Below, piece by piece: positions 1 through 64,000 of a stretch of 64,000 nt of DNA. The notes below the pieces were generated by a model that did no database searches, was not told where the DNA came from, and saw nothing but the letters and a program-made list of their open reading frames with translations. The stretch spans positions 100,480-164,479 of the forward strand of contig CAYQPN010000001.1 of assembly GCA_964419675.1 (NCBI GenBank). The letters are read 5' to 3'. The position numbers and the translations under genes were made by a program. Positions within the stretch are counted from its first letter, which is position 1; each line of letters starts with the position of its first letter. This DNA comes from an uncultured Candidatus Saccharibacteria bacterium (GTDB taxonomy: Bacteria > Patescibacteriota > Saccharimonadia > Saccharimonadales > SZUA-47).

Positions 1-2
1 AT

Positions 3-134
3 ATAAAAAAAGGTCAAGTGTATATGCACGGTGATAACGCCGAAAGCTCTACAGACAGTAGAACCTTAGGGCCGATTCCAGACACAAAAGTCGAGGGAAT
101 TGTTATTTGGCCCAATACCCAGCTCAAGAGATAG
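3..134 (+). CDS. Signal peptidase I, C-terminal fragment (5' end outside window)
   Basis: The in-frame translation is ...IKKGQVYMHGDNAESSTDSRTLGPIPDTKVEGIVIWPNTQLKR*. It carries the SPase I C-terminal motifs (GDN..S.DSR, GP(I/V)P). The stop TAG is at 132-134. Confidence 0.55.
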   Translation: MKKGQVYMHGDNAESSTDSRTLGPIPDTKVEGIVIWPNTQLKR

Positions 135-151
135 TATTTAGTTGCTTCCCC

Positions 152-185
152 ACATATTATACGCTATAGCGTATAATATGTGTAT
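152..185. repeat. Perfect 34-bp palindrome acacatattatacgcta|tagcgtataatatgtgt, copy 1; 37 nt are identical to 48545..48581
   Basis: Read directly from the sequence. It has 17-nt perfectly complementary arms and contains TATAAT on both strands. It lies between the convergent 3' ends of the SPase fragment and the 199..1158 gene. Confidence 0.8.
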
Positions 186-198
186 GTATGGTAATGAA

Positions 199-1158
199 TT
201 ATAGTTGTTTGTGTTTTTTTAGGTGGAAATACGCAATTGTGCCAGGGATTAGTGGTTGCCAGTAGGTAATGGCGCGAAACAGTATTGCCACGCTGGTGGC
301 CTCTGGAGCCCCATAGCCGAGCAAGAACAGCATTCCAGCAGTACCGGCCTCTACACCGCCCAAACCACCTGGGGTTGGCAATATGCCTCCCACTAACACT
401 CCACTGCTCAAGGCGATTAGTGCGTCTACGTAGCTTATCGATATCCCTATAGAGTGTGCACTAAGTAGTAAAATTGCAATATTAACGTTTAAAATAACCG
501 TTGCCACAAGCAACAAACCGACGAACCTGTACGGTTGGGAGGCCAGCAGTTTTATTTGTTGTTTCCACTGTTTGCTAAATTTTAGTAATTTGCCATTAAT
601 CTGGCGCACTTTAAGTAAATAGTTAATGAGTATGCCAATTAATATGATAGTCGCAAGTATTACAACTACTGCGTACCCAGAGACACTGTCGCCGAGAATT
701 GTTCTAGCACTAGAACTCAAGAAGAATAATGCAATTAAAAATAATACGTTTAAGAATATACCAATGATATTGTTTGTGGCGCTTACAATAATTGCTTGCT
801 GAGCTGATACACCAATTTTTATTAAGTGAAGTGCGGTGACTCCTAACCTTCCTAACCCACCAGGCACGATTCTGCCGGGCCCACTACCTGCAAGTTGAGC
901 TAGCGTCATGGGGATTGTCTTTACTTTGCGCTTCATAAGAAGTTTATAACTGAGAGAAGTTATGGGCAGAAGTAGCCAGTATAGTACAAGTGCACTTGAT
1001 AATATTGCCAGGTTGCTACCCGCTATGGTTGAAATTGACTCTTGAATGTTCTTCCACTGGCTAGCGCTAAATAAAACTAGTATAAGTAAACCTGCTAATT
1101 CAAGAATGGCCCGTTTTTTAACGCGCGGAAATTGTAATTTTTCGGTTATAGATAGCAT
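199..1158 (-). CDS. Integral membrane protein, UPF0104 / lysylphosphatidylglycerol-synthase-like flippase-type domain
   Basis: 319 aa and polytopic. It has the Gly-rich C-terminal segment GGLGGVEAGTAGMLFLLGYG typical of this family. Confidence 0.45.
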   Translation of the reverse strand: MLSITEKLQFPRVKKRAILELAGLLILVLFSASQWKNIQESISTIAGSNLAILSSALVLYWLLLPITSLSYKLLMKRKVKTIPMTLAQLAGSGPGRIVPGGLGRLGVTALHLIKIGVSAQQAIIVSATNNIIGIFLNVLFLIALFFLSSSARTILGDSVSGYAVVVILATIILIGILINYLLKVRQINGKLLKFSKQWKQQIKLLASQPYRFVGLLLVATVILNVNIAILLLSAHSIGISISYVDALIALSSGVLVGGILPTPGGLGGVEAGTAGMLFLLGYGAPEATSVAILFRAITYWQPLIPGTIAYFHLKKHKQL

Positions 1159-1245
1159 TTTTGTTGTTTAAATTAACAACTCAATTGTACCACCTAAAGT
1201 GAAATGTATATTTAATAGCACTTCAGTAAGTTTTTACTGGCTTTA

Positions 1246-1494
1246 CTAAAGGCCTAAAGCCATGTCGATTTTTTGACGGTCAAAGCCTAGTATTTTTTCT
1301 TCAGAACCATCGTCTTTAGTGATGACAGTGAAGGGAACTCCTAGCTGGCCACTTTTTTCATATAATTCTCGTGCCAAACTCTGGTCTTCATCAGCCATTT
1401 TTACATCATATTTTATACCCTTGTCATTTAAGTAGCTCTTGAGCATTTTGCAGAAACCGCATGTTGCCGTGCTGTAGATTGTTATGTTTTTCAT
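1246..1494 (-). CDS. Glutaredoxin-like (NrdH-type) small redoxin
   Basis: 82 aa with a CGFC active-site motif near the N-terminus and a thioredoxin fold pattern (…GVPFTVI…). It is a paralog of 45920..46165. Confidence 0.7.
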   Translation of the reverse strand: MKNITIYSTATCGFCKMLKSYLNDKGIKYDVKMADEDQSLARELYEKSGQLGVPFTVITKDDGSEEKILGFDRQKIDMALGL

Positions 1495-1504
1495 GTATTT
1501 ACTC

Positions 1505-1801
1505 CTATTTACTTAATTTTATTAATTCATCAACTAATTTGTCATCTTGTTTTAGAGCGTAACAGATTTTTTGACCTGTTCTTTCTTTCTCTACTAACCC
1601 TATCATTTCAAAGTTCCTGAAATGTTGAGATACAGCGGAAACAGATATATCTAGTTGATTAGCTATCTCACTAACGCAAAGCTCTTTGTCGGATGCAAGT
1701 AGTTTAAACATTTTAAAGCGTGTTTTATCACCAAGAATTTGCATAGCGTGAATTAGACGCTCTTCATTTCGGGATAGTTGTTGCATTGCATTTAAGTTCA
1801 T
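1505..1801 (-). CDS. ArsR/SmtB-family HTH transcriptional regulator
   Basis: 98 aa with the HTH ELCVSEIANQLDISVSAVSQHF…L and a wing (ERTGQKICYAL). Confidence 0.75.
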   Translation of the reverse strand: MNLNAMQQLSRNEERLIHAMQILGDKTRFKMFKLLASDKELCVSEIANQLDISVSAVSQHFRNFEMIGLVEKERTGQKICYALKQDDKLVDELIKLSK

Positions 1802-1868
1802 GTTAGTATTTTAGCAAACACTTAAACAAATGTCAAGTGGTGAGATGTGTAAGTTAAATTAACCGGAG

Positions 1869-2438
1869 ATGAAAAAAATGAAAGACGGAGCAATACATAT
1901 TGCAGTAATAGCAGGAACGACTAGAGTCCAAAGAAAGTCATTTGTAGCAGCACAGTTTGTTGCAAAAGTTGGGGAATCTATTCCTGGAGTCGAGATAAAA
2001 CTTGTAGACCCTGTGGATTATAAGTTTGAGGGCGACGGTAATGATCCGGAAGGCAAGAATTCTAAATATACTGAAATTACAGAAAAAGCGGATGCCTTTT
2101 TTATTGTTACGCCAGAGTACAACCACAGTTTTCCGGGTAGTTTGAAGCGAATGCTGGATAGCGAGTCAAAAAACTACATTCATAAGCCAGTAGCACTGGC
2201 CGGTGCAAGCTCTGGTTCTTGGGGCGGTGTTAGGGTAGTTGAGTCTTTGGTGCCCGTTGTAAGAGAACTTGGGCTGGCTGTAACATTTACAAGCGTTTAC
2301 TTTCCTAAAATTCAAGATTTGTTTGACGAGCAAGGCGAGCCGACAGATGAACACACTCTAATAGGCGTACAAAAAGCTTATGATGAACTTATTTGGATGG
2401 CCAAAACTCTAAAGTACGGTCGAGAAAATATTAAATAG
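1869..2438 (+). CDS. NADPH-dependent FMN reductase family oxidoreductase
   Basis: 189 aa with a flavodoxin-like pattern: IAVIAGTTR…FFIVTPEYNHSFPGSLK…LAGASSG. Confidence 0.65.
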   Translation: MKKMKDGAIHIAVIAGTTRVQRKSFVAAQFVAKVGESIPGVEIKLVDPVDYKFEGDGNDPEGKNSKYTEITEKADAFFIVTPEYNHSFPGSLKRMLDSESKNYIHKPVALAGASSGSWGGVRVVESLVPVVRELGLAVTFTSVYFPKIQDLFDEQGEPTDEHTLIGVQKAYDELIWMAKTLKYGRENIK

Positions 2439-2447
2439 ATACTAGAA

Positions 2448-3254
2448 TCACAGATATATAAAGGGAAGCGAACCGTCAGTTCTGATTCGGTCTCCTCCAT
2501 TGTTTCTGTCATGGTAAGAGTCGGTAAAGTGTGAAACAGTTTCAACTTGTTTTAAATGCCCACTTTTTTTTAGAGTTTTAATTACGTAATCGCGTTCGTT
2601 GTCTACGTCTTCATGAATAAAGTGGTCTAATTGTCCTGTCGCTAGCTTAATTCCCACATGAGTGTCGTGTGTTGCTGCAACTAGCCATTCAGCTTTATAG
2701 CCGCCAGGCAGAAACCAGTTCTTCGGTGTCTTCCAGACTCTGATGTGGTGTCTTTGGTTGGGTGATCCATTAATTTCTTGTTCGTATGCAAAATCATGTC
2801 GTCTATTAAACAAAAACATGTCGCCGACAGGGGCGCTTGGGTAACTTCTTCTGAAAATGGTGCAGAAGGCTGCTTTTAAAAAAGTTAAAGGAGAGAGTTT
2901 GTCTGCAAGTTGCCAGCCTGATTTTTGAAAAGCTTCGTGAATATCCTTTTCTCTACCAAAAAGCGCTAAATTAATCGGGTCACTTAAAAAACCGCTTGGG
3001 CTACGTATTCTGCCCACAAAGTAATTCGGGAGGTAGTATTTGCTCAGTATGCGGTGTATTCGTGGGATAACGATATAGGCCGTAAGTATCCATAGTAGAA
3101 ATGCAGGCAAAATTTGGTATGAACCGTCAAGAGTCTGCTCTAGTAGTAATTTATAAATTACATAAAAACCAAACAGTATTCCAAAAAAAATACTAAGCCT
3201 TAAGGCGTAACCGATAGCAGTCGCAGACACATTATAGATTTTTCGAAACGGCAT
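2448..3254 (-). CDS. Hypothetical membrane protein (N-terminal TM helices; possible LssY-C-like domain)
   Basis: 268 aa ORF with a hydrophobic N-terminus. No firm family assignment. Confidence 0.35.
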   Translation of the reverse strand: MPFRKIYNVSATAIGYALRLSIFFGILFGFYVIYKLLLEQTLDGSYQILPAFLLWILTAYIVIPRIHRILSKYYLPNYFVGRIRSPSGFLSDPINLALFGREKDIHEAFQKSGWQLADKLSPLTFLKAAFCTIFRRSYPSAPVGDMFLFNRRHDFAYEQEINGSPNQRHHIRVWKTPKNWFLPGGYKAEWLVAATHDTHVGIKLATGQLDHFIHEDVDNERDYVIKTLKKSGHLKQVETVSHFTDSYHDRNNGGDRIRTDGSLPFIYL

Positions 3255-3432
3255 AGAGGACCATAAAACTTTCTAAGTTCATTATATTCTATTTTTAATT
3301 AAAATGTTGCTTAATAATGTATAACATGGATGAGTATACTAGCAAATCAAGGTGTAATAAGCTATAATTCCCGAAGCTCACGGTTTATTATTTCGTACTT
3401 AGTATTTGAAGTTTATGAGCAAAGCGAAGTAG

Positions 3433-3507
3433 TGGGATGTCGCCAAGTGGTAAGGCACTGGTTTCTGGAACCAGCATTCGTAGGTTCGAATCCTACCATC
3501 CCAGCCA
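3433..3507 (+). tRNA. tRNA-Gln (anticodon CUG)
   Basis: It folds as a cloverleaf: acceptor TGGGATG/CATCCCA, D-arm GCCAAGTGGTAAGGC, anticodon stem CTGGT/ACCAG with loop TTCTGGA, T-arm GTAGGTTCGAATCCTAC, and discriminator G plus an encoded CCA. It closely resembles bacterial tRNA-Gln. Confidence 0.85.
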
Positions 3508-3512
3508 ACTAA

Positions 3513-3546
3513 AACCACCCCCGAAAATGGGGTGTTTTTAGTTGTT
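3513..3546. terminator. Rho-independent terminator hairpin after tRNA-Gln (possibly bidirectional)
   Basis: The sequence is aaaaCCACCCCcgaaaatGGGGTGttttt: a 6-7 bp GC stem, a 7-nt loop, a downstream T-run and an upstream A-run. Confidence 0.5.
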
Positions 3547-3654
3547 TGTGTCTGTAGGATTTGAACCGATAGGCGAAATATGTCAGTGACATATTGAGTT
3601 TTCCCTGCTTGGCTGAACGAGATGCGGTCCCGCTCTCGAGTGAGCAAATTTGGG

Positions 3655-3676
3655 CGAATCCTACCATCCCAGCCAA
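3655..3676 (+). repeat. 22-nt direct repeat identical to the tRNA-Gln 3' end (cgaatcctaccatcccagccaa = 3487..3508); attR-like
   Basis: Exact match seen in the sequence. It is preceded by a ~105-nt arm-like element (3548..3654) that is homologous to 11950..12052 and 16131..16225. Confidence 0.75.
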
Positions 3677-4114
3677 TTTTGAAATTTTTTGCAAAAGGTC
3701 GTTATTATTAACGTCTTTAATCTTTCACCGATGTTCCTAGTCTCCAAGACCCTGATTATAATGTATGTGTTTTGAATGACCGATTTGGATAAGTTTATTA
3801 ATGTGCTAAAGCTTGTTATAATTATATTTAAATATATGGGGTACAAAAGGCGAGAACTTTTTGACGTAATTCGAGGGTTGAGCCGGGGCGTTAATAAGCT
3901 CGTAACCAACTCCGCTATTGTAGTTCGAAATATTATCATAGTTACCAAAATCTACTTGATACCAATCATAGTAGTCGTACTTGTATGGTTACGCACCACT
4001 ACTGTTTATATTGATGAACACTACTGGAGTCCACAACGTAAAAGATTGATTTTGAAATTTAAACCCTTGCAGAGATGGGATGCATGGGCATACCGACCAC
4101 AGGCAAGAAAATCC

Positions 4115-7100
4115 ATGGAGTTAATGCTAGCAGTCCTATTTATCAGCTCGATATTTCAGGCAGCGCTCCAGGCAGCTCCCGATCTTAATGATGACTGGGA
4201 TTTGGCTAATGCGGTTGACTATACCTATGATTCAGGAATAGAGATGGTGTCTGGTGTTGCACGGCTTAAGACTCAAAATTATGAAAACGACGCCGATACA
4301 AGGGCGCTATACCACTTTGATGAATCCGGAGGTATCAACGCTTCTGATAGTTCGTCAAACAGCAATAATGCAACAATTTCAGGGGGCAGTTTTGTAGCAG
4401 GGAGCTTGAATAATGCAGTTTCGCTTGACGGCATTGACGACACAGTAACTGCACCTAACAGTGCAAGCCTGCAACTCGGTCAACAGCACACCATTGAGGC
4501 TTGGACTAAGTTTAATAATAATTTCGATAGCACCTCTCACGACCGAAGAAATGCAGTTGTAGATAAGGGAGATTACCAGCTTTACTATGACAATGAAACT
4601 GGTAAGTTAACATATGAAATTGCTAACTCTACGTCATCAAATTGGACACAAACAGCGGGTAGTAACATTGGTGGTAGTTGGGGGACGAACGGCAAGCGAA
4701 GCGTGACGTCCAGTATAGTGATGGGCTCTGATGTTTATGCTGGATTAGGAAATCAGCTTGCTGATGCTGAAGTATGGATGTGGAACGGCAGTGACTGGGA
4801 ACTTGTCGGCGGTGACGGGGTTAACGGTTCTTGGGACGATCAAACATTTGAAGATGTATATTCAATGACAACAGATGGCACTAATCTATATGCCGGACTA
4901 GGAACAACCGCAGGTGATGCCGAAGTATGGCGATGGGATGGAGCCACTTGGACAAAAATTGGGGGCGATGCGGTTAGCAGTAGTTGGCAAGTTAGTACCT
5001 TTGAAACAGTCGGTTCTCTTAACTACTTTGGTTCGAATCTGTACGCTGGTTTGGGCAGTAGCGCGAGCGACGCTGAAGTATGGCGCTGGAACGGCACAAC
5101 TTGGACAAAAATAGGCGGTGACAGCTTGAACAGTGGTTGGGTTGCTGGATATGAGATTGTCTCGGCTCTGGCTGACGACGGCACTAATTTATACGCCGGC
5201 CTAGGAACAACCGCCAACGACGCCGAAGTATGGATGTGGAATGGAACCGCTTGGTCGCAAATTGGCGGTGACAGTTTGAACAGTGGTTGGGCTGCTGGGT
5301 TTGAGGCTGTAAGAGCGATGCGATACATTGCAGGAATTTTATATGCAGGTCTGGGTGATACGGCAGGAGATGCAGATTTATGGTCATGGAACGGGGCTAC
5401 ATGGTCGCAAATTGGCGGTGACGGCCTAAACGGAAGCTGGAATACAAACTATGAAGGCATATATGCAATCGGTACTGACGGAACCGACATTTATGCAGGG
5501 CTGGGTACGGGGAATGGCGACGGAGAAGTGTGGCGACGTAGTGGAGGAAGTTGGTCGCAAATTGGTGGCGATGGCCTAAACGGAAGCTGGACCACAAACT
5601 TTGGGGACACGGTATATACGCTTCCTAATAATGGCACTACTGTTTATGCCGGAATTTACGACACGGCGGGAGGTGGCTACTTATACTCTTGGAACGGCAC
5701 AACTTGGACCACTCTCGGTGGACAATACATAAATAATAGTTGGGGTTATTACGGGCAAGGTTCTGTGGAAGTACTTCAAGTGTCTGGGGAGTATCTATAC
5801 GCCGGCCTTGGTTCAGCAAGTGGGTCAGCACAGATATGGCGTCTAAGCGGGAGTACCTGGAGTTTAGTTGGTGGTCAAGGAATAAACAATAGCTGGCCAG
5901 CGAATACATATGAGCAAGTTTCTAGTATGAGTAGCCACGAGGGTAACTTGTATGTCGGGCTGGGTACTACAGCCAACGACAGTGAAGTATGGATGTGGAA
6001 CGGCACCACGTGGTCGCAAATTGGTGGTGACAGCTTAAATAGCGGTTGGACTACCAATTTTGAAGAGGTAAACTCACTCGCTAGCTTTAATGGTGATTTG
6101 TACGCGGGCTTAGGTAATAGCAATAACGATGCTGAAGTATGGCGGTGGAACGGCGCAACCTGGACAAAAATAGGTGGCGACAGCCTGAACAGTGGTTGGA
6201 CTACCAACTATGACAGAGTAAGTTCATTGGCGGTTTATAAAGGTAATTTAATTGCTGGTCTCGGAGCAGGAGCCGGAGAGGCTGAACTGTGGCAGTGGAA
6301 CGGCGCAGCTTGGTCAAAAATAGGTGGCGATAGCCTGAACAGTAGCTGGGATAGTACTTTTGAGCAGATAGAAGCACTGATTCAATTTAACAATAAGCTG
6401 TATATAGGTCTTGGAAACACTGCGGGTGACGGCGAAGTGTGGGAACTTGATGATACAACGTGGACCAAGATTGGAGGCGACGACTTAAATAATAGTTGGG
6501 CAGACGGTACTTATGAAAGGGTACGCACCCTAGCTACTTACAACGGTGATTTATTTGCAGGCCTTGGTAGCGGAACTGGCGAAGGAGAAGTCTGGAGATA
6601 CTCGGCCGGAAGTTGGACTAAAGTGGGTGGTAATAGCGTCAATACTTCTTGGGGTAACACCATGGAAGAGGTTGAATCTTTTAGTACTTACCAAGGTAAG
6701 CTTTACGCTGGGACTGGCAACACCGCCAATGCGGATGCAACCGTGTGGTCGCTTGGTGATAATGGTTACCTGCAATCAACAACCAGTAGTTTCAACACAG
6801 ACTGGCGTCACGTGGCTGCTTCGTACAACGGCAGTACGATGAGAATTTATATTAACGGCACACTCGAAAATTCACTGTCAAAAACGTTTAGTGTAGCAAC
6901 TAGTAATCGTGACTTACTCATTAGTACAGGATATGGTGGTCGTGAATACGGTAAACCACAGGCAAGATTTCAGGGACTTATTGATGAGGTGCGTCTAAGC
7001 AGTGTTAGCCGGTCGTCGTTTACTACCAGCCCATATGCGAGTTCACCGCAGTCCCTAAGGCCACAAGACAGTGTGAGAAAAAATGGCGTATGGCACTGGG

Positions 7101-9940
7101 ACACATTTAGCCATAATGAAACCCCTAACGGCGGATCGGTTAACTATAGGCTATCGTCCGACGAAGGCACCACATGGCTATTCTGGGACGGCTTAGCATG
7201 GTCGCAATCAAATAGCCTTACCGAGGCAAATACAGTCGCTGTTATAACTGCTAACTTTGACGAGTTCCCTGTGACATTTGACGGAATGCTCTGGCAGGCA
7301 GTTCTTAGTGGCAATGGGTCACAGCAAGTTATTCTTGACGGTGTAAACGCTGATGCAACTTCTGACACCATCGACCCAACTTCCAACCCGTCGAACATAG
7401 TCGCCTACAAGGCAAACGGGGGTACTGTACTTGCTCAAGACGATTGGACAAATGGCGGGTCACCCTACTTTACCTGGGATGTCGGTGATGACGCCGAATC
7501 AGAAGTGAAGGGTTATTGTGCGTATCTAGGAACTGATGAGCTAGCGGATCCAGTGACAACCAAAGGGCTACTGGGTAATAGCCCAGCTCCAACAGGTGAT
7601 AACTGTCAGTTTATGGTGACTGGAACTTCACTTGACCTAGCAACTCCAGGACTCTTATCAACACCACTCTCAACAACAAACGACACCTACTATCTAAACT
7701 TGCGGACAATTGATAATGCCGGCAATGTCACCAACACCTCTTCTCAATTTTCATTTAGGTTTGATAATACGATGCCAACGAATCCCGGCTACATTACCGC
7801 ACCTTCGGGCTTTATAAACACAAAAGACGTCTCAATGTCATGGCCAACTATAGGCGGTAGTGCACCAAGTGACAGCAATTCAGGATTAGTCGGGCTTCAG
7901 TATCGAATCGGCGCGGGCGGTACATGGTACGGGGATGGTCATACGGGGCTTGGCGACATGGCTGATTTGCTGAACAATGACGGAGAATACAATACTCTAG
8001 AAACTCCCGACTATGCCTCACTCATTGAAGGAATTAACACAGTCTACTTTAGAACGTGGGATTTGGCTGGTAACGTATCTACAACATATGTAACAGCAAC
8101 TCTCAAAATTAACACCAGTGGTGCACCGAGTGTACCGAACAACCTAGTTGCAACACCGACGACAAACACTGCTAACTCCTTTGGATTTAATTGGGATGCT
8201 CCGACGACGTTTATTGGTGACGAGAATAACATTACTTACTGCTACACAATCAATACACTTCCTTCACCGTCATCTTGTGCGTATACAGGCCCCGGCTCAA
8301 CAGAGCTAACCGTAGGCGCATATGCAACACAACCCGGATTAAACACCATGTACATAGCTGCTCGAGATGAGTCTAGCAACATCAACTACGATAATTATGC
8401 TTCCACAGGATTTACAGCTGACACCCCGTCTCCGGGAGTGCCATTAAATACTGACCTTGTAGACGTATCAATAAAAAATACCAGCAACTGGAGGCTAGCG
8501 CTCACATGGGATGTGCCTACATACACCGGTGGTGGTATCAATAATTACCGAATCTTTAGGTCTACAGACAACATTACATTTAATCAAGTCGGAACGAGTT
8601 CAAGCACTACATACATTGACGCCGGTCTAAGCCAGCAAACCTATTACTACAATATTTCAGCTTGTGACAATACAAATAACTGTGGCGCATCTGGTACAAC
8701 GGTGAGTGGCTTTCCTACCGGTAAATTCACAAGCCCTGCCACGCTTATCGACGGACCAGCTACTAGCGACATTACAACTAAACGAGCAAAAGTCAGCTGG
8801 ACAACTGACCGAGCAAGCGATTCGAAAGTACAAATTGGTACACAAAGTGGCGAATATAGCCCATCCGAGGTTGGTAATTCAGATCAAACATCGGTTCATG
8901 AAATTTCTCTGGACAATTTGTCGCCAGGAACAACCTACTACTTAAAAGTAAAATGGACAGACGAGGACGGAAACACAGGCACTAGCTCAGAGCAGACATT
9001 CACGACCGCCCCAGCACCTTCAATTATAGAGCTAGAAGTAACCGGAGTCGGTCTTGGCAGTGCGGGACTTGCCTTTACAACTCGGGGTGCCACAAAGGCT
9101 ACTGTCTACTACGGTACTAGCGAATCGTTTGGCGGGCTAAAAACGGTGAATACTGCAACTGTAGAGTCGCGCTATCAGGTAGAATTAGACGATTTGACCG
9201 ACGGCACAAAATACTACTACATGGTAAGTACCTACGACCAAGAAGGCGCAGAATACAGAGGCAATGTCGGCTCGTTCTCCACGCCACCTCGACCAAGAAT
9301 AACTAATCTTAGGTTCCAACCTGTTGCAGGAGAGCCAACAAGTACCCAGCAGGTAACATGGGACACAAACGTTCCAAGTAGTAGTCAGGTTACCTACAAT
9401 ATTGTTAACGGAACCCCAATTGAAGTACAGGACTCTAGCCTAGTAACTTCTCATGAAATTGTCATACGTAATCTAAGTGATGACAGTGAATATGTTCTTA
9501 CGGCCCTAAGCCGTGATGCGTCAGGAAATTCTACAACTTCAGATAGGCAAGTTTTCCGAACAGCACTTGATACCAGACCTCCAAAAGCCACAGATGTTGT
9601 CGTTGAATCTTCTATTAGGGGTTCCGGTTCAGAGGCTCGTGGCCAAATAGTAGTCTCGTGGCGCACGGACGAACCATCGACAAGCCAAGTTGCGTATGCT
9701 GAAGGTTCAGACGCTGTAACCTTTAACAGCAAGACGGTTGAGGACACGATACTTACGACCGAGCACCTAGTCATTATTTCTGATTTGCCAACTTCTCGAG
9801 TCTTTAGTGTCCAGCCCCTTTCAAAAGACTCTGCAGGCAATGAAGGTCAAGGAGAAACTCAGACCGCCATTATTGGACGGGCATCAGACAGTGCTATTAC
9901 CGTCGTATTCAATACACTTAAAGCGATATTTGGATTATAA
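4115..9940 (+). CDS. Giant secreted repeat protein: about 20 tandem ~45-50-aa beta-propeller-like repeats, a LamG/concanavalin-like domain and multiple Fn3-like domains
   Basis: The ORF is open from 3776 (2054 aa). The likely start is the ATG at 4115 (MELMLAVLFISSIFQAALQAAP, signal-peptide-like). The upstream 113 codons are AT-rich and non-protein-like. The repeat consensus is …NLYAGLGTTANDAEVWRWNGTTWTKIGGDSLNSGW…. The LamG motif is DWRHVAASYNGSTMRIYINGTLENS. Fn3-like signatures include TTYYLKVKWTDEDGNTG and TKYYYMVSTYDQEG. Confidence 0.8.
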   Translation: MELMLAVLFISSIFQAALQAAPDLNDDWDLANAVDYTYDSGIEMVSGVARLKTQNYENDADTRALYHFDESGGINASDSSSNSNNATISGGSFVAGSLNNAVSLDGIDDTVTAPNSASLQLGQQHTIEAWTKFNNNFDSTSHDRRNAVVDKGDYQLYYDNETGKLTYEIANSTSSNWTQTAGSNIGGSWGTNGKRSVTSSIVMGSDVYAGLGNQLADAEVWMWNGSDWELVGGDGVNGSWDDQTFEDVYSMTTDGTNLYAGLGTTAGDAEVWRWDGATWTKIGGDAVSSSWQVSTFETVGSLNYFGSNLYAGLGSSASDAEVWRWNGTTWTKIGGDSLNSGWVAGYEIVSALADDGTNLYAGLGTTANDAEVWMWNGTAWSQIGGDSLNSGWAAGFEAVRAMRYIAGILYAGLGDTAGDADLWSWNGATWSQIGGDGLNGSWNTNYEGIYAIGTDGTDIYAGLGTGNGDGEVWRRSGGSWSQIGGDGLNGSWTTNFGDTVYTLPNNGTTVYAGIYDTAGGGYLYSWNGTTWTTLGGQYINNSWGYYGQGSVEVLQVSGEYLYAGLGSASGSAQIWRLSGSTWSLVGGQGINNSWPANTYEQVSSMSSHEGNLYVGLGTTANDSEVWMWNGTTWSQIGGDSLNSGWTTNFEEVNSLASFNGDLYAGLGNSNNDAEVWRWNGATWTKIGGDSLNSGWTTNYDRVSSLAVYKGNLIAGLGAGAGEAELWQWNGAAWSKIGGDSLNSSWDSTFEQIEALIQFNNKLYIGLGNTAGDGEVWELDDTTWTKIGGDDLNNSWADGTYERVRTLATYNGDLFAGLGSGTGEGEVWRYSAGSWTKVGGNSVNTSWGNTMEEVESFSTYQGKLYAGTGNTANADATVWSLGDNGYLQSTTSSFNTDWRHVAASYNGSTMRIYINGTLENSLSKTFSVATSNRDLLISTGYGGREYGKPQARFQGLIDEVRLSSVSRSSFTTSPYASSPQSLRPQDSVRKNGVWHWDTFSHNETPNGGSVNYRLSSDEGTTWLFWDGLAWSQSNSLTEANTVAVITANFDEFPVTFDGMLWQAVLSGNGSQQVILDGVNADATSDTIDPTSNPSNIVAYKANGGTVLAQDDWTNGGSPYFTWDVGDDAESEVKGYCAYLGTDELADPVTTKGLLGNSPAPTGDNCQFMVTGTSLDLATPGLLSTPLSTTNDTYYLNLRTIDNAGNVTNTSSQFSFRFDNTMPTNPGYITAPSGFINTKDVSMSWPTIGGSAPSDSNSGLVGLQYRIGAGGTWYGDGHTGLGDMADLLNNDGEYNTLETPDYASLIEGINTVYFRTWDLAGNVSTTYVTATLKINTSGAPSVPNNLVATPTTNTANSFGFNWDAPTTFIGDENNITYCYTINTLPSPSSCAYTGPGSTELTVGAYATQPGLNTMYIAARDESSNINYDNYASTGFTADTPSPGVPLNTDLVDVSIKNTSNWRLALTWDVPTYTGGGINNYRIFRSTDNITFNQVGTSSSTTYIDAGLSQQTYYYNISACDNTNNCGASGTTVSGFPTGKFTSPATLIDGPATSDITTKRAKVSWTTDRASDSKVQIGTQSGEYSPSEVGNSDQTSVHEISLDNLSPGTTYYLKVKWTDEDGNTGTSSEQTFTTAPAPSIIELEVTGVGLGSAGLAFTTRGATKATVYYGTSESFGGLKTVNTATVESRYQVELDDLTDGTKYYYMVSTYDQEGAEYRGNVGSFSTPPRPRITNLRFQPVAGEPTSTQQVTWDTNVPSSSQVTYNIVNGTPIEVQDSSLVTSHEIVIRNLSDDSEYVLTALSRDASGNSTTSDRQVFRTALDTRPPKATDVVVESSIRGSGSEARGQIVVSWRTDEPSTSQVAYAEGSDAVTFNSKTVEDTILTTEHLVIISDLPTSRVFSVQPLSKDSAGNEGQGETQTAIIGRASDSAITVVFNTLKAIFGL

Positions 9941-10708
9941 ATGAAAGTTGAAAACCTTTTTTCTGTCAATAATTTAACACTCGAATTCGAGGTTGGAGAA
10001 CAGCACGTTATAGCGGTTAACAACGCCACTGTAAGCATCCCGGATAAAAAAATAACTATCATCTACGGTGCGTCAGGAAGTGGAAAATCCAGTTTGTTAA
10101 ACGTTATCTCGGGCCTGCAACCACCATCTAGGGGGAAGCTACTTTACCGTGGTAACAATATCTATAATCAGTCCGCAAACGAACTAGCATTCTTTCGTGC
10201 ACACGAACTGGGCATTGTTTATCAGACAAACTACTGGGTGAAAAGCCTAACTGTGCTCGAAAATGTGGCACTGCCACTATACTTTCTTGGATACACAAAG
10301 GCAGACGCGCATAAACACGCCAAAGATGCTTTAAGCAGAGTAGGAATGTCAAAATATATTAGTAAACTGCCAGTATTGTTATCGGGTGGTGAACAGCAAC
10401 GTATTGCAATGGCCCGCGCCATAGCCAGTAATCCACCGGTTATCATTGCTGATGAGCCGACCGGAAACCTAGACAGCATAAACGGTGACAAGATTATTGA
10501 TTTATTACGTCAGCTTAACAGGGATGAGGGCAAGACAGTTATTTTGGTCACACATAATATGGAATATATTTCCATGGCTCACCATTTGCTGGAAATAGAG
10601 GACGGGCAAGTAACCGAAATTGATAAAGAAAATATTGCAAAGACGGTCAAGGTGATGCTCGGTGATGCGCAAAAACGAATCACGAAACATATGGAGGCCT
10701 CACGATGA
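9941..10708 (+). CDS. ABC transporter ATP-binding protein, MacB/LolD-like
   Basis: It has Walker A GASGSGKSS, the signature LSGGEQQRIAMARA and Walker B IIADEPTGNLD. Its ATG directly abuts the TAA of the giant gene. Confidence 0.9.
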   Translation: MKVENLFSVNNLTLEFEVGEQHVIAVNNATVSIPDKKITIIYGASGSGKSSLLNVISGLQPPSRGKLLYRGNNIYNQSANELAFFRAHELGIVYQTNYWVKSLTVLENVALPLYFLGYTKADAHKHAKDALSRVGMSKYISKLPVLLSGGEQQRIAMARAIASNPPVIIADEPTGNLDSINGDKIIDLLRQLNRDEGKTVILVTHNMEYISMAHHLLEIEDGQVTEIDKENIAKTVKVMLGDAQKRITKHMEASR

Positions 10709-11931
10709 AAAGGCGCAAGGTCACGGATAAAGCCACAGTTCAGACGGGTATTCTTGCATCAATTGCTCTTAGTAACCTTACTCATAAAAAGCTACGAACA
10801 GGCTTAACTGTTTTTGGTATAGCCATAGGTATTGGTGCAATTTACTTTCTACTTTCTTTCGGCATTGGCCTGCAAAGACTTGTAACAAACGAAGTTATTG
10901 GCAACCAATCTATAAAGACTATAGACGTTGTAAGTTCAAACTCAAATATCGTCAAACTTGACGACACCGCAACCCAACGCGTTACACAAATACCTAACGT
11001 AATTGAGACGGGCAAGGCATACTATTTCCCTGGTAGCTTCAAAATTAGTGGTAGCGAGTCTGACAGCATTGTCTATGGGGTTGATACTGGCTATCAAAAT
11101 TTAACACACCTGAATTTAATTGAAGGCAAACTGCTTAAAGACACAGAAGAACAAAGCGGGGTAGTAATCAACAAAGCAGCGCTAGAAGCTATAGGCTTAG
11201 CGGGCAATCCAAGCGAAGTCATAAACAAGACGGTCAGTGTAATCGTGCCTCTTTCAAAAATTGATTCAGCTCTAGGTACATTTACTGAAGAATTTGTAAT
11301 TGTCGGAATCATAGATTCTGGAAGCGGTTCAGAAATTTTCATATCAAGTGCCATGTTTAAGGACAAAGGCGTGCCCTACCTTACTCAACTTAAGGTTGGC
11401 ACAAGGGAAGTTACAGACATACAAGTTATCCGTTCGCAAATTGAAAGCTTTGGATTTGAAACATCCTCGCCGGTAGATACCTTGGAGGAAATTAATAACG
11501 TATTCCGCTTTCTCAACTACATTTTGGTTGGGTTTGGAGGAATCGGAATGATTGTTGCTGTGCTTGGTATGTTTAACACGCTTACCATTTCACTTCTAGA
11601 GCGAACCAAAGAGATAGGACTTATGGTGGCGCTTGGTGCGCGGTCAATCGACATGAAGCGTCTCTTTATTTTTGAAGCCCTATTCTTGTCACTATTTGGT
11701 TCGGTGCTGGGAATCACTGGCGCTTTCATAATCGGCAGAGTCGTAAATACTGTTATGAACATTCTGGCATCCGGTAGGGGTGTGCAAGACAGTTTTGAAC
11801 TGTTTGCTAATCCGCCACTTCTTATCATAGGAATGCTAGCTTTTATGGTTGCTGTCGGGTTAGCGGTTGTATATTTGCCCGCAAGGCGCGCGCAAAGAAT
11901 TAACCCAATTGATGCACTTAGACGAGAGTAG
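10705..11931 (+). CDS. ABC transporter permease, FtsX/MacB-type (N-terminal TM, large extracytoplasmic domain, C-terminal 3-TM FtsX domain)
   Basis: 408 aa with an ATGA start/stop overlap with the ATPase gene. The C-terminal FtsX-like segment ends …YLPARRAQRINPIDALRRE. Confidence 0.85.
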   Translation: MKRRKVTDKATVQTGILASIALSNLTHKKLRTGLTVFGIAIGIGAIYFLLSFGIGLQRLVTNEVIGNQSIKTIDVVSSNSNIVKLDDTATQRVTQIPNVIETGKAYYFPGSFKISGSESDSIVYGVDTGYQNLTHLNLIEGKLLKDTEEQSGVVINKAALEAIGLAGNPSEVINKTVSVIVPLSKIDSALGTFTEEFVIVGIIDSGSGSEIFISSAMFKDKGVPYLTQLKVGTREVTDIQVIRSQIESFGFETSSPVDTLEEINNVFRFLNYILVGFGGIGMIVAVLGMFNTLTISLLERTKEIGLMVALGARSIDMKRLFIFEALFLSLFGSVLGITGAFIIGRVVNTVMNILASGRGVQDSFELFANPPLLIIGMLAFMVAVGLAVVYLPARRAQRINPIDALRRE

Positions 11932-12052
11932 TCGGTTCACAGTACAGTTTAGTGTTAGGTTAGAACCAGCGTTTTGTTATAAAATAGGCTCGTCTATCAG
12001 TCACAGTCCCTGCAAAGCGGGCGACTGGATTGAGATGGTAATTCATCCCACA

Positions 12053-12070
12053 ATCCCAGCCAATTAAAAC
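12053..12070 (+). repeat. Third partial copy of the tRNA-Gln 3' end plus downstream flank (atcccagccaaTtaaaac vs atcccagccaaCtaaaac at 3498..3515)
   Basis: 17 of 18 nt are identical and the match extends past the tRNA CCA end. The upstream ~100 nt (11950..12052) are homologous to the arm element 3548..3654. Confidence 0.55.
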
Positions 12071-12157
12071 AATCTTTACGAGTTACCCCATCTATGATAA
12101 TTTAGGTTTTTTATAGTATATCCATTCATACAATCAAGTCCTATAATTATAAATAAC

Positions 12158-12367
12158 ATGTATGTATTAGTTGATGAAACTGGTGAACTAGAGTCTACTA
12201 CTAAAGATGGGTTAGGAATTTGTACCCTAGTAATGATCAATGATAAAAGCTGGAATAAATTTAACAAATTTTTATTAAAAAACGAAATAGACCCTAAATT
12301 TCAAAAATCCAGTAACCTAAAGTTTGATAAAAGAAAAATAATTACAAATTATATCTCTAGTAATTGA
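12158..12367 (+). CDS. Hypothetical protein (69 aa) in a very AT-rich block; N-terminal VLVDETGE resembles the DUF3800-type N-terminal motif
   Basis: ORF only. It is in the same frame as 12512..13108 and separated from it by stops, so it may be a decayed single gene. Confidence 0.3.
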   Translation: MYVLVDETGELESTTKDGLGICTLVMINDKSWNKFNKFLLKNEIDPKFQKSSNLKFDKRKIITNYISSN

Positions 12368-12511
12368 GGTATATACTATTATGCTATTTGCCACGACCCT
12401 GTTTACTATGATTTAGAATCTATAAAGAATCACAAAATAGAACAAGCTAGCAGAGTTGATAAGTTTATAAAATCAGACACAGACACTAAAAAAGAAATTA
12501 GAGCGAAAAAC

Positions 12512-13108
12512 TTGCTAATATTTCGAAACCAATATCGCAACTTAACGAATCCAGACTTTATAAAACTCACAATGATTACTGAAGCTTTTATGAAATGGTT
12601 TGAATATTTTCAGTTTGACATAGACAATTTTCCAAACAATGATGATAACTGGCATTTTTTTCATAGAATTGATACGCAAAACAAGCCTGAGAAATTCAAG
12701 CGATTATTGACTGGTTACATTAAAATGACCATTCATCCAGCTGCAAATAATGGGATATCAATAAAGTATAACAGCGACATTTCTTTGAGACACCCGTTTC
12801 ACAAAAATAATGCAGGAAAAGATGGTTATGCTGACCCAAATATATTTCTTGAAGATATAAAAATTACTACTGAAACAGTAACTCCCCAGTTATTTTTACC
12901 AGATTTCTTTGGCAACACTTTTTTTCGAGCTTTCAAAACAAATGAAGAAAAATATTTAAGTTTAGCAAAAAACTTAGGTCAAAGAAGAATGAAAGCAATG
13001 AAGTTTAGGCCAAATAATAAGTATATTCTAAAAGTAATTAGTTTTGATGATAAAAAAGTGCGTGTAAATAAAAAACTTGAAGATTTTTTAATATCTACGA
13101 AGCAATGA
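12512..13108 (+). CDS. Hypothetical protein (198 aa), AT-rich accessory block
   Basis: Long ORF in an AT-rich region (~25-30% GC by eye). No recognisable motifs. Confidence 0.4.
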   Translation: MLIFRNQYRNLTNPDFIKLTMITEAFMKWFEYFQFDIDNFPNNDDNWHFFHRIDTQNKPEKFKRLLTGYIKMTIHPAANNGISIKYNSDISLRHPFHKNNAGKDGYADPNIFLEDIKITTETVTPQLFLPDFFGNTFFRAFKTNEEKYLSLAKNLGQRRMKAMKFRPNNKYILKVISFDDKKVRVNKKLEDFLISTKQ

Positions 13109-13249
13109 TCGACCGGCGCAATATAGCACGCGTCTAAGGCCGCGTGTGATCACGCTGTTTAATCAGTTGTTGCCGAAAATGTGTTAGTGCTAAATTATAT
13201 ATCATAAGTTACGGTATATAATGTAACCTATAAATAGGAGTAAACCGTT

Positions 13250-14125
13250 TTGCAGTCAAATCAATGTGTATCTTGTATTGCAAACTCAATTACTGATTCT
13301 TGGTACATTCTGCTCAATAACTTATATGAAATTGCTCAAAACTATGATAATGCCAATCAAGAAAATACTTCGACTGTAGATAATTACGCGACCAGGATTA
13401 CTATAGGAATTATAAATTCATCTTTCATGAACCTTTGTACAGGTGTTCACGAAAACGGAAAAAATAATTTTGAGTCGTTTATGTGCATTTCACGAAATGT
13501 TCTTGAAAGGCTTTCGAATATAAACTATCTCAACTCTAAACCGGAAAATAGAATTAAATACTCAAAAATATTAAAAAATAATGAACGTGATATTTGTGAA
13601 CTTTACTTGCCTGCGGACCCGATTAAAAAATCAACAGAATGGAAATCTCAAAAGTGGACTAATATAAGCCAGGAAAAACGTATAAATGCTTTATCTAGTA
13701 AACAACATATTCTTCTATATGGATATTATTCGAGGGTACTACACACATTAAATATTGATATTTTACTTAAAGATGAAATGAATATGACTTTTATAAAGAT
13801 CTACACACTTCTAGAATTAGTTATATCATATAACACTGTACTTTCTGTTTATCACGAAAATTCCGATGAGTATAATGCCATAAAAACTAAACACAAAGAA
13901 TTTAACAATTTACTAAATTTTACATGGATGAACAAGAATTTATCTCTCAACTCAATTATTTTGTTGACAACTTTTTACGATGATAAAAGAGACAAAAGAA
14001 ACTCTAAAGTTCTCAAATTATACTTAAAAGCTTTAAAAGGGTCTCAAAAAAGTATGACATTTCCAGAATTTGTATATGTTAAACATGATTTATCTTTTAA
14101 ACATAATAATGAGACAATACACTAA
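13250..14125 (+). CDS. Hypothetical protein (291 aa), AT-rich accessory block
   Basis: Long ORF with a TTG start, preceded by AGGAG 11 nt upstream. No recognisable family. Confidence 0.45.
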   Translation: MQSNQCVSCIANSITDSWYILLNNLYEIAQNYDNANQENTSTVDNYATRITIGIINSSFMNLCTGVHENGKNNFESFMCISRNVLERLSNINYLNSKPENRIKYSKILKNNERDICELYLPADPIKKSTEWKSQKWTNISQEKRINALSSKQHILLYGYYSRVLHTLNIDILLKDEMNMTFIKIYTLLELVISYNTVLSVYHENSDEYNAIKTKHKEFNNLLNFTWMNKNLSLNSIILLTTFYDDKRDKRNSKVLKLYLKALKGSQKSMTFPEFVYVKHDLSFKHNNETIH

Positions 14126-14196
14126 TATTATAATGTTAGAAAATATATTACCAAAGAAATGCCTTCAAAAACAGATAAAGTGTAGTAGATTTTATA

Positions 14197-14424
14197 TTAG
14201 TAGTATTCTTGTATAACAGCAATAAAAGCTAATATTAGCAACAGAAATAAAACCAGGTACATAAAGTACGCTTGCCCTTTTTCTCCCTTTTCATAATATT
14301 CATTCGCTTGTATTATTGCGCCAAAATACACGATGAGTAGCACTACTGCTACAAACCAACCTTTGAAATCTATCCCTGCCGGGCCAAAACAGTTTCCATA
14401 ACAAGAAGCAAATATTGCTAACAT
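14197..14424 (-). CDS. Small membrane protein (2 predicted TM helices)
   Basis: 75 aa, strongly hydrophobic. Confidence 0.3.
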   Translation of the reverse strand: MLAIFASCYGNCFGPAGIDFKGWFVAVVLLIVYFGAIIQANEYYEKGEKGQAYFMYLVLFLLLILAFIAVIQEYY

Positions 14425-14558
14425 ACTTATATCGTATCATTCAATTGACCCAATCAAGCTCAATTCTCTACATAAATTATAGGTTCGAAGCTCATCCATT
14501 AGAGGTAGTCAATACAATATGAAAACCCCTTTGGAAGAATTTTTGCTAAACTTAAACT

Positions 14559-15089
14559 ATGAAAGAACAGTTTGAGGAAATATTTTTGGTTGGGGGTAAG
14601 GCTAATTCTTTGGGGAGGTCTGCGGAAGTTCTTGAATTGGTTGTATCAAACAAGCGCTACCTTCCAGAACTATACGAATGCATATCGCATGAAGATGCGT
14701 GGGTACGGATGCGCGCAATCGATACACTGGAAAAAGTCTGCCGAGTCCACCCAGACTGGCTAGAGCCGTACACCGACCACATGCTAAAAGTGCTATCCAA
14801 AAGCAACCAACCATCAATTCAATGGCACCTAGCACAAATTTTTAAACAAATTAAACTCACAGATGCGCAAAGGGAATCAGCGCTACGATGGCTTTCTAAA
14901 CTACTTAAAGACAAAAATGTTGACTGGATTGTATCCGCAAATGCGATGGACACCCTAGCTCAATTTACAAATGAAGGCCTGTTCCCAAAAGACCAACTGG
15001 TTAAATTATTGAAAATTCAACTTAACCACAAATCAAAAGCCGTAGCTAAGCGCGCCACCAAAATCTTAAGCCAAATCGAACCCAACTAA
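14559..15089 (+). CDS. HEAT-repeat protein, DNA alkylation repair (AlkC/AlkD)-like
   Basis: 176 aa, all-helical repeat pattern (…EDAWVRMRAIDTLEKV…VDWIVSANAMDTLAQF…). Confidence 0.45.
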   Translation: MKEQFEEIFLVGGKANSLGRSAEVLELVVSNKRYLPELYECISHEDAWVRMRAIDTLEKVCRVHPDWLEPYTDHMLKVLSKSNQPSIQWHLAQIFKQIKLTDAQRESALRWLSKLLKDKNVDWIVSANAMDTLAQFTNEGLFPKDQLVKLLKIQLNHKSKAVAKRATKILSQIEPN

Positions 15090-15106
15090 ACCCCCAAACT
15101 TGAAAG

Positions 15107-15685
15107 ATGGAGCATGAGCATAGTAAGGACTTATCCTACAGCGACTATTTCTTTGCTATAATTCAAAACATGAAGGTCACAATGCTACCCGGAATTAGTC
15201 TAGATGGTTTTATTGCTCTACCTAACGGCGACAGTTATAGTTGGGTTAATCAAGCTGATGAAGCACGCTACAGCGCGTCAGTTGAACGAGCCGGGTGTAT
15301 TCTGGTTGGGAATACAACTTTCCAACAATACCGAGAAGATTTTAATAGTCGTAAGAACGTTATCAACTTTGTTTGCACAAATGGCGATAAGCCTGAAGAT
15401 ACAGATACAGTTAAATATATGAGCGGAACGCCCAAAGAAATATTGGACAAAATAAAAGCCTATAACTTCGATGAACTTATTGTGTGCGGTGGTGGCGAAA
15501 TAAATGGTATGTTTGCGAGTGCTGGTTTAGTAGATGAAATTGTTGTTGGTATTCAGCCTGTAGTTCTCGGCGAGGGGATACCACTATTTGGATCATACAA
15601 GCCACGTCTAAATTTAGAGCTAGTTTCAGTAAACCAAGATGTTGAAGGTGTAGTTCAGAATCACTATAGAGTCATACATAGCTAA
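15107..15685 (+). CDS. Dihydrofolate reductase-like / RibD C-terminal domain family reductase
   Basis: 192 aa: ISLDGFIALPNGD…LIVCGGGEINGMFASAGLVDEIVVGIQPVVLGEGIPLFG. Confidence 0.65.
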   Translation: MEHEHSKDLSYSDYFFAIIQNMKVTMLPGISLDGFIALPNGDSYSWVNQADEARYSASVERAGCILVGNTTFQQYREDFNSRKNVINFVCTNGDKPEDTDTVKYMSGTPKEILDKIKAYNFDELIVCGGGEINGMFASAGLVDEIVVGIQPVVLGEGIPLFGSYKPRLNLELVSVNQDVEGVVQNHYRVIHS

Positions 15686-15851
15686 ATTATTCATTAGAAA
15701 TATCTGAAGACCATCCATTAATACAAAAACAAAAAATTATACACAGTGTGCGAAAGAATTGCCGAACATTTTTTAATAGCAAGTCATCTGTTAGTTTAGT
15801 TCGTTCTTGCGCTAGGAGCGTATAATATAGATGTAAGTAGGAGATACCATC

Positions 15852-16022
15852 ATGGCTATAAATGGACCAAAAGGGCACGGGCGCATTGGACGGATTAAAA
15901 ATCGTACCCAGACCTTTAACGATAAAACTAAAAGATACATTGAACGCGACGTAGTGACCGGAAGATTTATTAATGTAAAATCCGACAGAGCACCCTTTAA
16001 AGACGTCATTGTAGAAAAGTAG
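15852..16022 (+). CDS. Small basic hypothetical protein (56 aa), not in the ORF track (<60 aa)
   Basis: AGGAGA lies 9 nt upstream of the ATG. Translation: MAINGPKGHGRIGRIKNRTQTFNDKTKRYIERDVVTGRFINVKSDRAPFKDVIVEK. The two antisense track ORFs here look spurious. Confidence 0.4.
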   Translation: MAINGPKGHGRIGRIKNRTQTFNDKTKRYIERDVVTGRFINVKSDRAPFKDVIVEK

Positions 16023-16284
16023 TGCTTCTGAATATCAACTAGTTTGAGTTAAAACCAAAGTCCTAATCTCGTTCACTTGTTACAGCCATCTTCTGTCGCA
16101 GGTCAGCTACGGAGGATTTTTGTGTTGTAGGGCTCGAACCGATAAGTGAAATATGCCTCAAGACATATTGAGTTTTCAATGCTTGGCTTAAGCGAGCTTG
16201 CTACCTAGTAATTTTAGAGGTTATGCTTAGTTAGAGTACAATGTTAGTGGTGACAGTTAAATATTTAATCTTAAGAGGTATGAT

Positions 16285-16965
16285 ATGAAGTTGATAAAAG
16301 AACAAGGTTTTGCGTCAGTAATTATTATAGGAGCCATCGTAACAACGTTTGTAGCTGGTACGGGTACAGTAGTTGCATCAAACAGTAGTAAGCCGGGAGA
16401 TTCGTTATATAGTATTGATCGTGGTGCTGAGAGAGTACAGTTAGCGTTTGCATTGACCGAAGGGAGCAAAAAAGACTTACACGCCACACTTGCAAGTGAG
16501 AGGCTCGTAGAACTGGAAGCTCTACTAGCTGAGGACGAGCTAGATGAATCTGGGATTTCTGATGCTAGAAGCAATTTTGAAGATCACAGAGCTAAGCTTG
16601 CTGATCTTTCAGATAATGACGGAAATATTGACGAACATGAGCTAGAACTTGAACTCGAAATAGAAGATAAGAAATCTAGCATTGATAAAATAGCTGAAAC
16701 TGAGCAGAAATCCCTAGAGACGCAACGAGAAGACCTAAAAAAGCAATATGAACAAGCATTGAAAGATGGCGACACCGCAAAGGCAGCAACTTTAATGGCG
16801 CAGATAGAAAGTTTCGAGGGCCAGCTAAAAGCAGTCGAAGTCCAGCGTGAATTACAAAAACAAGAGACAGAAGAACAAAGCGAATCTGAGAAAAAAGAAG
16901 CAGAACAAGAGAAAAAAGCCGCTGAAGAACAAGCTGAAGCCGAGAAGAAAGAAGAAGAACGGTAA
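16285..16965 (+). CDS. Membrane-anchored, E/K-rich coiled-coil protein
   Basis: It has an N-terminal TM segment (FASVIIIGAIVTTFVAGTGTVVAS) and a low-complexity, acidic/basic helical C-terminus. Confidence 0.5.
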   Translation: MKLIKEQGFASVIIIGAIVTTFVAGTGTVVASNSSKPGDSLYSIDRGAERVQLAFALTEGSKKDLHATLASERLVELEALLAEDELDESGISDARSNFEDHRAKLADLSDNDGNIDEHELELELEIEDKKSSIDKIAETEQKSLETQREDLKKQYEQALKDGDTAKAATLMAQIESFEGQLKAVEVQRELQKQETEEQSESEKKEAEQEKKAAEEQAEAEKKEEER

Positions 16966-17047
16966 AACTTTATAATTAATTAATTGAACCCAGGCCAGAA
17001 TTTAATCTAGTAAATTAAAGAGAGCTTTGAAATGCTAAACTATACTA

Positions 17048-18652
17048 ATGAGGAGTAGCTACAATGTTTCCTACAGTGGAAACTACAGACGGAAGAAAAG
17101 CGGGGTACGTAAGCTAGTCGTATTTTTGGCACTTCTTGTCATATTTTTATCTGTCGGGGTTATTGGATACAAATTATTGAATCCTCCTAGTATTGAAGAA
17201 AAAATCGTAAATCAAATTACATTTGACGAAAGTTTTTCTGAGGGCGAAATACAAACTGTCTCGGATGCAATTAAAAACCAAAAAATGGACATAAGAGGTA
17301 AAATAACCGCTCATATTGATACGGTGGACGACGGAACTAAAATAAACTCTGTTCTTGATGCGTACGTGGCGGTGACAAGCGTTAAGTCTCCTAAGCAACA
17401 AATTACCAAAGCTGTGCTTGCTCTGCAACCTCCAAAGATTTGGGAAGGCCTAGACAAAACAGTGCGTTACGGAGTAGCTAGTACTTTAGGTGTCAGTGGT
17501 GATAGCCTATCAACGACCAGCTCTCTAGAAGACTTGAGCAGTACAGACGTAGTTTTTATACCCGTTAGCGAGCTTAGCTTTAAAGTAAAATTATTGGCTC
17601 TAGACGGCTCTTATTATCTTGACAGTTTTACAAAAGGGGCAATATTTAGAACTGTCAGCTTTTCTGGCGAATTCGTGTCTAACTTGGACGGTTTGGTGTT
17701 GAATAATCTACCGACTAAAGAAAGTGTAGCCAAAGTTAACCAAACAGGAGTTACTGCTTTGACGAGAGTGATGATGAAAAAACTGGATACAGTTGGCGAC
17801 CCTTTATACTTCAGCAAAAATATTGGAAAGTTTTTGGCTGACGCGGATTTAACTCATGTATCCAATGAAGTTTCGTTCAAACCAGATTGCGGTTATTCAA
17901 ATGCTTTGTTTTGCTCTGATCCACGATTCATCGAAACGTTGAAAGATAGTGGTGTGGATTTAGTGGAGCTGACTGGAAATCATAATAATGATTTAGGGAG
18001 TAATTTTAATACTGATACTATTAATCAATACCATAGTCTGGGAATTGCTACTTTTGGTGGTGGGCTAAATACTGAAGAGGCAGGCAAGTTCCACGTTGCA
18101 GACAAAAAAGGTTCAAAAATTGCTTTCCTGGGCTATAACTATCCAGATTCCCCAGGAGGTGGAGCAATAGCAAAAGCAACAACCGCTGGGGCAAACAGTT
18201 TTGACTTTGATCGTATTAAGACCGATATAGAGAACGCTAAACAACAAGCCCAATTTATAATTGTGGATGTGCAGTATTGGGAATGTTATGCCTATCCTGA
18301 CGGCTACATAGAGTTTCCGACTTGTGATAAGCCAATAGGAGAGCAAGAAGCAGTATTTAAACGGCTGATTGACCTTGGTGCTGATATGGTGGTTGGCTCC
18401 TCAGCTCACCAACCACAAACGTACGAGCTGTATAAAGAAAAGCCAATATATTATGGTTTAGGTAATTTGTACTTCGATCAAACAAGCTGGCCCGGAACGG
18501 AGCGGGGAATAGTCCTTACTCATTATTTTGATAGAGGAAGACTACTGCAGACAAAGCTAACACCTACTTTCTATGACACCGCTTTGCAGACATCGATAAT
18601 GGACGATTCGGATGCAGTTAGCCTACTGCGACGGTTACAAGAAGCTCGCTAA
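17048..18652 (+). CDS. CapA/PGA_cap-family protein (poly-gamma-glutamate capsule synthesis-like metallophosphatase fold) with N-terminal TM anchor
   Basis: Motifs: VELTGNHNNDLG…GGGLN…IAFLGYNYP…MVVGSSAHQPQ…YYGLGNLYFDQ. Confidence 0.7.
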   Translation: MRSSYNVSYSGNYRRKKSGVRKLVVFLALLVIFLSVGVIGYKLLNPPSIEEKIVNQITFDESFSEGEIQTVSDAIKNQKMDIRGKITAHIDTVDDGTKINSVLDAYVAVTSVKSPKQQITKAVLALQPPKIWEGLDKTVRYGVASTLGVSGDSLSTTSSLEDLSSTDVVFIPVSELSFKVKLLALDGSYYLDSFTKGAIFRTVSFSGEFVSNLDGLVLNNLPTKESVAKVNQTGVTALTRVMMKKLDTVGDPLYFSKNIGKFLADADLTHVSNEVSFKPDCGYSNALFCSDPRFIETLKDSGVDLVELTGNHNNDLGSNFNTDTINQYHSLGIATFGGGLNTEEAGKFHVADKKGSKIAFLGYNYPDSPGGGAIAKATTAGANSFDFDRIKTDIENAKQQAQFIIVDVQYWECYAYPDGYIEFPTCDKPIGEQEAVFKRLIDLGADMVVGSSAHQPQTYELYKEKPIYYGLGNLYFDQTSWPGTERGIVLTHYFDRGRLLQTKLTPTFYDTALQTSIMDDSDAVSLLRRLQEAR

Positions 18653-18655
18653 AAA

Positions 18656-19333
18656 TTATTCTGCAACAGTAAAGAAACCCGTAACTTCTGGCTCAAAGTG
18701 GTCATGATATTGGAATGTTCCGGTTTCAGAGAGAGTAATTGTTTTGTTTTTCCCTTTTTTGATAAACAAATCGGTTTCTCCTGCATATGCACCGTGTTTA
18801 GGGTGAGTCCCAAATGTAATTTCTCGAGCATCATCTTTGTTTATAAATGTTAGTGTGTCACACTTCTCCGCAAAGACGTAGGTAGGGTCAACCCGGTCGT
18901 CCTTTATTGTTATCTGGTGGTTCGGGTGCTGGCCTTTGCATGCGCCTGTCTCTTCGCCACTGATTTGATAAATACCCTCTTTATCCACTAGCTTTTTAGC
19001 TTGTTCTACAGGTGACATGTTGTAATGGAGGTTATTTATTATAAGTATTGAGCCACCAACAACCATCACGATCATTCCTGCTGTTGCAACAAAAAAGTAC
19101 AGATTCCATTTCGGTTTAGGACCTCGACCTAGATGCAAAAAGTAAAATATCTGTACTAATAATTGAGCAAAGGCCAGCCCCAAGATACTAACCAACAGTA
19201 AATTACTTGATAGAGTCTGATTGACTACAATGTGGTAGGCAACATATGTCAATATTAGTGATAAAACAAAACCAACTGTGTAGTTAATTACGTTACCGTG
19301 TTCGGCGTTAGTTCTGCTAGTGTTATGACTCAT
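18656..19333 (-). CDS. cyoD: Quinol oxidase subunit IV (CyoD-like) fused to a ~125-aa C-terminal extracytoplasmic beta-sandwich (cupredoxin-like?) domain
   Basis: The track ORF runs to 19375. The likely start is the internal ATG (MSHNTS…), which overlaps the cyoC stop (ATGA). The N-terminal ~110 aa has 3 TM helices typical of CyoD. The C-terminal segment (…HPKHGAYAG…YHDHFEPEVTGFF…) has no obvious CyoD counterpart. Confidence 0.6.
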   Translation of the reverse strand: MSHNTSRTNAEHGNVINYTVGFVLSLILTYVAYHIVVNQTLSSNLLLVSILGLAFAQLLVQIFYFLHLGRGPKPKWNLYFFVATAGMIVMVVGGSILIINNLHYNMSPVEQAKKLVDKEGIYQISGEETGACKGQHPNHQITIKDDRVDPTYVFAEKCDTLTFINKDDAREITFGTHPKHGAYAGETDLFIKKGKNKTITLSETGTFQYHDHFEPEVTGFFTVAE

Positions 19334-19923
19334 ATGAATGCCCTCAGATATACTAATGTGAATATAAAGATCCAAACTATATCTAAGAAGTGCCAGTACA
19401 GACTTAACATTGCTAGTTTACGTAGTAAGTGTTTGTCTAGTCCTCTTTTGATGACAAAAATAAGTGTGATTCCCATCCATAACAAACCAAAGGTTATGTG
19501 TAACCCGTGGGTTCCGACAAGAACAAAAAAGGAAGACAAAAATGCATTGACCGTAAGGGTATGTCCCTCATGTGCAAGCTCGATAAATTCAAAAAGCTCT
19601 AGGCCCAAGAAAGCCAGCCCGAGTATAAAGGTAATTAAAAACCAGAGGAGGGTTTGGGACTTCTTGCCCCCGCGCGCTGCAAGCATAGCTATACCAGCGG
19701 TAAAGCTACTCGTAAGTAGTAATAGTGTGCCAGTTAATGCGATTGGAAGGCTGAATAACTCTTTTCCTGATTCTCCTCCATTCGTATTGTTATGAAGCAC
19801 AGAATAGACCGCAAACAATATTCCGAACATTAGAAGGTCAGTCATTAGATACACCCAGAATCCAAACATTGCTCTGTCGTTTGCTGCTTCTTCGTGGTGG
19901 TTTAACTCATTATTTTCTACCAT
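19330..19923 (-). CDS. cyoC: Heme-copper quinol oxidase subunit III
   Basis: 197 aa with 5 TM helices and CyoC/COX3-like conservation (…HLVDIVWIF-like C-terminus). Confidence 0.85.
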   Translation of the reverse strand: MVENNELNHHEEAANDRAMFGFWVYLMTDLLMFGILFAVYSVLHNNTNGGESGKELFSLPIALTGTLLLLTSSFTAGIAMLAARGGKKSQTLLWFLITFILGLAFLGLELFEFIELAHEGHTLTVNAFLSSFFVLVGTHGLHITFGLLWMGITLIFVIKRGLDKHLLRKLAMLSLYWHFLDIVWIFIFTLVYLRAFI

Positions 19924-22019
19924 TTACGCCATCCTTTTGTTCTAAGCACCTTCCAAAAGAACGACAACACAGTTATGACTAATTGCCAAACACCCATTTC
20001 TTCTGATTCTTCAAATGATTCAATAGATTTTGCTTGCAACTTTTTAGCTCTTGATTCTTCATGCTTTTGTACCTCTGCGGCACTTAGTTCATATTCAACG
20101 TTGTCATCAAATGTACGTCTAACAAATACTACAATTATGCCTATTAAGGATACGGCCGCCAGCCAATTTATATGCCAAACAAAAGCTAAGCCTAAGAAAA
20201 ATGCCCATATTGAAATGTAAATTCCGGCTGCCGTATTTTTGGGCATATGAATGTCTTCATAAACTGGCTTATCTAAACTTTTTTGCTTCATATTCCAATA
20301 AGCATCTCTAGTACTAATTTGTGGGACAACCGCAAAATTGTAAAACGGTGGTACTGGTGGGGTGGACCATTCCAGAGTTCGGCCATTCCAAGGGTCACCA
20401 CTCATATCCCGATATCGATTCTTCTGAATAAGCGTTGCTACAATTTGTGCTAACTGCATTGCAACAGCAATCATGATGATCACTCCGCCTATGAACATTA
20501 ATACAAAAAGCGGTTGCCAACCTGTGGATGCGTCGTAGTGATCCATTCTTCTTGTTGCACCCATGAAGCCTAAAATAAACATTGGGATAAACGACAAACT
20601 AAAACCAGTAATCCATAGCCAGAAAGCGTTTCTTCCGATACGTTCGTTTAACTTGTAGCCACTAAATTTAGGAAACCAGTAATTAATACCAGCAAAAATT
20701 CCGAATAACACGCCACCAATTACAGTGCTATGGAAGTGTGCTACCAAAAACAGGCTATTGTGTAGCTGAAAATCGACGGGTGGCACTGCTAGCAAAACTC
20801 CGGTCAAGCCGCCTATTGTAAATATACCCGCAAAGCCTAAGAACCAAAGCATCGGTGTTTTGAAGCTTATCCGACCTTTGTACATAGTTGCCATCCATGA
20901 AAAAACTAGAATAGTTGTAGGGATTGCAATTAAGATAGTCATTGTCCCGAAAAAAGCATTAACGTTTGCTCCCGCTCCCATAGTGAAAAAGTGATGAAGC
21001 CAAACAGATAAAGCAAGTGCTGCTACCCCAATCAATCCAACTACGTTTGATTTGTACATCGCGACTGCTTTACGACTAAAGGTTGACACAATTTCAGAAA
21101 ATGCTCCGTAAGCAGGCAAAATTAATATGTAAACCTCTGGGTGCCCCCACATCCAAATCAAGTTGGTGTACATCATTGGGTCACCTCCACCCATTGTCGT
21201 GAAGAAATGGGTTCCCAAATATCGATCAAAAAACATCAAGAACAGAGTCATGGTTAGAAGAGGGAAGACTGTAGCTGCCATAATCATGCTGCACAGAGAA
21301 CCCCATGTAAATAATGGCATTTTAAGTAGGCTCATACCAGGTGCGCGCATCTTAAGTATCGTCATTATGAAGTTAATTGCTCCAAGGGTAGTACCGATAC
21401 CCGAAATTTGCAGACTCCAAATCCAATAATCAACCCCAACTCCCGGGCTAAACTCCGTCCCAGATAATGGGGCAACAGCAAGCCAACCTGTTGCTGCGTA
21501 TTCTCCCCCAAGAAAGAAGAACATGTTGACCATGATTACACCTGCTACGTAGAGCCAAAATCCCAAGGTGTTGAGGAAAGGTGATGCCAAATCACGAGCC
21601 CCTATTTGAAGCGGAACAATATAATTAATTAGTCCAAATATAAAAGCCATAGCCACAAAGAAAACCATTATGTTGCCATGAGCTGTAAAGATTTGCTGAA
21701 AGTGGTCTGCTGTCAAGTAGCCTGTGGCAGATTCTCCAATTCCGACAGTTGGTGCAAGGGCTTGTTGAAGCCAAAGCATTATGGCGTCGAGGCCTCCACG
21801 AATAAGCATGAATCCACCAACGACAAAATACATAATTCCAATTTTTTTGGGATCAACAGATGTCAACCATTCGTCCCATAGCCATCTCCAGCGTTTCTTT
21901 TTGGTTATGACAAGTACTATTAGTAGCAGCAGCGCTATGAATGCAACCGAACCACCAATTGTGAACCATTCATGTGGCAGAGATTTTAGGTCTAGTTTGC
22001 CTAGAAAGAATTCTCTCAT
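19917..22019 (-). CDS. cyoB: Heme-copper quinol oxidase subunit I
   Basis: 700 aa with classic COX1/CyoB motifs (…WFFGHPEVYIL…, HHMF…). Confidence 0.9.
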   Translation of the reverse strand: MREFFLGKLDLKSLPHEWFTIGGSVAFIALLLLIVLVITKKKRWRWLWDEWLTSVDPKKIGIMYFVVGGFMLIRGGLDAIMLWLQQALAPTVGIGESATGYLTADHFQQIFTAHGNIMVFFVAMAFIFGLINYIVPLQIGARDLASPFLNTLGFWLYVAGVIMVNMFFFLGGEYAATGWLAVAPLSGTEFSPGVGVDYWIWSLQISGIGTTLGAINFIMTILKMRAPGMSLLKMPLFTWGSLCSMIMAATVFPLLTMTLFLMFFDRYLGTHFFTTMGGGDPMMYTNLIWMWGHPEVYILILPAYGAFSEIVSTFSRKAVAMYKSNVVGLIGVAALALSVWLHHFFTMGAGANVNAFFGTMTILIAIPTTILVFSWMATMYKGRISFKTPMLWFLGFAGIFTIGGLTGVLLAVPPVDFQLHNSLFLVAHFHSTVIGGVLFGIFAGINYWFPKFSGYKLNERIGRNAFWLWITGFSLSFIPMFILGFMGATRRMDHYDASTGWQPLFVLMFIGGVIIMIAVAMQLAQIVATLIQKNRYRDMSGDPWNGRTLEWSTPPVPPFYNFAVVPQISTRDAYWNMKQKSLDKPVYEDIHMPKNTAAGIYISIWAFFLGLAFVWHINWLAAVSLIGIIVVFVRRTFDDNVEYELSAAEVQKHEESRAKKLQAKSIESFEESEEMGVWQLVITVLSFFWKVLRTKGWRKW

Positions 22020-22022
22020 ATC

Positions 22023-22946
22023 TTAATGCTCCTCACCCGTATGCTCATTTTCATGTCCATGATCATCGGAAGCACTGTTGTATTTATCAAGTACGTTATT
22101 GTACACATCATAGTCTGTAGTTGAGAATAGTGCCACTTTATCGGACTCACTTGGTTCAAGAAGCTTTTCATACATATCTGAGTCTAGCATTTCTGAGCCA
22201 TTTCGTACTTCTTCGACCCACTTGTCAAAGTCTTGTTGACTGCTTGCTTTTGCAGTAAAGGTCATCCCTGCAAATCCAGCACCATTGATTTCTGCAGAAC
22301 GTCCGGTGTATTCACCAATTTCTTCTGCCATTAGATTAATTCCATTTCTATGACCCGTCATAGCGTATAGTTGGCCGCCAATATGTGGAATCCAGAATGA
22401 ACTCATTGGCGTTTCGTCGGCGGTCAGTACGAAGTTAACAGGTGTATCTTCCGGAATTTGTACAAAATTTAACGAAGCTATTCTTTGTTCGGGATAGATA
22501 AACAACCACTTCCATCGCAGTGCTACAACTTGAATGTTGAGTGTCTCGGTAGCTGACTCTAAAGGTTTATTTGGTGCCAATCTATGGGTTGCCGGCCACA
22601 TGGCGATTATTAAAACCGCTACAGTAATTGAAGGTATTGCCCACATTTTAAAAACAAAGAATTTGCTATGACGAATATTTGGACTATAGACTGCTTTATC
22701 GCTTGTATCTCTAAATTTCCAAGCAAACCAATAAAAAAGTATTAACGCAGGTATTGCTACAATAGCCATAATAATTATGTTAAAAATCATCAGATCATAT
22801 TGTGCTTCAGCAACTTGACCCTTAGGGTTTAGTAGAGTAAATTCGATATTTTGAGAGACGAAAATAAGAATAGAAATGACAGTTGTAGCCCCGAGCAATG
22901 ATTTAACAAGTGTTTTTCTTGCGCTTTTTGCGCGAGTTTTTTTCAA
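22023..22946 (-). CDS. cyoA: Quinol oxidase subunit II (no CuA Cys ligands, so quinol-oxidase type)
   Basis: 307 aa with 2 N-terminal TM helices and a cupredoxin domain lacking the C..C CuA motif (…SAEINGAGFAGM…). Confidence 0.85.
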   Translation of the reverse strand: MKKTRAKSARKTLVKSLLGATTVISILIFVSQNIEFTLLNPKGQVAEAQYDLMIFNIIIMAIVAIPALILFYWFAWKFRDTSDKAVYSPNIRHSKFFVFKMWAIPSITVAVLIIAMWPATHRLAPNKPLESATETLNIQVVALRWKWLFIYPEQRIASLNFVQIPEDTPVNFVLTADETPMSSFWIPHIGGQLYAMTGHRNGINLMAEEIGEYTGRSAEINGAGFAGMTFTAKASSQQDFDKWVEEVRNGSEMLDSDMYEKLLEPSESDKVALFSTTDYDVYNNVLDKYNSASDDHGHENEHTGEEH

Positions 22947-23085
22947 TTAAATGCCCCTGCTATCACATTAAATAATCCTTAAGCTAACTATAACATAACA
23001 GTTTTAAAAATTAATATCTTTAGTCAACGGAATAAGATTCAGCTGGTATAGTAAACGTAGTTCTGGATAAACAAAGGAATACAAT

Positions 23086-23943
23086 TTGAAGCTTAAAGAA
23101 TATTATGCATTAACTAAGCCAGGAATAATTTACGGCAACGCGATGACGACAGTTGCCGGATTTTTGTTTGCCTCTCAAGGAAACGTTGAACTAGATTTGC
23201 TCATATATACAAGCCTAGGAGTGGGTTTTGTGATTGCTTCAGGGTGTGTTTTTAATAACTATCTTGACCGTGAAATTGATAAGAAAATGACTAGAACTAA
23301 AAATCGGGCGCTTGTTACCGGCAAGATATCTGTGCTAAATGCTCTCGTGTTCGCAACAATTTTGGGTTTGTCAGGCTTTTTAATACTGGCTACAAAAACA
23401 AATGTTCATACTGTTATATTAGGCTTTATAGCTATATTCTCATACGTTGTAGTGTACGGATTTGCTAAACGACGAAGCGTGCATGGGACTTTGGTCGGAA
23501 GTATTCCGGGGTCTATGTCGTTAGTTGCTGGGTACGTCGCTGTTTCTGGAAAAATAGACGAAGCTGCAATACTACTGTTTATGATAATGGCTATTTGGCA
23601 GATGCCTCACTTTTACGCTATTTCAATTTTCAGAAAAAGTGATTACGTGCGGGCAAAATTACCAGTTAGCTCTGTGGTTAGAGGTGTGATGGCGACCAAA
23701 AAACAGATACTCATATATATTGTGTTATTTATGTTTACGAGTTTGCTGTTGAGCATCAGAGGGTTTAGTGGCCTGACGTACTTAGTAGTCATGATGGCAG
23801 TAAGCTTAAGATGGTTACAGCTGGCGCTGAGTGGTTTTGCGGAGGGCGAGGATAATAAATGGGCAAGATCACTCTTTGGGTTTTCTTTAGTTGTATTACT
23901 TGTATTCAGTTTTATGATTTCAGTTGATAGTTGGATTTGGTAG
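23086..23943 (+). CDS. cyoE: Protoheme IX farnesyltransferase (heme O synthase)
   Basis: UbiA-family polytopic protein with a TTG start: …YYALTKPGIIYGN…NNYLDREIDKKMTRTKNRALVTG…. Confidence 0.85.
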   Translation: MKLKEYYALTKPGIIYGNAMTTVAGFLFASQGNVELDLLIYTSLGVGFVIASGCVFNNYLDREIDKKMTRTKNRALVTGKISVLNALVFATILGLSGFLILATKTNVHTVILGFIAIFSYVVVYGFAKRRSVHGTLVGSIPGSMSLVAGYVAVSGKIDEAAILLFMIMAIWQMPHFYAISIFRKSDYVRAKLPVSSVVRGVMATKKQILIYIVLFMFTSLLLSIRGFSGLTYLVVMMAVSLRWLQLALSGFAEGEDNKWARSLFGFSLVVLLVFSFMISVDSWIW

Positions 23944-24209
23944 TGTATAATTTGCTTATGGCTTTAGTGATACACATTATAATTGCACTTTCGAGTTTAG
24001 GTTTTTCAATTTATCTTTTATCTTCACCTTCGTCGAACAAAATAAAAGTCTCATACGGATTAATAGCATCAACAATAGCTAGCGGAACGTACTTGGCAGT
24101 TCTTGATTCATCTCAAATTTTAAGAGTATGTGCAACTGGTTTGTTGTTCAGTGGTGTATCCGTATTTTTCGTTGTTCTATCCCGCAAAAAATTGGCAATT
24201 CAAGATTAA
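23931..24209 (+). CDS. Small hypothetical membrane protein
   Basis: 92 aa, hydrophobic, overlaps the cyoE end. Confidence 0.3.
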   Translation: MDLVVYNLLMALVIHIIIALSSLGFSIYLLSSPSSNKIKVSYGLIASTIASGTYLAVLDSSQILRVCATGLLFSGVSVFFVVLSRKKLAIQD

Positions 24210-25228
24210 GCTGAGTCTATTTCAAAAGTAGTAGTGGCTCGTGAGCTTATCAAAACTCTCGACAAACCAAGCTCTACTATATTTATTATCATTTCAGGGT
24301 AGTCTATGCGCTCATTTAGTAGGCAGGCTTTAGGGAACGATCCATAATTTTCTATTAGGCTTGGTAATAAATTTGCTTCTAGAAACTGGGGCGTACCATT
24401 TTCGTCCAGTCTGATATCTATCCGCCCATAGTCACGAGCGCCTAGCGCATGAAATACAGCTAAGGCTAGCGTATTAATTACATTTTTTAGTGCACCTTCT
24501 TTTATTGTAAATACTTCTTCTGAATCAGCACTTTTGACTTTAGAGCTTAGTAATCGAGTGCCAAACGTATTCTTTGGTGCAGTAATCTCTATAGGCATTA
24601 CCAAATAACTATTAGTGTTAAGTTTTCTCATTATTGCAACACTAAACTCTCTCCCAGACAAGTATTGTTCCACTAAAGAATCTGAGTCGTGTAGCGTAGA
24701 TATAGAATGCACTTTGGAATCAAGTTGCGAGATGTTATGAACCACAGAGTAGCGATCGATACCAAGCCCACCACCTCTATCAGTGGGTTTTATAAACAGT
24801 GGATAGGTAAGCGTGTTGGTAACTATTTCTGATGGATTGTTTTGATATACGACATAAAACGGGGAGGTATTTAGCCCGACGTCCAGCACACGTTGTTTGG
24901 CAAGAGATTTGTTTAATTCAAGTTTGTGAGCATTTGATCCTGAGCCCGTACATGAAACGCCTAGGTTCATTAGGTATTCCTCAATCCAAATATAGAATCC
25001 TAAACCGTTTTCGGCACCTGGCATTTTTTTCGTACCTAAAAATACTAGGTCGGGTTTTCGCGCTGCGATATCATCCAGATCTTGGGGTGTAGTCACTAAT
25101 GTAATTACAACGCTTTCATATTTGCTTTTAAGTACTTTTAATAAAGCCAGTCTAGAAAGATTGCTCATAGAGCTTAATTTAGCTATTGGTGAGCAAACTA
25201 TCTCAATGCTCATATTTATTTTTGACAC
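24206..25228 (-). CDS. ATP-grasp enzyme, D-alanine--D-alanine ligase family
   Basis: Motifs: …YPLFIKPTDRGGGLGIDRYSVVHN…LVEQYLSGREFSVAIM…. Confidence 0.6.
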   Translation of the reverse strand: MSKINMSIEIVCSPIAKLSSMSNLSRLALLKVLKSKYESVVITLVTTPQDLDDIAARKPDLVFLGTKKMPGAENGLGFYIWIEEYLMNLGVSCTGSGSNAHKLELNKSLAKQRVLDVGLNTSPFYVVYQNNPSEIVTNTLTYPLFIKPTDRGGGLGIDRYSVVHNISQLDSKVHSISTLHDSDSLVEQYLSGREFSVAIMRKLNTNSYLVMPIEITAPKNTFGTRLLSSKVKSADSEEVFTIKEGALKNVINTLALAVFHALGARDYGRIDIRLDENGTPQFLEANLLPSLIENYGSFPKACLLNERIDYPEMIINIVELGLSRVLISSRATTTFEIDSA

Positions 25229-25290
25229 TAGAATAGAACCTTTCTACTATTTTCTTGGGGTTTAACTAAATTATTTTAGTTATATAACTC

Positions 25291-25596
25291 TTAGTAAGAC
25301 TTGCGGAAACTGCCGCCACCGCCACCATTACTGCGAGGTGCACGATCTTCTTGAGGGCGAGCTTGGTTAACTGTTATTGCGCGGCCACTTACTTCTTTGC
25401 CGTTCAAGTTTGCAATTGCAGCTTGACCTTCTTTTAGATCTGACATTTCAACGAATCCGAAGCCTTTTGACTGACCTGTGTCTCGGTCTTTAATGACAGC
25501 TGCACTAGTAACTGTTCCTTGCTCTGCAAAAAGCTCTTCAAGTTCTTTTTCTGTGATTGAGTAGGCAAGTCCGCCTACATAAAGTTTCATTGACAT
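25291..25596 (-). CDS. RRM-domain RNA-binding protein with Gly-rich tail
   Basis: RNP motifs: KLYVGGLAY (RNP2) and KGFGFVEM (RNP1), with a GGGGGSFRKSY tail. Confidence 0.8.
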   Translation of the reverse strand: MSMKLYVGGLAYSITEKELEELFAEQGTVTSAAVIKDRDTGQSKGFGFVEMSDLKEGQAAIANLNGKEVSGRAITVNQARPQEDRAPRSNGGGGGSFRKSY

Positions 25597-25877
25597 AATA
25601 ATTTGTTCCTTCTTTTTAACTTATATTTTTACGGCGTTTATTATCTTCTGACCGCGATGATAGTAAGTCTTCTATTAGAACGAACCTAAAACTACGGAGA
25701 GGCTATATTAACCACTTGCTAAATAAACTATAGCACAAATAATGTTAATTTCATAATACTAATTAAAATAATGCAAACATAAGTACTATAGTTTCTGGCA
25801 ATAACTTAACTTTTATAAAAAAACTGCACCTGAACTTTAGCAGTATTTACTTCGTAGGATTAGCTGAATACCCTGTT

Positions 25878-26408
25878 TTGGCGTATACTAAATATCAAGA
25901 AACAAAATTTATGTATAGATATGTGATTTCAGATACGCCGGGTAGCTACGAGGTTTATGTAAACCTTATTACTTCGTCTGCCGGGCACTATCTAAGTAGG
26001 CAGCCGTATGTACTTGGACTAATCAAAGAAGTATTAGACTCAGTAAAACTTAAAGACTCCAACGTAACTATAGAGCGTGATATGGGAAGAGTTATAGGTA
26101 ATACGGATATAATTGAGACAACAGAAAAAGATACAATTTACTACGCTAAAGCTAATAAGAAACTAGTGTTTTCAAAATTTGCAAAGAATAGATTTCCAGC
26201 GCCTAGCCAGCAACTAACTATATGTTTAGTAAAAGATTTAGACGGTAATTATGATGTGCTAGATACTTGGATAGGACCTAGTACCCCTCCGTTTCCCGGC
26301 GATGTTAACGAAACCTCCGGAAGCAAATTATATTGGGATACTCACGCCCTAGTTCAGGACGCGCAATCAGTACAGTCAAAGACTATTACTAAAGAGTGTC
26401 CATACTAA
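25878..26408 (+). CDS. Hypothetical protein (176 aa)
   Basis: ORF flanked by long AT-rich intergenic regions. No recognisable motifs. Confidence 0.4.
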   Translation: MAYTKYQETKFMYRYVISDTPGSYEVYVNLITSSAGHYLSRQPYVLGLIKEVLDSVKLKDSNVTIERDMGRVIGNTDIIETTEKDTIYYAKANKKLVFSKFAKNRFPAPSQQLTICLVKDLDGNYDVLDTWIGPSTPPFPGDVNETSGSKLYWDTHALVQDAQSVQSKTITKECPY

Positions 26409-26690
26409 GCTTTCGCTAATATTTCAGAATTCAGGATTACACTTGGTGTATAATTATGCTTATCTTTAAATGAGAGGAAGCAAAAAATGTCTAAAGATAG
26501 ACCAAAGCGTGAAGTAAAAAAGCCTAAAAAACAGAAGTAGTATTCAGTAAATAATTATAAGTTGCATATTTATAATAATTATGCTAAAATTATTGTATTG
26601 TTTTAATGAATCCGACAAGTAGCAAATATTGACTCGATTTCATTTCAGACAATCGATTAATATTTTCTAAATAACAAGGATTCATTTTTT

Positions 26691-27884
26691 ATGTCTTATT
26701 ATCAAAGTAAGCGTGCGCCTACATATGGCCGCGCAAAATTTTCAAGTAAACCTCGTTCAGCCGGACGCGGTCCTAAAAAGGCCTATATTAACCCTTCGAG
26801 ATTCGTGCAGAGCGCACGGAGCTCAGAAGCTCCAGAGTATATCACTAAGAATGCCTTTGCTGACTTTGACGTCAACCCACTTATTCATAAGAACTTAGAG
26901 ACTAAAGGCTATACACAACCTTCTCCGATCCAAGATCAGACTATTCCTGTTGGCTTGAGCGGAAAGGATGTAGTTGGTATCGCTAATACAGGCACTGGTA
27001 AAACAGCGGCTTTTGCAATACCGGTCATACATCAACTTATGACCCACAGAGACAAGTATGCACTGATACTAGCGCCTACCAGGGAGCTAGCTATTCAGAT
27101 AGAAGACCAAATTAAGAAAATCGCCAAAGGCAGTGGTTTGCACGGTGCAGTTCTTATAGGCGGTACAGCGATGGGTCCACAACTGCGTGATTTACGTGAC
27201 AATCCAAGGATTGTTATTGGCACACCGGGACGAGTCAAAGACCATTTAGAGCGAAAAACACTACGCTTGTCTCAATTCAATATTGTTGTACTAGATGAAG
27301 TAGACCGTATGCTAGATATGGGATTCATTAATGACATTAGGCATATTCTTGGCCGAATGGCTGAAAAGCGTCAGTCGTTCTTTTTCTCAGCCACACTAGA
27401 TTCCAGGGTCAAGACTATTATTGACAGTTTTTCTCATGACCCAGTTCATATTGAAATTAAAACAGGGGATACTAGCGATAACGTAGAGCAGAATGTCGTA
27501 ACTTATGTAAGTAAAGAAGAAAAGATTGATAAACTTCATAATCTGCTTATAAGCGAAGCAGTTGGTAAAACATTAGTATTTGACGATACACAGCGAAGCG
27601 TTGAGAGATTAAGCAAAGAACTAGAAGCTAGAGGGTTTCAAGTTGATGCTATTCATGGTGGAAAATCTCAAAATCAACGCCAAAGAGCCCTATCAAAATT
27701 TAGAGAAAACAAGGTGAACGTTTTGGTGGCTACTGATGTTGCTGCCCGCGGAATTGATGTTGCTGACATAACTCATGTCATTAACTATTCAACACCAGGT
27801 TCTTACAGTGACTATGTTCATAGAATCGGACGTGCCGGACGTGCCGGACGTCTTGGCTACGCGCTTACTTTTATTGAAAAATAG
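26691..27884 (+). CDS. DEAD-box ATP-dependent RNA helicase with basic N-terminal extension
   Basis: Q-motif (F..F…TQPSPIQ), GTGKT, DEVD, SAT, and HRIGRAGRAGR. Confidence 0.9.
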   Translation: MSYYQSKRAPTYGRAKFSSKPRSAGRGPKKAYINPSRFVQSARSSEAPEYITKNAFADFDVNPLIHKNLETKGYTQPSPIQDQTIPVGLSGKDVVGIANTGTGKTAAFAIPVIHQLMTHRDKYALILAPTRELAIQIEDQIKKIAKGSGLHGAVLIGGTAMGPQLRDLRDNPRIVIGTPGRVKDHLERKTLRLSQFNIVVLDEVDRMLDMGFINDIRHILGRMAEKRQSFFFSATLDSRVKTIIDSFSHDPVHIEIKTGDTSDNVEQNVVTYVSKEEKIDKLHNLLISEAVGKTLVFDDTQRSVERLSKELEARGFQVDAIHGGKSQNQRQRALSKFRENKVNVLVATDVAARGIDVADITHVINYSTPGSYSDYVHRIGRAGRAGRLGYALTFIEK

Positions 27885-27945
27885 ATATTGCTCAACGCAA
27901 GAGTGAAATTGTTCAATTTCTTGCTTTCTCAGTTACAATAGAAGC

Positions 27946-29007
27946 ATGAACAATATTGTGGTGGCTTTACTTTTAGCAAATCTGGCCTTGGTATTATTTG
28001 TAATTTACCGTCCTCAAAAAGAAAAAGAGCAGGGTGAGTCTAAACTAATTCAACAGAATCTTAATCACCTGTCTGATAATATTGGCAAGCTTAAAGAACA
28101 ACTTAAAGATCAAATAGATTATAAGTTAGATAAAAATCAAGAAAGTATGACTCGTCAATTAGCTGCAAGCGCTAAGTTAGTTAAAGACGTAACAGAAAGC
28201 TTGACTAAGCTAGATGACACAAACAAACGGGTTGTTAATGTGGCGGATGAGCTTAAGCAGTTACAAAATGTATTACAAAATCCAAAACAACGCGGAGTAT
28301 TGGGTGAGTTCTATTTAGAGCAAATCCTGCAAAATTTGCTTCCACCTTCCGCGTATTCTTTGCAATATAAATTAAGCGAAGGGAATATCGTTGATGCCGT
28401 TATACATCTTGATGGCAAATTTCTGGCTATTGATAGTAAGTTTTCTTTAGAGAATTACAACCGTCTGGTAGAGGCAAAAGGAAGTGACAGAGCAGTTCAT
28501 GAAAAAGCGTTTAAAGAAGATTTAAAGCGGCGAATTGACGAAACAGCAAAATACATCCAACCCAAAAATAACACCTTAGAACAAGCGCTGATGTTTATAC
28601 CGTCCGAAGCTATCTATTATGATTTACTAGCGAATAAAGTTGGAGATAGCGGAGTAAACGGGCGAGATTTAATGCAATATGCGGCAGTTGAAAAACGAGT
28701 TGTAATTGTCGGACCAAGTACTTTGTCGGCAATGCTTCAAGTAATCGTGCAAGGCTTAAAAAGTCTTGAGATTCAGAAAGATACAGAAGTAATTCGTAAA
28801 AACATTGAACAATTGCAACGTCATTTACTTGCTTACAATACATATTTTGGAAAAGTCGGAAGCTCGCTTGGAGCAACGGTTGGACATTTCAACAGCGCCT
28901 CTAAGGAACTGGGAAAGATAGACAAAGATATAGTAAAAATAGGCGGTGGCGACACGGTGCTAGAACTCGAAGAGATTGATAAGCCAAAAAATGATAGCAC
29001 TAGTTAG
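27946..29007 (+). CDS. rmuC: DNA recombination protein RmuC
   Basis: N-terminal TM and coiled coil plus a C-terminal RmuC nuclease-like region. Confidence 0.8.
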   Translation: MNNIVVALLLANLALVLFVIYRPQKEKEQGESKLIQQNLNHLSDNIGKLKEQLKDQIDYKLDKNQESMTRQLAASAKLVKDVTESLTKLDDTNKRVVNVADELKQLQNVLQNPKQRGVLGEFYLEQILQNLLPPSAYSLQYKLSEGNIVDAVIHLDGKFLAIDSKFSLENYNRLVEAKGSDRAVHEKAFKEDLKRRIDETAKYIQPKNNTLEQALMFIPSEAIYYDLLANKVGDSGVNGRDLMQYAAVEKRVVIVGPSTLSAMLQVIVQGLKSLEIQKDTEVIRKNIEQLQRHLLAYNTYFGKVGSSLGATVGHFNSASKELGKIDKDIVKIGGGDTVLELEEIDKPKNDSTS

Positions 29008-29387
29008 GAAGTAGTTAACAAAAGTTGTTGATCAAGAAACTTTGCAATACAAGCATCGCTAAAAACTCCAAAATCTGACCAATTCCCGTCAAAGAACCCG
29101 TATCGATAATTCTTACTATCTACGGCAAAATTTTCGCTATCTACTCGGGTATTTATAACATGTTGAACACCGTCCAAACATATTCTTGATGAGACAAAAG
29201 TTAGGCCACTAGCTGTATCAACGACGCTACCTTCAATTCTTGTCTCTGCTTTAACGAATTTTGTAACGTCAGGCTTATATAGAAAAGCTAGAGTGTCACC
29301 AATTCTTACATCAGCAATACTTAAACGTAAGGGCAATCTATCTAAGTACTCCCTAGGAGTAATATATTCAGCGTCTCTGACATGCAT
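29004..29387 (-). CDS. Hypothetical protein (127 aa)
   Basis: ORF only. Confidence 0.35.
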   Translation of the reverse strand: MHVRDAEYITPREYLDRLPLRLSIADVRIGDTLAFLYKPDVTKFVKAETRIEGSVVDTASGLTFVSSRICLDGVQHVINTRVDSENFAVDSKNYRYGFFDGNWSDFGVFSDACIAKFLDQQLLLTTS

Positions 29388-29399
29388 CGTTTTATTATA

Positions 29400-30734
29400 T
29401 CACATAGTTCTGTAAAGTTCAATAGTTAGAGCGGCAGTCCAAGAGAAGTTTTTAGCTCCGGCTGGCTTTCCGGTTTTGGCAGAAAAATACTCATATGGTC
29501 CATTTTTATCTACCATCGCTATACTCTGAGACCTAATATGTTCTGCCTCATCGGTGAAGCCGTAACGATTAAGCCCGTCTATTATTAGCCAGTTAGTATT
29601 AAGCCAAGCAGGACCTTGCCAATAGCCAAGTTCTTTATACCAATCACTATCTAGCGGGACACTGGCAATTGGAAATTTACTCTTAAACTTGCCGGTTTCA
29701 TGTAACATCGCCACTAGTTGTTCGGCTCGTTCCTTAGTAATACTCCCGGCGTATAAAGGCAGAAGTGAAGCAATGCTTGGTTCTTTAATTGGCTTGTGGG
29801 TTATAAAGTTTCTAGAAAAGTATTGCTTGTAGTAGCCATCCCACAACTGTTCAAGGGTTTCCTCGGATTTTTTCATAGAGACCTCAAGCTCTTCTGGTAG
29901 TTTGTGACCAGTCGTTTTTGCAATTGTTTTTATGTGTGAGTTAGCTCTAATAAGTATGCAGTTAAATGCCAGGTCCTGGACGGCAAAGTGTGAACGACCA
30001 AGAATTCCATCTATGTCCCAGTTTTTACGTCGCAAACGTTGTAATACTGAATAATAAAGTAGAGCATCAATGTTGTTTAACCTTTGACCGGGAGGGACGT
30101 GGTGTGTGTCTCTTCTGAATAATAGAACTACTTTATCTAATCTAGTTTTTTCGACAAAACTAATCCAAAACGGTTTTCCGTGCAAATGCAATTGATTTAT
30201 CCAATGAGGAGAATTGTCTAATCCGCTTTCCCAAGGATGTACTAGTAGTGCTAGTCCCTCATTGTGAGGATCACGTTCAGAATAGATCCACTTATGATAT
30301 GCAACTAGGGCTGGGAACATATCCTGGTACCAGCTACGTCGTTCTGTAATTTTCATTTTCTCGCCTATTCTTACAACTGCCTCTGCTAGCATTGGAGGTT
30401 GGGTCAGGCCACTGGTGTTTAAATTATCCGGTGCGTTAGGGTTGCGCCAAGATTGCCAAATCTGCCTATCTCGGCTATGTATATCTTCGTCTGCAAAAAT
30501 CATGTGCGGTAACATACCGTTTGACCATTGTCCGCGGAGCAAACTTCTTAGTTCTGTCTGAGCTTTTTTCAAGTCGTAGTTTGCCAGTCCAATAGAAATG
30601 AAACAACTATCCCAAAGCCATTGATGAGGATATAAACCTCCAGCCGGTATTGTGTAATTACCATACCAATTGTTCTCAAGCACCTCTTTACATATCTCTT
30701 CGCTAGATTTTATTGCTGCGCCTGACTCATCCAT
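29400..30734 (-). CDS. Six-hairpin (alpha/alpha)6 glycoside hydrolase, GH63/GDE_C-like
   Basis: 444 aa: …YPHQWLWDSCFISIGL…GQWSNGMLPHMIF… is typical of the GH63/glycogen-debranching C-domain fold. Confidence 0.55.
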   Translation of the reverse strand: MDESGAAIKSSEEICKEVLENNWYGNYTIPAGGLYPHQWLWDSCFISIGLANYDLKKAQTELRSLLRGQWSNGMLPHMIFADEDIHSRDRQIWQSWRNPNAPDNLNTSGLTQPPMLAEAVVRIGEKMKITERRSWYQDMFPALVAYHKWIYSERDPHNEGLALLVHPWESGLDNSPHWINQLHLHGKPFWISFVEKTRLDKVVLLFRRDTHHVPPGQRLNNIDALLYYSVLQRLRRKNWDIDGILGRSHFAVQDLAFNCILIRANSHIKTIAKTTGHKLPEELEVSMKKSEETLEQLWDGYYKQYFSRNFITHKPIKEPSIASLLPLYAGSITKERAEQLVAMLHETGKFKSKFPIASVPLDSDWYKELGYWQGPAWLNTNWLIIDGLNRYGFTDEAEHIRSQSIAMVDKNGPYEYFSAKTGKPAGAKNFSWTAALTIELYRTM

Positions 30735-30752
30735 TAAGCTTAAGTATAACGC

Positions 30753-31241
30753 TTATCGGAAGTTTGTGAAGATTATTGGAAAATCGAAGTCTTTAGATTT
30801 TATTAACTGCATGGCAGTTTGAAGCTCGTCTTTTTTTGGGCTCATAACTCTGATTGCCTCACCTTGAATTTGAGTTTTTACTTTTGGCAAATCGTCGCGC
30901 AAAAGTTTTGTAATCTTCTTGGCGTCTTCTTGGTTCAGACCGTTTTTGAACGGGACTTCCCAAATCATTCTTAAATTTGTAGTTTCTGGTTCATATGACA
31001 CATCAAAAGTTTTTTGACTAACACCGCGAGCTGCTGCTTTTTTACGGAGTAAATCAATAACTGCGTCTAGGTGAAACTGCATATCACCGCAGATTTTTAC
31101 ACCTTTCTTATCCTCTAACCATTCAAGTGAAGTTTGGGTACCTTTAAGGTCATATCTTGCGCCAAGTTCTTTTTGTGTTTGGTCATAAACATTGTTCATC
31201 TCTCCCAAATCGTATGTTGATTCAACGTCAAAGCTAAACAT
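30753..31241 (-). CDS. yajQ: YajQ/UPF0234-family nucleotide-binding protein
   Basis: The start is taken at MFSFDVESTYDL… (the track ORF extends 7 codons further upstream). The layout is YajQ-like: …ARYDLKGT…KTQIQGEAIRV…. Confidence 0.75.
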   Translation of the reverse strand: MFSFDVESTYDLGEMNNVYDQTQKELGARYDLKGTQTSLEWLEDKKGVKICGDMQFHLDAVIDLLRKKAAARGVSQKTFDVSYEPETTNLRMIWEVPFKNGLNQEDAKKITKLLRDDLPKVKTQIQGEAIRVMSPKKDELQTAMQLIKSKDFDFPIIFTNFR

Positions 31242-31310
31242 TCCCATAGCTCTATTATACAAGTATCGGAGATAAGTGAAATTTTAATTCTTTAATGATA
31301 TGCTAATACC

Positions 31311-32264
31311 ATGAGCTTTATGGCGTCGTTAGGTGTTTACGACAGGAGTGTAGATTGGCGATTTATTTCAATATCGTTATTTTTAATATTTATATTTTAT
31401 TATCCTATCTATCTTTGGGTTGTAAGGATATATAAGACGCAAAGAATCAGAAGCCAATTAATAACGACTCTATACAAACCTCCGCTAGATATGTCACCGG
31501 TTGACCTATCTTATATCTTTTCCAAAAAAGTAGATTCAAGACATCTATATGCAACGATTTTACATCTCACTAATAGGGGTGTCTTACATATGTCTCATAA
31601 AAATGGAGTTACTTATACAGAAATAGGTCCAAAACTAGATGATAATCTTGAGCTTTACGAAAAAATGTTAGTCGGCATTGTGCATTCACATAAAGAAGCT
31701 GTACCAATTGATAAAATTATCGAAGGCAACATAACATATCGCTTAAGTAGTGGTTCTGAAATTAAGGGTAGTAAACGATATGTTTTTTGGTGGCTTTTGA
31801 AACAATCCTTAAGAGACAGAGGCTTAATAGAAAAACTGATGACTTCTTATTACGCAAAATTGGTGATTCTTTTTGGGGCTGGAGGGGGTCTTATTGTAGC
31901 GTTTTTCCCACTGTTCTTTTGGAGGCTAGCTCAAATGAATTCGGACGGCAAACTTGACGCTTCACGAATGAATCAAACTTTCATGTCCGCAGTTAGTTTT
32001 TGGGCTATATCCTTACCACTCATACTGGTTATAAGTTTCATACTATTGCTTTTTCGGGGGAGAATGCTTGGCAGGCGCTGGATACTTACCAAAAAATCCC
32101 TAAGGTACTTAGGTCAGTTTGGAGTATTTAGAGAATTTACTTGGCTAGCTCAGCGCAAAAAACTACATTTTGATTCAACAACTTTAGCAAAAGAATCAGC
32201 TCTTGAAACTCGACCTTTTGCAATTGCTTTTGGATATATTAAGAAATTTCGAGCTTATAAGTAG
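31311..32264 (+). CDS. Hypothetical polytopic membrane protein (DUF2207-like C-terminal architecture)
   Basis: 317 aa with several TM segments. Its central region resembles that of 35833..37578. Confidence 0.4.
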   Translation: MSFMASLGVYDRSVDWRFISISLFLIFIFYYPIYLWVVRIYKTQRIRSQLITTLYKPPLDMSPVDLSYIFSKKVDSRHLYATILHLTNRGVLHMSHKNGVTYTEIGPKLDDNLELYEKMLVGIVHSHKEAVPIDKIIEGNITYRLSSGSEIKGSKRYVFWWLLKQSLRDRGLIEKLMTSYYAKLVILFGAGGGLIVAFFPLFFWRLAQMNSDGKLDASRMNQTFMSAVSFWAISLPLILVISFILLLFRGRMLGRRWILTKKSLRYLGQFGVFREFTWLAQRKKLHFDSTTLAKESALETRPFAIAFGYIKKFRAYK

Positions 32265-32298
32265 CGAAATATTACTCAAGTGTATACAATATAATTAG

Positions 32299-33324
32299 AT
32301 GGAACAGATAGATAAAGCTCGCAGAGAGCTAAAAAAAATATTTGGAGGGGCTGATGACAAAAAGTCTATATTACGTGCGCCTGAGCTTAAAGCGCTTCTT
32401 GATGGAATTAGAGAAGTAGAGCCGAGTAAGCGAGGAGAATATGGTAAAGCAGTCAATGAATTGAAAGCTGAGGTACAATCCTGGATAGACGAAGCTGTAC
32501 TCAAAACTCAAAACTCAAAACTGGAAACTATTGATGTTACTGCACCCTGGGATGTAAATACCCCTGCCGATAAACGCCCCAGCTTTTTCCCGGCTGAACA
32601 AGGCAGTGTCCATCCCTTAATCTCAGAAATTGAGCATATTTGCGATATCTATCAGCGCATGGGGTTTGTTGTTGAGGAATCTCGCGAGATTGACGATGAC
32701 TACCACATGTTTGAAAGCTTGAACTTCCCAGAAGGGCATCCTGCTCGGGACGATTATGATACTTTCATGACAGATGAAGGACTAGTGGCGCCAGCGCATA
32801 CCAGTACAATGCAAAATCGGGTGTTAAAAAAGTATAAAGAAAATTTAGATAATGATGAGCCAATTGCGGTTGTAATCCCTGACCGAGTATTTCGGAATGA
32901 AGATTTAGACGCTACGCACGAACATACCTTTTATCAGATAGAGGGTGTTTATGTTGGCAAAAATGTAACTGTTGGAAATTTGATAGCCACTCTGTCGGCT
33001 TTTATGAACGAATATTTTGGGCAGAAGTTAAAAACCAAGCTTCAACCTTTTTACTTTCCGTTCACCGAACCAAGTTTTGAGTTTGCGATAGAACGTCCGG
33101 ACGTTCTAAAAAAAGATAACTCCGAAGAACAAAAGTGGTTAGAGTTACTCGGTTGTGGGATGATTCACCCAAATGTTTTGGAAATGGCCGGGATTGACCC
33201 CACAGTTTACACCGGATTTGCCTGGGGTAATGGTATTGAGCGCATGGTAATGATGAAAAATGGCATAGAAGATATCCGCCATTTCGAATCCGCAAACCTA
33301 AAATTCTTGAGGCAGTTTAAATGA
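32299..33324 (+). CDS. pheS: Phenylalanine--tRNA ligase alpha subunit
   Basis: Class II aaRS motifs (…FRNEDLDATHEHTFYQIEG…, GWAFGNGIERMVM). Confidence 0.9.
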   Translation: MEQIDKARRELKKIFGGADDKKSILRAPELKALLDGIREVEPSKRGEYGKAVNELKAEVQSWIDEAVLKTQNSKLETIDVTAPWDVNTPADKRPSFFPAEQGSVHPLISEIEHICDIYQRMGFVVEESREIDDDYHMFESLNFPEGHPARDDYDTFMTDEGLVAPAHTSTMQNRVLKKYKENLDNDEPIAVVIPDRVFRNEDLDATHEHTFYQIEGVYVGKNVTVGNLIATLSAFMNEYFGQKLKTKLQPFYFPFTEPSFEFAIERPDVLKKDNSEEQKWLELLGCGMIHPNVLEMAGIDPTVYTGFAWGNGIERMVMMKNGIEDIRHFESANLKFLRQFK

Positions 33325-35861
33325 AAGTTAGTTTAAATTTAGCTCAATATTATAGCAATGTAGATTTGAAGAATTTGCCACATGGTGAATTGGTTCAAAA
33401 GATTGGAGCACAGTTAGGAGCAGTTGAAGAAGTTGTTGACTGGTCGCCAATCTACGAAGGAGTTCTTGTAGTTAAAGTAGTTTCTTGCGTCAAGCATCCT
33501 GATGCCGACAAACTTAGCTTATGTCGTATTGATGATGGGGGAGTTTTGCAAGATGTTGAACGAGGCGATGACGGGTTCGTCCAAGTTGTATGTGGTGCTC
33601 CTAATGTTTCAGAAGGACAGTTTGTTGCCTGGATTCCACCTGGTGCGGTTGTTCCATCAACACGAAATACCGCAGAGCCGTTTACACTTGAGGCACGTGA
33701 AATACGCGGAAAAATTAGCAATGGAATGATTGGTAGCCCTAAAGAATTGGCTATAAGTGATGAGCATGAAGGTATTTTAGTAATTAACCAGGATGAAGTT
33801 AATCATGAGTTGCAACCTGGTGAGCCACTACTTGGCTTGTTTAATCTTGATGACTTTGTTGTGACTTGCGAAAACAAGATGTTTACGCATCGTCCTGATT
33901 GTTTTGGTAACTTGGGTGTAGCACGAGAATTAGCTGGGATTAATGGGCTTAAATTTGAAAGCCCTGAATGGTATCTCGCGCAACAGGCGCATGGGTACGA
34001 GGTACTAGGTACTAGGTACGAGGTTGATGTCAGAAATGAAATCAAAGATAAAGTGCCAAGATTTGTTGCGGTTGTTATGAATAATGTGGCTATTGCAAAA
34101 AGTCCTATCTGGATGCAGTCCGCTTTGACACGAGTAGGTATCAAGCCAAAAAATAACGTGGTTGATGTTACTAACTACATCATGCACCTTACCGGGCAAC
34201 CTTTGCATGCTTTTGACTTCGACAAGTTACTTAGTGGCGATAAATCTTTAACATTTGAGCCAAGAATGGCTAAGTCGGGAGAAGAAATTACTTTACTGGG
34301 GAACAAGCAGATTAAATTGACAGACCAAGACATGGTTATATCTGCAAACGGCAAGGCGGTAGCGCTCGCTGGTGTAATGGGTGGTGCTGAAACTGAGGTT
34401 GATGAAAACACTAAAACAATACTTATAGAATGTGCTAATTTTGACATGTACACCGTAAGACGAACAAGTATGCGATATGGATTGTTCACAGATGCTGTTA
34501 CGAGGTTCAATAAAGGACAGAGCCCGCTTCAAAATGATGTTGTTTTGGGTTACGCAATGAAATTGATGAATGAATATGCAAGTGCAGAAACAGCTAGCCA
34601 AGTATATGACTTGGCGTCTTTTGATACCAGCGCAGATAACCTAAATAGAGTCAAGGTCTCAACAGAATTTATAAATTCAAGGCTTGGTTCGGGCTTGTCG
34701 GCTGAAGATATAAAAACTTTGCTTGAGAATGTTGAGTTTAAGGTTAGCCTTCAAGATCAAGATTTAGAAATTACGGTGCCTTTTTGGCGCATGGATATTG
34801 TAATTAGTGAAGATATAGTAGAAGAAGTTGGTAGACTATATGGTTATGCTAAATTGCCAGTTGCACTGCCAGCACGAAGCTCAAAACCAACTACAAGAAA
34901 CGCTACTAGGGAATTCAAAAAATCTTTGCGAAAACAGTTAAAACAAGCAGGAGCAAATGAGGTATTAACCTATAGTTTTGTACACGGCGATTTACTTAAA
35001 AAAACTGGCACCGATCCGGAAAAATGGGCATACCATCTCCGGAATGCGCTTAGCCCAGACTTACAGTATTACCGTACTAGTCTAATACCAAGTTTACTCG
35101 CAAAAGTTCACGGTAATATCAAATCTCAAGCTGGAACTGCTGATAATGAATTCGCGCTCTATGAAATTGGTAAAGCACACGTTAAAGGTCATTTTGAGGA
35201 TGAAGAGCAAGACCTTCCAAAACAATTGAACAGGCTAGCATTGGTTACTGCTAGTGACGAAAAATCATCCGGCTTAAGAAGCGGCTCAGCTTATTATCAG
35301 GCTAGGTTGTACGTAGACCTGCTGACAAATGGCCAAGCGAAATATGAAGCACTTGACACTAACGAATACCCAATAACTTCGCCGTACCTAATTGGCAGGA
35401 GTGCAGTAATTAAGCTGGGCGACAACCAGCGCCCAGTAGGAGTAGTTGGGGAATTTATAAGTTCTGCAAAACAGGCACTTAAATTACCAGAATATTGTGC
35501 CGGGTTTGAAATTGATACAGATTTACTTAGAGAGCTAATCAAGCCAAAAAAGTATGAACCGTTATCTACTTTTCCGGGTACCCAACAAGATATAACCTTT
35601 GAAGTTGACGGGAAGACTTCGTGGTCTCAGCTAAACAACTTGCTCCAGGCAGAAATGTCGGTGGCGAAGGCCGAGAGTGGATACCAATATTCGGTTGAAC
35701 CTCTTGATATTTATCAAGCCGAAGGTAGTGATAAAAAGCGACTAAGTTTAAGGATTAACTTATCTCACCCAAATAAAACAATGAAGACAGAGGAAGTTAA
35801 TTTAATACTAGATCAAATTTCTAAGGTGGCTCATGAAACACTTCAAGCTACTCGTATTTAG
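33321..35861 (+). CDS. pheT: Phenylalanine--tRNA ligase beta subunit
   Basis: 846 aa with tRNA-binding, B3/4, B5 and FDX-ACB domain order. It overlaps pheS by 4 nt. Confidence 0.9.
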   Translation: MKVSLNLAQYYSNVDLKNLPHGELVQKIGAQLGAVEEVVDWSPIYEGVLVVKVVSCVKHPDADKLSLCRIDDGGVLQDVERGDDGFVQVVCGAPNVSEGQFVAWIPPGAVVPSTRNTAEPFTLEAREIRGKISNGMIGSPKELAISDEHEGILVINQDEVNHELQPGEPLLGLFNLDDFVVTCENKMFTHRPDCFGNLGVARELAGINGLKFESPEWYLAQQAHGYEVLGTRYEVDVRNEIKDKVPRFVAVVMNNVAIAKSPIWMQSALTRVGIKPKNNVVDVTNYIMHLTGQPLHAFDFDKLLSGDKSLTFEPRMAKSGEEITLLGNKQIKLTDQDMVISANGKAVALAGVMGGAETEVDENTKTILIECANFDMYTVRRTSMRYGLFTDAVTRFNKGQSPLQNDVVLGYAMKLMNEYASAETASQVYDLASFDTSADNLNRVKVSTEFINSRLGSGLSAEDIKTLLENVEFKVSLQDQDLEITVPFWRMDIVISEDIVEEVGRLYGYAKLPVALPARSSKPTTRNATREFKKSLRKQLKQAGANEVLTYSFVHGDLLKKTGTDPEKWAYHLRNALSPDLQYYRTSLIPSLLAKVHGNIKSQAGTADNEFALYEIGKAHVKGHFEDEEQDLPKQLNRLALVTASDEKSSGLRSGSAYYQARLYVDLLTNGQAKYEALDTNEYPITSPYLIGRSAVIKLGDNQRPVGVVGEFISSAKQALKLPEYCAGFEIDTDLLRELIKPKKYEPLSTFPGTQQDITFEVDGKTSWSQLNNLLQAEMSVAKAESGYQYSVEPLDIYQAEGSDKKRLSLRINLSHPNKTMKTEEVNLILDQISKVAHETLQATRI

Positions 35862-37578
35862 TCTATTATTTGCTGGTGTCTCGTTAGCTTTTCCTGTAGG
35901 AGCATTAGCGCAAGGCGTAAATGACTTTGTGATTGAAGATTTTAAAGCAGTTTATGAGCTTTCGAACAAAGACCCACAAGGATTACTGTCAACGGTTGAA
36001 ACGATAAAAGTCAATTTTAGCGGTCAAAACCATGGAATTCTCAGAGCTATCCCTAGTATATATGATGACCAAAAAACACATCCAGAAATCTCAGAAGTTC
36101 TAAGAGACGGGAACGTAGAACCGTATATTACATACGAAGAAAATGGTAATACTGTAGCAAAAATAGGCAGTGGTTCAGTATTTATTACTGGTGAGCATGT
36201 ATATCAGATTACCTATCAAGTTGAGAATGTAATTAAATTCTACGACGATCACGACGAATTATATTGGGATATCAACGGTGATCAGTGGCTTCAGCCATTC
36301 TTAAAAGTATCGAGCGAGTTCAATACTGGTGCAGTGGTGCACCGTAGCTTAGAACCAAAGTGCTACACGGGCGCCTATCTAAGCACTAATCAAGACTGTG
36401 AGGTTTTATTCGACGGTTCTAATGTCGATGTTATGACCACGAAAACGTTAGAAGCCGGAGAAACACTAACCACAATTACTGCTTTTGAAAAAGGCTACTT
36501 TAGCCCTCCGAGTTTTCTAGATAAATACTGGCGGTTGTTGGCAATTAGCCCAATTATATTTTTACAATTTGCGGTCTTAGTCAGTGCTCATAAAAAATGG
36601 AAACTTTATGGCAAAGATTTTAAGAAAAGAGGTGTAGTAGCTCCTTATTTTGAAAGGCCTAAAGGTTTGAGCGTAATGCAAGCAAGTTATATCACAGAAA
36701 ATAAATTAACTTCTAAACATGTAAGCGCGGCGATTGTAGATCTTGCTATAAGAGGCTTTTTGAAGATAACTGAGAAAAAAGAAAGATTCAAGACAAAGCA
36801 TGAGTTAACTCTTATTAAAGCATCGGATGTTTCTCTGACTACTGACGAAAATAAGCTACTGGAAGGATTATTTGATAATTTAGTTGTGGGTGAGGTAATA
36901 GAGTTAGAAGATAAGAAAAATAAACTTTTCAAAACTATGGAATATCTAAATAAAATAGTTGATGAAAAAACTAATGATAAAGGATTTTATGAAATTTCAC
37001 CACGGAAAGCAGTAGGTAAAATGATGCCTCAAATTGTGTTAGCATGTGTTGGTTTCGTGGCTGGAATTATTCTAGCTTCGATTAGCAGTGGAATAACGAC
37101 GGTTAGTGGAGTAGTGGTTCTTCTGGGAGTAATTTTTTACGCAGTGCTTATGACTAAGAGAAGCCAAGCAGGGGATATGATGGTTGAGCACATGAAGGGC
37201 TTAAAATTGTATTTATCTTTCTCTGAAAAAGACAGATTAAAAATGCAAGATGCTGTTGCTGCGCCCTTGTCGCCACACTCAGGTGAACCCGTGCGTGATG
37301 TTAGGTTTTTTGAAAAACTTCTCCCATTTGCAGTCGCAATGGGGGTAGAAAAGACCTGGGCAAAAGCATTTGAGGGAATTTATAAGCAACCACCTGAATG
37401 GTATGGTGGAAATTGGAGTACATTCTCAACAATTGCCTTGGCGAATAGTCTTTCTAGCACCTCTGCGGTTACGGCAACTGCCTTCTCAGCTCCAAGCTCA
37501 TCCGGGAGTTCAGGTTTTTCAGGTGGCGGTGGCTTCTCCGGCGGCGGTGGAGGTGGCGGCGGCGGCGGCGGTTGGTAG
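35833..37578 (+). CDS. DUF2207-family membrane protein with signal peptide and poly-Gly C-terminus
   Basis: Signal peptide MKHFKLLVFSLLFAGVSLAFPVGALAQG, central TM helices, and a terminal …SGFSGGGGFSGGGGGGGGGGGW. Confidence 0.6.
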   Translation: MKHFKLLVFSLLFAGVSLAFPVGALAQGVNDFVIEDFKAVYELSNKDPQGLLSTVETIKVNFSGQNHGILRAIPSIYDDQKTHPEISEVLRDGNVEPYITYEENGNTVAKIGSGSVFITGEHVYQITYQVENVIKFYDDHDELYWDINGDQWLQPFLKVSSEFNTGAVVHRSLEPKCYTGAYLSTNQDCEVLFDGSNVDVMTTKTLEAGETLTTITAFEKGYFSPPSFLDKYWRLLAISPIIFLQFAVLVSAHKKWKLYGKDFKKRGVVAPYFERPKGLSVMQASYITENKLTSKHVSAAIVDLAIRGFLKITEKKERFKTKHELTLIKASDVSLTTDENKLLEGLFDNLVVGEVIELEDKKNKLFKTMEYLNKIVDEKTNDKGFYEISPRKAVGKMMPQIVLACVGFVAGIILASISSGITTVSGVVVLLGVIFYAVLMTKRSQAGDMMVEHMKGLKLYLSFSEKDRLKMQDAVAAPLSPHSGEPVRDVRFFEKLLPFAVAMGVEKTWAKAFEGIYKQPPEWYGGNWSTFSTIALANSLSSTSAVTATAFSAPSSSGSSGFSGGGGFSGGGGGGGGGGGW

Positions 37579-37622
37579 AATTAAAGAGTACGAAGTATGA
37601 AGTAAGTAGAAAGGTACAGATA

Positions 37623-38357
37623 ATGACAAATAAAAAGAAAACAATATTAATAACCGGCTCCTCAAGAGGTATTGGACGTGCGATTGCTTTAAAAGCTGCG
37701 AGTAATGGTTGGAACGTAATAATACACGGTAAAACAGATTCCTCAACGCTAAGAAAAACTAGGAGTGAGGTGCAGGGATCGACATCTGTTTTTTTTGATG
37801 TGTCAGATAGGGAAGAAGTAAAAAAAGTTATTTCAGAACTAGGTCATATTGACGTTTTAGTTAATAACGCAGGTGTAGCAAAGAATTTTCTGTCAGAACT
37901 GTCTGACATGAGGGAAGAATCAGCGATTGAAGAGTTTAAAACAAATGTTTTGGGCACTCTCTATTGCGCAGAAGCTGTCATCGAAAAAATGAGCAAGAAG
38001 AAAGCAGGTAAAATAATCAACATTGCTTCTATAAAAGGTCACCACAATCTTGCAACTATGAGCACATTGACATATGCTGCCACAAAATCGGGAGTTATAT
38101 CGATTACAAAAGCATTGGCTAAATCTTATCCTAATTTAAACATATGTTCGGTTTCCCCAGGATACGTAGAAACAGATCAGGTAAAAGATTGGAATTCTCA
38201 AACATTTGAAAGAATAAATAAGGGCACAATTTTAGGAAGAATAGGCAAGCCAAATGAAGTGGCAGGACTAGTCATGTTTCTTGCAGGGGATGAATCTACG
38301 TACATAACAGGGACAGACTATCTAGTTGATGGAGGTTATGAAATCTCAGGTAAGTGA
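37623..38357 (+). CDS. SDR-family oxidoreductase (FabG-like)
   Basis: Start taken at MTNKKKTILITGSSRGIGRAIA. It has the catalytic Y-x3-K region (…YAATKSGV…). Confidence 0.8.
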   Translation: MTNKKKTILITGSSRGIGRAIALKAASNGWNVIIHGKTDSSTLRKTRSEVQGSTSVFFDVSDREEVKKVISELGHIDVLVNNAGVAKNFLSELSDMREESAIEEFKTNVLGTLYCAEAVIEKMSKKKAGKIINIASIKGHHNLATMSTLTYAATKSGVISITKALAKSYPNLNICSVSPGYVETDQVKDWNSQTFERINKGTILGRIGKPNEVAGLVMFLAGDESTYITGTDYLVDGGYEISGK

Positions 38358-38569
38358 ACTTTTAATTAACCATCGTAGACTGCTATAATTAGCAATATTA
38401 ACAATTAAACATATAAAGAGTGTGGAGTAGGGATCTAGCCCGCAAATACCACCAGCAACCGGCAATTATGCAAAGGTGCTAAATCTAGCCCGACTTGGTT
38501 GGGGAAGATATTTGCTACACATTAGTAAGCCTTTCTTGACCATCGGTGGCCATAAGAAAGGTTTTTTTG

Positions 38570-39676
38570 ATGTCATACAAATTATTTACAAGTGAGTCAG
38601 TAGCTGCCGGGCACCCAGATAAAATTGCAGACGCAATTAGTGATGCTATTTTAGATGCAATTCTAGAGCAAGACCCTCATGCACGGGCCGGACTCGAAAC
38701 TATTGTTGGTGCTAATAAAGTTGGGCTGTTTGGCGAAATTAAGACTAGCGCAAAAGTTAACTTTAAAGAAGTAACCAAAAAAGAGATTAGAAGATTAGGT
38801 TATACAAACACTGATTGGAACTTTTCAGACAAATCTCCGATTGAAGTAAATATTCACCAACAATCACCAGAAATAGCCATGGGAGTTGACCTAGATGGTG
38901 CTGGCGATCAAGGTATGATGTTTGGCTTTGCGTGTAACGAAACTCCAGAGCTGATGCCTCTTCCGATTACACTTGCCCACGCTCTTACAAGAGCCCTAGA
39001 CGAGTCCCGAGAAAGTGGGGCTATTTCTTTTGTAAGACCTGATGGTAAGAGTCAAGTAACGGTTGCGTATGAAGACGGCAAACCTGTTGCTGTTGAAAAG
39101 GTTGTAATGGCTTTGGCGCACGATGAAAAAACTTCTCCTGATGAAGTTCATAAAGTAATTAAAGAGAAAATCATAGACGAAGTTATGAAAAAATATGGCT
39201 ATAGCGTGTCGGACAAACAGGTTGTGATAAACGGCACTGGGCTGTGGCACATTCCTGGTCCTGATACTGACGCCGGCTTAACGGGTAGAAAAATTGTTGT
39301 TGACGGATACGGTGGCTACGCAAGAGTTGGTGGTGGGGCGTTTTCAGGCAAAGACCCAAGTAAGGTTGACCGCTCTGGAGCGTACGCAGCCCGCTACATT
39401 GCTAAAAACGTAGTAGCAGCAGGTCTAGCCGAAAAATGCGAAGTAGCACTAGCCTACGTAATCGGTAGGGCAGACCCAATGATGAAGGCCTTTGATACTT
39501 TTGGCACTGAAACAGATTCAATAGAAAACATCCAAAAATTCATTGATAGGTTGCTTGATACGTCGGTGAAGGGAATTGTAGATGGCTTAAACCTTCGAAG
39601 GCCAATATACAGTTCCACAACGGCCTACGGCCACTTCGGCAAAAAAGATTTGCCATGGGAACAAATATCTAAATAG
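38570..39676 (+). CDS. metK: S-adenosylmethionine synthetase
   Basis: …LFTSESVAAGHPDKIADAISDAILDAILEQDP…, GGGAFSGKDPSKVDRSGAY. Confidence 0.9.
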   Translation: MSYKLFTSESVAAGHPDKIADAISDAILDAILEQDPHARAGLETIVGANKVGLFGEIKTSAKVNFKEVTKKEIRRLGYTNTDWNFSDKSPIEVNIHQQSPEIAMGVDLDGAGDQGMMFGFACNETPELMPLPITLAHALTRALDESRESGAISFVRPDGKSQVTVAYEDGKPVAVEKVVMALAHDEKTSPDEVHKVIKEKIIDEVMKKYGYSVSDKQVVINGTGLWHIPGPDTDAGLTGRKIVVDGYGGYARVGGGAFSGKDPSKVDRSGAYAARYIAKNVVAAGLAEKCEVALAYVIGRADPMMKAFDTFGTETDSIENIQKFIDRLLDTSVKGIVDGLNLRRPIYSSTTAYGHFGKKDLPWEQISK

Positions 39677-39773
39677 TCTGTAGCTGTGAGTAAAATCACA
39701 TACATTGATCTTAGTGCTTAAGCTACAATAGAATCTGGAAGTGTGATGGTGGAAACATCGCTACGTCTTCCGT

Positions 39774-39802
39774 AAACCGGGCCAAAAAAGCCCGGTTTTT
39801 TT
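39774..39802. terminator. Bidirectional rho-independent terminator (CCGGGCcaaaaaaGCCCGG + T7)
   Basis: A perfect 6-bp GC stem flanked by an A-run and a T-run, between convergent metK and 39801..40538. Confidence 0.65.
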
Positions 39803-40538
39803 AAGTGGCTAGCGCAAACTGTACTAGTTCGGCACGCCCGTGTTTAAGTTTGTCTTGCAGGATATCTCTATTTTCTAGCGTATGAGGTAGAATTAGACCC
39901 GATTCTGCCCTATGCCATCTGTGGCTTTCAAGTATCTTCACATTGCTTTCAAAGAACTTTATACACTCTTCAATTCTTTCCTCAGGATCATCAACTAACT
40001 CTATAGTCTCTAATAAATATCTGATTGCTCTATCTAAATAAATTGGAAATTCTCTACCGAACGAGCTTAAGTCTGCGTCATCTATTGCTTCTGAAATATA
40101 GTCACCCTCTTTTACTTGTTGAATAATTCTTCCATCGTCTATAACAACGGACGTACAAATAATCAGCTCCCCCACATATGAAGCTCGGTCACCGTTGAAC
40201 TTATTGTATTCAGTCCTATTTAACATATCTATATTGTCTTTTGCGCTACGAGCTTCATTGTTACCGAAGTCTCCTGTTGTGTAATCTCTGTCATGACCTG
40301 AAATTGCAATTCGTCCCTCGTGCTTTTCTTCCGGATATATTAATCCTTCTTGTATGCCGTAATCTGTGATTACTTCATACACAGGCATTACGTCCTCAAA
40401 TGTATGGGTAACGTTATGGTATCTAAACGGTCTTCCAGTATTTGGGTCTATAAGTCTTTGAACCGCTTGCCGATTTTCAGCAATAGCTGCTAAGCCTTGG
40501 TGAAAAAAATCTGAATCAATAAACTGCACTTTTGACAT
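39801..40538 (-). CDS. HD-domain-like metal-dependent phosphohydrolase (putative)
   Basis: Start taken at MSKVQFIDSDFF. It has a His/Asp-rich motif layout, but the family assignment is uncertain. Confidence 0.4.
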   Translation of the reverse strand: MSKVQFIDSDFFHQGLAAIAENRQAVQRLIDPNTGRPFRYHNVTHTFEDVMPVYEVITDYGIQEGLIYPEEKHEGRIAISGHDRDYTTGDFGNNEARSAKDNIDMLNRTEYNKFNGDRASYVGELIICTSVVIDDGRIIQQVKEGDYISEAIDDADLSSFGREFPIYLDRAIRYLLETIELVDDPEERIEECIKFFESNVKILESHRWHRAESGLILPHTLENRDILQDKLKHGRAELVQFALAT

Positions 40539-40598
40539 TAGTGTAATTATAAAATAATAGAATACATAAATCAACTATGATGTAGAATTGGTTAAGAC

Positions 40599-42374
40599 AT
40601 GAAAGAGATATATCGGATATTAAGAGTTGGGCGAGAGCTGTGGCGAAGCTACATATGGATTGGAGTTTTTACTTCAGCATTATCTCTGTTTACGATAATT
40701 ATCCCGCTGTTGTCTGGTTGGGCAATTGACGAAATTGGTAAAGGAACCGGAGCTAATTGGCGATATATTGTAGTATTGGCAACTGGAATATTTGCACTAG
40801 ATTTAGCGCAAACCATCTTGAGTAACATTAATGGCTATATAGGCGATCAGGTCCAAGCTAAGTTACAAAAACTTTTAAGCAAAAAATATTACGAGCATCT
40901 TATGACTTTGCCTCAGAGTTATTTTGACACAGAGCTAACCGGCAAAATTATAAATCGGCTTAACCGTTCTATTGCGCAAATTACAAGCTTTATCCAATCA
41001 ATGAGCAACGGTTTTTTGCAGTTTATATTCAGCACGCTTTTAAGCCTTATTGCAGTTGCTATTTATAGTTGGCAAGTAGCGCTTCTATTGTTTACGCTTT
41101 ACCCAATCTTTATCTGGCTTACAGTAAAGAGTAGCGGTAAGTGGCAAGCATACCAGAAAACAAAAAATGAGAACATTGACATAGCCAGCGGTAGATTCGC
41201 TGAATCTATTGGTCAAATCAAGGTAGTAAAAAGCTATATTCAGGAAAAAAGAGAACTAGGATTTTTTAACAAACACTTTTCAATTGTAGTAAATACCAAT
41301 AAACCACAATCGAAACACTGGCACAAACAAGACGTCAAAAGAAGACTAATACTGAACGTTATATTCTACGGTGTCTACCTCATGATTTTCTATCAAGCAA
41401 CACAAGGTACTTTGAGCCCTGGGCAAGCAGTAACTTTGATTTTGTACGCGATGAACATTCGTATACCAATATTTACTATAAGTTGGCTCGTCGAGCAGAC
41501 TCAACGCGCAGTTGCTGACAGTAGAGATTATTTTGAAGTGATGGAGCTAAAAGCGGAGATTGAGGATAAAAAAGGAGCCAAGAATTTAGTAATAAAAAGT
41601 CCAGAGGTAATTTTTAATGATGTACATTTTGGTTACGAAAAAGGTCAAGACGTCATAAAAGGCATGAGTTTTAAGCTTAAATCAAACTCCAAGGTCGCGT
41701 TAGTTGGAGAAAGTGGGGAAGGAAAGACTACTCTTACCAATCTGCTTCTAAGACTTTACGAGCCAACGTCAGGGACAATTACAATTGACGGTCAAAATGT
41801 CGTTGATGTTACTCAAGAGAGTTTAAGGCATAATATTGGCGTCGTATTTCAGGACCCGAGTTTGTTTAGTGGAACAATAAAAGAGAATATTAGCTATGCT
41901 AAGCCTGATGCTAGCGATGAAGATATTGAAAAAGCTTCACGCGCCGCTAATGCTCATGAATTTGTAGAAAAATTAGAGAATGGTTACGACACTCAAATTG
42001 GTGAACGCGGTTTGAAATTATCTGGTGGGCAAAAACAGCGCCTAGCAATTGCTAGGGCGATACTTAAGGACGCGCCTATCTTGATACTTGACGAGGCAAC
42101 AAGTAGCCTAGATAGCAGAAGCGAGCTTCTGGTTCATGATGCACTAGAAAGATTAATGAAAAATCGAACAACGATAATTATTGCCCATAGGTTAAGCACT
42201 ATTCAAAACGTTGATAATATTATTGCGCTGAAAGACGGAAAAGTTTCAGAGTCTGGGTCACCAAAAGAGTTATCAAAATCAAACGGTATATATGCACGGC
42301 TTTTGGAGGTCCAGACGGCAAGGTCGGCTGAAGAACGTCAAAAAGCTTTAGCAAAATTTGGTATCGTCTCATAG
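40599..42374 (+). CDS. ABC exporter, fused permease-ATPase (MsbA-like)
   Basis: 6 TM segments plus an NBD with GESGEGKTT, LSGGQKQRLAIARA and ILILDEATSSLD. Confidence 0.85.
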   Translation: MKEIYRILRVGRELWRSYIWIGVFTSALSLFTIIIPLLSGWAIDEIGKGTGANWRYIVVLATGIFALDLAQTILSNINGYIGDQVQAKLQKLLSKKYYEHLMTLPQSYFDTELTGKIINRLNRSIAQITSFIQSMSNGFLQFIFSTLLSLIAVAIYSWQVALLLFTLYPIFIWLTVKSSGKWQAYQKTKNENIDIASGRFAESIGQIKVVKSYIQEKRELGFFNKHFSIVVNTNKPQSKHWHKQDVKRRLILNVIFYGVYLMIFYQATQGTLSPGQAVTLILYAMNIRIPIFTISWLVEQTQRAVADSRDYFEVMELKAEIEDKKGAKNLVIKSPEVIFNDVHFGYEKGQDVIKGMSFKLKSNSKVALVGESGEGKTTLTNLLLRLYEPTSGTITIDGQNVVDVTQESLRHNIGVVFQDPSLFSGTIKENISYAKPDASDEDIEKASRAANAHEFVEKLENGYDTQIGERGLKLSGGQKQRLAIARAILKDAPILILDEATSSLDSRSELLVHDALERLMKNRTTIIIAHRLSTIQNVDNIIALKDGKVSESGSPKELSKSNGIYARLLEVQTARSAEERQKALAKFGIVS

Positions 42375-42421
42375 AGTAGCAGTAGGCTATAATTGGAGAT
42401 AAATAAGAGGGATAAAGAATA

Positions 42422-45100
42422 ATGAAAAATAGTTCTAATAAGAGTTTCTGGCAGAGTTTTGGGTTGTTCTTTTACAAACGAAGCACTTTAGCGATGTTTT
42501 TATGGTTAGCTGTAGTAGTTTTTGGGTCGCTTAGCTATAGCGTTTGGATGAGAAGAGAAGGTTTTCCTAGTGTAAATGTTCCCCTTGGCGCGGTTCAGAT
42601 AATAAGTTTTGAACAGACCGCAGAACAAGTTGACAAAAACTTCGTGCAGCCGCTACTTGAACAGGCTAAGAAGGACAAGAGTGTCAAGGATGCAGTAAGT
42701 AGCTCTTCTGATATCGGTGCATCGATACAAATCAGTTTTAATGAGGGTTCTGATGTTCAGAAATCTCTCGATTTATTAAAATCTGGCGTTGAAGGAAGGT
42801 TGCCTAAAAATGCAGAAGTATTCTACATCAAGATAAACGCAAGCAAGCTAACTCCTGAGGGAGATGATGTGTTAATAAGCGTTCACGGAGCTGGTTTGAG
42901 CCCAGCCCAACTTGATGAATCTGCAAAAAAACTGTTGCCAATTTTAGAGCAAAGATTGAAACTTGCTGAAAAAGTCCATGTTTACAATCTGGTCGAGTCA
43001 GTAGTTGACGACAATACAGGCGAGACAACGTCTGCTCAAGTTCGTTTTGATAGGTTTTTGAATAGTGATACTAACGGTAGCCAGCCTTCGGTTATCGTAG
43101 GAGTTGGCGGCAAGTCTGGTGTAGACCAGCTGAAGTTGTTTGACGAGATTGAAGCCACGCTCAACAGCGATGAGGCAAAATCTATTGGTGCTTCATCGGC
43201 TATATCGTCAGATTACGCCGAGAGCATTCGCGAACAAGTGTCCGGTCTGCAATCTAACTTACTTGAAGGACTACTAGTAGTGCTTATAGTTAGCTTTATT
43301 TTGATTTCACTGCGCGGATCGGTTGTTACAGCATTAGCTATGTCAACGACTGTAATCGGTACTATAGCTATCCTAAAATTAATTGGCTTCTCAATAAACA
43401 CAATCACATTATTTTCATTAGTGCTCTGCTTAGCGCTAATTGTTGATGACACAACTATAGTAGTGGAAGCAATCGATGCGGGGCTAAAAAAGAAAAAGAA
43501 TTATCTAGAAGTTGTATCGGATGCATTAAGAAAAGTTGCCCGTGCTTCTTCTACAGGAACGTTAGTTACGATACTTGCATTTGCCCCAATGTTATTCATT
43601 GGCGGTGTATTGGGTGAGTTTATTAGAGCAATTCCTATTACAATAATTATCAGCTTGATAGTTAGCTTGTTGGTTTCTTTCATGTTTATACCAGCATTAA
43701 TGACGCTAACTTTTGGACGTAGAAATGCACACAAACCACGAAGTATAAAGGTTGTTGCACGTGCTGAAGAGACATTAAGTGTTATGCTTTCCAGTGCTTT
43801 AAGATGGTCGGTCAAAACTACTAAACGGAGCGTTGCAACAAAACTAGGAGCAGTGCTTGTCAGCTTACTATTTATAGCTGTAGGTGGTATGTTTTTTAGA
43901 CAAGTTGAATTTAACATATTTCCGGCTCCTAAAGACGGCATAAATATTATTTTTTCTGCAGAGGTAAAGAATAAGGAAACAGCGGTAATTTCCGAAACCG
44001 AAAAATATACAGATAAGCTGTTGGCTAAAACAAAAGAAGTCGTTGGCAAAGATTTGAAGCGGCTAAGCCTGAGCGGGCTAGGAGCAGCCGATAGGGACGG
44101 TTTTAATGCTTCAATACTGCTCAGTTCTCTAGACGATAGAGAAAAGACTTCAGTGCAGATTGCTGAAGAATTGCAGGCTTCGCTTGAAAATCTCGTTCCA
44201 GAAATGCGTGTAAATGTTGAATCGGCAGGTGTAGGGCCACCTGAAGGTAACTTTACGGTACAGATTAGGGGCGAAGATGCAGACAAATCGTTAGTACTTG
44301 CAAACGAGGTGTCAAAATTTCTGAGTTCGGCGGTTCTTACACGTCCTGATAAAACTACTTCAAGGCTGACTAATGTGCAGACAACACCTAGAAATTTAGT
44401 ATTGAGAGATAACAACGAAAGAGTGGTAAACGTAACGGCGGGCTTTGAGGGTAAGGATGTCTCGGCACTTGTCGAGCTAGCTGAAAACGCAGTAAAAAAT
44501 GAATTTACGCCTGAGCTTGTTTCTAGCTTTGGACTTCCTGAAAATGCACTAGGCTTTGATTTCGGCCAAGAAGAGGAAAATCAGAAATCGTTTGAATCAA
44601 TGGGTAAGGCTGCAGGGCCGCTGTTTCTTGCGATGTTTATTGTAATGGCTATTTTGTTTAAGAGCCTAACTCAACCCTTGCTAATACTCACAGCGCTACC
44701 CTTTGCTCTGTTTGGGGTAGCGACTGGTTTACTGCTTACTGACAATCCGCTAAGCTTCTTTTCAATGCTCGGAGTGTTCGCTCTCATAGGTATTAGTCTA
44801 AATAATACGATTTTACTTACAGACTACGCGAATCAAGGCCAAAAAGAAGGACAAAGCCCGGTTAATGCAATGTCTGGAGCACTTAAAAACAGACTACGGC
44901 CGCTCCTCACAACTAGTGTTACGAGCGTTTTAGCTCTGCTACCCTTGGCACTAAATGACCCATTCTGGGAAGGTCTTGCCTATACATTAATATTCGGCTT
45001 ACTTTCTAGTACTGTGTTAGTTCTGTTGGTATTCCCGTACTTCTACCTCATTGAGGAAACTTTAAGATCAAAGTTTTTGTCTATATTCCGCCGACAATAA
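42422..45100 (+). CDS. RND-superfamily transporter (AcrB/MMPL-like; 12 TM with two large extracytoplasmic loops)
   Basis: 892 aa with a duplicated 6-TM-plus-loop topology. Confidence 0.65.
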   Translation: MKNSSNKSFWQSFGLFFYKRSTLAMFLWLAVVVFGSLSYSVWMRREGFPSVNVPLGAVQIISFEQTAEQVDKNFVQPLLEQAKKDKSVKDAVSSSSDIGASIQISFNEGSDVQKSLDLLKSGVEGRLPKNAEVFYIKINASKLTPEGDDVLISVHGAGLSPAQLDESAKKLLPILEQRLKLAEKVHVYNLVESVVDDNTGETTSAQVRFDRFLNSDTNGSQPSVIVGVGGKSGVDQLKLFDEIEATLNSDEAKSIGASSAISSDYAESIREQVSGLQSNLLEGLLVVLIVSFILISLRGSVVTALAMSTTVIGTIAILKLIGFSINTITLFSLVLCLALIVDDTTIVVEAIDAGLKKKKNYLEVVSDALRKVARASSTGTLVTILAFAPMLFIGGVLGEFIRAIPITIIISLIVSLLVSFMFIPALMTLTFGRRNAHKPRSIKVVARAEETLSVMLSSALRWSVKTTKRSVATKLGAVLVSLLFIAVGGMFFRQVEFNIFPAPKDGINIIFSAEVKNKETAVISETEKYTDKLLAKTKEVVGKDLKRLSLSGLGAADRDGFNASILLSSLDDREKTSVQIAEELQASLENLVPEMRVNVESAGVGPPEGNFTVQIRGEDADKSLVLANEVSKFLSSAVLTRPDKTTSRLTNVQTTPRNLVLRDNNERVVNVTAGFEGKDVSALVELAENAVKNEFTPELVSSFGLPENALGFDFGQEEENQKSFESMGKAAGPLFLAMFIVMAILFKSLTQPLLILTALPFALFGVATGLLLTDNPLSFFSMLGVFALIGISLNNTILLTDYANQGQKEGQSPVNAMSGALKNRLRPLLTTSVTSVLALLPLALNDPFWEGLAYTLIFGLLSSTVLVLLVFPYFYLIEETLRSKFLSIFRRQ

Positions 45101-45188
45101 CACAACAATAACGGTCTTGGCAGTGTGGGACTTTTGGGGCTATACTAGAACTAATCGCGGGCAAGAACTAAGTTCAAAATAAACACGC

Positions 45189-45752
45189 GTGGAGGGTAAC
45201 AATAATATGGCAACAAGCAGTGGCCAAAGGGTGGCTACGTTCCTACTGGCGTTGATGTTTTTATTAACAAGCATCGGGGCAGCAGGATACGTAATATGGC
45301 AATTAAATCATGACTCTGAAGGGGGACTAGTGCAGGACGACAAACCAACACCAGCTACTGATAAACCGCAAACAGCATCATTGGAAGGACAACAACTCGG
45401 TGACTTTACCGGACCAGTATCGGTACCCACACTTAAATTTGAAGATTCTGTTGAAGGCACGGGTGACGTAGTGCAGCCGGGTGACGCGGTCACTATTCAC
45501 TACACCGGAGCTCTAGCTACCACAGGGGTAATATTTGATTCTTCAGTAGACGGAGAAGGCACTCCAGCCACATTTTCGTTGAATAGCTTGATACCGGGCT
45601 GGCAACAAGGCATTCCTGGCATGAAAGTTGGAGGCAAAAGACGTTTATTCATACCTTCAGCTCTTGGTTATGGTGAAGCGGGTGCGGGCGAAAATATCCC
45701 GCCAAATTCCGATTTAGTTTTTGACATTGAGCTTTTTGCTACTGAGAGATAG
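45189..45752 (+). CDS. FKBP-type peptidyl-prolyl cis-trans isomerase with N-terminal TM anchor
   Basis: …GDAVTIHYTGALATTGVIFDSS…FSLNSLIPGWQQGIPGMKVGGKRRLFIPSALGYG…FDIELF. Confidence 0.8.
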   Translation: MEGNNNMATSSGQRVATFLLALMFLLTSIGAAGYVIWQLNHDSEGGLVQDDKPTPATDKPQTASLEGQQLGDFTGPVSVPTLKFEDSVEGTGDVVQPGDAVTIHYTGALATTGVIFDSSVDGEGTPATFSLNSLIPGWQQGIPGMKVGGKRRLFIPSALGYGEAGAGENIPPNSDLVFDIELFATER

Positions 45753-45919
45753 TAAAAACAGCTCAGAGTAGAGAATATAAACATAAGGGGGAAAAATAAA
45801 GACAAAAACACAACATATAGCGTACTTGCAAAAAAAGTAAACACTAGCTACAATGATAAACATAAGCTAAAAACTTTCACAAAAAATCAACATAATAACC
45901 CTAAGAGGAATCTTATAAA

Positions 45920-46165
45920 ATGACTAAAAAAATAACAATCTTCACCACTAACACTTGCGCCTACTGCGCTATGGTTAAGAAATACCTTGACGGAAAAGGT
46001 GTTAAATACGACGTAGTAAACCTGGATGAACAACCTGAACGTCAAGCTGAAATTTATGCAAAAAGCGGAGCCCTAACAGTCCCTGTAACAGTAATTGAAA
46101 GAGAAGATGATACTGAAGAAGTCGTGATTGGCTTCAATCTACCACGCCTAGCTGCAGCAGTTTAG
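45920..46165 (+). CDS. Glutaredoxin-like (NrdH-type) redoxin, CAYC active site
   Basis: 81 aa, paralog of 1246..1494 (CGFC), immediately upstream of trxB. Confidence 0.7.
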   Translation: MTKKITIFTTNTCAYCAMVKKYLDGKGVKYDVVNLDEQPERQAEIYAKSGALTVPVTVIEREDDTEEVVIGFNLPRLAAAV

Positions 46166-46251
46166 ATAATAAAAAGTGCACAAGTGATTTCTCTAGACCT
46201 GTTTGGTGTGGGATAATGTAGTTAAATCATTCATAAGTAAAGGAAGTTGAG

Positions 46252-47235
46252 ATGCCAGAAGCTAATGCCAAGTCTTTAACATCGGTTCACGATGTAATTA
46301 TGATTGGTGCTGGGCCAACAAGCTTGGCTGCAGCAATTTATACTTCGAGAGAAGATATAGAGACGCTTATCTTTGAAAAGGGCGTTATTGGTGGTTTAGC
46401 TGCTATAACCGACATGATTGACAACTATCCAGGCTTTGAAGAAGGCGTAGAGGGTTTAGCCTTGGCCGATAAGCTTCAGAAACAAGCCGAACGCTTTGGT
46501 GCTGTCATTGAACTTGGAGAGGTGCAATCAGTAAGCAAAAAGGGTGAACTTTTCAGCCTACTAACAACAAGCGGAGAAATGAAGGCCAAAACGGTGCTCA
46601 TTGGTACTGGCTCTGAATGGAAAAAGATTGGTGTACCAGGAGAAGATGAATTTTATGGGCGCGGAGTGCATAACTGTGCAACCTGTGATGGAGCATTTTA
46701 TAGAGATAAAAAGTTAGTAGTTGTCGGTGGCGGTAATTCCAGCGCGCAAGAAGCTTTATTTTTAACAAAATTTGCAAGCCATATCGACATATTGATACGA
46801 GGGGACAAATGGAAAGCTAGTGAAGTGTTAATCCATGAGATTGAAAAGAATGACAAAATAACAGTTCATTTTAAAACAACTACTGATGAGATTGTAGGAA
46901 GTGAAGTTGATGGGATAAAAAAGGTCACCAAAGTTATTGGGACAAAAGACGGGGTTAAAACAGATTTTATCACGGATGGGGTATTTGTATTTATTGGTCT
47001 GCGACCAGTTACTGGATTTTTGAAAGATACAGGAGTTGAGTTTGATGATTTTGGTTTTGTTAGGACAGACAATAAATTAATGACGAACATCCCTGGGCTA
47101 TTCTGTGCTGGAGATGTACGTTCTGGGGCTACAATGCAGATTGCTAGTGCAGTTGGAGAAGGTGCATCTGCAGCATTATCGATAAGAGAATATCTAGAAA
47201 ACTACGACCGCAAAAACATGCCTAACGGGAACTAG
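46252..47235 (+). CDS. trxB: Thioredoxin-disulfide reductase
   Basis: FAD GxGxxA motif, redox-active CATC (…HNCATCDGAF…), and NADPH-binding VVGGGNSS. Confidence 0.85.
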   Translation: MPEANAKSLTSVHDVIMIGAGPTSLAAAIYTSREDIETLIFEKGVIGGLAAITDMIDNYPGFEEGVEGLALADKLQKQAERFGAVIELGEVQSVSKKGELFSLLTTSGEMKAKTVLIGTGSEWKKIGVPGEDEFYGRGVHNCATCDGAFYRDKKLVVVGGGNSSAQEALFLTKFASHIDILIRGDKWKASEVLIHEIEKNDKITVHFKTTTDEIVGSEVDGIKKVTKVIGTKDGVKTDFITDGVFVFIGLRPVTGFLKDTGVEFDDFGFVRTDNKLMTNIPGLFCAGDVRSGATMQIASAVGEGASAALSIREYLENYDRKNMPNGN

Positions 47236-47274
47236 TATTGACAATCTAATAAAAACGTGATATCATAACTTAAT

Positions 47275-47910
47275 ATGTTAGATGTAGTTCAAAATGTGGG
47301 GGCTGGTTTGCAAACACTTCATACGCCTTCACGCCCTTACACTGATGAAGAATATAATAGAAGTACCGGAGAAAGCCTTGTTGACAGAGACGCCTCCACA
47401 TTAATAGAAGTGTATAAAAGTCTAGGAGAGGGCTGTGTTGGGCTAGCATTACCTCAAATTGGCATACATCGTCAAATGTTTGTTGCTTTGTTTGGTTCCC
47501 CAGACTATGAAAGCGAAAATTTAGTTATAGTTACTAACCCTCAAATAACGGTTACGAGCAATGTTTTCTTAAAACTTTATGAAGCTTGCGCGTCTGTTAA
47601 TCATGGAAACTTACACAATGAGGTTGAATCTCCTATAGAGCTAGTTCTTAGTGGAAGGGACGTTTCTGGTGCTCCATACCAGGCTCAACTGGGTGTTTAT
47701 AATGCAAAAATTGCGATGCATGAATTTAATCATTTAGACGGGGGAATAATTTCAGATGATATAAATTTTGTAGGTTTGACGACCGAAGAAGTGGAAGCAG
47801 AATATAGTAGTAGAGTATCAGCAGACGAGGAATGGTATAAAAAAGAACCTTATCGAACAACATCTTCAGGGCTTGCTGTACCTTATACTTTGCTTTTAAG
47901 TACGGTTTAA
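47275..47910 (+). CDS. def: Peptide deformylase (divergent, N-terminally extended)
   Basis: Motif 1 GCVGLALPQIG, motif 2 YEACASV (EGCLS-like), motif 3 AMHEFNHLDGG (HEhDHlnG). Confidence 0.6.
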   Translation: MLDVVQNVGAGLQTLHTPSRPYTDEEYNRSTGESLVDRDASTLIEVYKSLGEGCVGLALPQIGIHRQMFVALFGSPDYESENLVIVTNPQITVTSNVFLKLYEACASVNHGNLHNEVESPIELVLSGRDVSGAPYQAQLGVYNAKIAMHEFNHLDGGIISDDINFVGLTTEEVEAEYSSRVSADEEWYKKEPYRTTSSGLAVPYTLLLSTV

Positions 47911-48506
47911 ACTCTATCCCGAAAAAGATTGGGGTAGTCGGTGAAAATGCCGTCAACACCCCAAGCTTCTAATTCTTCGGCTCGGTCACGGCTATTGACA
48001 GTGTATGCGTAAAGTTCATAACCGCGGTGCTTCATTGATTTTACAAACCCTGACCATAGCCACTGTTGATTAATATGAACTCTTCTTGTACCTAGCAGAG
48101 AGGCTTCAGCTACTGCTCTAACTCCAGACCATTTTTCCAAAACAGCAATCTTTGCTTTTGGCATCAATTTTTTTACAGCATTAAGAATTGCGTACTCTTG
48201 GCTTGAAAATAGAATCTTGCCACTATAGCCCTCAATTTCAGTTGGCAGATGCTTTACAACGGCTAGCTCTTTTATCTCTAAGTTTAATGGTATATTTTTG
48301 TCCATTGCTTCAAGCCCCTCTTGAAGAGTTGTATATATTTCGGTTTTAAGTGTTTGGTCATGAGCCAGCACTACTTTTTTATTGTGCATACGAACGTCCA
48401 GCTCAATCATGTCGGCACTACTGGCAAGCCCACGCTTGATAGCCTTGACGGTGTTTTCTGGCGCCAGTCCTCTTGCTCCGCGGTGTCCTATGATCTCCAT
48501 ATTCAT
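47907..48506 (-). CDS. Glycerophosphodiester phosphodiesterase
   Basis: …MEIIGHRGARGLAPENTVKAIKRGLASSADMIELDVRMHNKKVVLAHD…. Confidence 0.8.
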   Translation of the reverse strand: MNMEIIGHRGARGLAPENTVKAIKRGLASSADMIELDVRMHNKKVVLAHDQTLKTEIYTTLQEGLEAMDKNIPLNLEIKELAVVKHLPTEIEGYSGKILFSSQEYAILNAVKKLMPKAKIAVLEKWSGVRAVAEASLLGTRRVHINQQWLWSGFVKSMKHRGYELYAYTVNSRDRAEELEAWGVDGIFTDYPNLFRDRV

Positions 48507-48545
48507 TAGTATACAGCTAAAGCAAAGTACTTAATACGATTCTAC

Positions 48546-48579
48546 ACATATTATACGCTATAGCGTATAATATGTGTAT
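48546..48579. promoter_or_regulatory. Perfect 34-bp palindrome, copy 2 (37 nt identical to 151..187), in the divergent intergenic region between the GDPD gene and ppa; putative operator or bidirectional -10 region
   Basis: Exact duplicate seen in the sequence. TATAAT is present on both strands of the palindrome. The downstream gene starts are 48506 (-) and 48649 (+). Confidence 0.6.
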
Positions 48580-48648
48580 GTGATGACAGTGGATTACGCT
48601 TGAGTATTTGGTGTACAATTGTAGTAAATTCAAATAAAGGAGTAATTA

Positions 48649-49173
48649 GTGGACTATAATGCAATCTTAAAACCATATTCAGATGGCAAAACAATCAACA
48701 CGGTAATAGAAATTCCTAAAGGCACAACAAACAAAATTGAGTACGATAGGAAGCGTAAAATTATGGTTGTAGACAGAGTAGAACCAGCAATTTTTGCAAA
48801 GCCTGTTAATTACGGTTTTATTCCAGGAACATTAGACGAAGACGGTGATGAGCTTGATACCTTAGTTGTTACGGAAGAGCCGTTGCCAACAGGTGTGACG
48901 CTAGAAGCAACTGTCATTGGTGTATTGAATTTTGAAGACGACGGGGAAATGGACCATAAAGTTATATGCGTGCCAGCTGATGATCGTCACACGGGTAACA
49001 GAGTTAAAGCACTTGACGATTTGGGTGATCAATGGAAAAAACAGATAGAACATCATTTTAGTCATTACAAAGATTTAAAAAAACCGGGTAGCACCAAAGT
49101 TTTGGGTTTTGGGGACGCAAATAATGCACATGAAGTAATCGCCGAATGCATCAAACGCTGGAGCAATGAGTAA
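48649..49173 (+). CDS. ppa: Inorganic pyrophosphatase
   Basis: …IEIPKGTTNKIEYD…VDRV…YGFIPGTLDEDGDELDTLVV…. Confidence 0.9.
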   Translation: MDYNAILKPYSDGKTINTVIEIPKGTTNKIEYDRKRKIMVVDRVEPAIFAKPVNYGFIPGTLDEDGDELDTLVVTEEPLPTGVTLEATVIGVLNFEDDGEMDHKVICVPADDRHTGNRVKALDDLGDQWKKQIEHHFSHYKDLKKPGSTKVLGFGDANNAHEVIAECIKRWSNE

Positions 49174-49600
49174 TATCTTTTATTCGTCGGGCGGGGTAGT
49201 TATTGGTCCTGGGAATAAGATTTTAGTTGTAAATCAACATGGTAATTCCTGGTCTCTGCCTAAAGGACATTTAGAAAATGGTGAAGACGAAGAACAGGCT
49301 GCTCAACGCGAGATTTTTGAAGAAAGTGGCATTCAAGAGGTAAGAATAATTGAAAAGCTTGGCGAATACGAACGTGGACGCATTGGGCCTGACGCCAAAG
49401 GTGAAGATTTGACCCACATGAAACACATCACAATTTTTTTATGTATTACGAACCAGACTGAGCTGAGCCCGATTGACCCAGAAAACCCCGAAGCCGAATG
49501 GTTGCCAATCCAGGATGTTGCAGACAGGTTGACGAATCAAAAGGACAAAGAGTTTTTCAACTCTGTTTTACCGAAGATATTAAAATACCTTGCTAGTTAA
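49166..49600 (+). CDS. NUDIX hydrolase
   Basis: Nudix box: GHLENGEDEEQAAQREIFEESGI. Confidence 0.8.
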   Translation: MSNIFYSSGGVVIGPGNKILVVNQHGNSWSLPKGHLENGEDEEQAAQREIFEESGIQEVRIIEKLGEYERGRIGPDAKGEDLTHMKHITIFLCITNQTELSPIDPENPEAEWLPIQDVADRLTNQKDKEFFNSVLPKILKYLAS

Positions 49601-49648
49601 ACCATTTGCGCGATACAATGTAGCTAAAGATTGGGAGGGATTTAATAT

Positions 49649-50659
49649 ATGAAAACTAGAGTAGCGATAAACGGATTTGGACGAATTGGACGAATGAGTT
49701 TCCGAATAATGGCGGAGCGAAAAGATATTGAAGTTGTTGGTATTAACGATTTAACAGATACAAAAACTCTTGCACATCTTCTCAGACATGATACAAATTA
49801 TGGAAATTTTACGCACAAAGTAGATTCAAAAGAAGGTTTTATTGTTGTTGACGGGGTAAGTATTCCGGTAAGTGCCGAAAAAGACCCTGCAATGCTACCT
49901 TGGGGGAAGTTAAACGTTGATGTGGTAGTAGAATCTACTGGGCGTTTTGTAACTACAGAAGCTGCCAGCGCGCATTTGAAGGCTGGTGCAAAAAAAGTCG
50001 TGCTGTCCGCTCCGGCTAAAGATGACGAAACAAAAACGCTGGTAATAGGTGCAAATGAAGACGAGCTTGAAAATGCAGGTGACGTCATAAGCAATGCAAG
50101 CTGTACAACCAACAGTATTGCTGCAGTGATGGATATTATGGAGATGGAGTATGGCATCGAAAAAGCAATGCTAACGACAGTGCATAGCTATACTGCTTCT
50201 CAAGATTTGCAAGATGGACCTGGTAAAGATTTACGAGAGGCTCGTGCGGCAGCTGAGAACATAGTTCCAACTACCACCGGTGCCGCTAAAGCTGTTGGCT
50301 TGACTGTACCGAGTCTTAAAGGAAAGTTTGATGGACTAAGTGTGCGTGTGCCGACGAGTGTCGTATCGCTGTCCGACGTAACAATGCTTTTGAAAAAAGA
50401 TGTTACAAAAGAAGAAATCAATGAAATGTTCACAAAAAAAGTAGCAGAACCTTACTATCAAGGAATTTTGGCAGTAAGCGATGAACCGTTAGTCAGTTCC
50501 GACTATATTGGTAATAGTAATTCGGGCACAATAGACTTGCTTTTGACAAATGTTGTAGGCGGAAATATGGCAAAAGTTGTTGTTTGGTATGACAATGAAT
50601 GGGGATATTCCAACAGGTTAGTTGAGATGGTTGCAGACGTTGGTAAAACTCTTGCTTAG
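49649..50659 (+). CDS. gap: Glyceraldehyde-3-phosphate dehydrogenase
   Basis: INGFGRIGR; catalytic SNASCTTN. Confidence 0.9.
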   Translation: MKTRVAINGFGRIGRMSFRIMAERKDIEVVGINDLTDTKTLAHLLRHDTNYGNFTHKVDSKEGFIVVDGVSIPVSAEKDPAMLPWGKLNVDVVVESTGRFVTTEAASAHLKAGAKKVVLSAPAKDDETKTLVIGANEDELENAGDVISNASCTTNSIAAVMDIMEMEYGIEKAMLTTVHSYTASQDLQDGPGKDLREARAAAENIVPTTTGAAKAVGLTVPSLKGKFDGLSVRVPTSVVSLSDVTMLLKKDVTKEEINEMFTKKVAEPYYQGILAVSDEPLVSSDYIGNSNSGTIDLLLTNVVGGNMAKVVVWYDNEWGYSNRLVEMVADVGKTLA

Positions 50660-50703
50660 ACTTTATGCTAAGATAAAAATAACTAAGCAGGAATTCTAAA
50701 AAA

Positions 50704-51153
50704 TTGAAAGTCTATATTACATCAGATCACGGGGGATTCGAGTTAAAATCGAGCTTATATCATGCTTTAATTGAGCACGGATATGAAGTCGAAGACCTTG
50801 GTCCTTATGAAGTTAGCCCTGATGATGACTATCCAGTATTTGCAAAACGACTAGCCGTAAAGCTTATCGAAGCAGGTCTTGAAGAAAACAGAGGGATTAT
50901 AGCATGTCGAAGTGCCGAGGGCGTTTCAATTACAGCTAATAGATTTAACGGCATAAGAGCGGCTGTTGTATGGAATGAAACTGTTGCAAAGCACTCCAGA
51001 GAGCACAATAATAGCAATGTACTCTGTTTGTCCGGGGATTATGTAGACACAGACGAAAACTTAAAAATAGCTCTTGCTTGGCTTAATGAACCGTTTAGTA
51101 ACGAGCAAAGGCACAAGCGCAGGATAGACATGATAGATGAGGATATATTGTAG
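50704..51153 (+). CDS. rpiB: Ribose-5-phosphate isomerase B (RpiB/LacAB family)
   Basis: TTG start: (M)KVYITSDHGGFELK…GIIACRSAEGVSITANR…. Confidence 0.85.
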   Translation: MKVYITSDHGGFELKSSLYHALIEHGYEVEDLGPYEVSPDDDYPVFAKRLAVKLIEAGLEENRGIIACRSAEGVSITANRFNGIRAAVVWNETVAKHSREHNNSNVLCLSGDYVDTDENLKIALAWLNEPFSNEQRHKRRIDMIDEDIL

Positions 51154-51788
51154 TGGTAGTAGCGATAGCACCGACGATTACTACAGATGATCCACATGAA
51201 TACAGAGAACAGATGGAGTTGATTGCTTCGTATGCTGAAGGAGTCCATTTAGATTTTTCAGACGGTGAATTCTCACAAGCAAAATTATTGCCCCTAGACC
51301 AAGCCTGGAGAAGTGATGATTTAATTACGCATGCCCATATCATGTATCAACAACCACTTGAGTTCATAGACGATATTGTTCACTTGGAAGCGGATTTAGT
51401 TATTTTGCATGCTGAATCAGATGATTTAAAGGAATGCTTAGAAATGTTGCAGAATATCGGTGTTAGAACGGGAATAGCAATATTGCCAGAAACTAGTGTA
51501 GCTGATTTGAAGGCCCTTGACATTGATGAATTATTTGACCATGTATTAGTGTTTGGTGGGCATCTGGGTTATCAGGACGGCAAGGCAGATTTATCACTGT
51601 TAAAGAAGGTACAAAAAATTCGAGATGAATATCCAGATGTTGAAATATCTTGGGACGGTGGCGTGAATGATAAAAATGCAAAAGAAATAGTATCTGCAGG
51701 AGTTTCGGTTCTAAACGTAGGCGGGTATTTTAAAAATTCAGAAGAGCCTAAAAAAGCTTACGCTACTCTCACTTCTCTGGTATCATAA
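51153..51788 (+). CDS. TIM-barrel sugar-phosphate enzyme, ribulose-phosphate 3-epimerase-like (divergent)
   Basis: 211 aa: …VHLDFSDGEF…VFGGHLGYQDG…ISWDGGVN…VLNVGGYF. Its position between rpiB and tkt supports Rpe, but the motifs are atypical. Confidence 0.5.
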   Translation: MVVAIAPTITTDDPHEYREQMELIASYAEGVHLDFSDGEFSQAKLLPLDQAWRSDDLITHAHIMYQQPLEFIDDIVHLEADLVILHAESDDLKECLEMLQNIGVRTGIAILPETSVADLKALDIDELFDHVLVFGGHLGYQDGKADLSLLKKVQKIRDEYPDVEISWDGGVNDKNAKEIVSAGVSVLNVGGYFKNSEEPKKAYATLTSLVS

Positions 51789-51793
51789 GCTTA

Positions 51794-52696
51794 ATGGCTA
51801 ATTATACCGCTAAGAAAAAAAATCTTGTTGAACTTGAGCTAATTGCTAATGATATTCGCCAAGACATTATAAAAAGTTTGGAGCAAGCCGGTAGTGGGCA
51901 CAGCGCGGGGCCTTTGGGGCTAGCTGATATATTTACAGCACTATATTTTGATATTTTAAAGCATGATCCATCAGATCCTGACTGGGATCAACGCGATATA
52001 TTACTCTTAAGTAACGGTCACTGCGTACCGGTTCAGTACGCAGCCATGGCCAGCGCAGGATATTTTGACAGAAAAGAACTGTTGACGCTCAGAAAATTCG
52101 GCAGTCGTCTGCAAGGACACCCAGAAAGAGATATGCTTCCAGGCCTAGAAAATACTAGCGGTCCCCTAGGAAGCGGGCTAAGTCAGGGCGCGGGAATTGC
52201 GCTTGCTATGCAAATGGACAAAATATCTCACAGATGGGTTTACGTTGTTACCGGAGACGGTGAGTTAAATGAAGGTAATAACTGGGAGGCAATCATGTTT
52301 GCTGCAAAGTATAGGTTGCATAACATGATAGCAATTGTCGACAGGAATAATATTCAAATAGACGGAACCACTGAACACGTGATGCCTTTAGAGGATTTAA
52401 GGGCTAAGTGGGAGTCTTTTGGATGGCACGTTATAGAAATTGACGGCAACGATATCGAAGCTGTTATAGATGCCTGTGCAATGGCTAGGGCTATTGTTGA
52501 AAAGCCAATTGTGATTATTGCTCATACAATTCCAGGTAAAGACGTAGATTATATGGAATATGATTATCATTGGCACGGTATCCCCGTTGGGCTAGCTGAC
52601 GTAGCAGGAGCACCGCCTAAAAACGAACAAGCCGAGGTAGCACTTAAAGAGTTGCGCACATTACGGGGCAAGATTAAGAATGAAGGAGGTCATTAA
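51794..52696 (+). CDS. Transketolase, N-terminal (TPP-binding) subunit of a split enzyme
   Basis: …GSGHSAGPLGLADIFTALYF…VTGDGELNEGNNWEA…. Confidence 0.85.
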   Translation: MANYTAKKKNLVELELIANDIRQDIIKSLEQAGSGHSAGPLGLADIFTALYFDILKHDPSDPDWDQRDILLLSNGHCVPVQYAAMASAGYFDRKELLTLRKFGSRLQGHPERDMLPGLENTSGPLGSGLSQGAGIALAMQMDKISHRWVYVVTGDGELNEGNNWEAIMFAAKYRLHNMIAIVDRNNIQIDGTTEHVMPLEDLRAKWESFGWHVIEIDGNDIEAVIDACAMARAIVEKPIVIIAHTIPGKDVDYMEYDYHWHGIPVGLADVAGAPPKNEQAEVALKELRTLRGKIKNEGGH

Positions 52697-53666
52697 AATG
52701 CAGACCCTTCATTTACTAGACATGAAAAATTGGGGGAGTGAGCCGATTCGCAAAGGGTTTGGTAAGGGGCTTGTTATGGCAGGAGAACTAAATGATAAAG
52801 TTGTTGCTCTGTGCGCAGATTTGACTGGATCTACGCAGATAGAGCCATTCGCCGTAGCGTTTCCTGAAAGATTTGTTGAAGTTGGCGTTGCTGAACAAAA
52901 CTTGGTAACTGTTGCTAGCGGGATGGCTAAGATGGGTAAAATTCCTTTTACAGCAAGTTACGCGGCATTTAGCCCCGGAAGAAATTGGGAACAAATTAGA
53001 ACCACAATCTGTCTAAATAACCAGAATGTGAAGATCGTCGGTGCCCACGCGGGCTTATACACCGGTGCAGATGGAGCCACTCATCAGGCCCTAGAGGATG
53101 TTGCTTTAATGCGAGTCTTGCCTAATATGGTAGTTATTGTGCCCGGAGATTCTCTTGAAGCTGAAAAGGCAACAATTGCGATATCTCAAGACACCAGACC
53201 AACATACATCAGGTTAGCCAGAGAGAATACTCCGATAATGACTACAGATAAGACTCCATTTGAAATTGGGAAAGCTTATGTGTTTGAAGAGGGCCGTGAT
53301 ATCACAATTATTTCGAATGGTACAATGACCTGTCTTGCTCTTGAGGCTGCGGAAAAGCTTTTTACAGATGGGATTGACGTTGAAGTGGTTCACTGCCCGT
53401 CAGTAAAGCCTCTAGATAACGCAACAATACTGACTAGTGCAAAAAAAACTAAACACGTTATTACAATTGAAGAAGGTCAAATTAACGGCGGGCTAGGCGG
53501 AGCCGTCGCCGAACTATTAGGCGAGAACTTACCTACTCCTATGATTAGAATGGGTGTCAATGATCAGTTCGGTCAAAGTGGTACCCCCGAAGAGCTGTTA
53601 AACCACTACGGTCTAACTGTGAAACATATTATGATGAACGCTCATAAGATTATTGAAGGCAAATAG
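52680..53666 (+). CDS. Transketolase, C-terminal (pyrimidine-binding) subunit
   Basis: …VEVGVAEQNLVTVASGMA…GADGATHQALEDVALMR…. It overlaps the N-terminal subunit gene by 17 nt. Confidence 0.85.
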   Translation: MKEVIKMQTLHLLDMKNWGSEPIRKGFGKGLVMAGELNDKVVALCADLTGSTQIEPFAVAFPERFVEVGVAEQNLVTVASGMAKMGKIPFTASYAAFSPGRNWEQIRTTICLNNQNVKIVGAHAGLYTGADGATHQALEDVALMRVLPNMVVIVPGDSLEAEKATIAISQDTRPTYIRLARENTPIMTTDKTPFEIGKAYVFEEGRDITIISNGTMTCLALEAAEKLFTDGIDVEVVHCPSVKPLDNATILTSAKKTKHVITIEEGQINGGLGGAVAELLGENLPTPMIRMGVNDQFGQSGTPEELLNHYGLTVKHIMMNAHKIIEGK

Positions 53667-53726
53667 TGTTTGCGGTCTTTAGCATAAGTAGTTACAATAT
53701 AACTTAATGAATGGTGGAAGTAATTA

Positions 53727-54665
53727 ATGCCTTTAACTTTAAGGCAAATTAGACAGAACTGTGTTGACGCTCGGGAGTTGATGGACAGAGCCCGTAATGA
53801 GAAATTTGCAGTTGGCGCATTTAATCTTGATAACCAAGAAACACTAATTGCAGTTTCTAAAGCTGCAAAAACCAAGAATTCACCGGTTCTGGTTGAAGTT
53901 AGCAAGGGCGAAGTTGACGCCATTGGCTTAGACAACTTGCGCGACATGGTAGAGAACTATAAACAAGAGTACGGTATTGAGATGTACATTAATCTAGACC
54001 ATTGCCCTAGCGTAGACGAGGCTCTGGCAGGGATAGAAGCAGGTTTTGAATTCATACATATAGATGTGTCCCAAGCTAATCATGAAGCCTCTGATGATGA
54101 AATCGCCGATGCCACCAGGCAAGTGGTTGAAGCAGCAAAGCTTACCGGTGCGCTGGTTGAGAGCGAACCTCATTATTTTGGTGGGGGGAGCAACGTTTTT
54201 GACAAAGCTTATGACCTTGAAGAAATTAAAAAAACTTTTAGCACACCAGATGGAGCAAGAGATTTTGTTGAAAAGACGGGCATAGATACCTTCGCAGCAG
54301 CCATCGGCAATTTGCACGGAAGCTATCCGATACCTAAGGTCCTTGATTTAGGCTTACTACAAGAGGTTCGGAACGCAATTAGTTGCAACATCAGTCTGCA
54401 CGGCGGTAGCGGAACACCCGGGCACTATTTTGAAGAAGCAGTGAAGATTGGGGTCCAAAAGATTAATATCAACAGTGACATGCGGCGAGCTTACAGGGAC
54501 ACACTAGAAAGAGTGTTGGCTGAAAATAAGACAGAATACGCCGTGGTTAAACTCATGAACGAAGTAATAGAGGCTGTTCAAACAGTAGTTGAAGCAAAGA
54601 TTGATTTATTTAATAGTGCCGGTAAGGCAAGAGTAGAAAGCCAAAAAGGAAGATATTATGAGTAA
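53727..54665 (+). CDS. fba: Class II fructose/ketose-bisphosphate aldolase
   Basis: …VGAFNLDNQE…INLDHCPS…IHIDVS…LHGGSGTP…. Confidence 0.8.
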   Translation: MPLTLRQIRQNCVDARELMDRARNEKFAVGAFNLDNQETLIAVSKAAKTKNSPVLVEVSKGEVDAIGLDNLRDMVENYKQEYGIEMYINLDHCPSVDEALAGIEAGFEFIHIDVSQANHEASDDEIADATRQVVEAAKLTGALVESEPHYFGGGSNVFDKAYDLEEIKKTFSTPDGARDFVEKTGIDTFAAAIGNLHGSYPIPKVLDLGLLQEVRNAISCNISLHGGSGTPGHYFEEAVKIGVQKININSDMRRAYRDTLERVLAENKTEYAVVKLMNEVIEAVQTVVEAKIDLFNSAGKARVESQKGRYYE

Positions 54666-55668
54666 CCACCCAAAATTAGACGTGTTAGCCATCGGAGATG
54701 TAGTCACAGACGCATTTATTAAACTTATAGATAAATATGAGTACATTGAGAAAACCGATAAAGGTCTTATTTTGAACGTACCGTTTGGTACTAAAATTCC
54801 ATATGATCATGCGCAGATTATCGAAGGAGTTGGGAATGCAGCAAATGCAGCAGTAGCCTTTGAAAGGTTGGGTTTGCAAAGTGGTTTAGTAAGTAACATA
54901 GGATCAGACCAGTGGGGCAGAGATATGGTGGCTGCGCTTCAAAAGAATGGTGTTGATACGCGTTTTGTACACGTAAACAAAGCTAAACAGAGCAACTACC
55001 ACTATGTACTTTGGTATAAAGAAGAACGAACAATCTTAATTAAGCACGAAGATTATGATTATGAATGGCCACGTTTTAGGCCTACAGATATACCAAAATG
55101 GGTATACTTTAGTTCTATATCTGAAAAGGCGCTTGATCATTATCATGACGAAGTGGCTGACTGGCTTGATGAGAATCCAGAAGTTAAACTAGCTTTTAAC
55201 CCCGGAACATTCCAAATGGAAGCAGGTTTAGAGAGGCTTCGTAAACTTTACGCCCGCAGTGAAGTTGTGGGCTTAAACAGGGAAGAAGCAGTGATGGTGT
55301 TCGGCGGAGAACTAGAAAATATAAATGACCTATTAGATAGAATGCATACAGCTGGAGTCAAGATTGCGCTTATCACTGATGGACCGGGTGGAGCATATGC
55401 ATCTGACGGTATTAAACGCTGGAGGATGCCGTTATATCCGGACCCAGCACCGCCTGTTGACCGTACGGGGGCTGGTGATAGCTTTGCTTCTACTTTTGTT
55501 GCGGCGCTAATGCACGGGGCCGATGTGCCTAGTGCGTTACTTTGGGCACCTATAAACTCAATGAACGTTGTTCAGCATGTTGGGGCGCAAGAAGGACTTC
55601 TAACACAAAATCAAATCGATTACTATTTGAGAAATGCACCTAGGGACTACCACCCGTCGGAGCTGTGA
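54658..55668 (+). CDS. PfkB-family carbohydrate kinase
   Basis: C-terminal DRTGAGDSFASTFVAAL signature, plus a GG dipeptide region near the N-terminus. Confidence 0.75.
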   Translation: MSNHPKLDVLAIGDVVTDAFIKLIDKYEYIEKTDKGLILNVPFGTKIPYDHAQIIEGVGNAANAAVAFERLGLQSGLVSNIGSDQWGRDMVAALQKNGVDTRFVHVNKAKQSNYHYVLWYKEERTILIKHEDYDYEWPRFRPTDIPKWVYFSSISEKALDHYHDEVADWLDENPEVKLAFNPGTFQMEAGLERLRKLYARSEVVGLNREEAVMVFGGELENINDLLDRMHTAGVKIALITDGPGGAYASDGIKRWRMPLYPDPAPPVDRTGAGDSFASTFVAALMHGADVPSALLWAPINSMNVVQHVGAQEGLLTQNQIDYYLRNAPRDYHPSEL

Positions 55669-55796
55669 AACTGGGTTACAGATTAGCACCTAGTACCTAA
55701 ATAAACATATCGAGAAATAATTTTTTAATAAAAGCAAGTGTTAATTGATTAAAATGTCTTGAATATGTTAATGTTAGGAAAGAGAAAAGGTGGGGA

Positions 55797-57005
55797 ATGT
55801 CTAAATTAATTGGTCGTTTGCTAGGGGTTGATACGCAAGTTGCTTCCCGCATGATTACTAGATTAGAGTCTATTTGTTTGCAACCAGGAGTAGATACTAA
55901 ATTAACAGCAGAAATTATAACTAAGTCTAGAGAGAAAACCAGGGCTCTTGGATTGGACCCAGCCGACACTACAGTAAAGGAGCTTTACCATTCTCTTATT
56001 TCAAAGGCGGAGTCAGACGATAAGGGGTTAAGATTAATCTTAGGAATACGGTCAGCAACCGCTCCTGAGAATGCTGTCGAAATAATAGCCCAGAAAGCTA
56101 ATAGACTTTTGAAAAAAGATACCGCCGTAAGGATGCAACCGACTGCAGTAAAGCAACTTCTCCATGCAGTACCTCCTAAAAAAACAATGAGAGCTTTAAA
56201 ATTTCGCTCGATAGATTCTGTGCTAAAACGGCAAGATCCTTTATTAATCTATGCTATTGCAAATAAGTTAGAAGATAAGTCTTGGCATTCGCAAATTCAT
56301 GCCAGGATGAGAAGGCTTCACTCTAAGGATATTTTGGAAGGTCCTGTTGAAGTTATAACGCTCACGAAGGAGCTTAGCAAAAAACTTGCCCATATAGACT
56401 TTGATAATTTAGTCATTACGGTGCCTGAAATTGGCATGGTGCTAATAACGCCCAATATTCCGCTTGAGTCACCTGGTTCTGTGCTGCTAACCATGTGTTT
56501 GGTTCTTCAAGCAGCTCAAAAGCTTGCTATAGAATCTCTACCGCACAGAGCAGAGGCTCTAAATGTTGGTTATGAAAACTTACTGCCCGAGATTGCGTCA
56601 GGTACTATCAAGCCTTTCGAAGCCATACACGGTTTAACTCCGACGTGGGATGCGGTTTATCGACTTCTGGCTGAACACAGCAAGCAGAGAATGCCAGATT
56701 TTGAATTTTTACTTAACGATTTAGATTGGGTTTTTACTGAATCAAAACTTGCTTCAATACATCCAAAATTAGACTTCTGGGTTGATACCCATTATTTAGG
56801 GTATGATCAAGCTCAAAGACCTGTTTCTATGCACGTGGTTGATGTTACTGCTAGCTTGGTTTTGAAAAGAGAGTACGGAGAACAGATTATCTCTCATTTG
56901 CAGGCCAGTTTATGGAACGAACTTCAAGTAAGATATTTGAAGCAAGAAACGATGGAACGATTAGTGCTAGATCAGCTTAGTTTTAATCAAAGTATGGTAC
57001 TATAA
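55797..57005 (+). CDS. Hypothetical protein (402 aa)
   Basis: Long ORF with no recognisable domain. Confidence 0.45.
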   Translation: MSKLIGRLLGVDTQVASRMITRLESICLQPGVDTKLTAEIITKSREKTRALGLDPADTTVKELYHSLISKAESDDKGLRLILGIRSATAPENAVEIIAQKANRLLKKDTAVRMQPTAVKQLLHAVPPKKTMRALKFRSIDSVLKRQDPLLIYAIANKLEDKSWHSQIHARMRRLHSKDILEGPVEVITLTKELSKKLAHIDFDNLVITVPEIGMVLITPNIPLESPGSVLLTMCLVLQAAQKLAIESLPHRAEALNVGYENLLPEIASGTIKPFEAIHGLTPTWDAVYRLLAEHSKQRMPDFEFLLNDLDWVFTESKLASIHPKLDFWVDTHYLGYDQAQRPVSMHVVDVTASLVLKREYGEQIISHLQASLWNELQVRYLKQETMERLVLDQLSFNQSMVL

Positions 57006-57033
57006 TGCTAATGATTATCGGTAAAATATCGGG

Positions 57034-57690
57034 ATGAATTATTCAATTTGCATATCCGGAGCTGCAGCGGGAAACTCGGTTGATGTATCTTGTGGTTTAG
57101 CCTATGAACTAGGAGTAGCGATAGCCAAAAGTGGTCACGTTCTAACTACCGGCGCAACAGTAGGTTTACCTTTGTATGCCGCAAAAGGCGCATCTGACGC
57201 AGGTGGAAAAAGTATTGGTTTTAGTCCCGCCTCAAGTTTGCGAGAGCATGTACGAAAATACCGACTGCCCATTGGCTTTTATGATTATATAAATTTTACT
57301 GGAATGCATTATATCGGTCGTGACGTTCATCTTGTACAAAGCAGTGATGCAGTTATTACTGTTGGTGGAAGAATGGGGAGCTTACACGAATTTACAACTG
57401 CTCTCGAAGCCCATATGCCATGTGGAGTGTTGTTAGGGAGCGGTGGTTTGGCCGATAAGATTCCGGAGCTAATGGAACAGCTTGAAGAACCAGCAGGTAC
57501 CCTCGTTGTATTTGATACAGATCCGGATAAGTTAGTTAAGAAAATAGTCGCAATTCTAGATATTGTAAATAAAGACATAAGAACAGACGAGCTTAAAGAA
57601 GCTTGGATGGTTAAGGCGAGCATCTGCGAACCCCTAGCTGGGAAATATGGTTTTCTTAACGGAGAGCTAAAATCTAACCGAGCCGGGTAA
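57034..57690 (+). CDS. SLOG/LOG-like Rossmann-fold nucleotide-binding protein (TIGR00725-like)
   Basis: …ICISGAAAGNSVDVSCGLAYELGVAIAKSGHVLTTGATVGLP…VITVGGRMGSLHEFTTALE…. Confidence 0.55.
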   Translation: MNYSICISGAAAGNSVDVSCGLAYELGVAIAKSGHVLTTGATVGLPLYAAKGASDAGGKSIGFSPASSLREHVRKYRLPIGFYDYINFTGMHYIGRDVHLVQSSDAVITVGGRMGSLHEFTTALEAHMPCGVLLGSGGLADKIPELMEQLEEPAGTLVVFDTDPDKLVKKIVAILDIVNKDIRTDELKEAWMVKASICEPLAGKYGFLNGELKSNRAG

Positions 57691-57720
57691 TAACTCCATA
57701 CTTTCTAGTACAATATAGAG

Positions 57721-59682
57721 ATGAAGTTTAGGTTAACGAGCGACTACAAACCTACTGGTGATCAGCCAACGGCAATAAAGCAGTTGGTTAACGGAGTAAA
57801 TAGCGGAGTAAAAGAGCAGACGCTTCTGGGTGTTACGGGGTCAGGCAAGACCTTTACTATGGCGAATGTTATCGAGGCTACTCAGAAACCCACATTAGTT
57901 ATATGCCACAATAAGACTCTAGCAGCTCAACTGTTTGAAGAGTTTAAAAACTTTTTCCCAGATAACGCGGTACATTATTTTGTTAGCTACTTTGATTATT
58001 ATCAACCGGAGGCATATGTTGCCAGATCTGACACATTTATAGAAAAAGATAGTGCAGTCAACGAAGAAATTGACCGTATGCGTCATGCGGCAACTGACTC
58101 ACTACTGTCTAGACGAGATGTAATTATCGTTGCGAGCGTTAGTTGTATTTATGGCATCGGTAGCCCAAGTAGTTATGAGCAAATGGCGATAACTACAAAA
58201 GTTGGGGAACGGATGGTAAGAGATAAATTTATTCGTCGCCTAACAGATATCCAATATGAACGTAATGATATAGATTTTCACCGTGGAACATTCAGAGTTA
58301 GGGGTGAAGTTGTAGACGTTTTTCCGGCAGCTGAGGAAGTAGCCTTTCGGATAGAATTTTTTGGGGATGTGGTAGATAGCATTACTAAAATGGATGCCTT
58401 GACTGGTGAGATATTAAGCAAACCAGACAGATTTACAATATATCCAAGTTCACACTACGTAACTCCACAGGAAAAGGTTAAACAATCTATCCAGAAGATT
58501 GAGAATGAACTTGAGGCTAGGGTCAAAGAGTTTAAGGAAGAAGGAAAACTTCTTGAAGCACAAAGAATAGCACAAAGAACTCGATTTGATATTGAGATGC
58601 TACAGGAAACAGGCTTTGTTAAAGGGATTGAAAACTACAGCCGATATTTAACAGACAGAGAAGAAGGCGAACAGCCTGCAACGCTAATGGATTATTACCC
58701 TGATGACTTTTTAATGTTGGTTGACGAATCTCACATGACGATGCCTCAGGTAAGGGGGATGTATAACGGCGATAGAGCTAGAAAAGAAGTGTTAGTTGAG
58801 CACGGCTTTAGGTTGCCAAGTGCACTGGATAATCGACCTTTAAAATTCACAGAATTTGAAAGACACATTAATCAAGCAATATACGTTAGTGCTACACCTG
58901 CTGAATATGAACTTTCACGGTCGCCGGCACCAGCAGAACAAGTAATCAGGCCAACTGGTTTAATAGACCCAAAGATAGAAATTAGACCGATAGAGCACCA
59001 AGTTGATGATTTAATTGCTGAAATTAGACTAACAATTGATAAACACCAAAGAGTGCTTGTGACAACTCTTACAAAACGAATGTCTGAGGATTTAACAGAT
59101 TACCTTAAAGAGTTAGGGATAAAAGTAGCATATTTACACAGTGACGTCGACACTCTAGATAGAACAGATATTTTGCGCGATTTGCGTATGGGGGTATATG
59201 ACGTGATAGTCGGGATTAATTTGCTGAGAGAGGGGTTAGACCTTCCAGAAGTTAGCTTGGTAGCAATATTAGATGCCGATAAAGAAGGTTTCCTAAGAAG
59301 TGAGCAAGCTCTGGTGCAGACAATTGGTAGAGCGGCCAGGCACGTAGAAGGCAGAGTAATAATGTACGCAGACATTATGACAAAGAGTATCAATGCTGCG
59401 GTTAGTGAAACGAACAGACGTAGAGCTATACAAGAAGCCCACAATGATAAGAACGGAATAACGCCTGCAGGCATTCAAAAGTTAATAGCAGACCGTATGA
59501 GCCACGAAGAATCAGCAACAGATAAGAAAAAACATCTTAACTTGAAGAAGATTCCTAAAGAGGAATATGGGCATCTAATAAAAGACTTAACAGGACAGAT
59601 GGAGCTTGCAAGTGCCAACCTAGAATTCGAAAAAGCTGCGGAGCTAAGAGACACTATCCAAGAGGTAAAAGATAAACTTTAG
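57721..59682 (+). CDS. uvrB: Excinuclease ABC subunit B
   Basis: …[15 protein letters not shown]…, helicase motifs, and a C-terminal UVR domain (…[17 protein letters not shown]…). Confidence 0.9.
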
Positions 59683-60368
59683 TCTATTTTCTCTGAGACT
59701 ACAATGACTCTAGATTCGAATGTTTCAGTACTTTTGTTATACTTACCCCCACAGGTTATTAAATTAAGTTGGGCTGGGATTTTTTGCTTTTTTTCAAACA
59801 GGTATTCTGCTGAACTGCCCACAGGTGCAGTTATTACTTCTATAACTTCAAAATTAACTATACTTTTGTCACCGTACTCAATATCAAACCTATCACCGCT
59901 TCTAAGATTCTTTAAGTTTTTAAAAATTCCGTCACTGTACTTTCCTGAAACATGGCCGTCTATAATACTCAAACCGACCTCACCGGGCTTAACACTTCCT
60001 GTATACCAACCGGCAAAGTTTATGTTTGAAGGCGCCGTTATCGCGTTACTAGAGTTTACTCCAACTTTTTGAATTAGACCAAAAGCACTGATGGACTGTA
60101 TGTTGATACTCCGAGGTTGGTCCGCTTCAACTATATAATCCGAACTGGTTGGTTTTGTCTCTTCAGGAGAAGAATCTTCCTGAGTTAGTTCAACGCTTTG
60201 ATCGGGCAATGTTGCTGGACCATTATTATATTGTTCTCTGTTTGAAAGTTGAAAAATACTGAGACAAAGAATTACTACAGCAACTATATTCAACAGCTCA
60301 GGCCCAAACTTTTGACTCGCCTGAGCTGCTTTTGCTTTAGCGTTTTTTGTTTGTTTGGCTTTTGCCAT
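59679..60368 (-). CDS. Sortase-family transpeptidase (class D/E-like) with N-terminal TM anchor
   Basis: His region IIDGHVSG…, catalytic LITCGG (TLxTC motif), and an N-terminal basic region plus TM. Confidence 0.65.
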
Positions 60369-62337
60369 AGCGATTTGAAACTAAGATTAATCCTAATGCA
60401 AAAGTTATTAGTGCTATAGGTGTAGAGTTGCTTTGTTTTTGAACTCCAGTATTCGGAACTGTAACTGCAGTTTTAACCGCTGGAGTAGTTGTTACGGCAG
60501 ACAATACAGCAGGTACGGATGCTCGTATTGCAGGACCTGCTGGGTCAACAATAGTTCCGTTTACTAGGCCGTCTTGGTCTAGTAAGCTACCGTCGGTAAC
60601 CTCGTAAACGATCTTTAGTGCTGGTAGTCCACCTATTGTGACGTTTGTAATGACAGCTCCAGGTATTGTTGTGTAGGTGTGCGTGGTTGGGTTATATTTT
60701 CGTGCGGTTACAGTTGAAGCATCAAACGTACCATAGAAGTACTGTGTGATTGTGGCTGTTACAGGCCCTTCATTGTCTCCTTCGCAAGTTAAAGTAAAGT
60801 TCATTATTCCGAATGGGTAATTAAAGCTAGGGTCCGCAAATAATGAGGACTCAGGTGCGACACTGACAGCTTGGTTTAGTGAACAAGGCGAAGATTCAAG
60901 AACGGCATATGAGCCAGCAACTGAGTTGAAGAAGCTTGTTACGTTAGCTTGATTTTTATCAAGTGTTTCGTCGTTATTAGCGTCGCCTGAATTTGGCGCC
61001 CCATCCTCTATACCGTTAGTATGTCCATCGCCGTCATTGTCATTAGCGCTTGTGTCCCACACAAGAGTAAACTTATCGTTCCTATGATTTCCGGCATTGT
61101 CTGTAGCTACTAGTTTAAGTACGTAAGTTCCATCAACATCAGCAGATACTGTAGTTATATCAGAAGTATCGTCACCAAAAGTTATTGTCCCTGGACCACT
61201 GAACATTGACCAAGCTCGGCTTGCAACTCCACTACCGGAATCACTAGATGAACCAACTTGAGTGAATTCTGTACCTTCAGTCCTGTCAGGTCCGGCATCT
61301 ACGGTTGGTTTAGTTGTGTCCCACACAAGAGTAAACTTATCGTTCCTATGATTTCCGGCATTGTCTGTAGCTACTAGTTTAAGTACGTAAGTTCCATCAA
61401 CATCAGCAGATACTGTAGTTATATCAGAAGTATCGTCACCAAAAGTTATTGTCCCTGGACCACTGAACATTGACCAAGCTCGGCTTGCAACTCCACTACC
61501 GGAATCACTAGATGAACCAACTTGAGTGAATTCTGTACCTTCAGTCCTGTCAGGTCCGGCATCTACGGTTGGTTTAGTTGTATCTATAACGATGGCTTTG
61601 TTAGTGGCAAGGTTAGTCGTCGGAACAAAGTTTGTCATAGGATTTAATGCTGCGTCTTTGATAATCCCAGAAACAGAAATTGACGAAACATCAAGGTCGC
61701 TAGAGTCTTCTGAATCAGCAACTGTGTAGTTACATGTTCCTGATGTAGAGCTTGTAACAGTAAAAACACAATTTCCGCCAGTATCTAGTGTGACTAAAAC
61801 ATTCCCAGTTGAAGTAACAGCTTCGGAAAAAGTAACATCAATATCTATGACTTCACCGACTGCATATGTACCGTTGGCTTTGTCAGATGATACGCTAGTA
61901 ATTGTTGGAGCCGTAGTGTCTATTACGTAAGCAAAGCTCGCGGTACTCGACCCGAATAAAAGCGTGCATCCTCGTACGTACAAAGTCTGAGACGAAGCAA
62001 CAGATATTGCGCCGGTGTAGGTAGTTCCAGAAAAGCAGCCCGGTGTTGCAGAGGTTGAATATTGAATCCAGGTGCTACCAGCCGACGTTAAGCTTACTGA
62101 CTGAGCTGAATTGTATGTGCCTGCAACTGGAGAAGCAACAGGCGTTGATGGAGCTGCTGAAGCACTCGGGACAAATAATTGTAAGGGCATTGCCCCGACT
62201 AAGATTATATAAGCCAATGCTAAATTTAGTTTTGATTTTGTAATTTGGCGTAGTTTAATACCCATTTTGGTGCACTCCTTTGTAAGACTTATTATAAAGC
62301 CCACCGTACCTGATATTATTATATCACCATCTGTCAA
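60337..62337 (-). CDS. Secreted cell-surface protein with two identical 88-aa tandem domains and a C-terminal sortase-type sorting signal (VPNTG + TM + basic tail)
   Basis: Signal peptide: …LALAYIILVGAMPLQLFVPSASA. C-terminus: …[41 protein letters not shown]. Confidence 0.6.
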   Translation of the reverse strand: MTDGDIIISGTVGFIISLTKECTKMGIKLRQITKSKLNLALAYIILVGAMPLQLFVPSASAAPSTPVASPVAGTYNSAQSVSLTSAGSTWIQYSTSATPGCFSGTTYTGAISVASSQTLYVRGCTLLFGSSTASFAYVIDTTAPTITSVSSDKANGTYAVGEVIDIDVTFSEAVTSTGNVLVTLDTGGNCVFTVTSSTSGTCNYTVADSEDSSDLDVSSISVSGIIKDAALNPMTNFVPTTNLATNKAIVIDTTKPTVDAGPDRTEGTEFTQVGSSSDSGSGVASRAWSMFSGPGTITFGDDTSDITTVSADVDGTYVLKLVATDNAGNHRNDKFTLVWDTTKPTVDAGPDRTEGTEFTQVGSSSDSGSGVASRAWSMFSGPGTITFGDDTSDITTVSADVDGTYVLKLVATDNAGNHRNDKFTLVWDTSANDNDGDGHTNGIEDGAPNSGDANNDETLDKNQANVTSFFNSVAGSYAVLESSPCSLNQAVSVAPESSLFADPSFNYPFGIMNFTLTCEGDNEGPVTATITQYFYGTFDASTVTARKYNPTTHTYTTIPGAVITNVTIGGLPALKIVYEVTDGSLLDQDGLVNGTIVDPAGPAIRASVPAVLSAVTTTPAVKTAVTVPNTGVQKQSNSTPIALITFALGLILVSNRYGKSQTNKKR
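61051..61578. repeat. Perfect 264-bp tandem duplication (2 copies) inside the surface-protein gene
   Basis: 61051..61314 equals 61315..61578 exactly. It encodes the duplicated 88-aa TKPTVDAGPDRTEGTEF…LVWDT unit. Confidence 0.85.
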
Positions 62338-62509
62338 GACCTACAAAAATGAGTTTCAATTTTAACTAAGTTAGTGTAATCAATTCATTATGTTCTCTGT
62401 TTTCAGTAAAGAAAAAAATGCTGCTATAGCATAAACTTGATGGAGTCCTGTATACTTAACTCATTAAGAAATTAATGGGTGGGCAGTTTTAAGAGAGGGT
62501 TCATCTATC

Positions 62510-62989
62510 ATGGATTTCATAAAAAATAACGCTAGAACAATTGTAATAGCACTTCTAGTCATAGGTGCAGTAAGTGCTTTAGGAAACAAAAAAGAAGAAA
62601 CAACGAGTACTGATCAAGGCCAACAGGTCACAACGACAAATGACACTGCGGTTACTAAGGAAGCCGAGGCTAGCCCTAGTAGCCCAGCAAAAGACACTCA
62701 AGTTATAGCTAAGGTCGACAACGAATACTCTGTAACAGCTCTTAAGGGCGACAACCAAACAAAATTGGTAAGACGGGTAATAGCTGAATACTTGGACTCA
62801 GTGAACGAGAAAATATCTGGCGAACAGAGACTGTTCGTCGAGACTAACTTAGTAGACGCTCTACCTAGAAATGATTTAATTTTTGTTGGTGATACTGTTA
62901 AGGTTCAAGAAACTGAACTGTCGCGTCTAGTCGCTGAAAGCAAGAACCTTACAGCTAATCAAATTTCAGCTTGGTCAAGATACCTATAA
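62510..62989 (+). CDS. Hypothetical membrane-anchored protein (159 aa)
   Basis: N-terminal TM segment followed by a Ser/Thr-rich linker. Confidence 0.4.
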   Translation: MDFIKNNARTIVIALLVIGAVSALGNKKEETTSTDQGQQVTTTNDTAVTKEAEASPSSPAKDTQVIAKVDNEYSVTALKGDNQTKLVRRVIAEYLDSVNEKISGEQRLFVETNLVDALPRNDLIFVGDTVKVQETELSRLVAESKNLTANQISAWSRYL

Positions 62990-63035
62990 AATTAATGACA
63001 ATTAGCTCGTTCTTCAGCTATACTAAATCCTAAGT

Positions 63036-63329
63036 ATGGCAAACCAATTGACTAAAGAAGACGTGCTTAAATTGGCTAACTTAGCCAAATTAAAGCTTAG
63101 CGAACAAGAAATTAAGCGCTATCAAGTCGAGCTTAGTAACATTCTTGAATATGTTGAACAATTAAGCACTGTAGATACTGAAGGGTTAAAGCCTACTTAC
63201 CAAGTGACGGGTTTGAAAAACGTATTTCGAGATGACGTTGTGCAGACTTTTACAGCTAGTGCTGAAGATCTAATGAAAATCGTGCCTAAATCAAAAGACG
63301 GCTTCATTGAAGTGAAGAGGATGATTTAG
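63036..63329 (+). CDS. gatC: Glu/Asp-tRNA amidotransferase subunit C
   Basis: …LTKEDVLKLANLAKLKLSEQEI…ILEYVEQL…. Confidence 0.8.
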   Translation: MANQLTKEDVLKLANLAKLKLSEQEIKRYQVELSNILEYVEQLSTVDTEGLKPTYQVTGLKNVFRDDVVQTFTASAEDLMKIVPKSKDGFIEVKRMI

Positions 63330-63332
63330 GAT

Positions 63333-64000
63333 ATGTCCAATATCAAAAGTCAAAAGTCAAACGTCTGGTTGCCGATATCAGATATAGCGCGTGATGTGAA
63401 ATCTGGTAAAACTACTGCAAACGATAACGTTACAAAATCGTTAAAGTTGATAGCAAAGTTAAACCCTGAATATAGCGCAATAATATCTACAATTGACGAG
63501 CGGGCATTAAGTAGAGCAAAAGAAATAGATAAAGCGGTAGCTGAGGGTAAGCCAACCGGCAGACTAGCTGGTGTGCCATTTATAGCAAAAGACAACTTTT
63601 TAGTATTTGGAGCCGAAACTACCGCAGCAAGCAACATGCTAAAAGGTTTTGTTGCACCTTACCAATCAACCGCCATTGATAAGCTCGAGGCAGAAGGCGC
63701 AATATGTGTTGCAAAGGCTAACTTAGACGCTTACGCTCATGGCGCTTCTACTGAGAATAGCGATTATTTCACTACTAAAAATCCGCATGACAAATCCAGA
63801 GTACCCGGCGGTAGTAGTGGGGGCTCGGCGGCAGCTGTGGCTCTTGGCATGGCGCCTTTTGCACTAGGCACAGACACAGGAGGCTCTATCAGGCAACCTG
63901 CCAGCTTCTGTGGTGTTGTGGGGTACAAGCCAACATACGGGCTGGTGTCACGGAGTGGAGTAGTAGCAATGGCAAGCAGTACCGACGTTATTGGGCCACT
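63333..64000 (+). CDS. gatA: Glu/Asp-tRNA amidotransferase subunit A (3' end outside window)
   Basis: Amidase signature: …GGSSGGSAAAVALGMAPFALGTDTGGSIRQPASFCGVVGYKPTYG…. Confidence 0.85.
   Translation, partial: MSNIKSQKSNVWLPISDIARDVKSGKTTANDNVTKSLKLIAKLNPEYSAIISTIDERALSRAKEIDKAVAEGKPTGRLAGVPFIAKDNFLVFGAETTAASNMLKGFVAPYQSTAIDKLEAEGAICVAKANLDAYAHGASTENSDYFTTKNPHDKSRVPGGSSGGSAAAVALGMAPFALGTDTGGSIRQPASFCGVVGYKPTYGLVSRSGVVAMASSTDVIGP

What the first reader, a model, noticed from the sequence alone, without database searches (positions are those of the whole stretch)
12076..14200. Extremely AT-rich three-ORF block of unknown function next to an att-like repeat
ORFs 12158..12367, 12512..13108 and 13250..14125 are far more AT-rich than the surrounding genes. 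They are full of Asn/Lys/Ile/Tyr, I recognise no family for any of them, and they sit right after the third tRNA-end copy. That fits foreign DNA such as an orphan defence, abortive-infection or toxin module. The first two ORFs are in the same frame, separated by stops. The first begins MYVLVDETGE, which resembles the (Y/I)(I/V)DESG N-terminal motif of DUF3800-type proteins. The two may be one decayed gene. A GC-rich inverted repeat (CACGCG…CGCGTG, about 13125..13150) separates ORF 2 from ORF 3, where ORF 3 has its own RBS and a TTG start.
Basis: partly seen in the sequence, partly recalled or inferred. Interest (0 to 1): 0.55.

Follow-up and report, generated by a model that had tools for sequence, protein, structure and literature searches.

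The report
Broken DUF3800-like nuclease gene islet
A 2.4-kb AT-rich piece of foreign DNA in a Saccharibacteria genome carries one gene for a rare, divergent DUF3800 (RNase H-like) nuclease that a single stop codon has split into two ORFs, followed by an orphan gene with no relatives; it is a mostly ordinary decayed genomic islet, with one curious family-wide habit of sitting beside tRNA genes.

Summary
Window 12064-14490 has 29.5% G+C against 40.9% elsewhere, the lowest of any 2.4-kb stretch. It follows a 26-nt copy of the tRNA-Gln 3' end and is absent from 12 related Saccharimonadales genomes. ORF 1 and ORF 2 are one 316-codon gene broken by a single TGA (12365-12367), not by several stops. 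An exhaustive HMMER search found about 20 intact relatives of 316-328 aa that align end to end with the merged protein. One relative passes Pfam's DUF3800 threshold over the whole model. A confident AlphaFold model of another matches a phage DUF3800 protein. Papers predict DUF3800 to be an RNase H-fold nuclease attached to retrons and some CRISPR systems. ORF 3 is a real coding frame with its own RBS but has no relative anywhere and is not a conserved partner. No defence-system model matches. Intact relatives sit in variable, defence- or mobilome-like neighbourhoods, and 4 of 10 lie directly beside a tRNA gene. Verdict: a decaying horizontally acquired islet carrying a new, broken member of a known family. 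Interest is modest.

The parts
12045..12070 (+). Third copy of the tRNA-Gln 3' end plus its 3' flank (ATCCcACaATCCCAGCCAAtTAAAAC, 23/26). This is an att-like scar at the left edge of the AT-rich islet.
   Evidence: the G+C drop begins right after it
12158..13108 (+). One 316-codon gene of a rare divergent DUF3800 (predicted RNase H-fold nuclease) subfamily, interrupted by one in-frame TGA. Family-conserved acidic residues D6, E7, D172 and D249 are retained.
12158..12367 (+). ORF 1. It is the N-terminal 69 codons of that gene, carrying the DE(T/S)G motif, up to the stop.
12365..12367 (+). The interrupting TGA. The aligned column in relatives holds P, N, H, Q or K, never G or W.
   Evidence: identical in assemblies L001 and L017
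12368..13108 (+). The remaining 246 codons of the gene. ORF 2 of the finding starts at TTG 12512. The 178-aa product on record from NCBI (P0001) matches residues 69-246 of this stretch, so its start is inferred to be ATG 12572.
13127..13146 (.). GC-rich inverted repeat CACGCG-N8-CGCGTG in the 141-nt spacer. It could be a weak terminator or a seam. It has no strong T run and is not more stable than shuffles.
13250..14125 (+). ORF 3, 291 aa, TTG start with GGAG 10 nt upstream. It is an orphan gene, probably all-helical, with the same extreme composition as the DUF3800-like gene.
14197..14424 (-). 75-aa hydrophobic ORF in the right part of the low-GC stretch (GC 0.355). It is unclear whether it belongs to the islet.
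14480..14489 (+). TAGGTTCGAA, an exact copy of tRNA-Gln 3481-3490, which is the T-arm segment just 5' of the part copied at 12045. It may mark the right border, but this is only suggestive (about p = 0.04).
3433..3507 (+). tRNA-Gln(CTG), the source of the repeated 3'-end sequence. A second copy lies at 3658-3683.

Best explanation
The block is a small, horizontally acquired, AT-rich islet of about 2.4 kb (roughly 12064-14490). It lies just downstream of a conserved giant-protein/ABC-transporter operon in a Saccharimonadales (CPR) genome and begins at a scar copy of the tRNA-Gln 3' end. Its first gene (12158-13108) belongs to a rare, divergent subfamily of DUF3800. These are about 320-aa proteins with an N-terminal DE(T/S)G strand, further conserved aspartates (D172 in I-D-T-Q, D249 in L-P-D-x-I-G-N) and a helical insertion of roughly 110 residues. 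By inference, intact members are metal-dependent RNase H-like nucleases carried as accessory, probably defence-related, cargo in variable regions. In this genome one nonsense codon (TGA 12365-12367) separates the N-terminal catalytic D-E from the rest. ORF 1 and ORF 2 are therefore two halves of a recently inactivated gene, not two genes. ORF 3 is a separate orphan gene with its own RBS. Its composition matches the first gene, so it probably came from the same AT-rich donor. It is not a conserved partner, and its role cannot be read from sequence. Shown: the composition, absence from relatives, the single-stop split, full-length homology and the DUF3800 link. Inferred: nuclease activity, a defence role, inactivity of this copy and the mode of insertion.
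For: The giant-protein/ABC/permease operon is present in 12 relatives. DNA similarity to the 8 relatives that give a nucleotide match stops at or just before the permease stop codon, and none has ORF 1, 2 or 3. There is only one stop between ORF 1 and ORF 2. Phmmer of the 246-aa part against 1.84 billion representatives found 15 relatives at E<=1e-10, most of 316-328 aa, whose residue ~74 aligns with query residue 3. The merged protein aligns end to end at 24-33% identity with D6, E7, K136, D154, W165, D172 and D249 conserved, and matches the family genes in other loci at E 1e-29 to 1e-46. P0015 scores 22.4 bits against Pfam DUF3800 (cut-off 21) over model positions 1-149 of 149. DUF3800 is the only Pfam family hit by more than one member. 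The AF2 model of homolog P0020 with the family alignment has pLDDT 88.6 and pTM 0.89, with strand-strand-helix-strand...strand-helix elements carrying the conserved acids. Foldseek against BFVD finds the DUF3800 domain protein A0A8S5M5R1 (probability 1.00, E 4.8e-3) and A0A8S5QA20 (E 4.3e-4). Papers describe DUF3800 as RNase H2-like with an N-terminal DE motif and a retron type VII effector (PMC7736814), an RNase H fold beside Cas12a2 (PMC10910872), and an accessory nuclease in V-A2 and VI-F loci (PMC12669027). Relatives sit next to a serine recombinase and SLFN/AlbA_2, an R-M system, zeta toxin and SNase, UvrD and SLOG, and inside low-GC stretches ending at tRNAs. The host uses TGA as a stop (7 of 42 long ORFs). 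All 7 Trp codons in the block are TGG, and the TGA column is never G or W in relatives.
Confidence: 0.72

Rival explanations
1. The split is functional. Either the TGA is read through or recoded so that a full-length nuclease is still made, or the DNA comes from a donor that reads TGA as an amino acid (code 25 Gly, code 4 Trp).
For: All family-conserved acidic residues are intact, and there is no second lesion in 316 codons. The frame stays open for 48 codons between the TGA and ORF 2's first start codon. The very low GC resembles code-25 and code-4 lineages. The TGA is identical in the independent assemblies that cover it.
Against: The host uses TGA as a stop in 7 of 42 long ORFs. All 7 Trp codons of the block are TGG, and the gene itself ends in TGA. 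The aligned column in relatives is P, N, H, Q or K, never G or W. All relatives were called as intact proteins under the standard code.
Confidence: 0.1
2. The block is an active two- or three-gene defence, abortive-infection or toxin-antitoxin module, in which ORF 3 (and perhaps the 75-aa membrane ORF) works together with the DUF3800-like product.
For: The genes are co-oriented and adjacent with the same composition. DUF3800 proteins are effectors or accessories of retron VII and of some Cas12 and Cas13 loci (PMC7736814, PMC10910872, PMC12669027). Relatives lie in defence-like neighbourhoods.
Against: There are no PADLOC, Pfam, PHROG or NCBIfam hits for any product. ORF 3 has no relative in 5.8 billion proteins, in phages, plasmids, viral or metagenome contigs, and none beside the family gene in 10 loci. 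No neighbour is conserved among those loci. The nuclease gene is truncated. ORF 3 has its own RBS and sits after a 141-nt spacer.
Confidence: 0.08
3. This DUF3800 subfamily is functionally tied to tRNA genes. Either the tRNA (or a tRNA-like fragment) is its partner or target RNA, as the DUF3800-I to XI ncRNA motifs are for other DUF3800 genes, or the RNase H-fold protein itself directs insertion of its gene at tRNA 3' ends.
For: A tRNA lies within 14-260 nt of the gene in 4 of 10 other loci: Asn, His and Glu convergent, and Arg 13 nt upstream. The rough chance probability is about 1e-4. L024 has two extra copies of the tRNA-His 3' end between the tRNA and the gene. In L030 the low-GC stretch is the gene alone, starting right after tRNA-Arg. 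The window has a tRNA-Gln end copy 95 nt upstream. DUF3800 genes are known to sit beside 11 unrelated structured RNAs, on either side and in either orientation (PMC5737381).
Against: Genomic islands commonly integrate at tRNA genes, which explains the adjacency without any function. Six of 10 loci lack an adjacent tRNA. There are no terminal inverted or direct repeats around the gene in any locus. No multi-copy occurrence was seen. The tRNA identity and the relative orientation vary.
Confidence: 0.1

Closest known systems
DUF3800 (Pfam PF12686), including the retron type VII-A2 associated protein and the TPR-DUF3800 accessory proteins of Cas12a2/Cas12a3 loci
   Same: It has the N-terminal hydrophobic strand ending in D-E-(S/T)-G and a conserved C-terminal aspartate on a helix (L-P-D-x-I-G-N). 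One family member passes the Pfam cut-off over the full model, and there is a structural match to a DUF3800-annotated phage protein. It occurs in accessory, defence-like contexts. Like the retron VII-A2 proteins, it lacks the Q of the QxxD motif (PMC7736814).
   Different: Most members, including the window protein, are invisible to the Pfam model. The proteins are about 320 aa against a 149-position model, so they carry roughly 110 extra, mainly helical, residues. There is no reverse transcriptase, CRISPR array, TPR domain or known DUF3800 RNA motif nearby. The family is very rare, with about 20-25 clusters in 15 billion proteins, apparently in CPR-type genomes. The copy here is broken.
RNase HII (type 2 RNase H, DEDD active site)
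   Same: The adjacent D-E at the end of the first strand, followed by G, resembles the RNase HII motif (my own knowledge, and PMC7736814 for DUF3800). The order of conserved acids on strand, strand end and helix in the model also fits.
   Different: There is no significant sequence or Foldseek match to any solved RNase H. The relation is inferred through DUF3800 only.
tRNA-associated genomic islets (integrase-mediated islands with tRNA 3'-end direct repeats)
   Same: It has a copy of the tRNA-Gln 3' end at its left border, deviant composition and absence from relatives. The same family lies at the tRNA-proximal edge of low-GC stretches in L021, L029 and L030.
   Different: It has no integrase and no convincing second repeat. 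The islet is 8.5 kb away from the tRNA-Gln gene, beyond an operon that is conserved in relatives.

Membership tests
DUF3800 (PF12686) | Match to the Pfam model above its curated cut-off | tested here: inconclusive
   The window protein, merged or in parts, has no hit even at E<=10. Its homolog P0015 (26% identical over the full length) scores 22.4 bits against a cut-off of 21 and covers model positions 1-149 of 149. Only 2 of 22 family members hit the model at all. Membership is therefore transitive.
DUF3800 (PF12686) | N-terminal DE motif (per PMC7736814) | tested here: met
   D6 and E7 of MYVLVDETGE are conserved in at least 90% of the family.
DUF3800 (PF12686) | C-terminal QxxD motif (per PMC7736814) | tested here: not met
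   The aspartate is conserved (D249, L-P-D-x-I-G-N), but no Q lies three residues before it. The window has Q244 five residues before. The retron VII-A2 DUF3800 proteins also lack this Q (PMC7736814).
DUF3800 (PF12686) | RNase H-like fold | tested here: inconclusive
DUF3800 (PF12686) | Nearby DUF3800-I to XI, drum or skipping-rope RNA motif (frequent but not obligatory; PMC5737381) | tested here: not met
   An Rfam scan of 11850-14650 at E<=10 found nothing relevant. None was found in 12 family loci.
Integrative genomic island at a tRNA site | Direct repeats of the tRNA 3' end at both borders | tested here: inconclusive
   The left border has a 23/26 copy at 12045-12070. The right side has only a 10-nt T-arm match at 14480-14489, with an alignment score no better than shuffles.
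Integrative genomic island at a tRNA site | Integrase or recombinase gene | tested here: not met
   No ORF of the block matches any Pfam, NCBIfam or PHROG recombinase family.
Integrative genomic island at a tRNA site | Absent from related genomes, with deviant composition | tested here: met
Known anti-phage defence systems (PADLOC-DB 2.0) | Match to any component model | tested here: not met
   No hit for the window proteins at E<=1. Among the 22 family members there are only scattered hits from single members.
Alternative genetic code (TGA = Gly or Trp) | TGA at conserved Gly or Trp columns, scarcity of TGG, and TGA not used as a stop | tested here: not met
   The TGA column holds P, N, H, Q or K. 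There are 7 TGG Trp codons and 1 internal TGA. The host ends 7 of 42 long ORFs with TGA.

The most novel reading that the evidence does not exclude
The rare CPR subfamily of DUF3800 found here is functionally coupled to tRNA genes. One version is that the RNase H-fold protein acts on its neighbouring tRNA (or a tRNA-like fragment) as partner or target, extending the unexplained DUF3800-ncRNA association. The other is that it is the catalytic protein of a minimal, roughly 1-kb selfish element that inserts at tRNA 3' ends and leaves tRNA-end repeats like those in the window and in L024.
Probability: 0.1. Interest if true: 0.7.

Novelty: new member of a known kind. Interest (0 to 1): 0.3.

Why it matters
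The result turns three 'hypothetical' ORFs into one interpretable pseudogene plus one true orphan. It also defines a small protein family that the Pfam DUF3800 model mostly misses. The family is about 320 aa long, apparently confined to CPR-type genomes, and now has a confident structural model. DUF3800 proteins are turning up as nuclease accessories of retrons and of Cas12 and Cas13 systems, and as partners of 11 unexplained RNA motifs, but they have no demonstrated activity. A compact stand-alone subfamily that repeatedly abuts tRNA genes could be a simple system in which to test what DUF3800 nucleases recognise. For this genome itself the finding is ordinary: a decaying piece of acquired DNA.

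Tried and rejected
1. Direct family scans (Pfam, PADLOC, PHROGs, NCBIfam) of ORF 1, ORF 2, ORF 3 and the merged protein gave nothing.
2. Word-indexed searches of 5.8 billion proteins found only the sequences themselves. The family appeared only in the exhaustive HMMER search.
3. Tblastn against phage and plasmid collections, and scans of viral contigs, found no match for either protein or for the family.
4. PDB sequence searches with single proteins and with the family profile found nothing meaningful; an FtsY hit at E 0.005 is compositional.
5. Single-sequence AlphaFold of ORF 3 gave pLDDT 33 and is unusable.
ORF 3 never received an exhaustive HMMER search.
7. ORF 3 as a diverged paralog of the family was rejected: hhalign probability 0.8% and negative HMM scores.
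8. The code 4 or code 25 origin of the TGA was rejected.
9. An IS-like element was considered, but there are no terminal inverted or direct repeats around the gene in 9 loci.
10. No known DUF3800 RNA motifs were found, and no conserved flanking RNA stood out by eye.
11. No empty-site contig was found. Other assemblies carry the same junctions, and the closest relative's contig ends at the permease.
12. The GC-rich hairpin as a strong terminator was rejected: weak T run and z = -1.5.
Full report
**1. Observation**

The block is real. GC falls to 0.27-0.32 in 500-nt bins between 12001 and 14500, against 0.40-0.47 on both sides. Positions 12064-14489 have GC 0.295 and the rest of the window 0.409. 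This is the lowest 2.4-kb stretch of the 64 kb; the next lowest elsewhere is 0.364.

The three ORFs are at the stated coordinates. All three lie in the same + frame. That frame has 13 stops between 12076 and 14200, against 92 and 62 in the other two + frames. Its longest open run is 293 codons, and 2000 Markov-1 simulations of the block never exceeded 162. These are therefore genuine coding frames, not chance ORFs. GC is low at all three codon positions (GC1 0.29-0.35, against about 0.5 in host genes). N+K+I+Y+F make up 40-43% of the residues, against 21-28% in neighbouring genes.

The tRNA-end copies are real. The 19-mer ATCCTACCATCCCAGCCAA occurs at the end of tRNA-Gln (3490-3508), at 3658-3676, and with two mismatches at 12045-12063, with none expected by chance. 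At 12045 the similarity runs on into the tRNA's 3' flank, giving 23 of 26 matches, but it does not extend upstream.

The GC-rich inverted repeat is CACGCG-N8-CGCGTG at 13127-13146. It is terminator-like but lacks a good T run and is not more stable than shuffled sequence (z = -1.5). ORF 3 has GGAG 10 nt before its TTG.

One detail of the finding is wrong. ORF 1 and ORF 2 are separated by a single stop, TGA 12365-12367, and the frame is open from 12368.

Parts of the block, including both junctions and the TGA, are 100% identical in two Logan assemblies (SRR7369911, SRR7369924) and one ENA assembly (ERZ3430527). The TGA is therefore not an artefact of a single assembly.

**2. Host and context**

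The upstream operon encodes a 2054-aa repeat protein, an ABC ATPase and an FtsX/MacB-type permease. It is conserved in 12 Saccharimonadales/Saccharibacteria MAGs, with 55-82% identity in the permease. DNA similarity to the 8 relatives that give a nucleotide match stops at or just before the permease stop codon (11931). None of the relatives encodes anything like ORF 1, 2 or 3, and none shows a GC dip after the permease. The host uses the standard genetic code, and 7 of 42 long ORFs end in TGA. The block is therefore lineage-specific, compositionally foreign DNA at a synteny break.

**3. ORF 1 and ORF 2 are one gene**

No family library matched any product, and word-indexed searches found only the sequences themselves.

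The exhaustive phmmer search of the 246-aa open stretch (12368-13105) against 1.84 billion representatives found 15 proteins at E<=1e-10, with 26-37% identity. Most are 316-328 aa long, and in them the query's residue 3 aligns with residue ~74. The relatives thus carry about 70 extra N-terminal residues, which is the size of ORF 1. Those N-termini read MIIAIDETGRFEL, MYIFVDESGKFES and similar, against ORF 1's MYVLVDETGELES.

The merged 316-residue product aligns end to end with the family. D6, E7, K50, R59, K136, D154, D163, W165, D172, Q174, F180, H212 and D249 are conserved. The merged product matches the family genes in other loci at E 1e-29 to 1e-46.

The TGA falls in a variable loop column that holds P, N, H, Q or K in relatives, never G or W. 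All seven Trp codons of the block are TGG, and the gene itself ends in TGA. A donor with a TGA-sense code is therefore unlikely, and a plain nonsense mutation is the simplest reading.

The copy keeps every candidate catalytic residue. It matches only 28 of 37 strongly conserved columns, which is at the low end of the range for intact members (0.74-1.00). This fits either a divergent member or early decay.

**4. What the family is**

DUF3800 is the only Pfam family hit by more than one member (2 of 22). P0015 passes the curated cut-off (22.4 against 21 bits) with full model coverage, positions 1-149 over residues 2-261. That also shows the family carries roughly 110 extra residues relative to the model.

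With the 22-sequence alignment, AlphaFold gives a confident model of the intact homolog P0020 (pLDDT 88.6, pTM 0.89). In it, D6 and E7 end the first strand, D173 follows an inner strand, and D251 lies on a long helix. A helical block spans residues 89-155.

Papers describe DUF3800 as follows:
- It is RNase H2-like, with an N-terminal DE motif and a C-terminal QxxD motif, and is the effector of type VII retrons, where the Q is also missing (PMC7736814).
- It has an RNase H fold with a catalytic rearrangement next to Cas12a2 (PMC10910872).
- It is an accessory RNase H-fold nuclease of V-A2 and VI-F loci (PMC12669027).
- It is a neighbour of 11 unrelated structured RNA motifs of unknown role (PMC5737381).

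The window protein itself does not hit the Pfam model.

**5. ORF 3**

ORF 3 is a true orphan. It has no relative in 5.8 billion proteins, in the phage and plasmid collections, in viral or metagenome contigs, or among PDB sequences. It is unrelated to the family profile. It is absent from all 10 other family loci, and those loci share no conserved neighbour at all.

A single-sequence structure prediction was unusable (pLDDT 33). ORF 3 shares the extreme composition of the DUF3800-like gene, so it probably came from the same donor. My best guess is that it is independent cargo rather than a partner.

**6. Family neighbourhoods**

The family is rare, with clusters of 1-3 sequences. It appears in CPR-type genomes. 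One locus is named Candidatus Daviesbacteria. Another lies between tRNA-Ala and an intron-bearing 23S rRNA gene.

Neighbours include a large serine recombinase with SLFN/AlbA_2 and a LOOT RNA (L020), an SLFN-type helicase and a weak DUF5677 (L021), an MvaI/BcnI endonuclease with a methyltransferase (L031), zeta toxin and SNase (L032), and UvrD with an SLOG/LDcluster4 protein (L030). These are variable, defence- or mobilome-like settings. That is associative evidence only.

In 4 of 10 loci the gene lies 14-260 nt from a tRNA gene: Asn, His and Glu convergent, and Arg 13 nt upstream. In L021, L029 and L030 a low-GC stretch ends at that tRNA, and in L030 the stretch is the gene alone. L024 has two extra 13/14 copies of the tRNA-His 3' end between the tRNA and the gene. 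This parallels the window's tRNA-Gln end copy 95 nt upstream of the gene.

A rough binomial estimate, taking about 0.03 per gene for a 1-Mb genome with 45 tRNAs, gives p of about 1e-4. Integration of islands at tRNA genes is the ordinary explanation. A functional tie to tRNA is the more novel reading, and I found no terminal repeats that would indicate an autonomous element.

**7. Islet borders**

The left border is marked by the tRNA-end copy (12045-12070) and by the GC drop at about 12070-12100.

On the right, GC recovers at about 14500-14600. At 14480-14489 lies TAGGTTCGAA, the only other copy in the window of the tRNA-Gln T-arm segment that directly precedes the part copied at 12045. Joined end to end, the two pieces would rebuild an attP-like tRNA 3' half. 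This rests on a 10-mer (about p = 0.04) and is only suggestive.

There is no integrase in the block.

**8. Verdict**

This is a decaying, horizontally acquired islet. It carries a broken member of a divergent DUF3800 (predicted RNase H-like nuclease) subfamily and an orphan gene. It is a new member of a known kind, and interest is modest (0.3). The most novel reading the evidence does not exclude is coupling of this subfamily to tRNA genes, at about 10% probability.

Noticed in passing
window 12955-12971 and 14540-14556: A 17-nt perfect inverted repeat. TTTAAGTTTAGCAAAAA lies inside the DUF3800-like gene, and TTTTTGCTAAACTTAAA lies at positions -19 to -3 before the ATG of the HEAT-repeat gene. 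None of 300 Markov simulations of 11900-14700 reached 17 nt. It could be RNA-RNA pairing that masks the HEAT gene's start, or a recombination scar.
   Followed up: partly
window 3508-3683: The 150 nt between tRNA-Gln and the second tRNA-end copy hold a terminator-like hairpin (3516-3540) and an inverted T-arm-like fragment (GGTTCAAATCCTAC on the minus strand, 3554-3567). The stretch looks like a mosaic of tRNA fragments, perhaps the remnant of an earlier integration and excision at tRNA-Gln.
   Followed up: partly
window 11932-12075: The spacer after the permease folds much better than shuffled sequence (-38.3 kcal/mol, z = -3.3, 0 of 200 shuffles). It includes a GC-rich hairpin, CAGTCCCTGCAAAGCGGGCGACTGG, just before the tRNA-end copy. 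It has no Rfam match.
   Followed up: partly
window 3776-9940: A 2054-aa protein with about 11 tandem repeats of roughly 150 nt (about 50 aa; W-x-W-N-G-x-x-W-x-x-I-G-G-D motif), followed by ABC ATPase and permease genes. The operon is conserved in 12 Saccharimonadales MAGs and lies next to tRNA-Gln in at least one of them (L010).
   Followed up: partly
L024 7029-7107 (Candidatus Daviesbacteria contig JAUSEZ010000027.1): Two degenerate copies (13/14) of the tRNA-His 3' end lie between tRNA-His and the convergent DUF3800-like gene. This is the same kind of att-like scar as in the window.
   Followed up: partly
L030 5912-7036 (JGI Ga0612050_0021, 1.17-Mb contig): The family gene starts 13 nt after tRNA-Arg. 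It forms a single-gene low-GC stretch (GC 0.28-0.30, against 0.41-0.47 around it), between a UvrD helicase gene and an SLOG/LDcluster4 gene, inside a tRNA cluster.
   Followed up: partly
L031 897-10358 (GCA_964580065.1): Between tRNA-Ala and an intron-bearing 23S rRNA gene (group I intron, LAGLIDADG genes) there is a 5.6-kb insert. It carries an HTH gene, an MvaI/BcnI-type endonuclease, a LexA-S24-methyltransferase fusion, the DUF3800-like gene and a Zip transporter.
   Followed up: no
L020 3282-3413 (GCA_964530235.1): A LOOT RNA (Rfam RF03000, 64.4 bits) lies 2.6 kb upstream of the family gene, in a region with a large serine recombinase and an SLFN/AlbA_2 gene.
   Followed up: no
window 13502-13573 (ORF 3 residues 85-108): LERLSNINYLNSKPENRIKYSKIL resembles the family motif R-x-K-I-x-K-Y-I-G-x-x-P-E-I-K-Y, which surrounds the site where ORF 1/2 has its TGA. 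The match is not significant (hhalign E 0.07, probability 0.8%) and is probably chance.
   Followed up: yes
window 38408-38514: A SAM riboswitch (RF00162, 50.2 bits) lies upstream of the ORF at 38546-39676.
   Followed up: no

What the first reader, a model, noticed from the sequence alone, without database searches (positions are those of the whole stretch)
18656..23943. Complete cyoABCD + cyoE quinol-oxidase locus, with CyoD fused to an extra extracytoplasmic beta-sandwich domain
Subunit II lacks the CuA cysteine ligands, so this is the quinol-oxidase type. Heme O synthase is encoded divergently. cyoC and cyoD overlap by ATGA. The CyoD ORF continues about 125 aa beyond the normal ~110-aa subunit IV into a soluble domain (…CKGQHPNHQITIKDD…HPKHGAYAG…YHDHFEPEVTGFF…). 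This domain is His-rich and cupredoxin-like in composition, but it lacks the canonical Cys ligand. If the organism is the reduced CPR-type genome it appears to be, a terminal oxidase without quinone biosynthesis genes nearby is notable. It could serve for O2 detoxification using host-derived quinone. The fused domain could be a novel metal or quinol-handling accessory.
Basis: partly seen in the sequence, partly recalled or inferred. Interest (0 to 1): 0.55.

Follow-up and report, generated by a model that had tools for sequence, protein, structure and literature searches.

The report
Quinol oxidase with fused cupredoxin-like domain
A tiny symbiotic (Saccharibacteria) bacterium carries an otherwise E. 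coli-like oxygen-reducing quinol oxidase whose smallest subunit has a conserved copper-protein-like outer domain with four histidines instead of the usual copper ligands, and whose core subunit lacks a lysine normally considered essential, so this widespread enzyme may not work like the textbook one.

Summary
cyoA, cyoB, cyoC and cyoD lie on the minus strand (22946 to 18656) and cyoE is divergent. cyoC and cyoD overlap by ATGA. CyoA has no cysteine, so it has no CuA site. CyoD is 225 aa: three transmembrane helices, a conserved linker and a confidently folded cupredoxin domain whose best structural match is amicyanin.

The fusion is not an artefact. The identical protein occurs in independent assemblies, and 80 species-level Saccharibacteria genomes carry the fused form.

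All four type-1 copper ligands are replaced. An HPxH...HDH four-histidine cluster and a cysteine pair are conserved instead.

The same domain also exists as a stand-alone membrane-anchored protein of about 135 aa in Saccharimonadales. Three of nine sampled copies sit at a cyo operon. Where the fused copy has lost its histidines, an intact stand-alone copy is often adjacent.

The fused-type oxidase also lacks both K-channel hallmark residues (CyoB K362 is Leu; CyoA E89 is lost). The haem, CuB, D-channel and quinol-site residues are all kept.

The cyo operon in CPR bacteria, the missing quinone synthesis and the O2-scavenging idea are already published. I found no report of the fusion or the K-channel loss.

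Best reading: a docked, extracytoplasmic, probably metal-binding (most likely copper) accessory module of a divergent bo3-type oxidase. Its exact function is inferred, not shown.

The parts
22023..22946 (-). cyoA, subunit II (307 aa), without a CuA site
   Evidence: COX2 and COX_ARM Pfam hits. 212 bits to E. coli CyoA 1fft_B. No cysteine in the protein.
22653..22655 (-). CyoA Val98, the position of E. coli CyoA Glu89 (K-channel entrance)
   Evidence: In the alignment with E. coli, E89 is non-acidic in the window and variable (V/A/N/S...) across 65 Saccharibacteria loci. It is kept as Glu only in L001 and L003, the two loci with unfused CyoD.
19917..22019 (-). cyoB, subunit I (700 aa)
   Evidence: COX1 465 bits. 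785 bits and 54.6% identity to E. coli CyoB. The haem and CuB ligands, Y288, E286, D135, N142, T359, R481/R482 and the quinol site R71/D75/H98/Q101 are all conserved.
20907..20909 (-). CyoB Leu371 codon, the position of the E. coli K-channel lysine K362
   Evidence: Gap-free motif alignment: IPTGVKIFNW in E. coli against IPTTILVFSW in the window. The position is Leu in 60 of 63 loci, Val in 1 and Lys in 2, and those 2 are the unfused-CyoD loci L001 and L003.
19920..20027 (-). C-terminal extension of CyoB (about 35 aa, amphipathic, ending RWRKW)
   Evidence: Present and conserved in fused-type loci. Absent from E. coli, L001 and L003.
19330..19923 (-). cyoC, subunit III (197 aa)
   Evidence: COX3 Pfam hit. 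NCBIfam CyoC 226.9 bits, above the cut-off of 223.75.
18656..19333 (-). cyoD fusion gene (225 aa plus stop); its ATG overlaps the cyoC TGA as ATGA
   Evidence: NCBIfam CyoD 85.3 bits, above the cut-off of 81.45, over residues 12-106 only.
19019..19333 (-). CyoD membrane part (residues 1-105, three TM helices)
   Evidence: COX4_pro Pfam hit. AlphaFold2 helices at 15-38, 43-67 and 75-102. The only basic loop (GRGPKPKW) lies between TM2 and TM3, so the C-terminus is predicted to be outside.
18944..19018 (-). Conserved linker (residues 106-130, ...KKLxxxEGIYQIxGExTG)
   Evidence: E119, I121, Q123, T129 and G130 are invariant in 35 fused proteins, yet pLDDT is below 50 in the monomer model. This pattern suggests a segment that becomes ordered only when docked.
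18659..18943 (-). Cupredoxin-fold domain (residues 131-225) lacking type-1 copper ligands
   Evidence: pLDDT 90-96. Foldseek best match amicyanin, E=4e-9. PDB profile search finds amicyanin at E=1e-3, with R170, D211, E214 and V217 at the ligand positions H53, C92, H95 and M98.
18860..18940 (-). Cys132 (18938-18940) and Cys158 (18860-18862), a probable disulfide pair
   Evidence: Both are present in 80 of 80 fused proteins and conserved in the stand-alone family. The disulfide itself is inferred, not shown.
18794..18805 (-). HPKH motif (His177 and His180)
   Evidence: Invariant in the 35-sequence set. His at 75% and 70% of 80 species, and lost together with H210 and H212.
18698..18706 (-). HDH motif (His210, Asp211, His212); Asp211 occupies the Cys-ligand position
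   Evidence: D211 is conserved in 95% of 80 species, H210 in 79% and H212 in 76%.
23086..23943 (+). cyoE, heme O synthase, divergent from cyoA
   Evidence: UbiA Pfam 182.6 bits. NCBIfam heme o synthase 348 bits, above the cut-off of 285. A cyoE lies next to the operon in 53 of 80 loci.
23931..24209 (+). Small conserved membrane ORF (92 aa) overlapping the end of cyoE
   Evidence: No Pfam hit. A homologue follows cyoE in 24 of 80 Saccharibacteria loci.

Best explanation
This is the Saccharimonadia-specific ('type 2') form of the cytochrome bo3-type quinol oxidase.

Shown:
- Subunit IV (CyoD) is fused through a conserved linker to an extracytoplasmic cupredoxin-fold domain.
- That domain has lost all four type-1 copper ligands.
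- It carries a conserved Cys pair and a four-histidine cluster (H177-P-x-H180 and H210-D-H212) that is kept or lost as a unit.
- The same domain exists as a separate membrane-anchored protein, encoded at cyo operons that have an ordinary CyoD.
- The oxidase core keeps every haem, CuB, D-channel and quinol-site residue but lacks both K-channel hallmarks.

Inferred:
- The domain is a permanently docked fifth module on the outer face of the oxidase.
- Its His4(Asp) cluster binds a metal, most likely copper as Cu(II).
- The mechanism I commit to is that it captures or holds copper for making or maintaining the CuB centre. No Cox11, Sco or PCuAC-type chaperone was seen in the Pfam scans of this 64-kb window; the rest of the genome, and the 80 related loci, were not checked for them.
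- In lineages where the fused copy lost its histidines, it serves mainly as a structural dock while a stand-alone paralogue keeps the metal site.
For: Fold and lost ligands.

Conservation and not an artefact: (80 of 80 species-level loci are fused).

The His cluster behaves as one unit. All four His are kept in 53 species and none or one in 20 of 80 species. Independence would predict about 25 and about 4. A rough tree gives about 12 or more state changes.

Fusion and neighbourhood link:
- Stand-alone homologues lie directly beside cyoABCD(E) with an unfused 122-128-aa CyoD in L001 and L003.
- In L089 a stand-alone copy lies immediately after a fused cyoD.
- Overall 3 of 9 sampled stand-alone copies are at a cyo operon.
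- 5 of 27 loci with a degenerate fused cluster, against 1 of 53 intact loci, have an intact stand-alone copy adjacent (Fisher p=0.015). L089 repeats the pattern.

Outside location: three TM helices, positive-inside loop and the conserved Cys pair.

Docking: the linker is invariant but has low pLDDT.

Precedent: membrane-anchored extracytoplasmic beta-domain copper chaperones (Cox11, and the cupredoxin-like PCuAC) are described in PMC6696091.

No copper chaperone or quinone gene was found in the window.
Against: - No metal binding has been measured.
- I could not read the model coordinates. That the four His are spatially clustered rests on co-variation and on homology to the plastocyanin Tyr83/acidic-patch region (my own knowledge of that structure).
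- About one third of species keep the domain without the His cluster, so the domain has a role that does not need the cluster.
- A chaperone need not be fused 1:1 to its client.
- There are no Met or Cys ligands typical of Cu(I) chaperones.
- Whole genomes were not searched for Cox11, Sco or PCuAC.
- Six of nine stand-alone copies sit in unrelated contexts.
- Only 1 of 24 metagenomic loci with an unfused CyoD has a stand-alone copy nearby, and their taxonomy is unknown.
Confidence: 0.45

Rival explanations
1. The domain is a purely structural, protein-protein module with no cofactor. It stabilises or caps the outer face of the oxidase, or ties it to the wall or the host surface. The histidines are incidental or act in pH sensing.
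For: 27 of 80 species have a degenerate His cluster yet keep the domain, the Cys pair, D159, D167, Y183, G185 and D211. The conserved linker suggests docking. Arg170 and Asp211 occupy two former ligand positions (H53 and C92) and could form a salt bridge that replaces the metal (inference).
Against: Four invariant His in most species, and in all 11 stand-alone copies examined at H180, H210 and H212, is more than a scaffold needs. They are lost together. An intact stand-alone copy tends to accompany a degenerate fused copy, which implies that the His site itself is needed.
Confidence: 0.22
2. The domain is a redox or catalytic copper centre on the outer face, acting in electron transfer or reactive-oxygen chemistry. 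It works with an oxidase whose closed K-pathway makes it a quinol-driven peroxidase or O2/ROS scavenger rather than a normal respiratory oxidase.
For: K362 is Leu and CyoA E89 is lost in all fused-type loci, while the D-channel and active site are intact. K-channel mutants lose oxidase activity but keep the peroxidase partial activity (PMC10095113). The K-pathway of E. coli bo3 includes K362 and Y288 (PMC6423279). An HxH pair plus two more His on a Greek-key sandwich recalls the Cu site of Cu,Zn-superoxide dismutase (my own knowledge; analogy only). Membrane-anchored cupredoxins serve as oxidase partners in archaea (my own knowledge).
Against: Without CuA there is no evident electron path from an outer copper to haem b. 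The quinol site is intact and NDH-2 is often adjacent (21 of 80 loci), which fits ordinary quinol-driven turnover. His-only copper sites are poor electron carriers. The fusion and the K-channel loss may simply be two traits of one clade, each possibly a single event, so their co-occurrence proves no functional coupling. No activity data exist.
Confidence: 0.13
3. The domain captures scavenged haem, or another host-derived cofactor, for the oxidase, because these bacteria encode no haem synthesis apart from heme O synthase.
For: Haem must be scavenged (PMC6031116). The domain is an outer-face beta-sandwich with invariant Tyr183 and several His. In degenerate copies His177 and His210 usually become Tyr (13 and 16 of 80), and Tyr is also a haem or Fe(III) ligand.
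Against: There is no similarity to NEAT or other haem-binding families in Pfam, NCBIfam or PDB searches. The fold is that of copper proteins. No haem transporter is evident in the locus.
Confidence: 0.07
4. The long CyoD is an assembly or frameshift artefact that joins cyoD to a downstream gene.
For: Stand-alone versions of the domain exist. One genome locus (L047) shows an apparent frameshift within cyoD.
Against: The identical 225-aa protein occurs in NCBI, ENA and Logan assemblies. There are 631 homologues, and the top 120 are all 212-244 aa. 80 of 80 species-level loci are fused. The linker itself is conserved.
Confidence: 0.01

Closest known systems
Escherichia coli cytochrome bo3 ubiquinol oxidase (CyoABCD plus CyoE; PDB 1FFT, 6WTI)
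   Same: Same gene order cyoA-B-C-D. CyoB is 54.6% identical. All haem and CuB ligands, Y288, E286, D135, N142, T359, R481/R482 and the quinol-site residues R71, D75, H98 and Q101 are conserved. CyoA lacks CuA. Heme O synthase is encoded alongside.
   Different: CyoD carries an extra cupredoxin-like domain of about 115 aa. K362 is Leu and CyoA E89 is lost. CyoB has an extra C-terminal helix of about 35 aa. cyoE is divergent instead of last in the operon. CyoA has no lipoprotein Cys. CyoB and CyoA score below the NCBIfam equivalog cut-offs.
Amicyanin, plastocyanin and pseudoazurin (type-1 blue copper cupredoxins)
   Same: Same Greek-key beta-sandwich (Foldseek E=4e-9, TM-score 0.68 normalised to the target). 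Weak but alignable sequence similarity, including the GDT...N...F and G-x-F-x-V framework.
   Different: All four copper ligands are replaced: His to Arg170, Cys to Asp211, His to Glu/Gln214, Met to Val/Thr217. New HPxH and HDH motifs and a Cys pair appear. The domain is tethered to an oxidase subunit. A canonical Cys-containing cupredoxin sits directly upstream of a stand-alone His-type copy in L092, which suggests descent by duplication.
Cox11/CtaG and PCuAC copper chaperones of haem-copper oxidases
   Same: The stand-alone form has the same architecture: an N-terminal membrane anchor plus an extracytoplasmic beta-domain, encoded with oxidase genes. PCuAC is cupredoxin-like (PMC6696091).
   Different: No CxC motif as in Cox11 and no H(M)X10MX21HXM motif as in PCuAC. 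No sequence-family match. The candidate ligands here are His and Asp, not Cys or Met. The domain is fused 1:1 to the enzyme.
Oxidases with fused or dedicated extrinsic redox partners (caa3 oxidases with cytochrome c fused to subunit II; archaeal SoxM with sulfocyanin; halocyanins). From my own knowledge.
   Same: An extra outer-face metalloprotein domain is built into, or encoded with, a terminal oxidase. In the archaeal cases it is a membrane-anchored cupredoxin.
   Different: Those domains carry canonical haem c or type-1 copper and feed CuA. Here there is no type-1 site and no CuA, the quinol site is intact, and the fusion is to subunit IV.
His/Asp Cu(II) sites on cupredoxin-like scaffolds (CopC, PmoB CuB site with its HxH motif). 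From my own knowledge.
   Same: Extracytoplasmic beta-sandwich with a Cys-free copper site built from His and Asp, including an HxH or DxH motif.
   Different: No detectable homology. No N-terminal His brace is possible in the fused form. Metal binding is untested here.

Membership tests
A-family haem-copper quinol oxidase, bo3 type (CyoABCD) | Subunit I with six His ligands (H106, H421; H419; H284, H333, H334) and the cross-link Tyr288 | tested here: met
   All are conserved in the window and in 62-63 of 63 related loci.
A-family haem-copper quinol oxidase, bo3 type (CyoABCD) | Quinol-binding residues R71, D75, H98 and Q101 in subunit I, and no CuA in subunit II | tested here: met
   R, D, H and Q are all present in the window. 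CyoA has no Cys.
A-family haem-copper quinol oxidase, bo3 type (CyoABCD) | D-channel (D135, N142, E286) | tested here: met
   Conserved in 63 of 63 loci.
A-family haem-copper quinol oxidase, bo3 type (CyoABCD) | K-channel (subunit I K362 with T359 and Y288; subunit II E89) | tested here: not met
   K362 is Leu in the window and in 60 of 63 loci. E89 is non-acidic. T359 and Y288 are kept.
A-family haem-copper quinol oxidase, bo3 type (CyoABCD) | NCBIfam equivalog cut-offs for CyoA, CyoB, CyoC and CyoD | tested here: inconclusive
   CyoC (226.9 against 223.75) and CyoD (85.3 against 81.45) pass. CyoB (913 against 1020) and CyoA (238 against 266) fall short, although Cyo is the best-scoring family for each.
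A-family haem-copper quinol oxidase, bo3 type (CyoABCD) | Quinol:O2 oxidoreductase activity with proton pumping | not testable with these tools
   Needs biochemistry.
Type-1 blue copper protein (cupredoxin: amicyanin, plastocyanin) | Greek-key cupredoxin beta-sandwich | tested here: met
   AlphaFold2 pLDDT 90-96. Foldseek best match amicyanin at E=4e-9, followed by pseudoazurin and plastocyanin.
Type-1 blue copper protein (cupredoxin: amicyanin, plastocyanin) | His, Cys, His and Met copper ligands | tested here: not met
   The profile alignment to amicyanin puts R170, D211, E214 and V217 at H53, C92, H95 and M98. The only two Cys (132 and 158) lie elsewhere.
Type-1 blue copper protein (cupredoxin: amicyanin, plastocyanin) | Pfam Cupredoxin_1 (PF13473) gathering score | tested here: not met
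   23.1 bits against a cut-off of 27 for the window protein. Many homologues have a precomputed PF13473 hit on record.
Cox11/CtaG CuB chaperone | Family signature with the Cu(I)-binding CxC motif | tested here: not met
   No Pfam or NCBIfam hit and no CxC in the sequence. Only the stand-alone architecture is similar: a TM anchor plus an outer beta-domain.
PCuAC copper chaperone | H(M)X10MX21HXM Cu(I) motif | tested here: not met
   There is no conserved Met in the domain. The motif is as given in PMC6696091.
New family proposed here: Saccharimonadia 'HPxH...HDH' cupredoxin-like domain, fused to CyoD or stand-alone | Cys pair plus H177, H180, H210, D211 and H212 on a cupredoxin fold | tested here: met
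   All are present in the window protein. Profile search finds 323 clusters (50% identity) at E<1e-10.
New family proposed here: Saccharimonadia 'HPxH...HDH' cupredoxin-like domain, fused to CyoD or stand-alone | Metal binding by the His cluster | not testable with these tools

The most novel reading that the evidence does not exclude
The fused-type Cyo of Saccharimonadia is not a conventional respiratory O2 reductase. With its K-pathway closed (K362L, E89 lost) but its D-pathway and active site intact, it would work mainly as a quinol-driven, possibly proton-pumping, peroxidase or ROS scavenger. The outer-face four-histidine copper domain on subunit IV would be its catalytic partner, for example by converting superoxide or supplying the substrate or metal. 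That would be a new functional class of haem-copper enzyme, and it would explain why oxygen-exposed episymbionts without a complete respiratory chain keep it.
Probability: 0.1. Interest if true: 0.85.

Novelty: new variant of a known kind. Interest (0 to 1): 0.6.

Why it matters
More than half of environmental Saccharibacteria carry this oxidase (PMC11659515). It is routinely cited as evidence that CPR bacteria respire or scavenge O2, on the assumption that it works like E. coli bo3.

The dominant fused form recovered here departs from that model in three clade-specific ways:
- a cupredoxin-derived domain with a new four-His site on subunit IV;
- loss of the lysine and glutamate that define the K proton pathway, whose mutation, from my own recollection of mutagenesis studies, inactivates model oxidases;
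- a new C-terminal helix on subunit I.

If the enzyme is active, it is a natural experiment on whether an A-family oxidase can work without the K-pathway. It also gives a testable lead on how CuB is made in organisms without known copper chaperones. If it is mainly a peroxidase or scavenger, metabolic reconstructions of 'aerobic' CPR bacteria need revising.

There is also a practical point. Some stand-alone copies are annotated 'plastocyanin', which is misleading because they lack the copper ligands.

Tried and rejected
1. Frameshift or assembly artefact: rejected.
2. Canonical blue-copper electron carrier: rejected, because all four ligands are replaced.
3. A second, stand-alone copy of the domain in the window: none found by profile search of all six-frame ORFs.
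4. NDH-2, FAD-linked oxidase, polyprenyl synthase, men/ubi genes and Cox11, Sco or PCuAC in the window: none. The 327-aa Pyr_redox_2 protein at 46252-47235 gave no BLAST match to the NDH-2 found in other loci, so it was not counted as an NDH-2.
6. Measuring His-His distances: the model coordinates are not exposed by the tools, so co-variation was used instead.
7. Metagenome scan with an unfused (type-1) CyoD to enlarge the comparison. It gave 24 loci, all unfused, with K362 kept in 13 of 14. Only one has a stand-alone domain gene nearby, and their taxonomy is unknown. This supports 'unfused goes with K362' but not a universal neighbourhood link.
8. Literature searches for the fusion or the K-channel loss in Saccharibacteria or Patescibacteria: nothing found in the held library. 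This is not proof of absence elsewhere.
9. The genome scan patterns were derived from fused-type sequences. The '80 of 80 fused' result therefore shows that the fused type is widespread, not that it is the only type.

Full report
**What is in the sequence**

The region holds five genes exactly as described:
- cyoA, 22023-22946 (-)
- cyoB, 19917-22019 (-)
- cyoC, 19330-19923 (-)
- cyoD, 18656-19333 (-)
- cyoE, 23086-23943 (+), divergent from cyoA

The cyoD ATG overlaps the cyoC TGA as ATGA. Pfam and NCBIfam identify COX2/COX_ARM, COX1, COX3, COX4_pro and heme O synthase.

CyoA has no cysteine, so it cannot form CuA.

CyoB is 54.6% identical to E. coli CyoB at 785 bits. It keeps the quinol-site residues R71, D75, H98 and Q101, all haem and CuB ligands, Y288, E286, D135, N142, T359 and R481/R482.

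The homologues closest to this window are all named Candidatus Saccharibacteria or Saccharimonadales. The rest of the window fits that assignment: glycolysis and pentose-phosphate genes, a sortase, and giant surface proteins. It holds no quinone-synthesis, NDH-2 or copper-chaperone gene.

**The CyoD extension**

CyoD is 225 aa, against 109 aa in E. coli.

AlphaFold2, run with a 35-sequence alignment, gives:
- three TM helices (15-38, 43-67, 75-102);
- a low-confidence segment at 105-129;
- a beta-sandwich at 138-224 with pLDDT 90-96.

The only basic loop lies between TM2 and TM3. With three helices, this places the domain outside the cell, as for the C-terminus of E. coli CyoD (established topology).

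Foldseek finds amicyanin first (E=4e-9, TM-score 0.68 normalised to the target), then pseudoazurin, plastocyanin and Cupredoxin_1 structures. A profile search of PDB sequences also finds amicyanin (E=1e-3). Its alignment places R170, D211, E214 and V217 at the four ligand positions H53, C92, H95 and M98.

**It is real and conserved**

- There are 631 homologues, and the best 120 are all 212-244 aa.
- The identical protein is present in NCBI, ENA and Logan assemblies.
- A scan of one genome per species returned 102 relatives. The best 80, nearly all labelled Saccharibacteria, are all fused and sit after cyoA-B-C wherever the contig allows.

Invariant or near-invariant residues in the domain are C132, C158, H139, P150, D159, D167, F174, H177, P178, H180, Y183, G185, H210, D211, H212 and G219.

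The 'linker' is itself strongly conserved (E119, I121, Q123, T129, G130) although AlphaFold cannot place it. I read this as a segment that docks on the oxidase core. That is inference.

**The four-histidine cluster**

Across the 80 species, C132, C158, Y183 and G185 are 100% conserved. H177, H180, H210 and H212 are each about 70-79% conserved.

Their distribution is bimodal:

| His kept out of four | Species observed | Expected if independent |
|---|---|---|
| 4 | 53 | about 25 |
| 0 or 1 | 20 | about 4 |

Pairwise correlations are 0.59-0.83. A rough neighbour-joining tree needs about 12 state changes, so this is not a single inherited loss. That tree was built from the same protein and is only indicative.

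By homology, H210 occupies the position of plastocyanin Tyr83, next to the Cys ligand. H177 and H180 fall in the segment equivalent to plastocyanin's acidic patch 42-45, which surrounds Tyr83. This comparison rests on my own knowledge of that structure. It predicts a cluster on the side of the sandwich, adjacent to the former copper site. I could not measure distances because the model coordinates are not exposed.

**A stand-alone family and its link to cyo**

A profile of the domain finds 1826 clusters (50% identity) at E<1e-3 and 323 at E<1e-10. Most are proteins of 130-145 aa with an N-terminal membrane anchor and the same motifs: C...C, H-x-x-H, F-H-D-H and Arg at position 170. Nearly all the names attached to them are Saccharimonadales or Saccharibacteria (one is a Dormibacteraeota bin); some JGI records call them 'plastocyanin'.

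Nine genomic contexts were examined.
- In L001 and L003 the stand-alone gene lies directly at a cyoABCD-cyoE operon whose CyoD is ordinary (122 and 128 aa). NDH-2 and an FAD-linked oxidase flank the operon.
- In L089 it immediately follows a fused cyoD.
- In L092 it follows a canonical Cys-containing cupredoxin.
- The other five are in unrelated contexts.

Six of the 80 genome loci also carry a stand-alone copy next to the fused gene. In five of these, the fused copy has a degenerate His cluster while the neighbour is intact. That is 5 of 27 degenerate loci against 1 of 53 intact loci (Fisher p=0.015). L089 shows the same pattern.

This fusion-plus-neighbourhood pattern is the main evidence that the domain works with the oxidase. 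It also indicates that the His site itself is what must be retained.

**An unexpected feature of the oxidase core**

In a gap-free motif, E. coli has IPTGVK362IFNW and the window has IPTTILVFSW.
- The K-channel lysine is Leu here (Leu371, codon 20907-20909) and in 60 of 63 related loci.
- The only two loci with Lys are L001 and L003, the ones with unfused CyoD.
- CyoA Glu89, at the K-channel entrance, is likewise lost in the fused type and kept in L001 and L003.
- Fused-type CyoB also has a conserved C-terminal extension of about 35 aa ending RWRKW.

A metagenome scan with an unfused CyoD gave 24 loci, all unfused. K362 is present in 13 of the 14 loci where the site could be read.

So there are two cyo lineages. 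The fused lineage combines the cupredoxin fusion, the K-channel loss and the CyoB tail. Each trait may have arisen once in one ancestor, so their co-occurrence does not prove functional coupling.

The K-pathway of E. coli bo3 includes K362 and Y288 (PMC6423279). K-channel mutants lose oxidase activity but keep the peroxidase partial reaction (PMC10095113). That replacing K362 in E. coli bo3 itself inactivates the enzyme is my own recollection of mutagenesis studies.

**How it most likely works**

Shown:
- a cupredoxin fold without type-1 ligands;
- an outside location (by topology and the Cys pair);
- conservation of the fused form;
- a His cluster that behaves as a unit;
- a genomic link to cyo;
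- an otherwise intact quinol oxidase lacking the K-channel residues.

Inferred: the domain is a docked fifth module whose His4(Asp) site binds a metal, most likely Cu(II), as in other Cys-free sites on cupredoxin-like scaffolds in the cell envelope.

My preferred function is capture or retention of copper for CuB. No Cox11, Sco or PCuAC-type factor was seen in this window; the 80 related loci were checked only for cyo, NDH-2, FAD-oxidase and polyprenyl-synthase neighbours. The stand-alone form has the anchor-plus-beta-domain architecture of known oxidase copper chaperones (PMC6696091).

Confidence is about 0.9 for the anatomy and the link to the oxidase, about 0.6 for metal binding, and about 0.3 for copper supply specifically.

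The rivals are:
- a purely structural cap, supported by the one third of species without the histidines;
- a redox or ROS-active copper centre working with a peroxidase-like, K-channel-less enzyme;
- haem capture.

**What is known and what is new**

Already published:
- the cyo operon in Saccharibacteria;
- the lack of quinone and haem synthesis;
- scavenged cofactors;
- O2 scavenging;
- adjacent 'oxidoreductase or conserved hypothetical' genes;
- lateral origin of the operon (PMC6031116, PMC8407418, PMC11659515).

Starr et al. also mention an unspecified 'blue-copper protein' as a possible electron carrier. A 2025 survey treats single-domain 'plastocyanins' of Patescibacteria as carriers to NirK (PMC12931201).

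In the held library I found no paper describing the CyoD fusion, the ligand-less His-type cupredoxin family or the K-channel loss.

**Verdict**

The locus as a whole is a known kind. The fused, K-channel-less form is a new variant that deserves biochemical follow-up. Interest 0.6.

Noticed in passing
window 20907-20909 (CyoB Leu371) and 22653-22655 (CyoA Val98): Both hallmark K-channel residues of A-family oxidases are absent (E. coli CyoB K362 and CyoA E89). The same holds in 60 of 63 related Saccharibacteria loci. They are retained only in the two loci with unfused CyoD.
   Followed up: yes
window 19920-20027 (CyoB residues about 665-700): A conserved amphipathic, basic C-terminal extension of CyoB (...EDMGxWxLI...RWRKW). 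It is absent from E. coli and from the unfused-type loci L001 and L003.
   Followed up: partly
window 23931-24209 (+): A 92-aa hydrophobic ORF overlaps the end of cyoE. It has no Pfam hit, but a homologue follows cyoE in 24 of 80 related loci, so it may be an unrecognised oxidase or haem-O-associated membrane protein.
   Followed up: partly
L001 6737-15876; L003 3827-13224; L089 1828-12144: A recurrent 'respiratory island' surrounds cyo in other Saccharimonadales: NDH-2 (21 of 80 loci), an FAD_binding_4/FAD-oxidase_C dehydrogenase (30 of 80), a polyprenyl synthase (16 of 80) and, in L089, an ABC1/UbiB-family kinase. None of these is in this window.
   Followed up: partly
L092 6627-7393: A canonical Cys/His/Met cupredoxin (125 aa, ...YHCFPHPYM...) is encoded immediately upstream of, and overlapping, a ligand-less His-type paralogue (...WHDHLHD...). 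This suggests the family arose by duplication of a true blue copper protein.
   Followed up: partly
proteins P0277, P0293, P0302, P0327 and others: Several stand-alone His-type proteins are annotated 'plastocyanin' by JGI, although the family consensus has no Cys ligand (only P0327's own sequence was read here). Metabolic reconstructions that use such annotations as electron carriers may be misled.
   Followed up: no
window 38408-38514 (+): A SAM riboswitch (Rfam RF00162, 50.2 bits) lies directly upstream of the S-adenosylmethionine synthetase gene at 38546-39676.
   Followed up: no
window 3776-9940 (+), with 9941-11931: A 2054-aa surface protein (Laminin_G_3, fn3 and Ig-like domains) lies in a stretch of raised GC (0.45-0.48, against about 0.40 elsewhere). 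It is followed by an ABC ATPase and a MacB/FtsX-type permease.
   Followed up: no
window 12001-14125: A low-GC patch (0.30) holds two ORFs (12512-13108 and 13250-14125) with no Pfam match. It may be foreign or fast-evolving DNA.
   Followed up: no
window 18652-18656: cyoD and the convergent PGA_cap-family gene (17048-18652, +) end only 3 bp apart, which leaves no room for a terminator between them. The PGA_cap neighbour is not conserved in any of the 80 related loci.
   Followed up: partly
L047 9887-10679: In one closed-looking 1.19-Mb genome labelled Parcubacteria, the fused cyoD is split by an apparent frameshift. This is either a sequencing error or a pseudogene.
   Followed up: no
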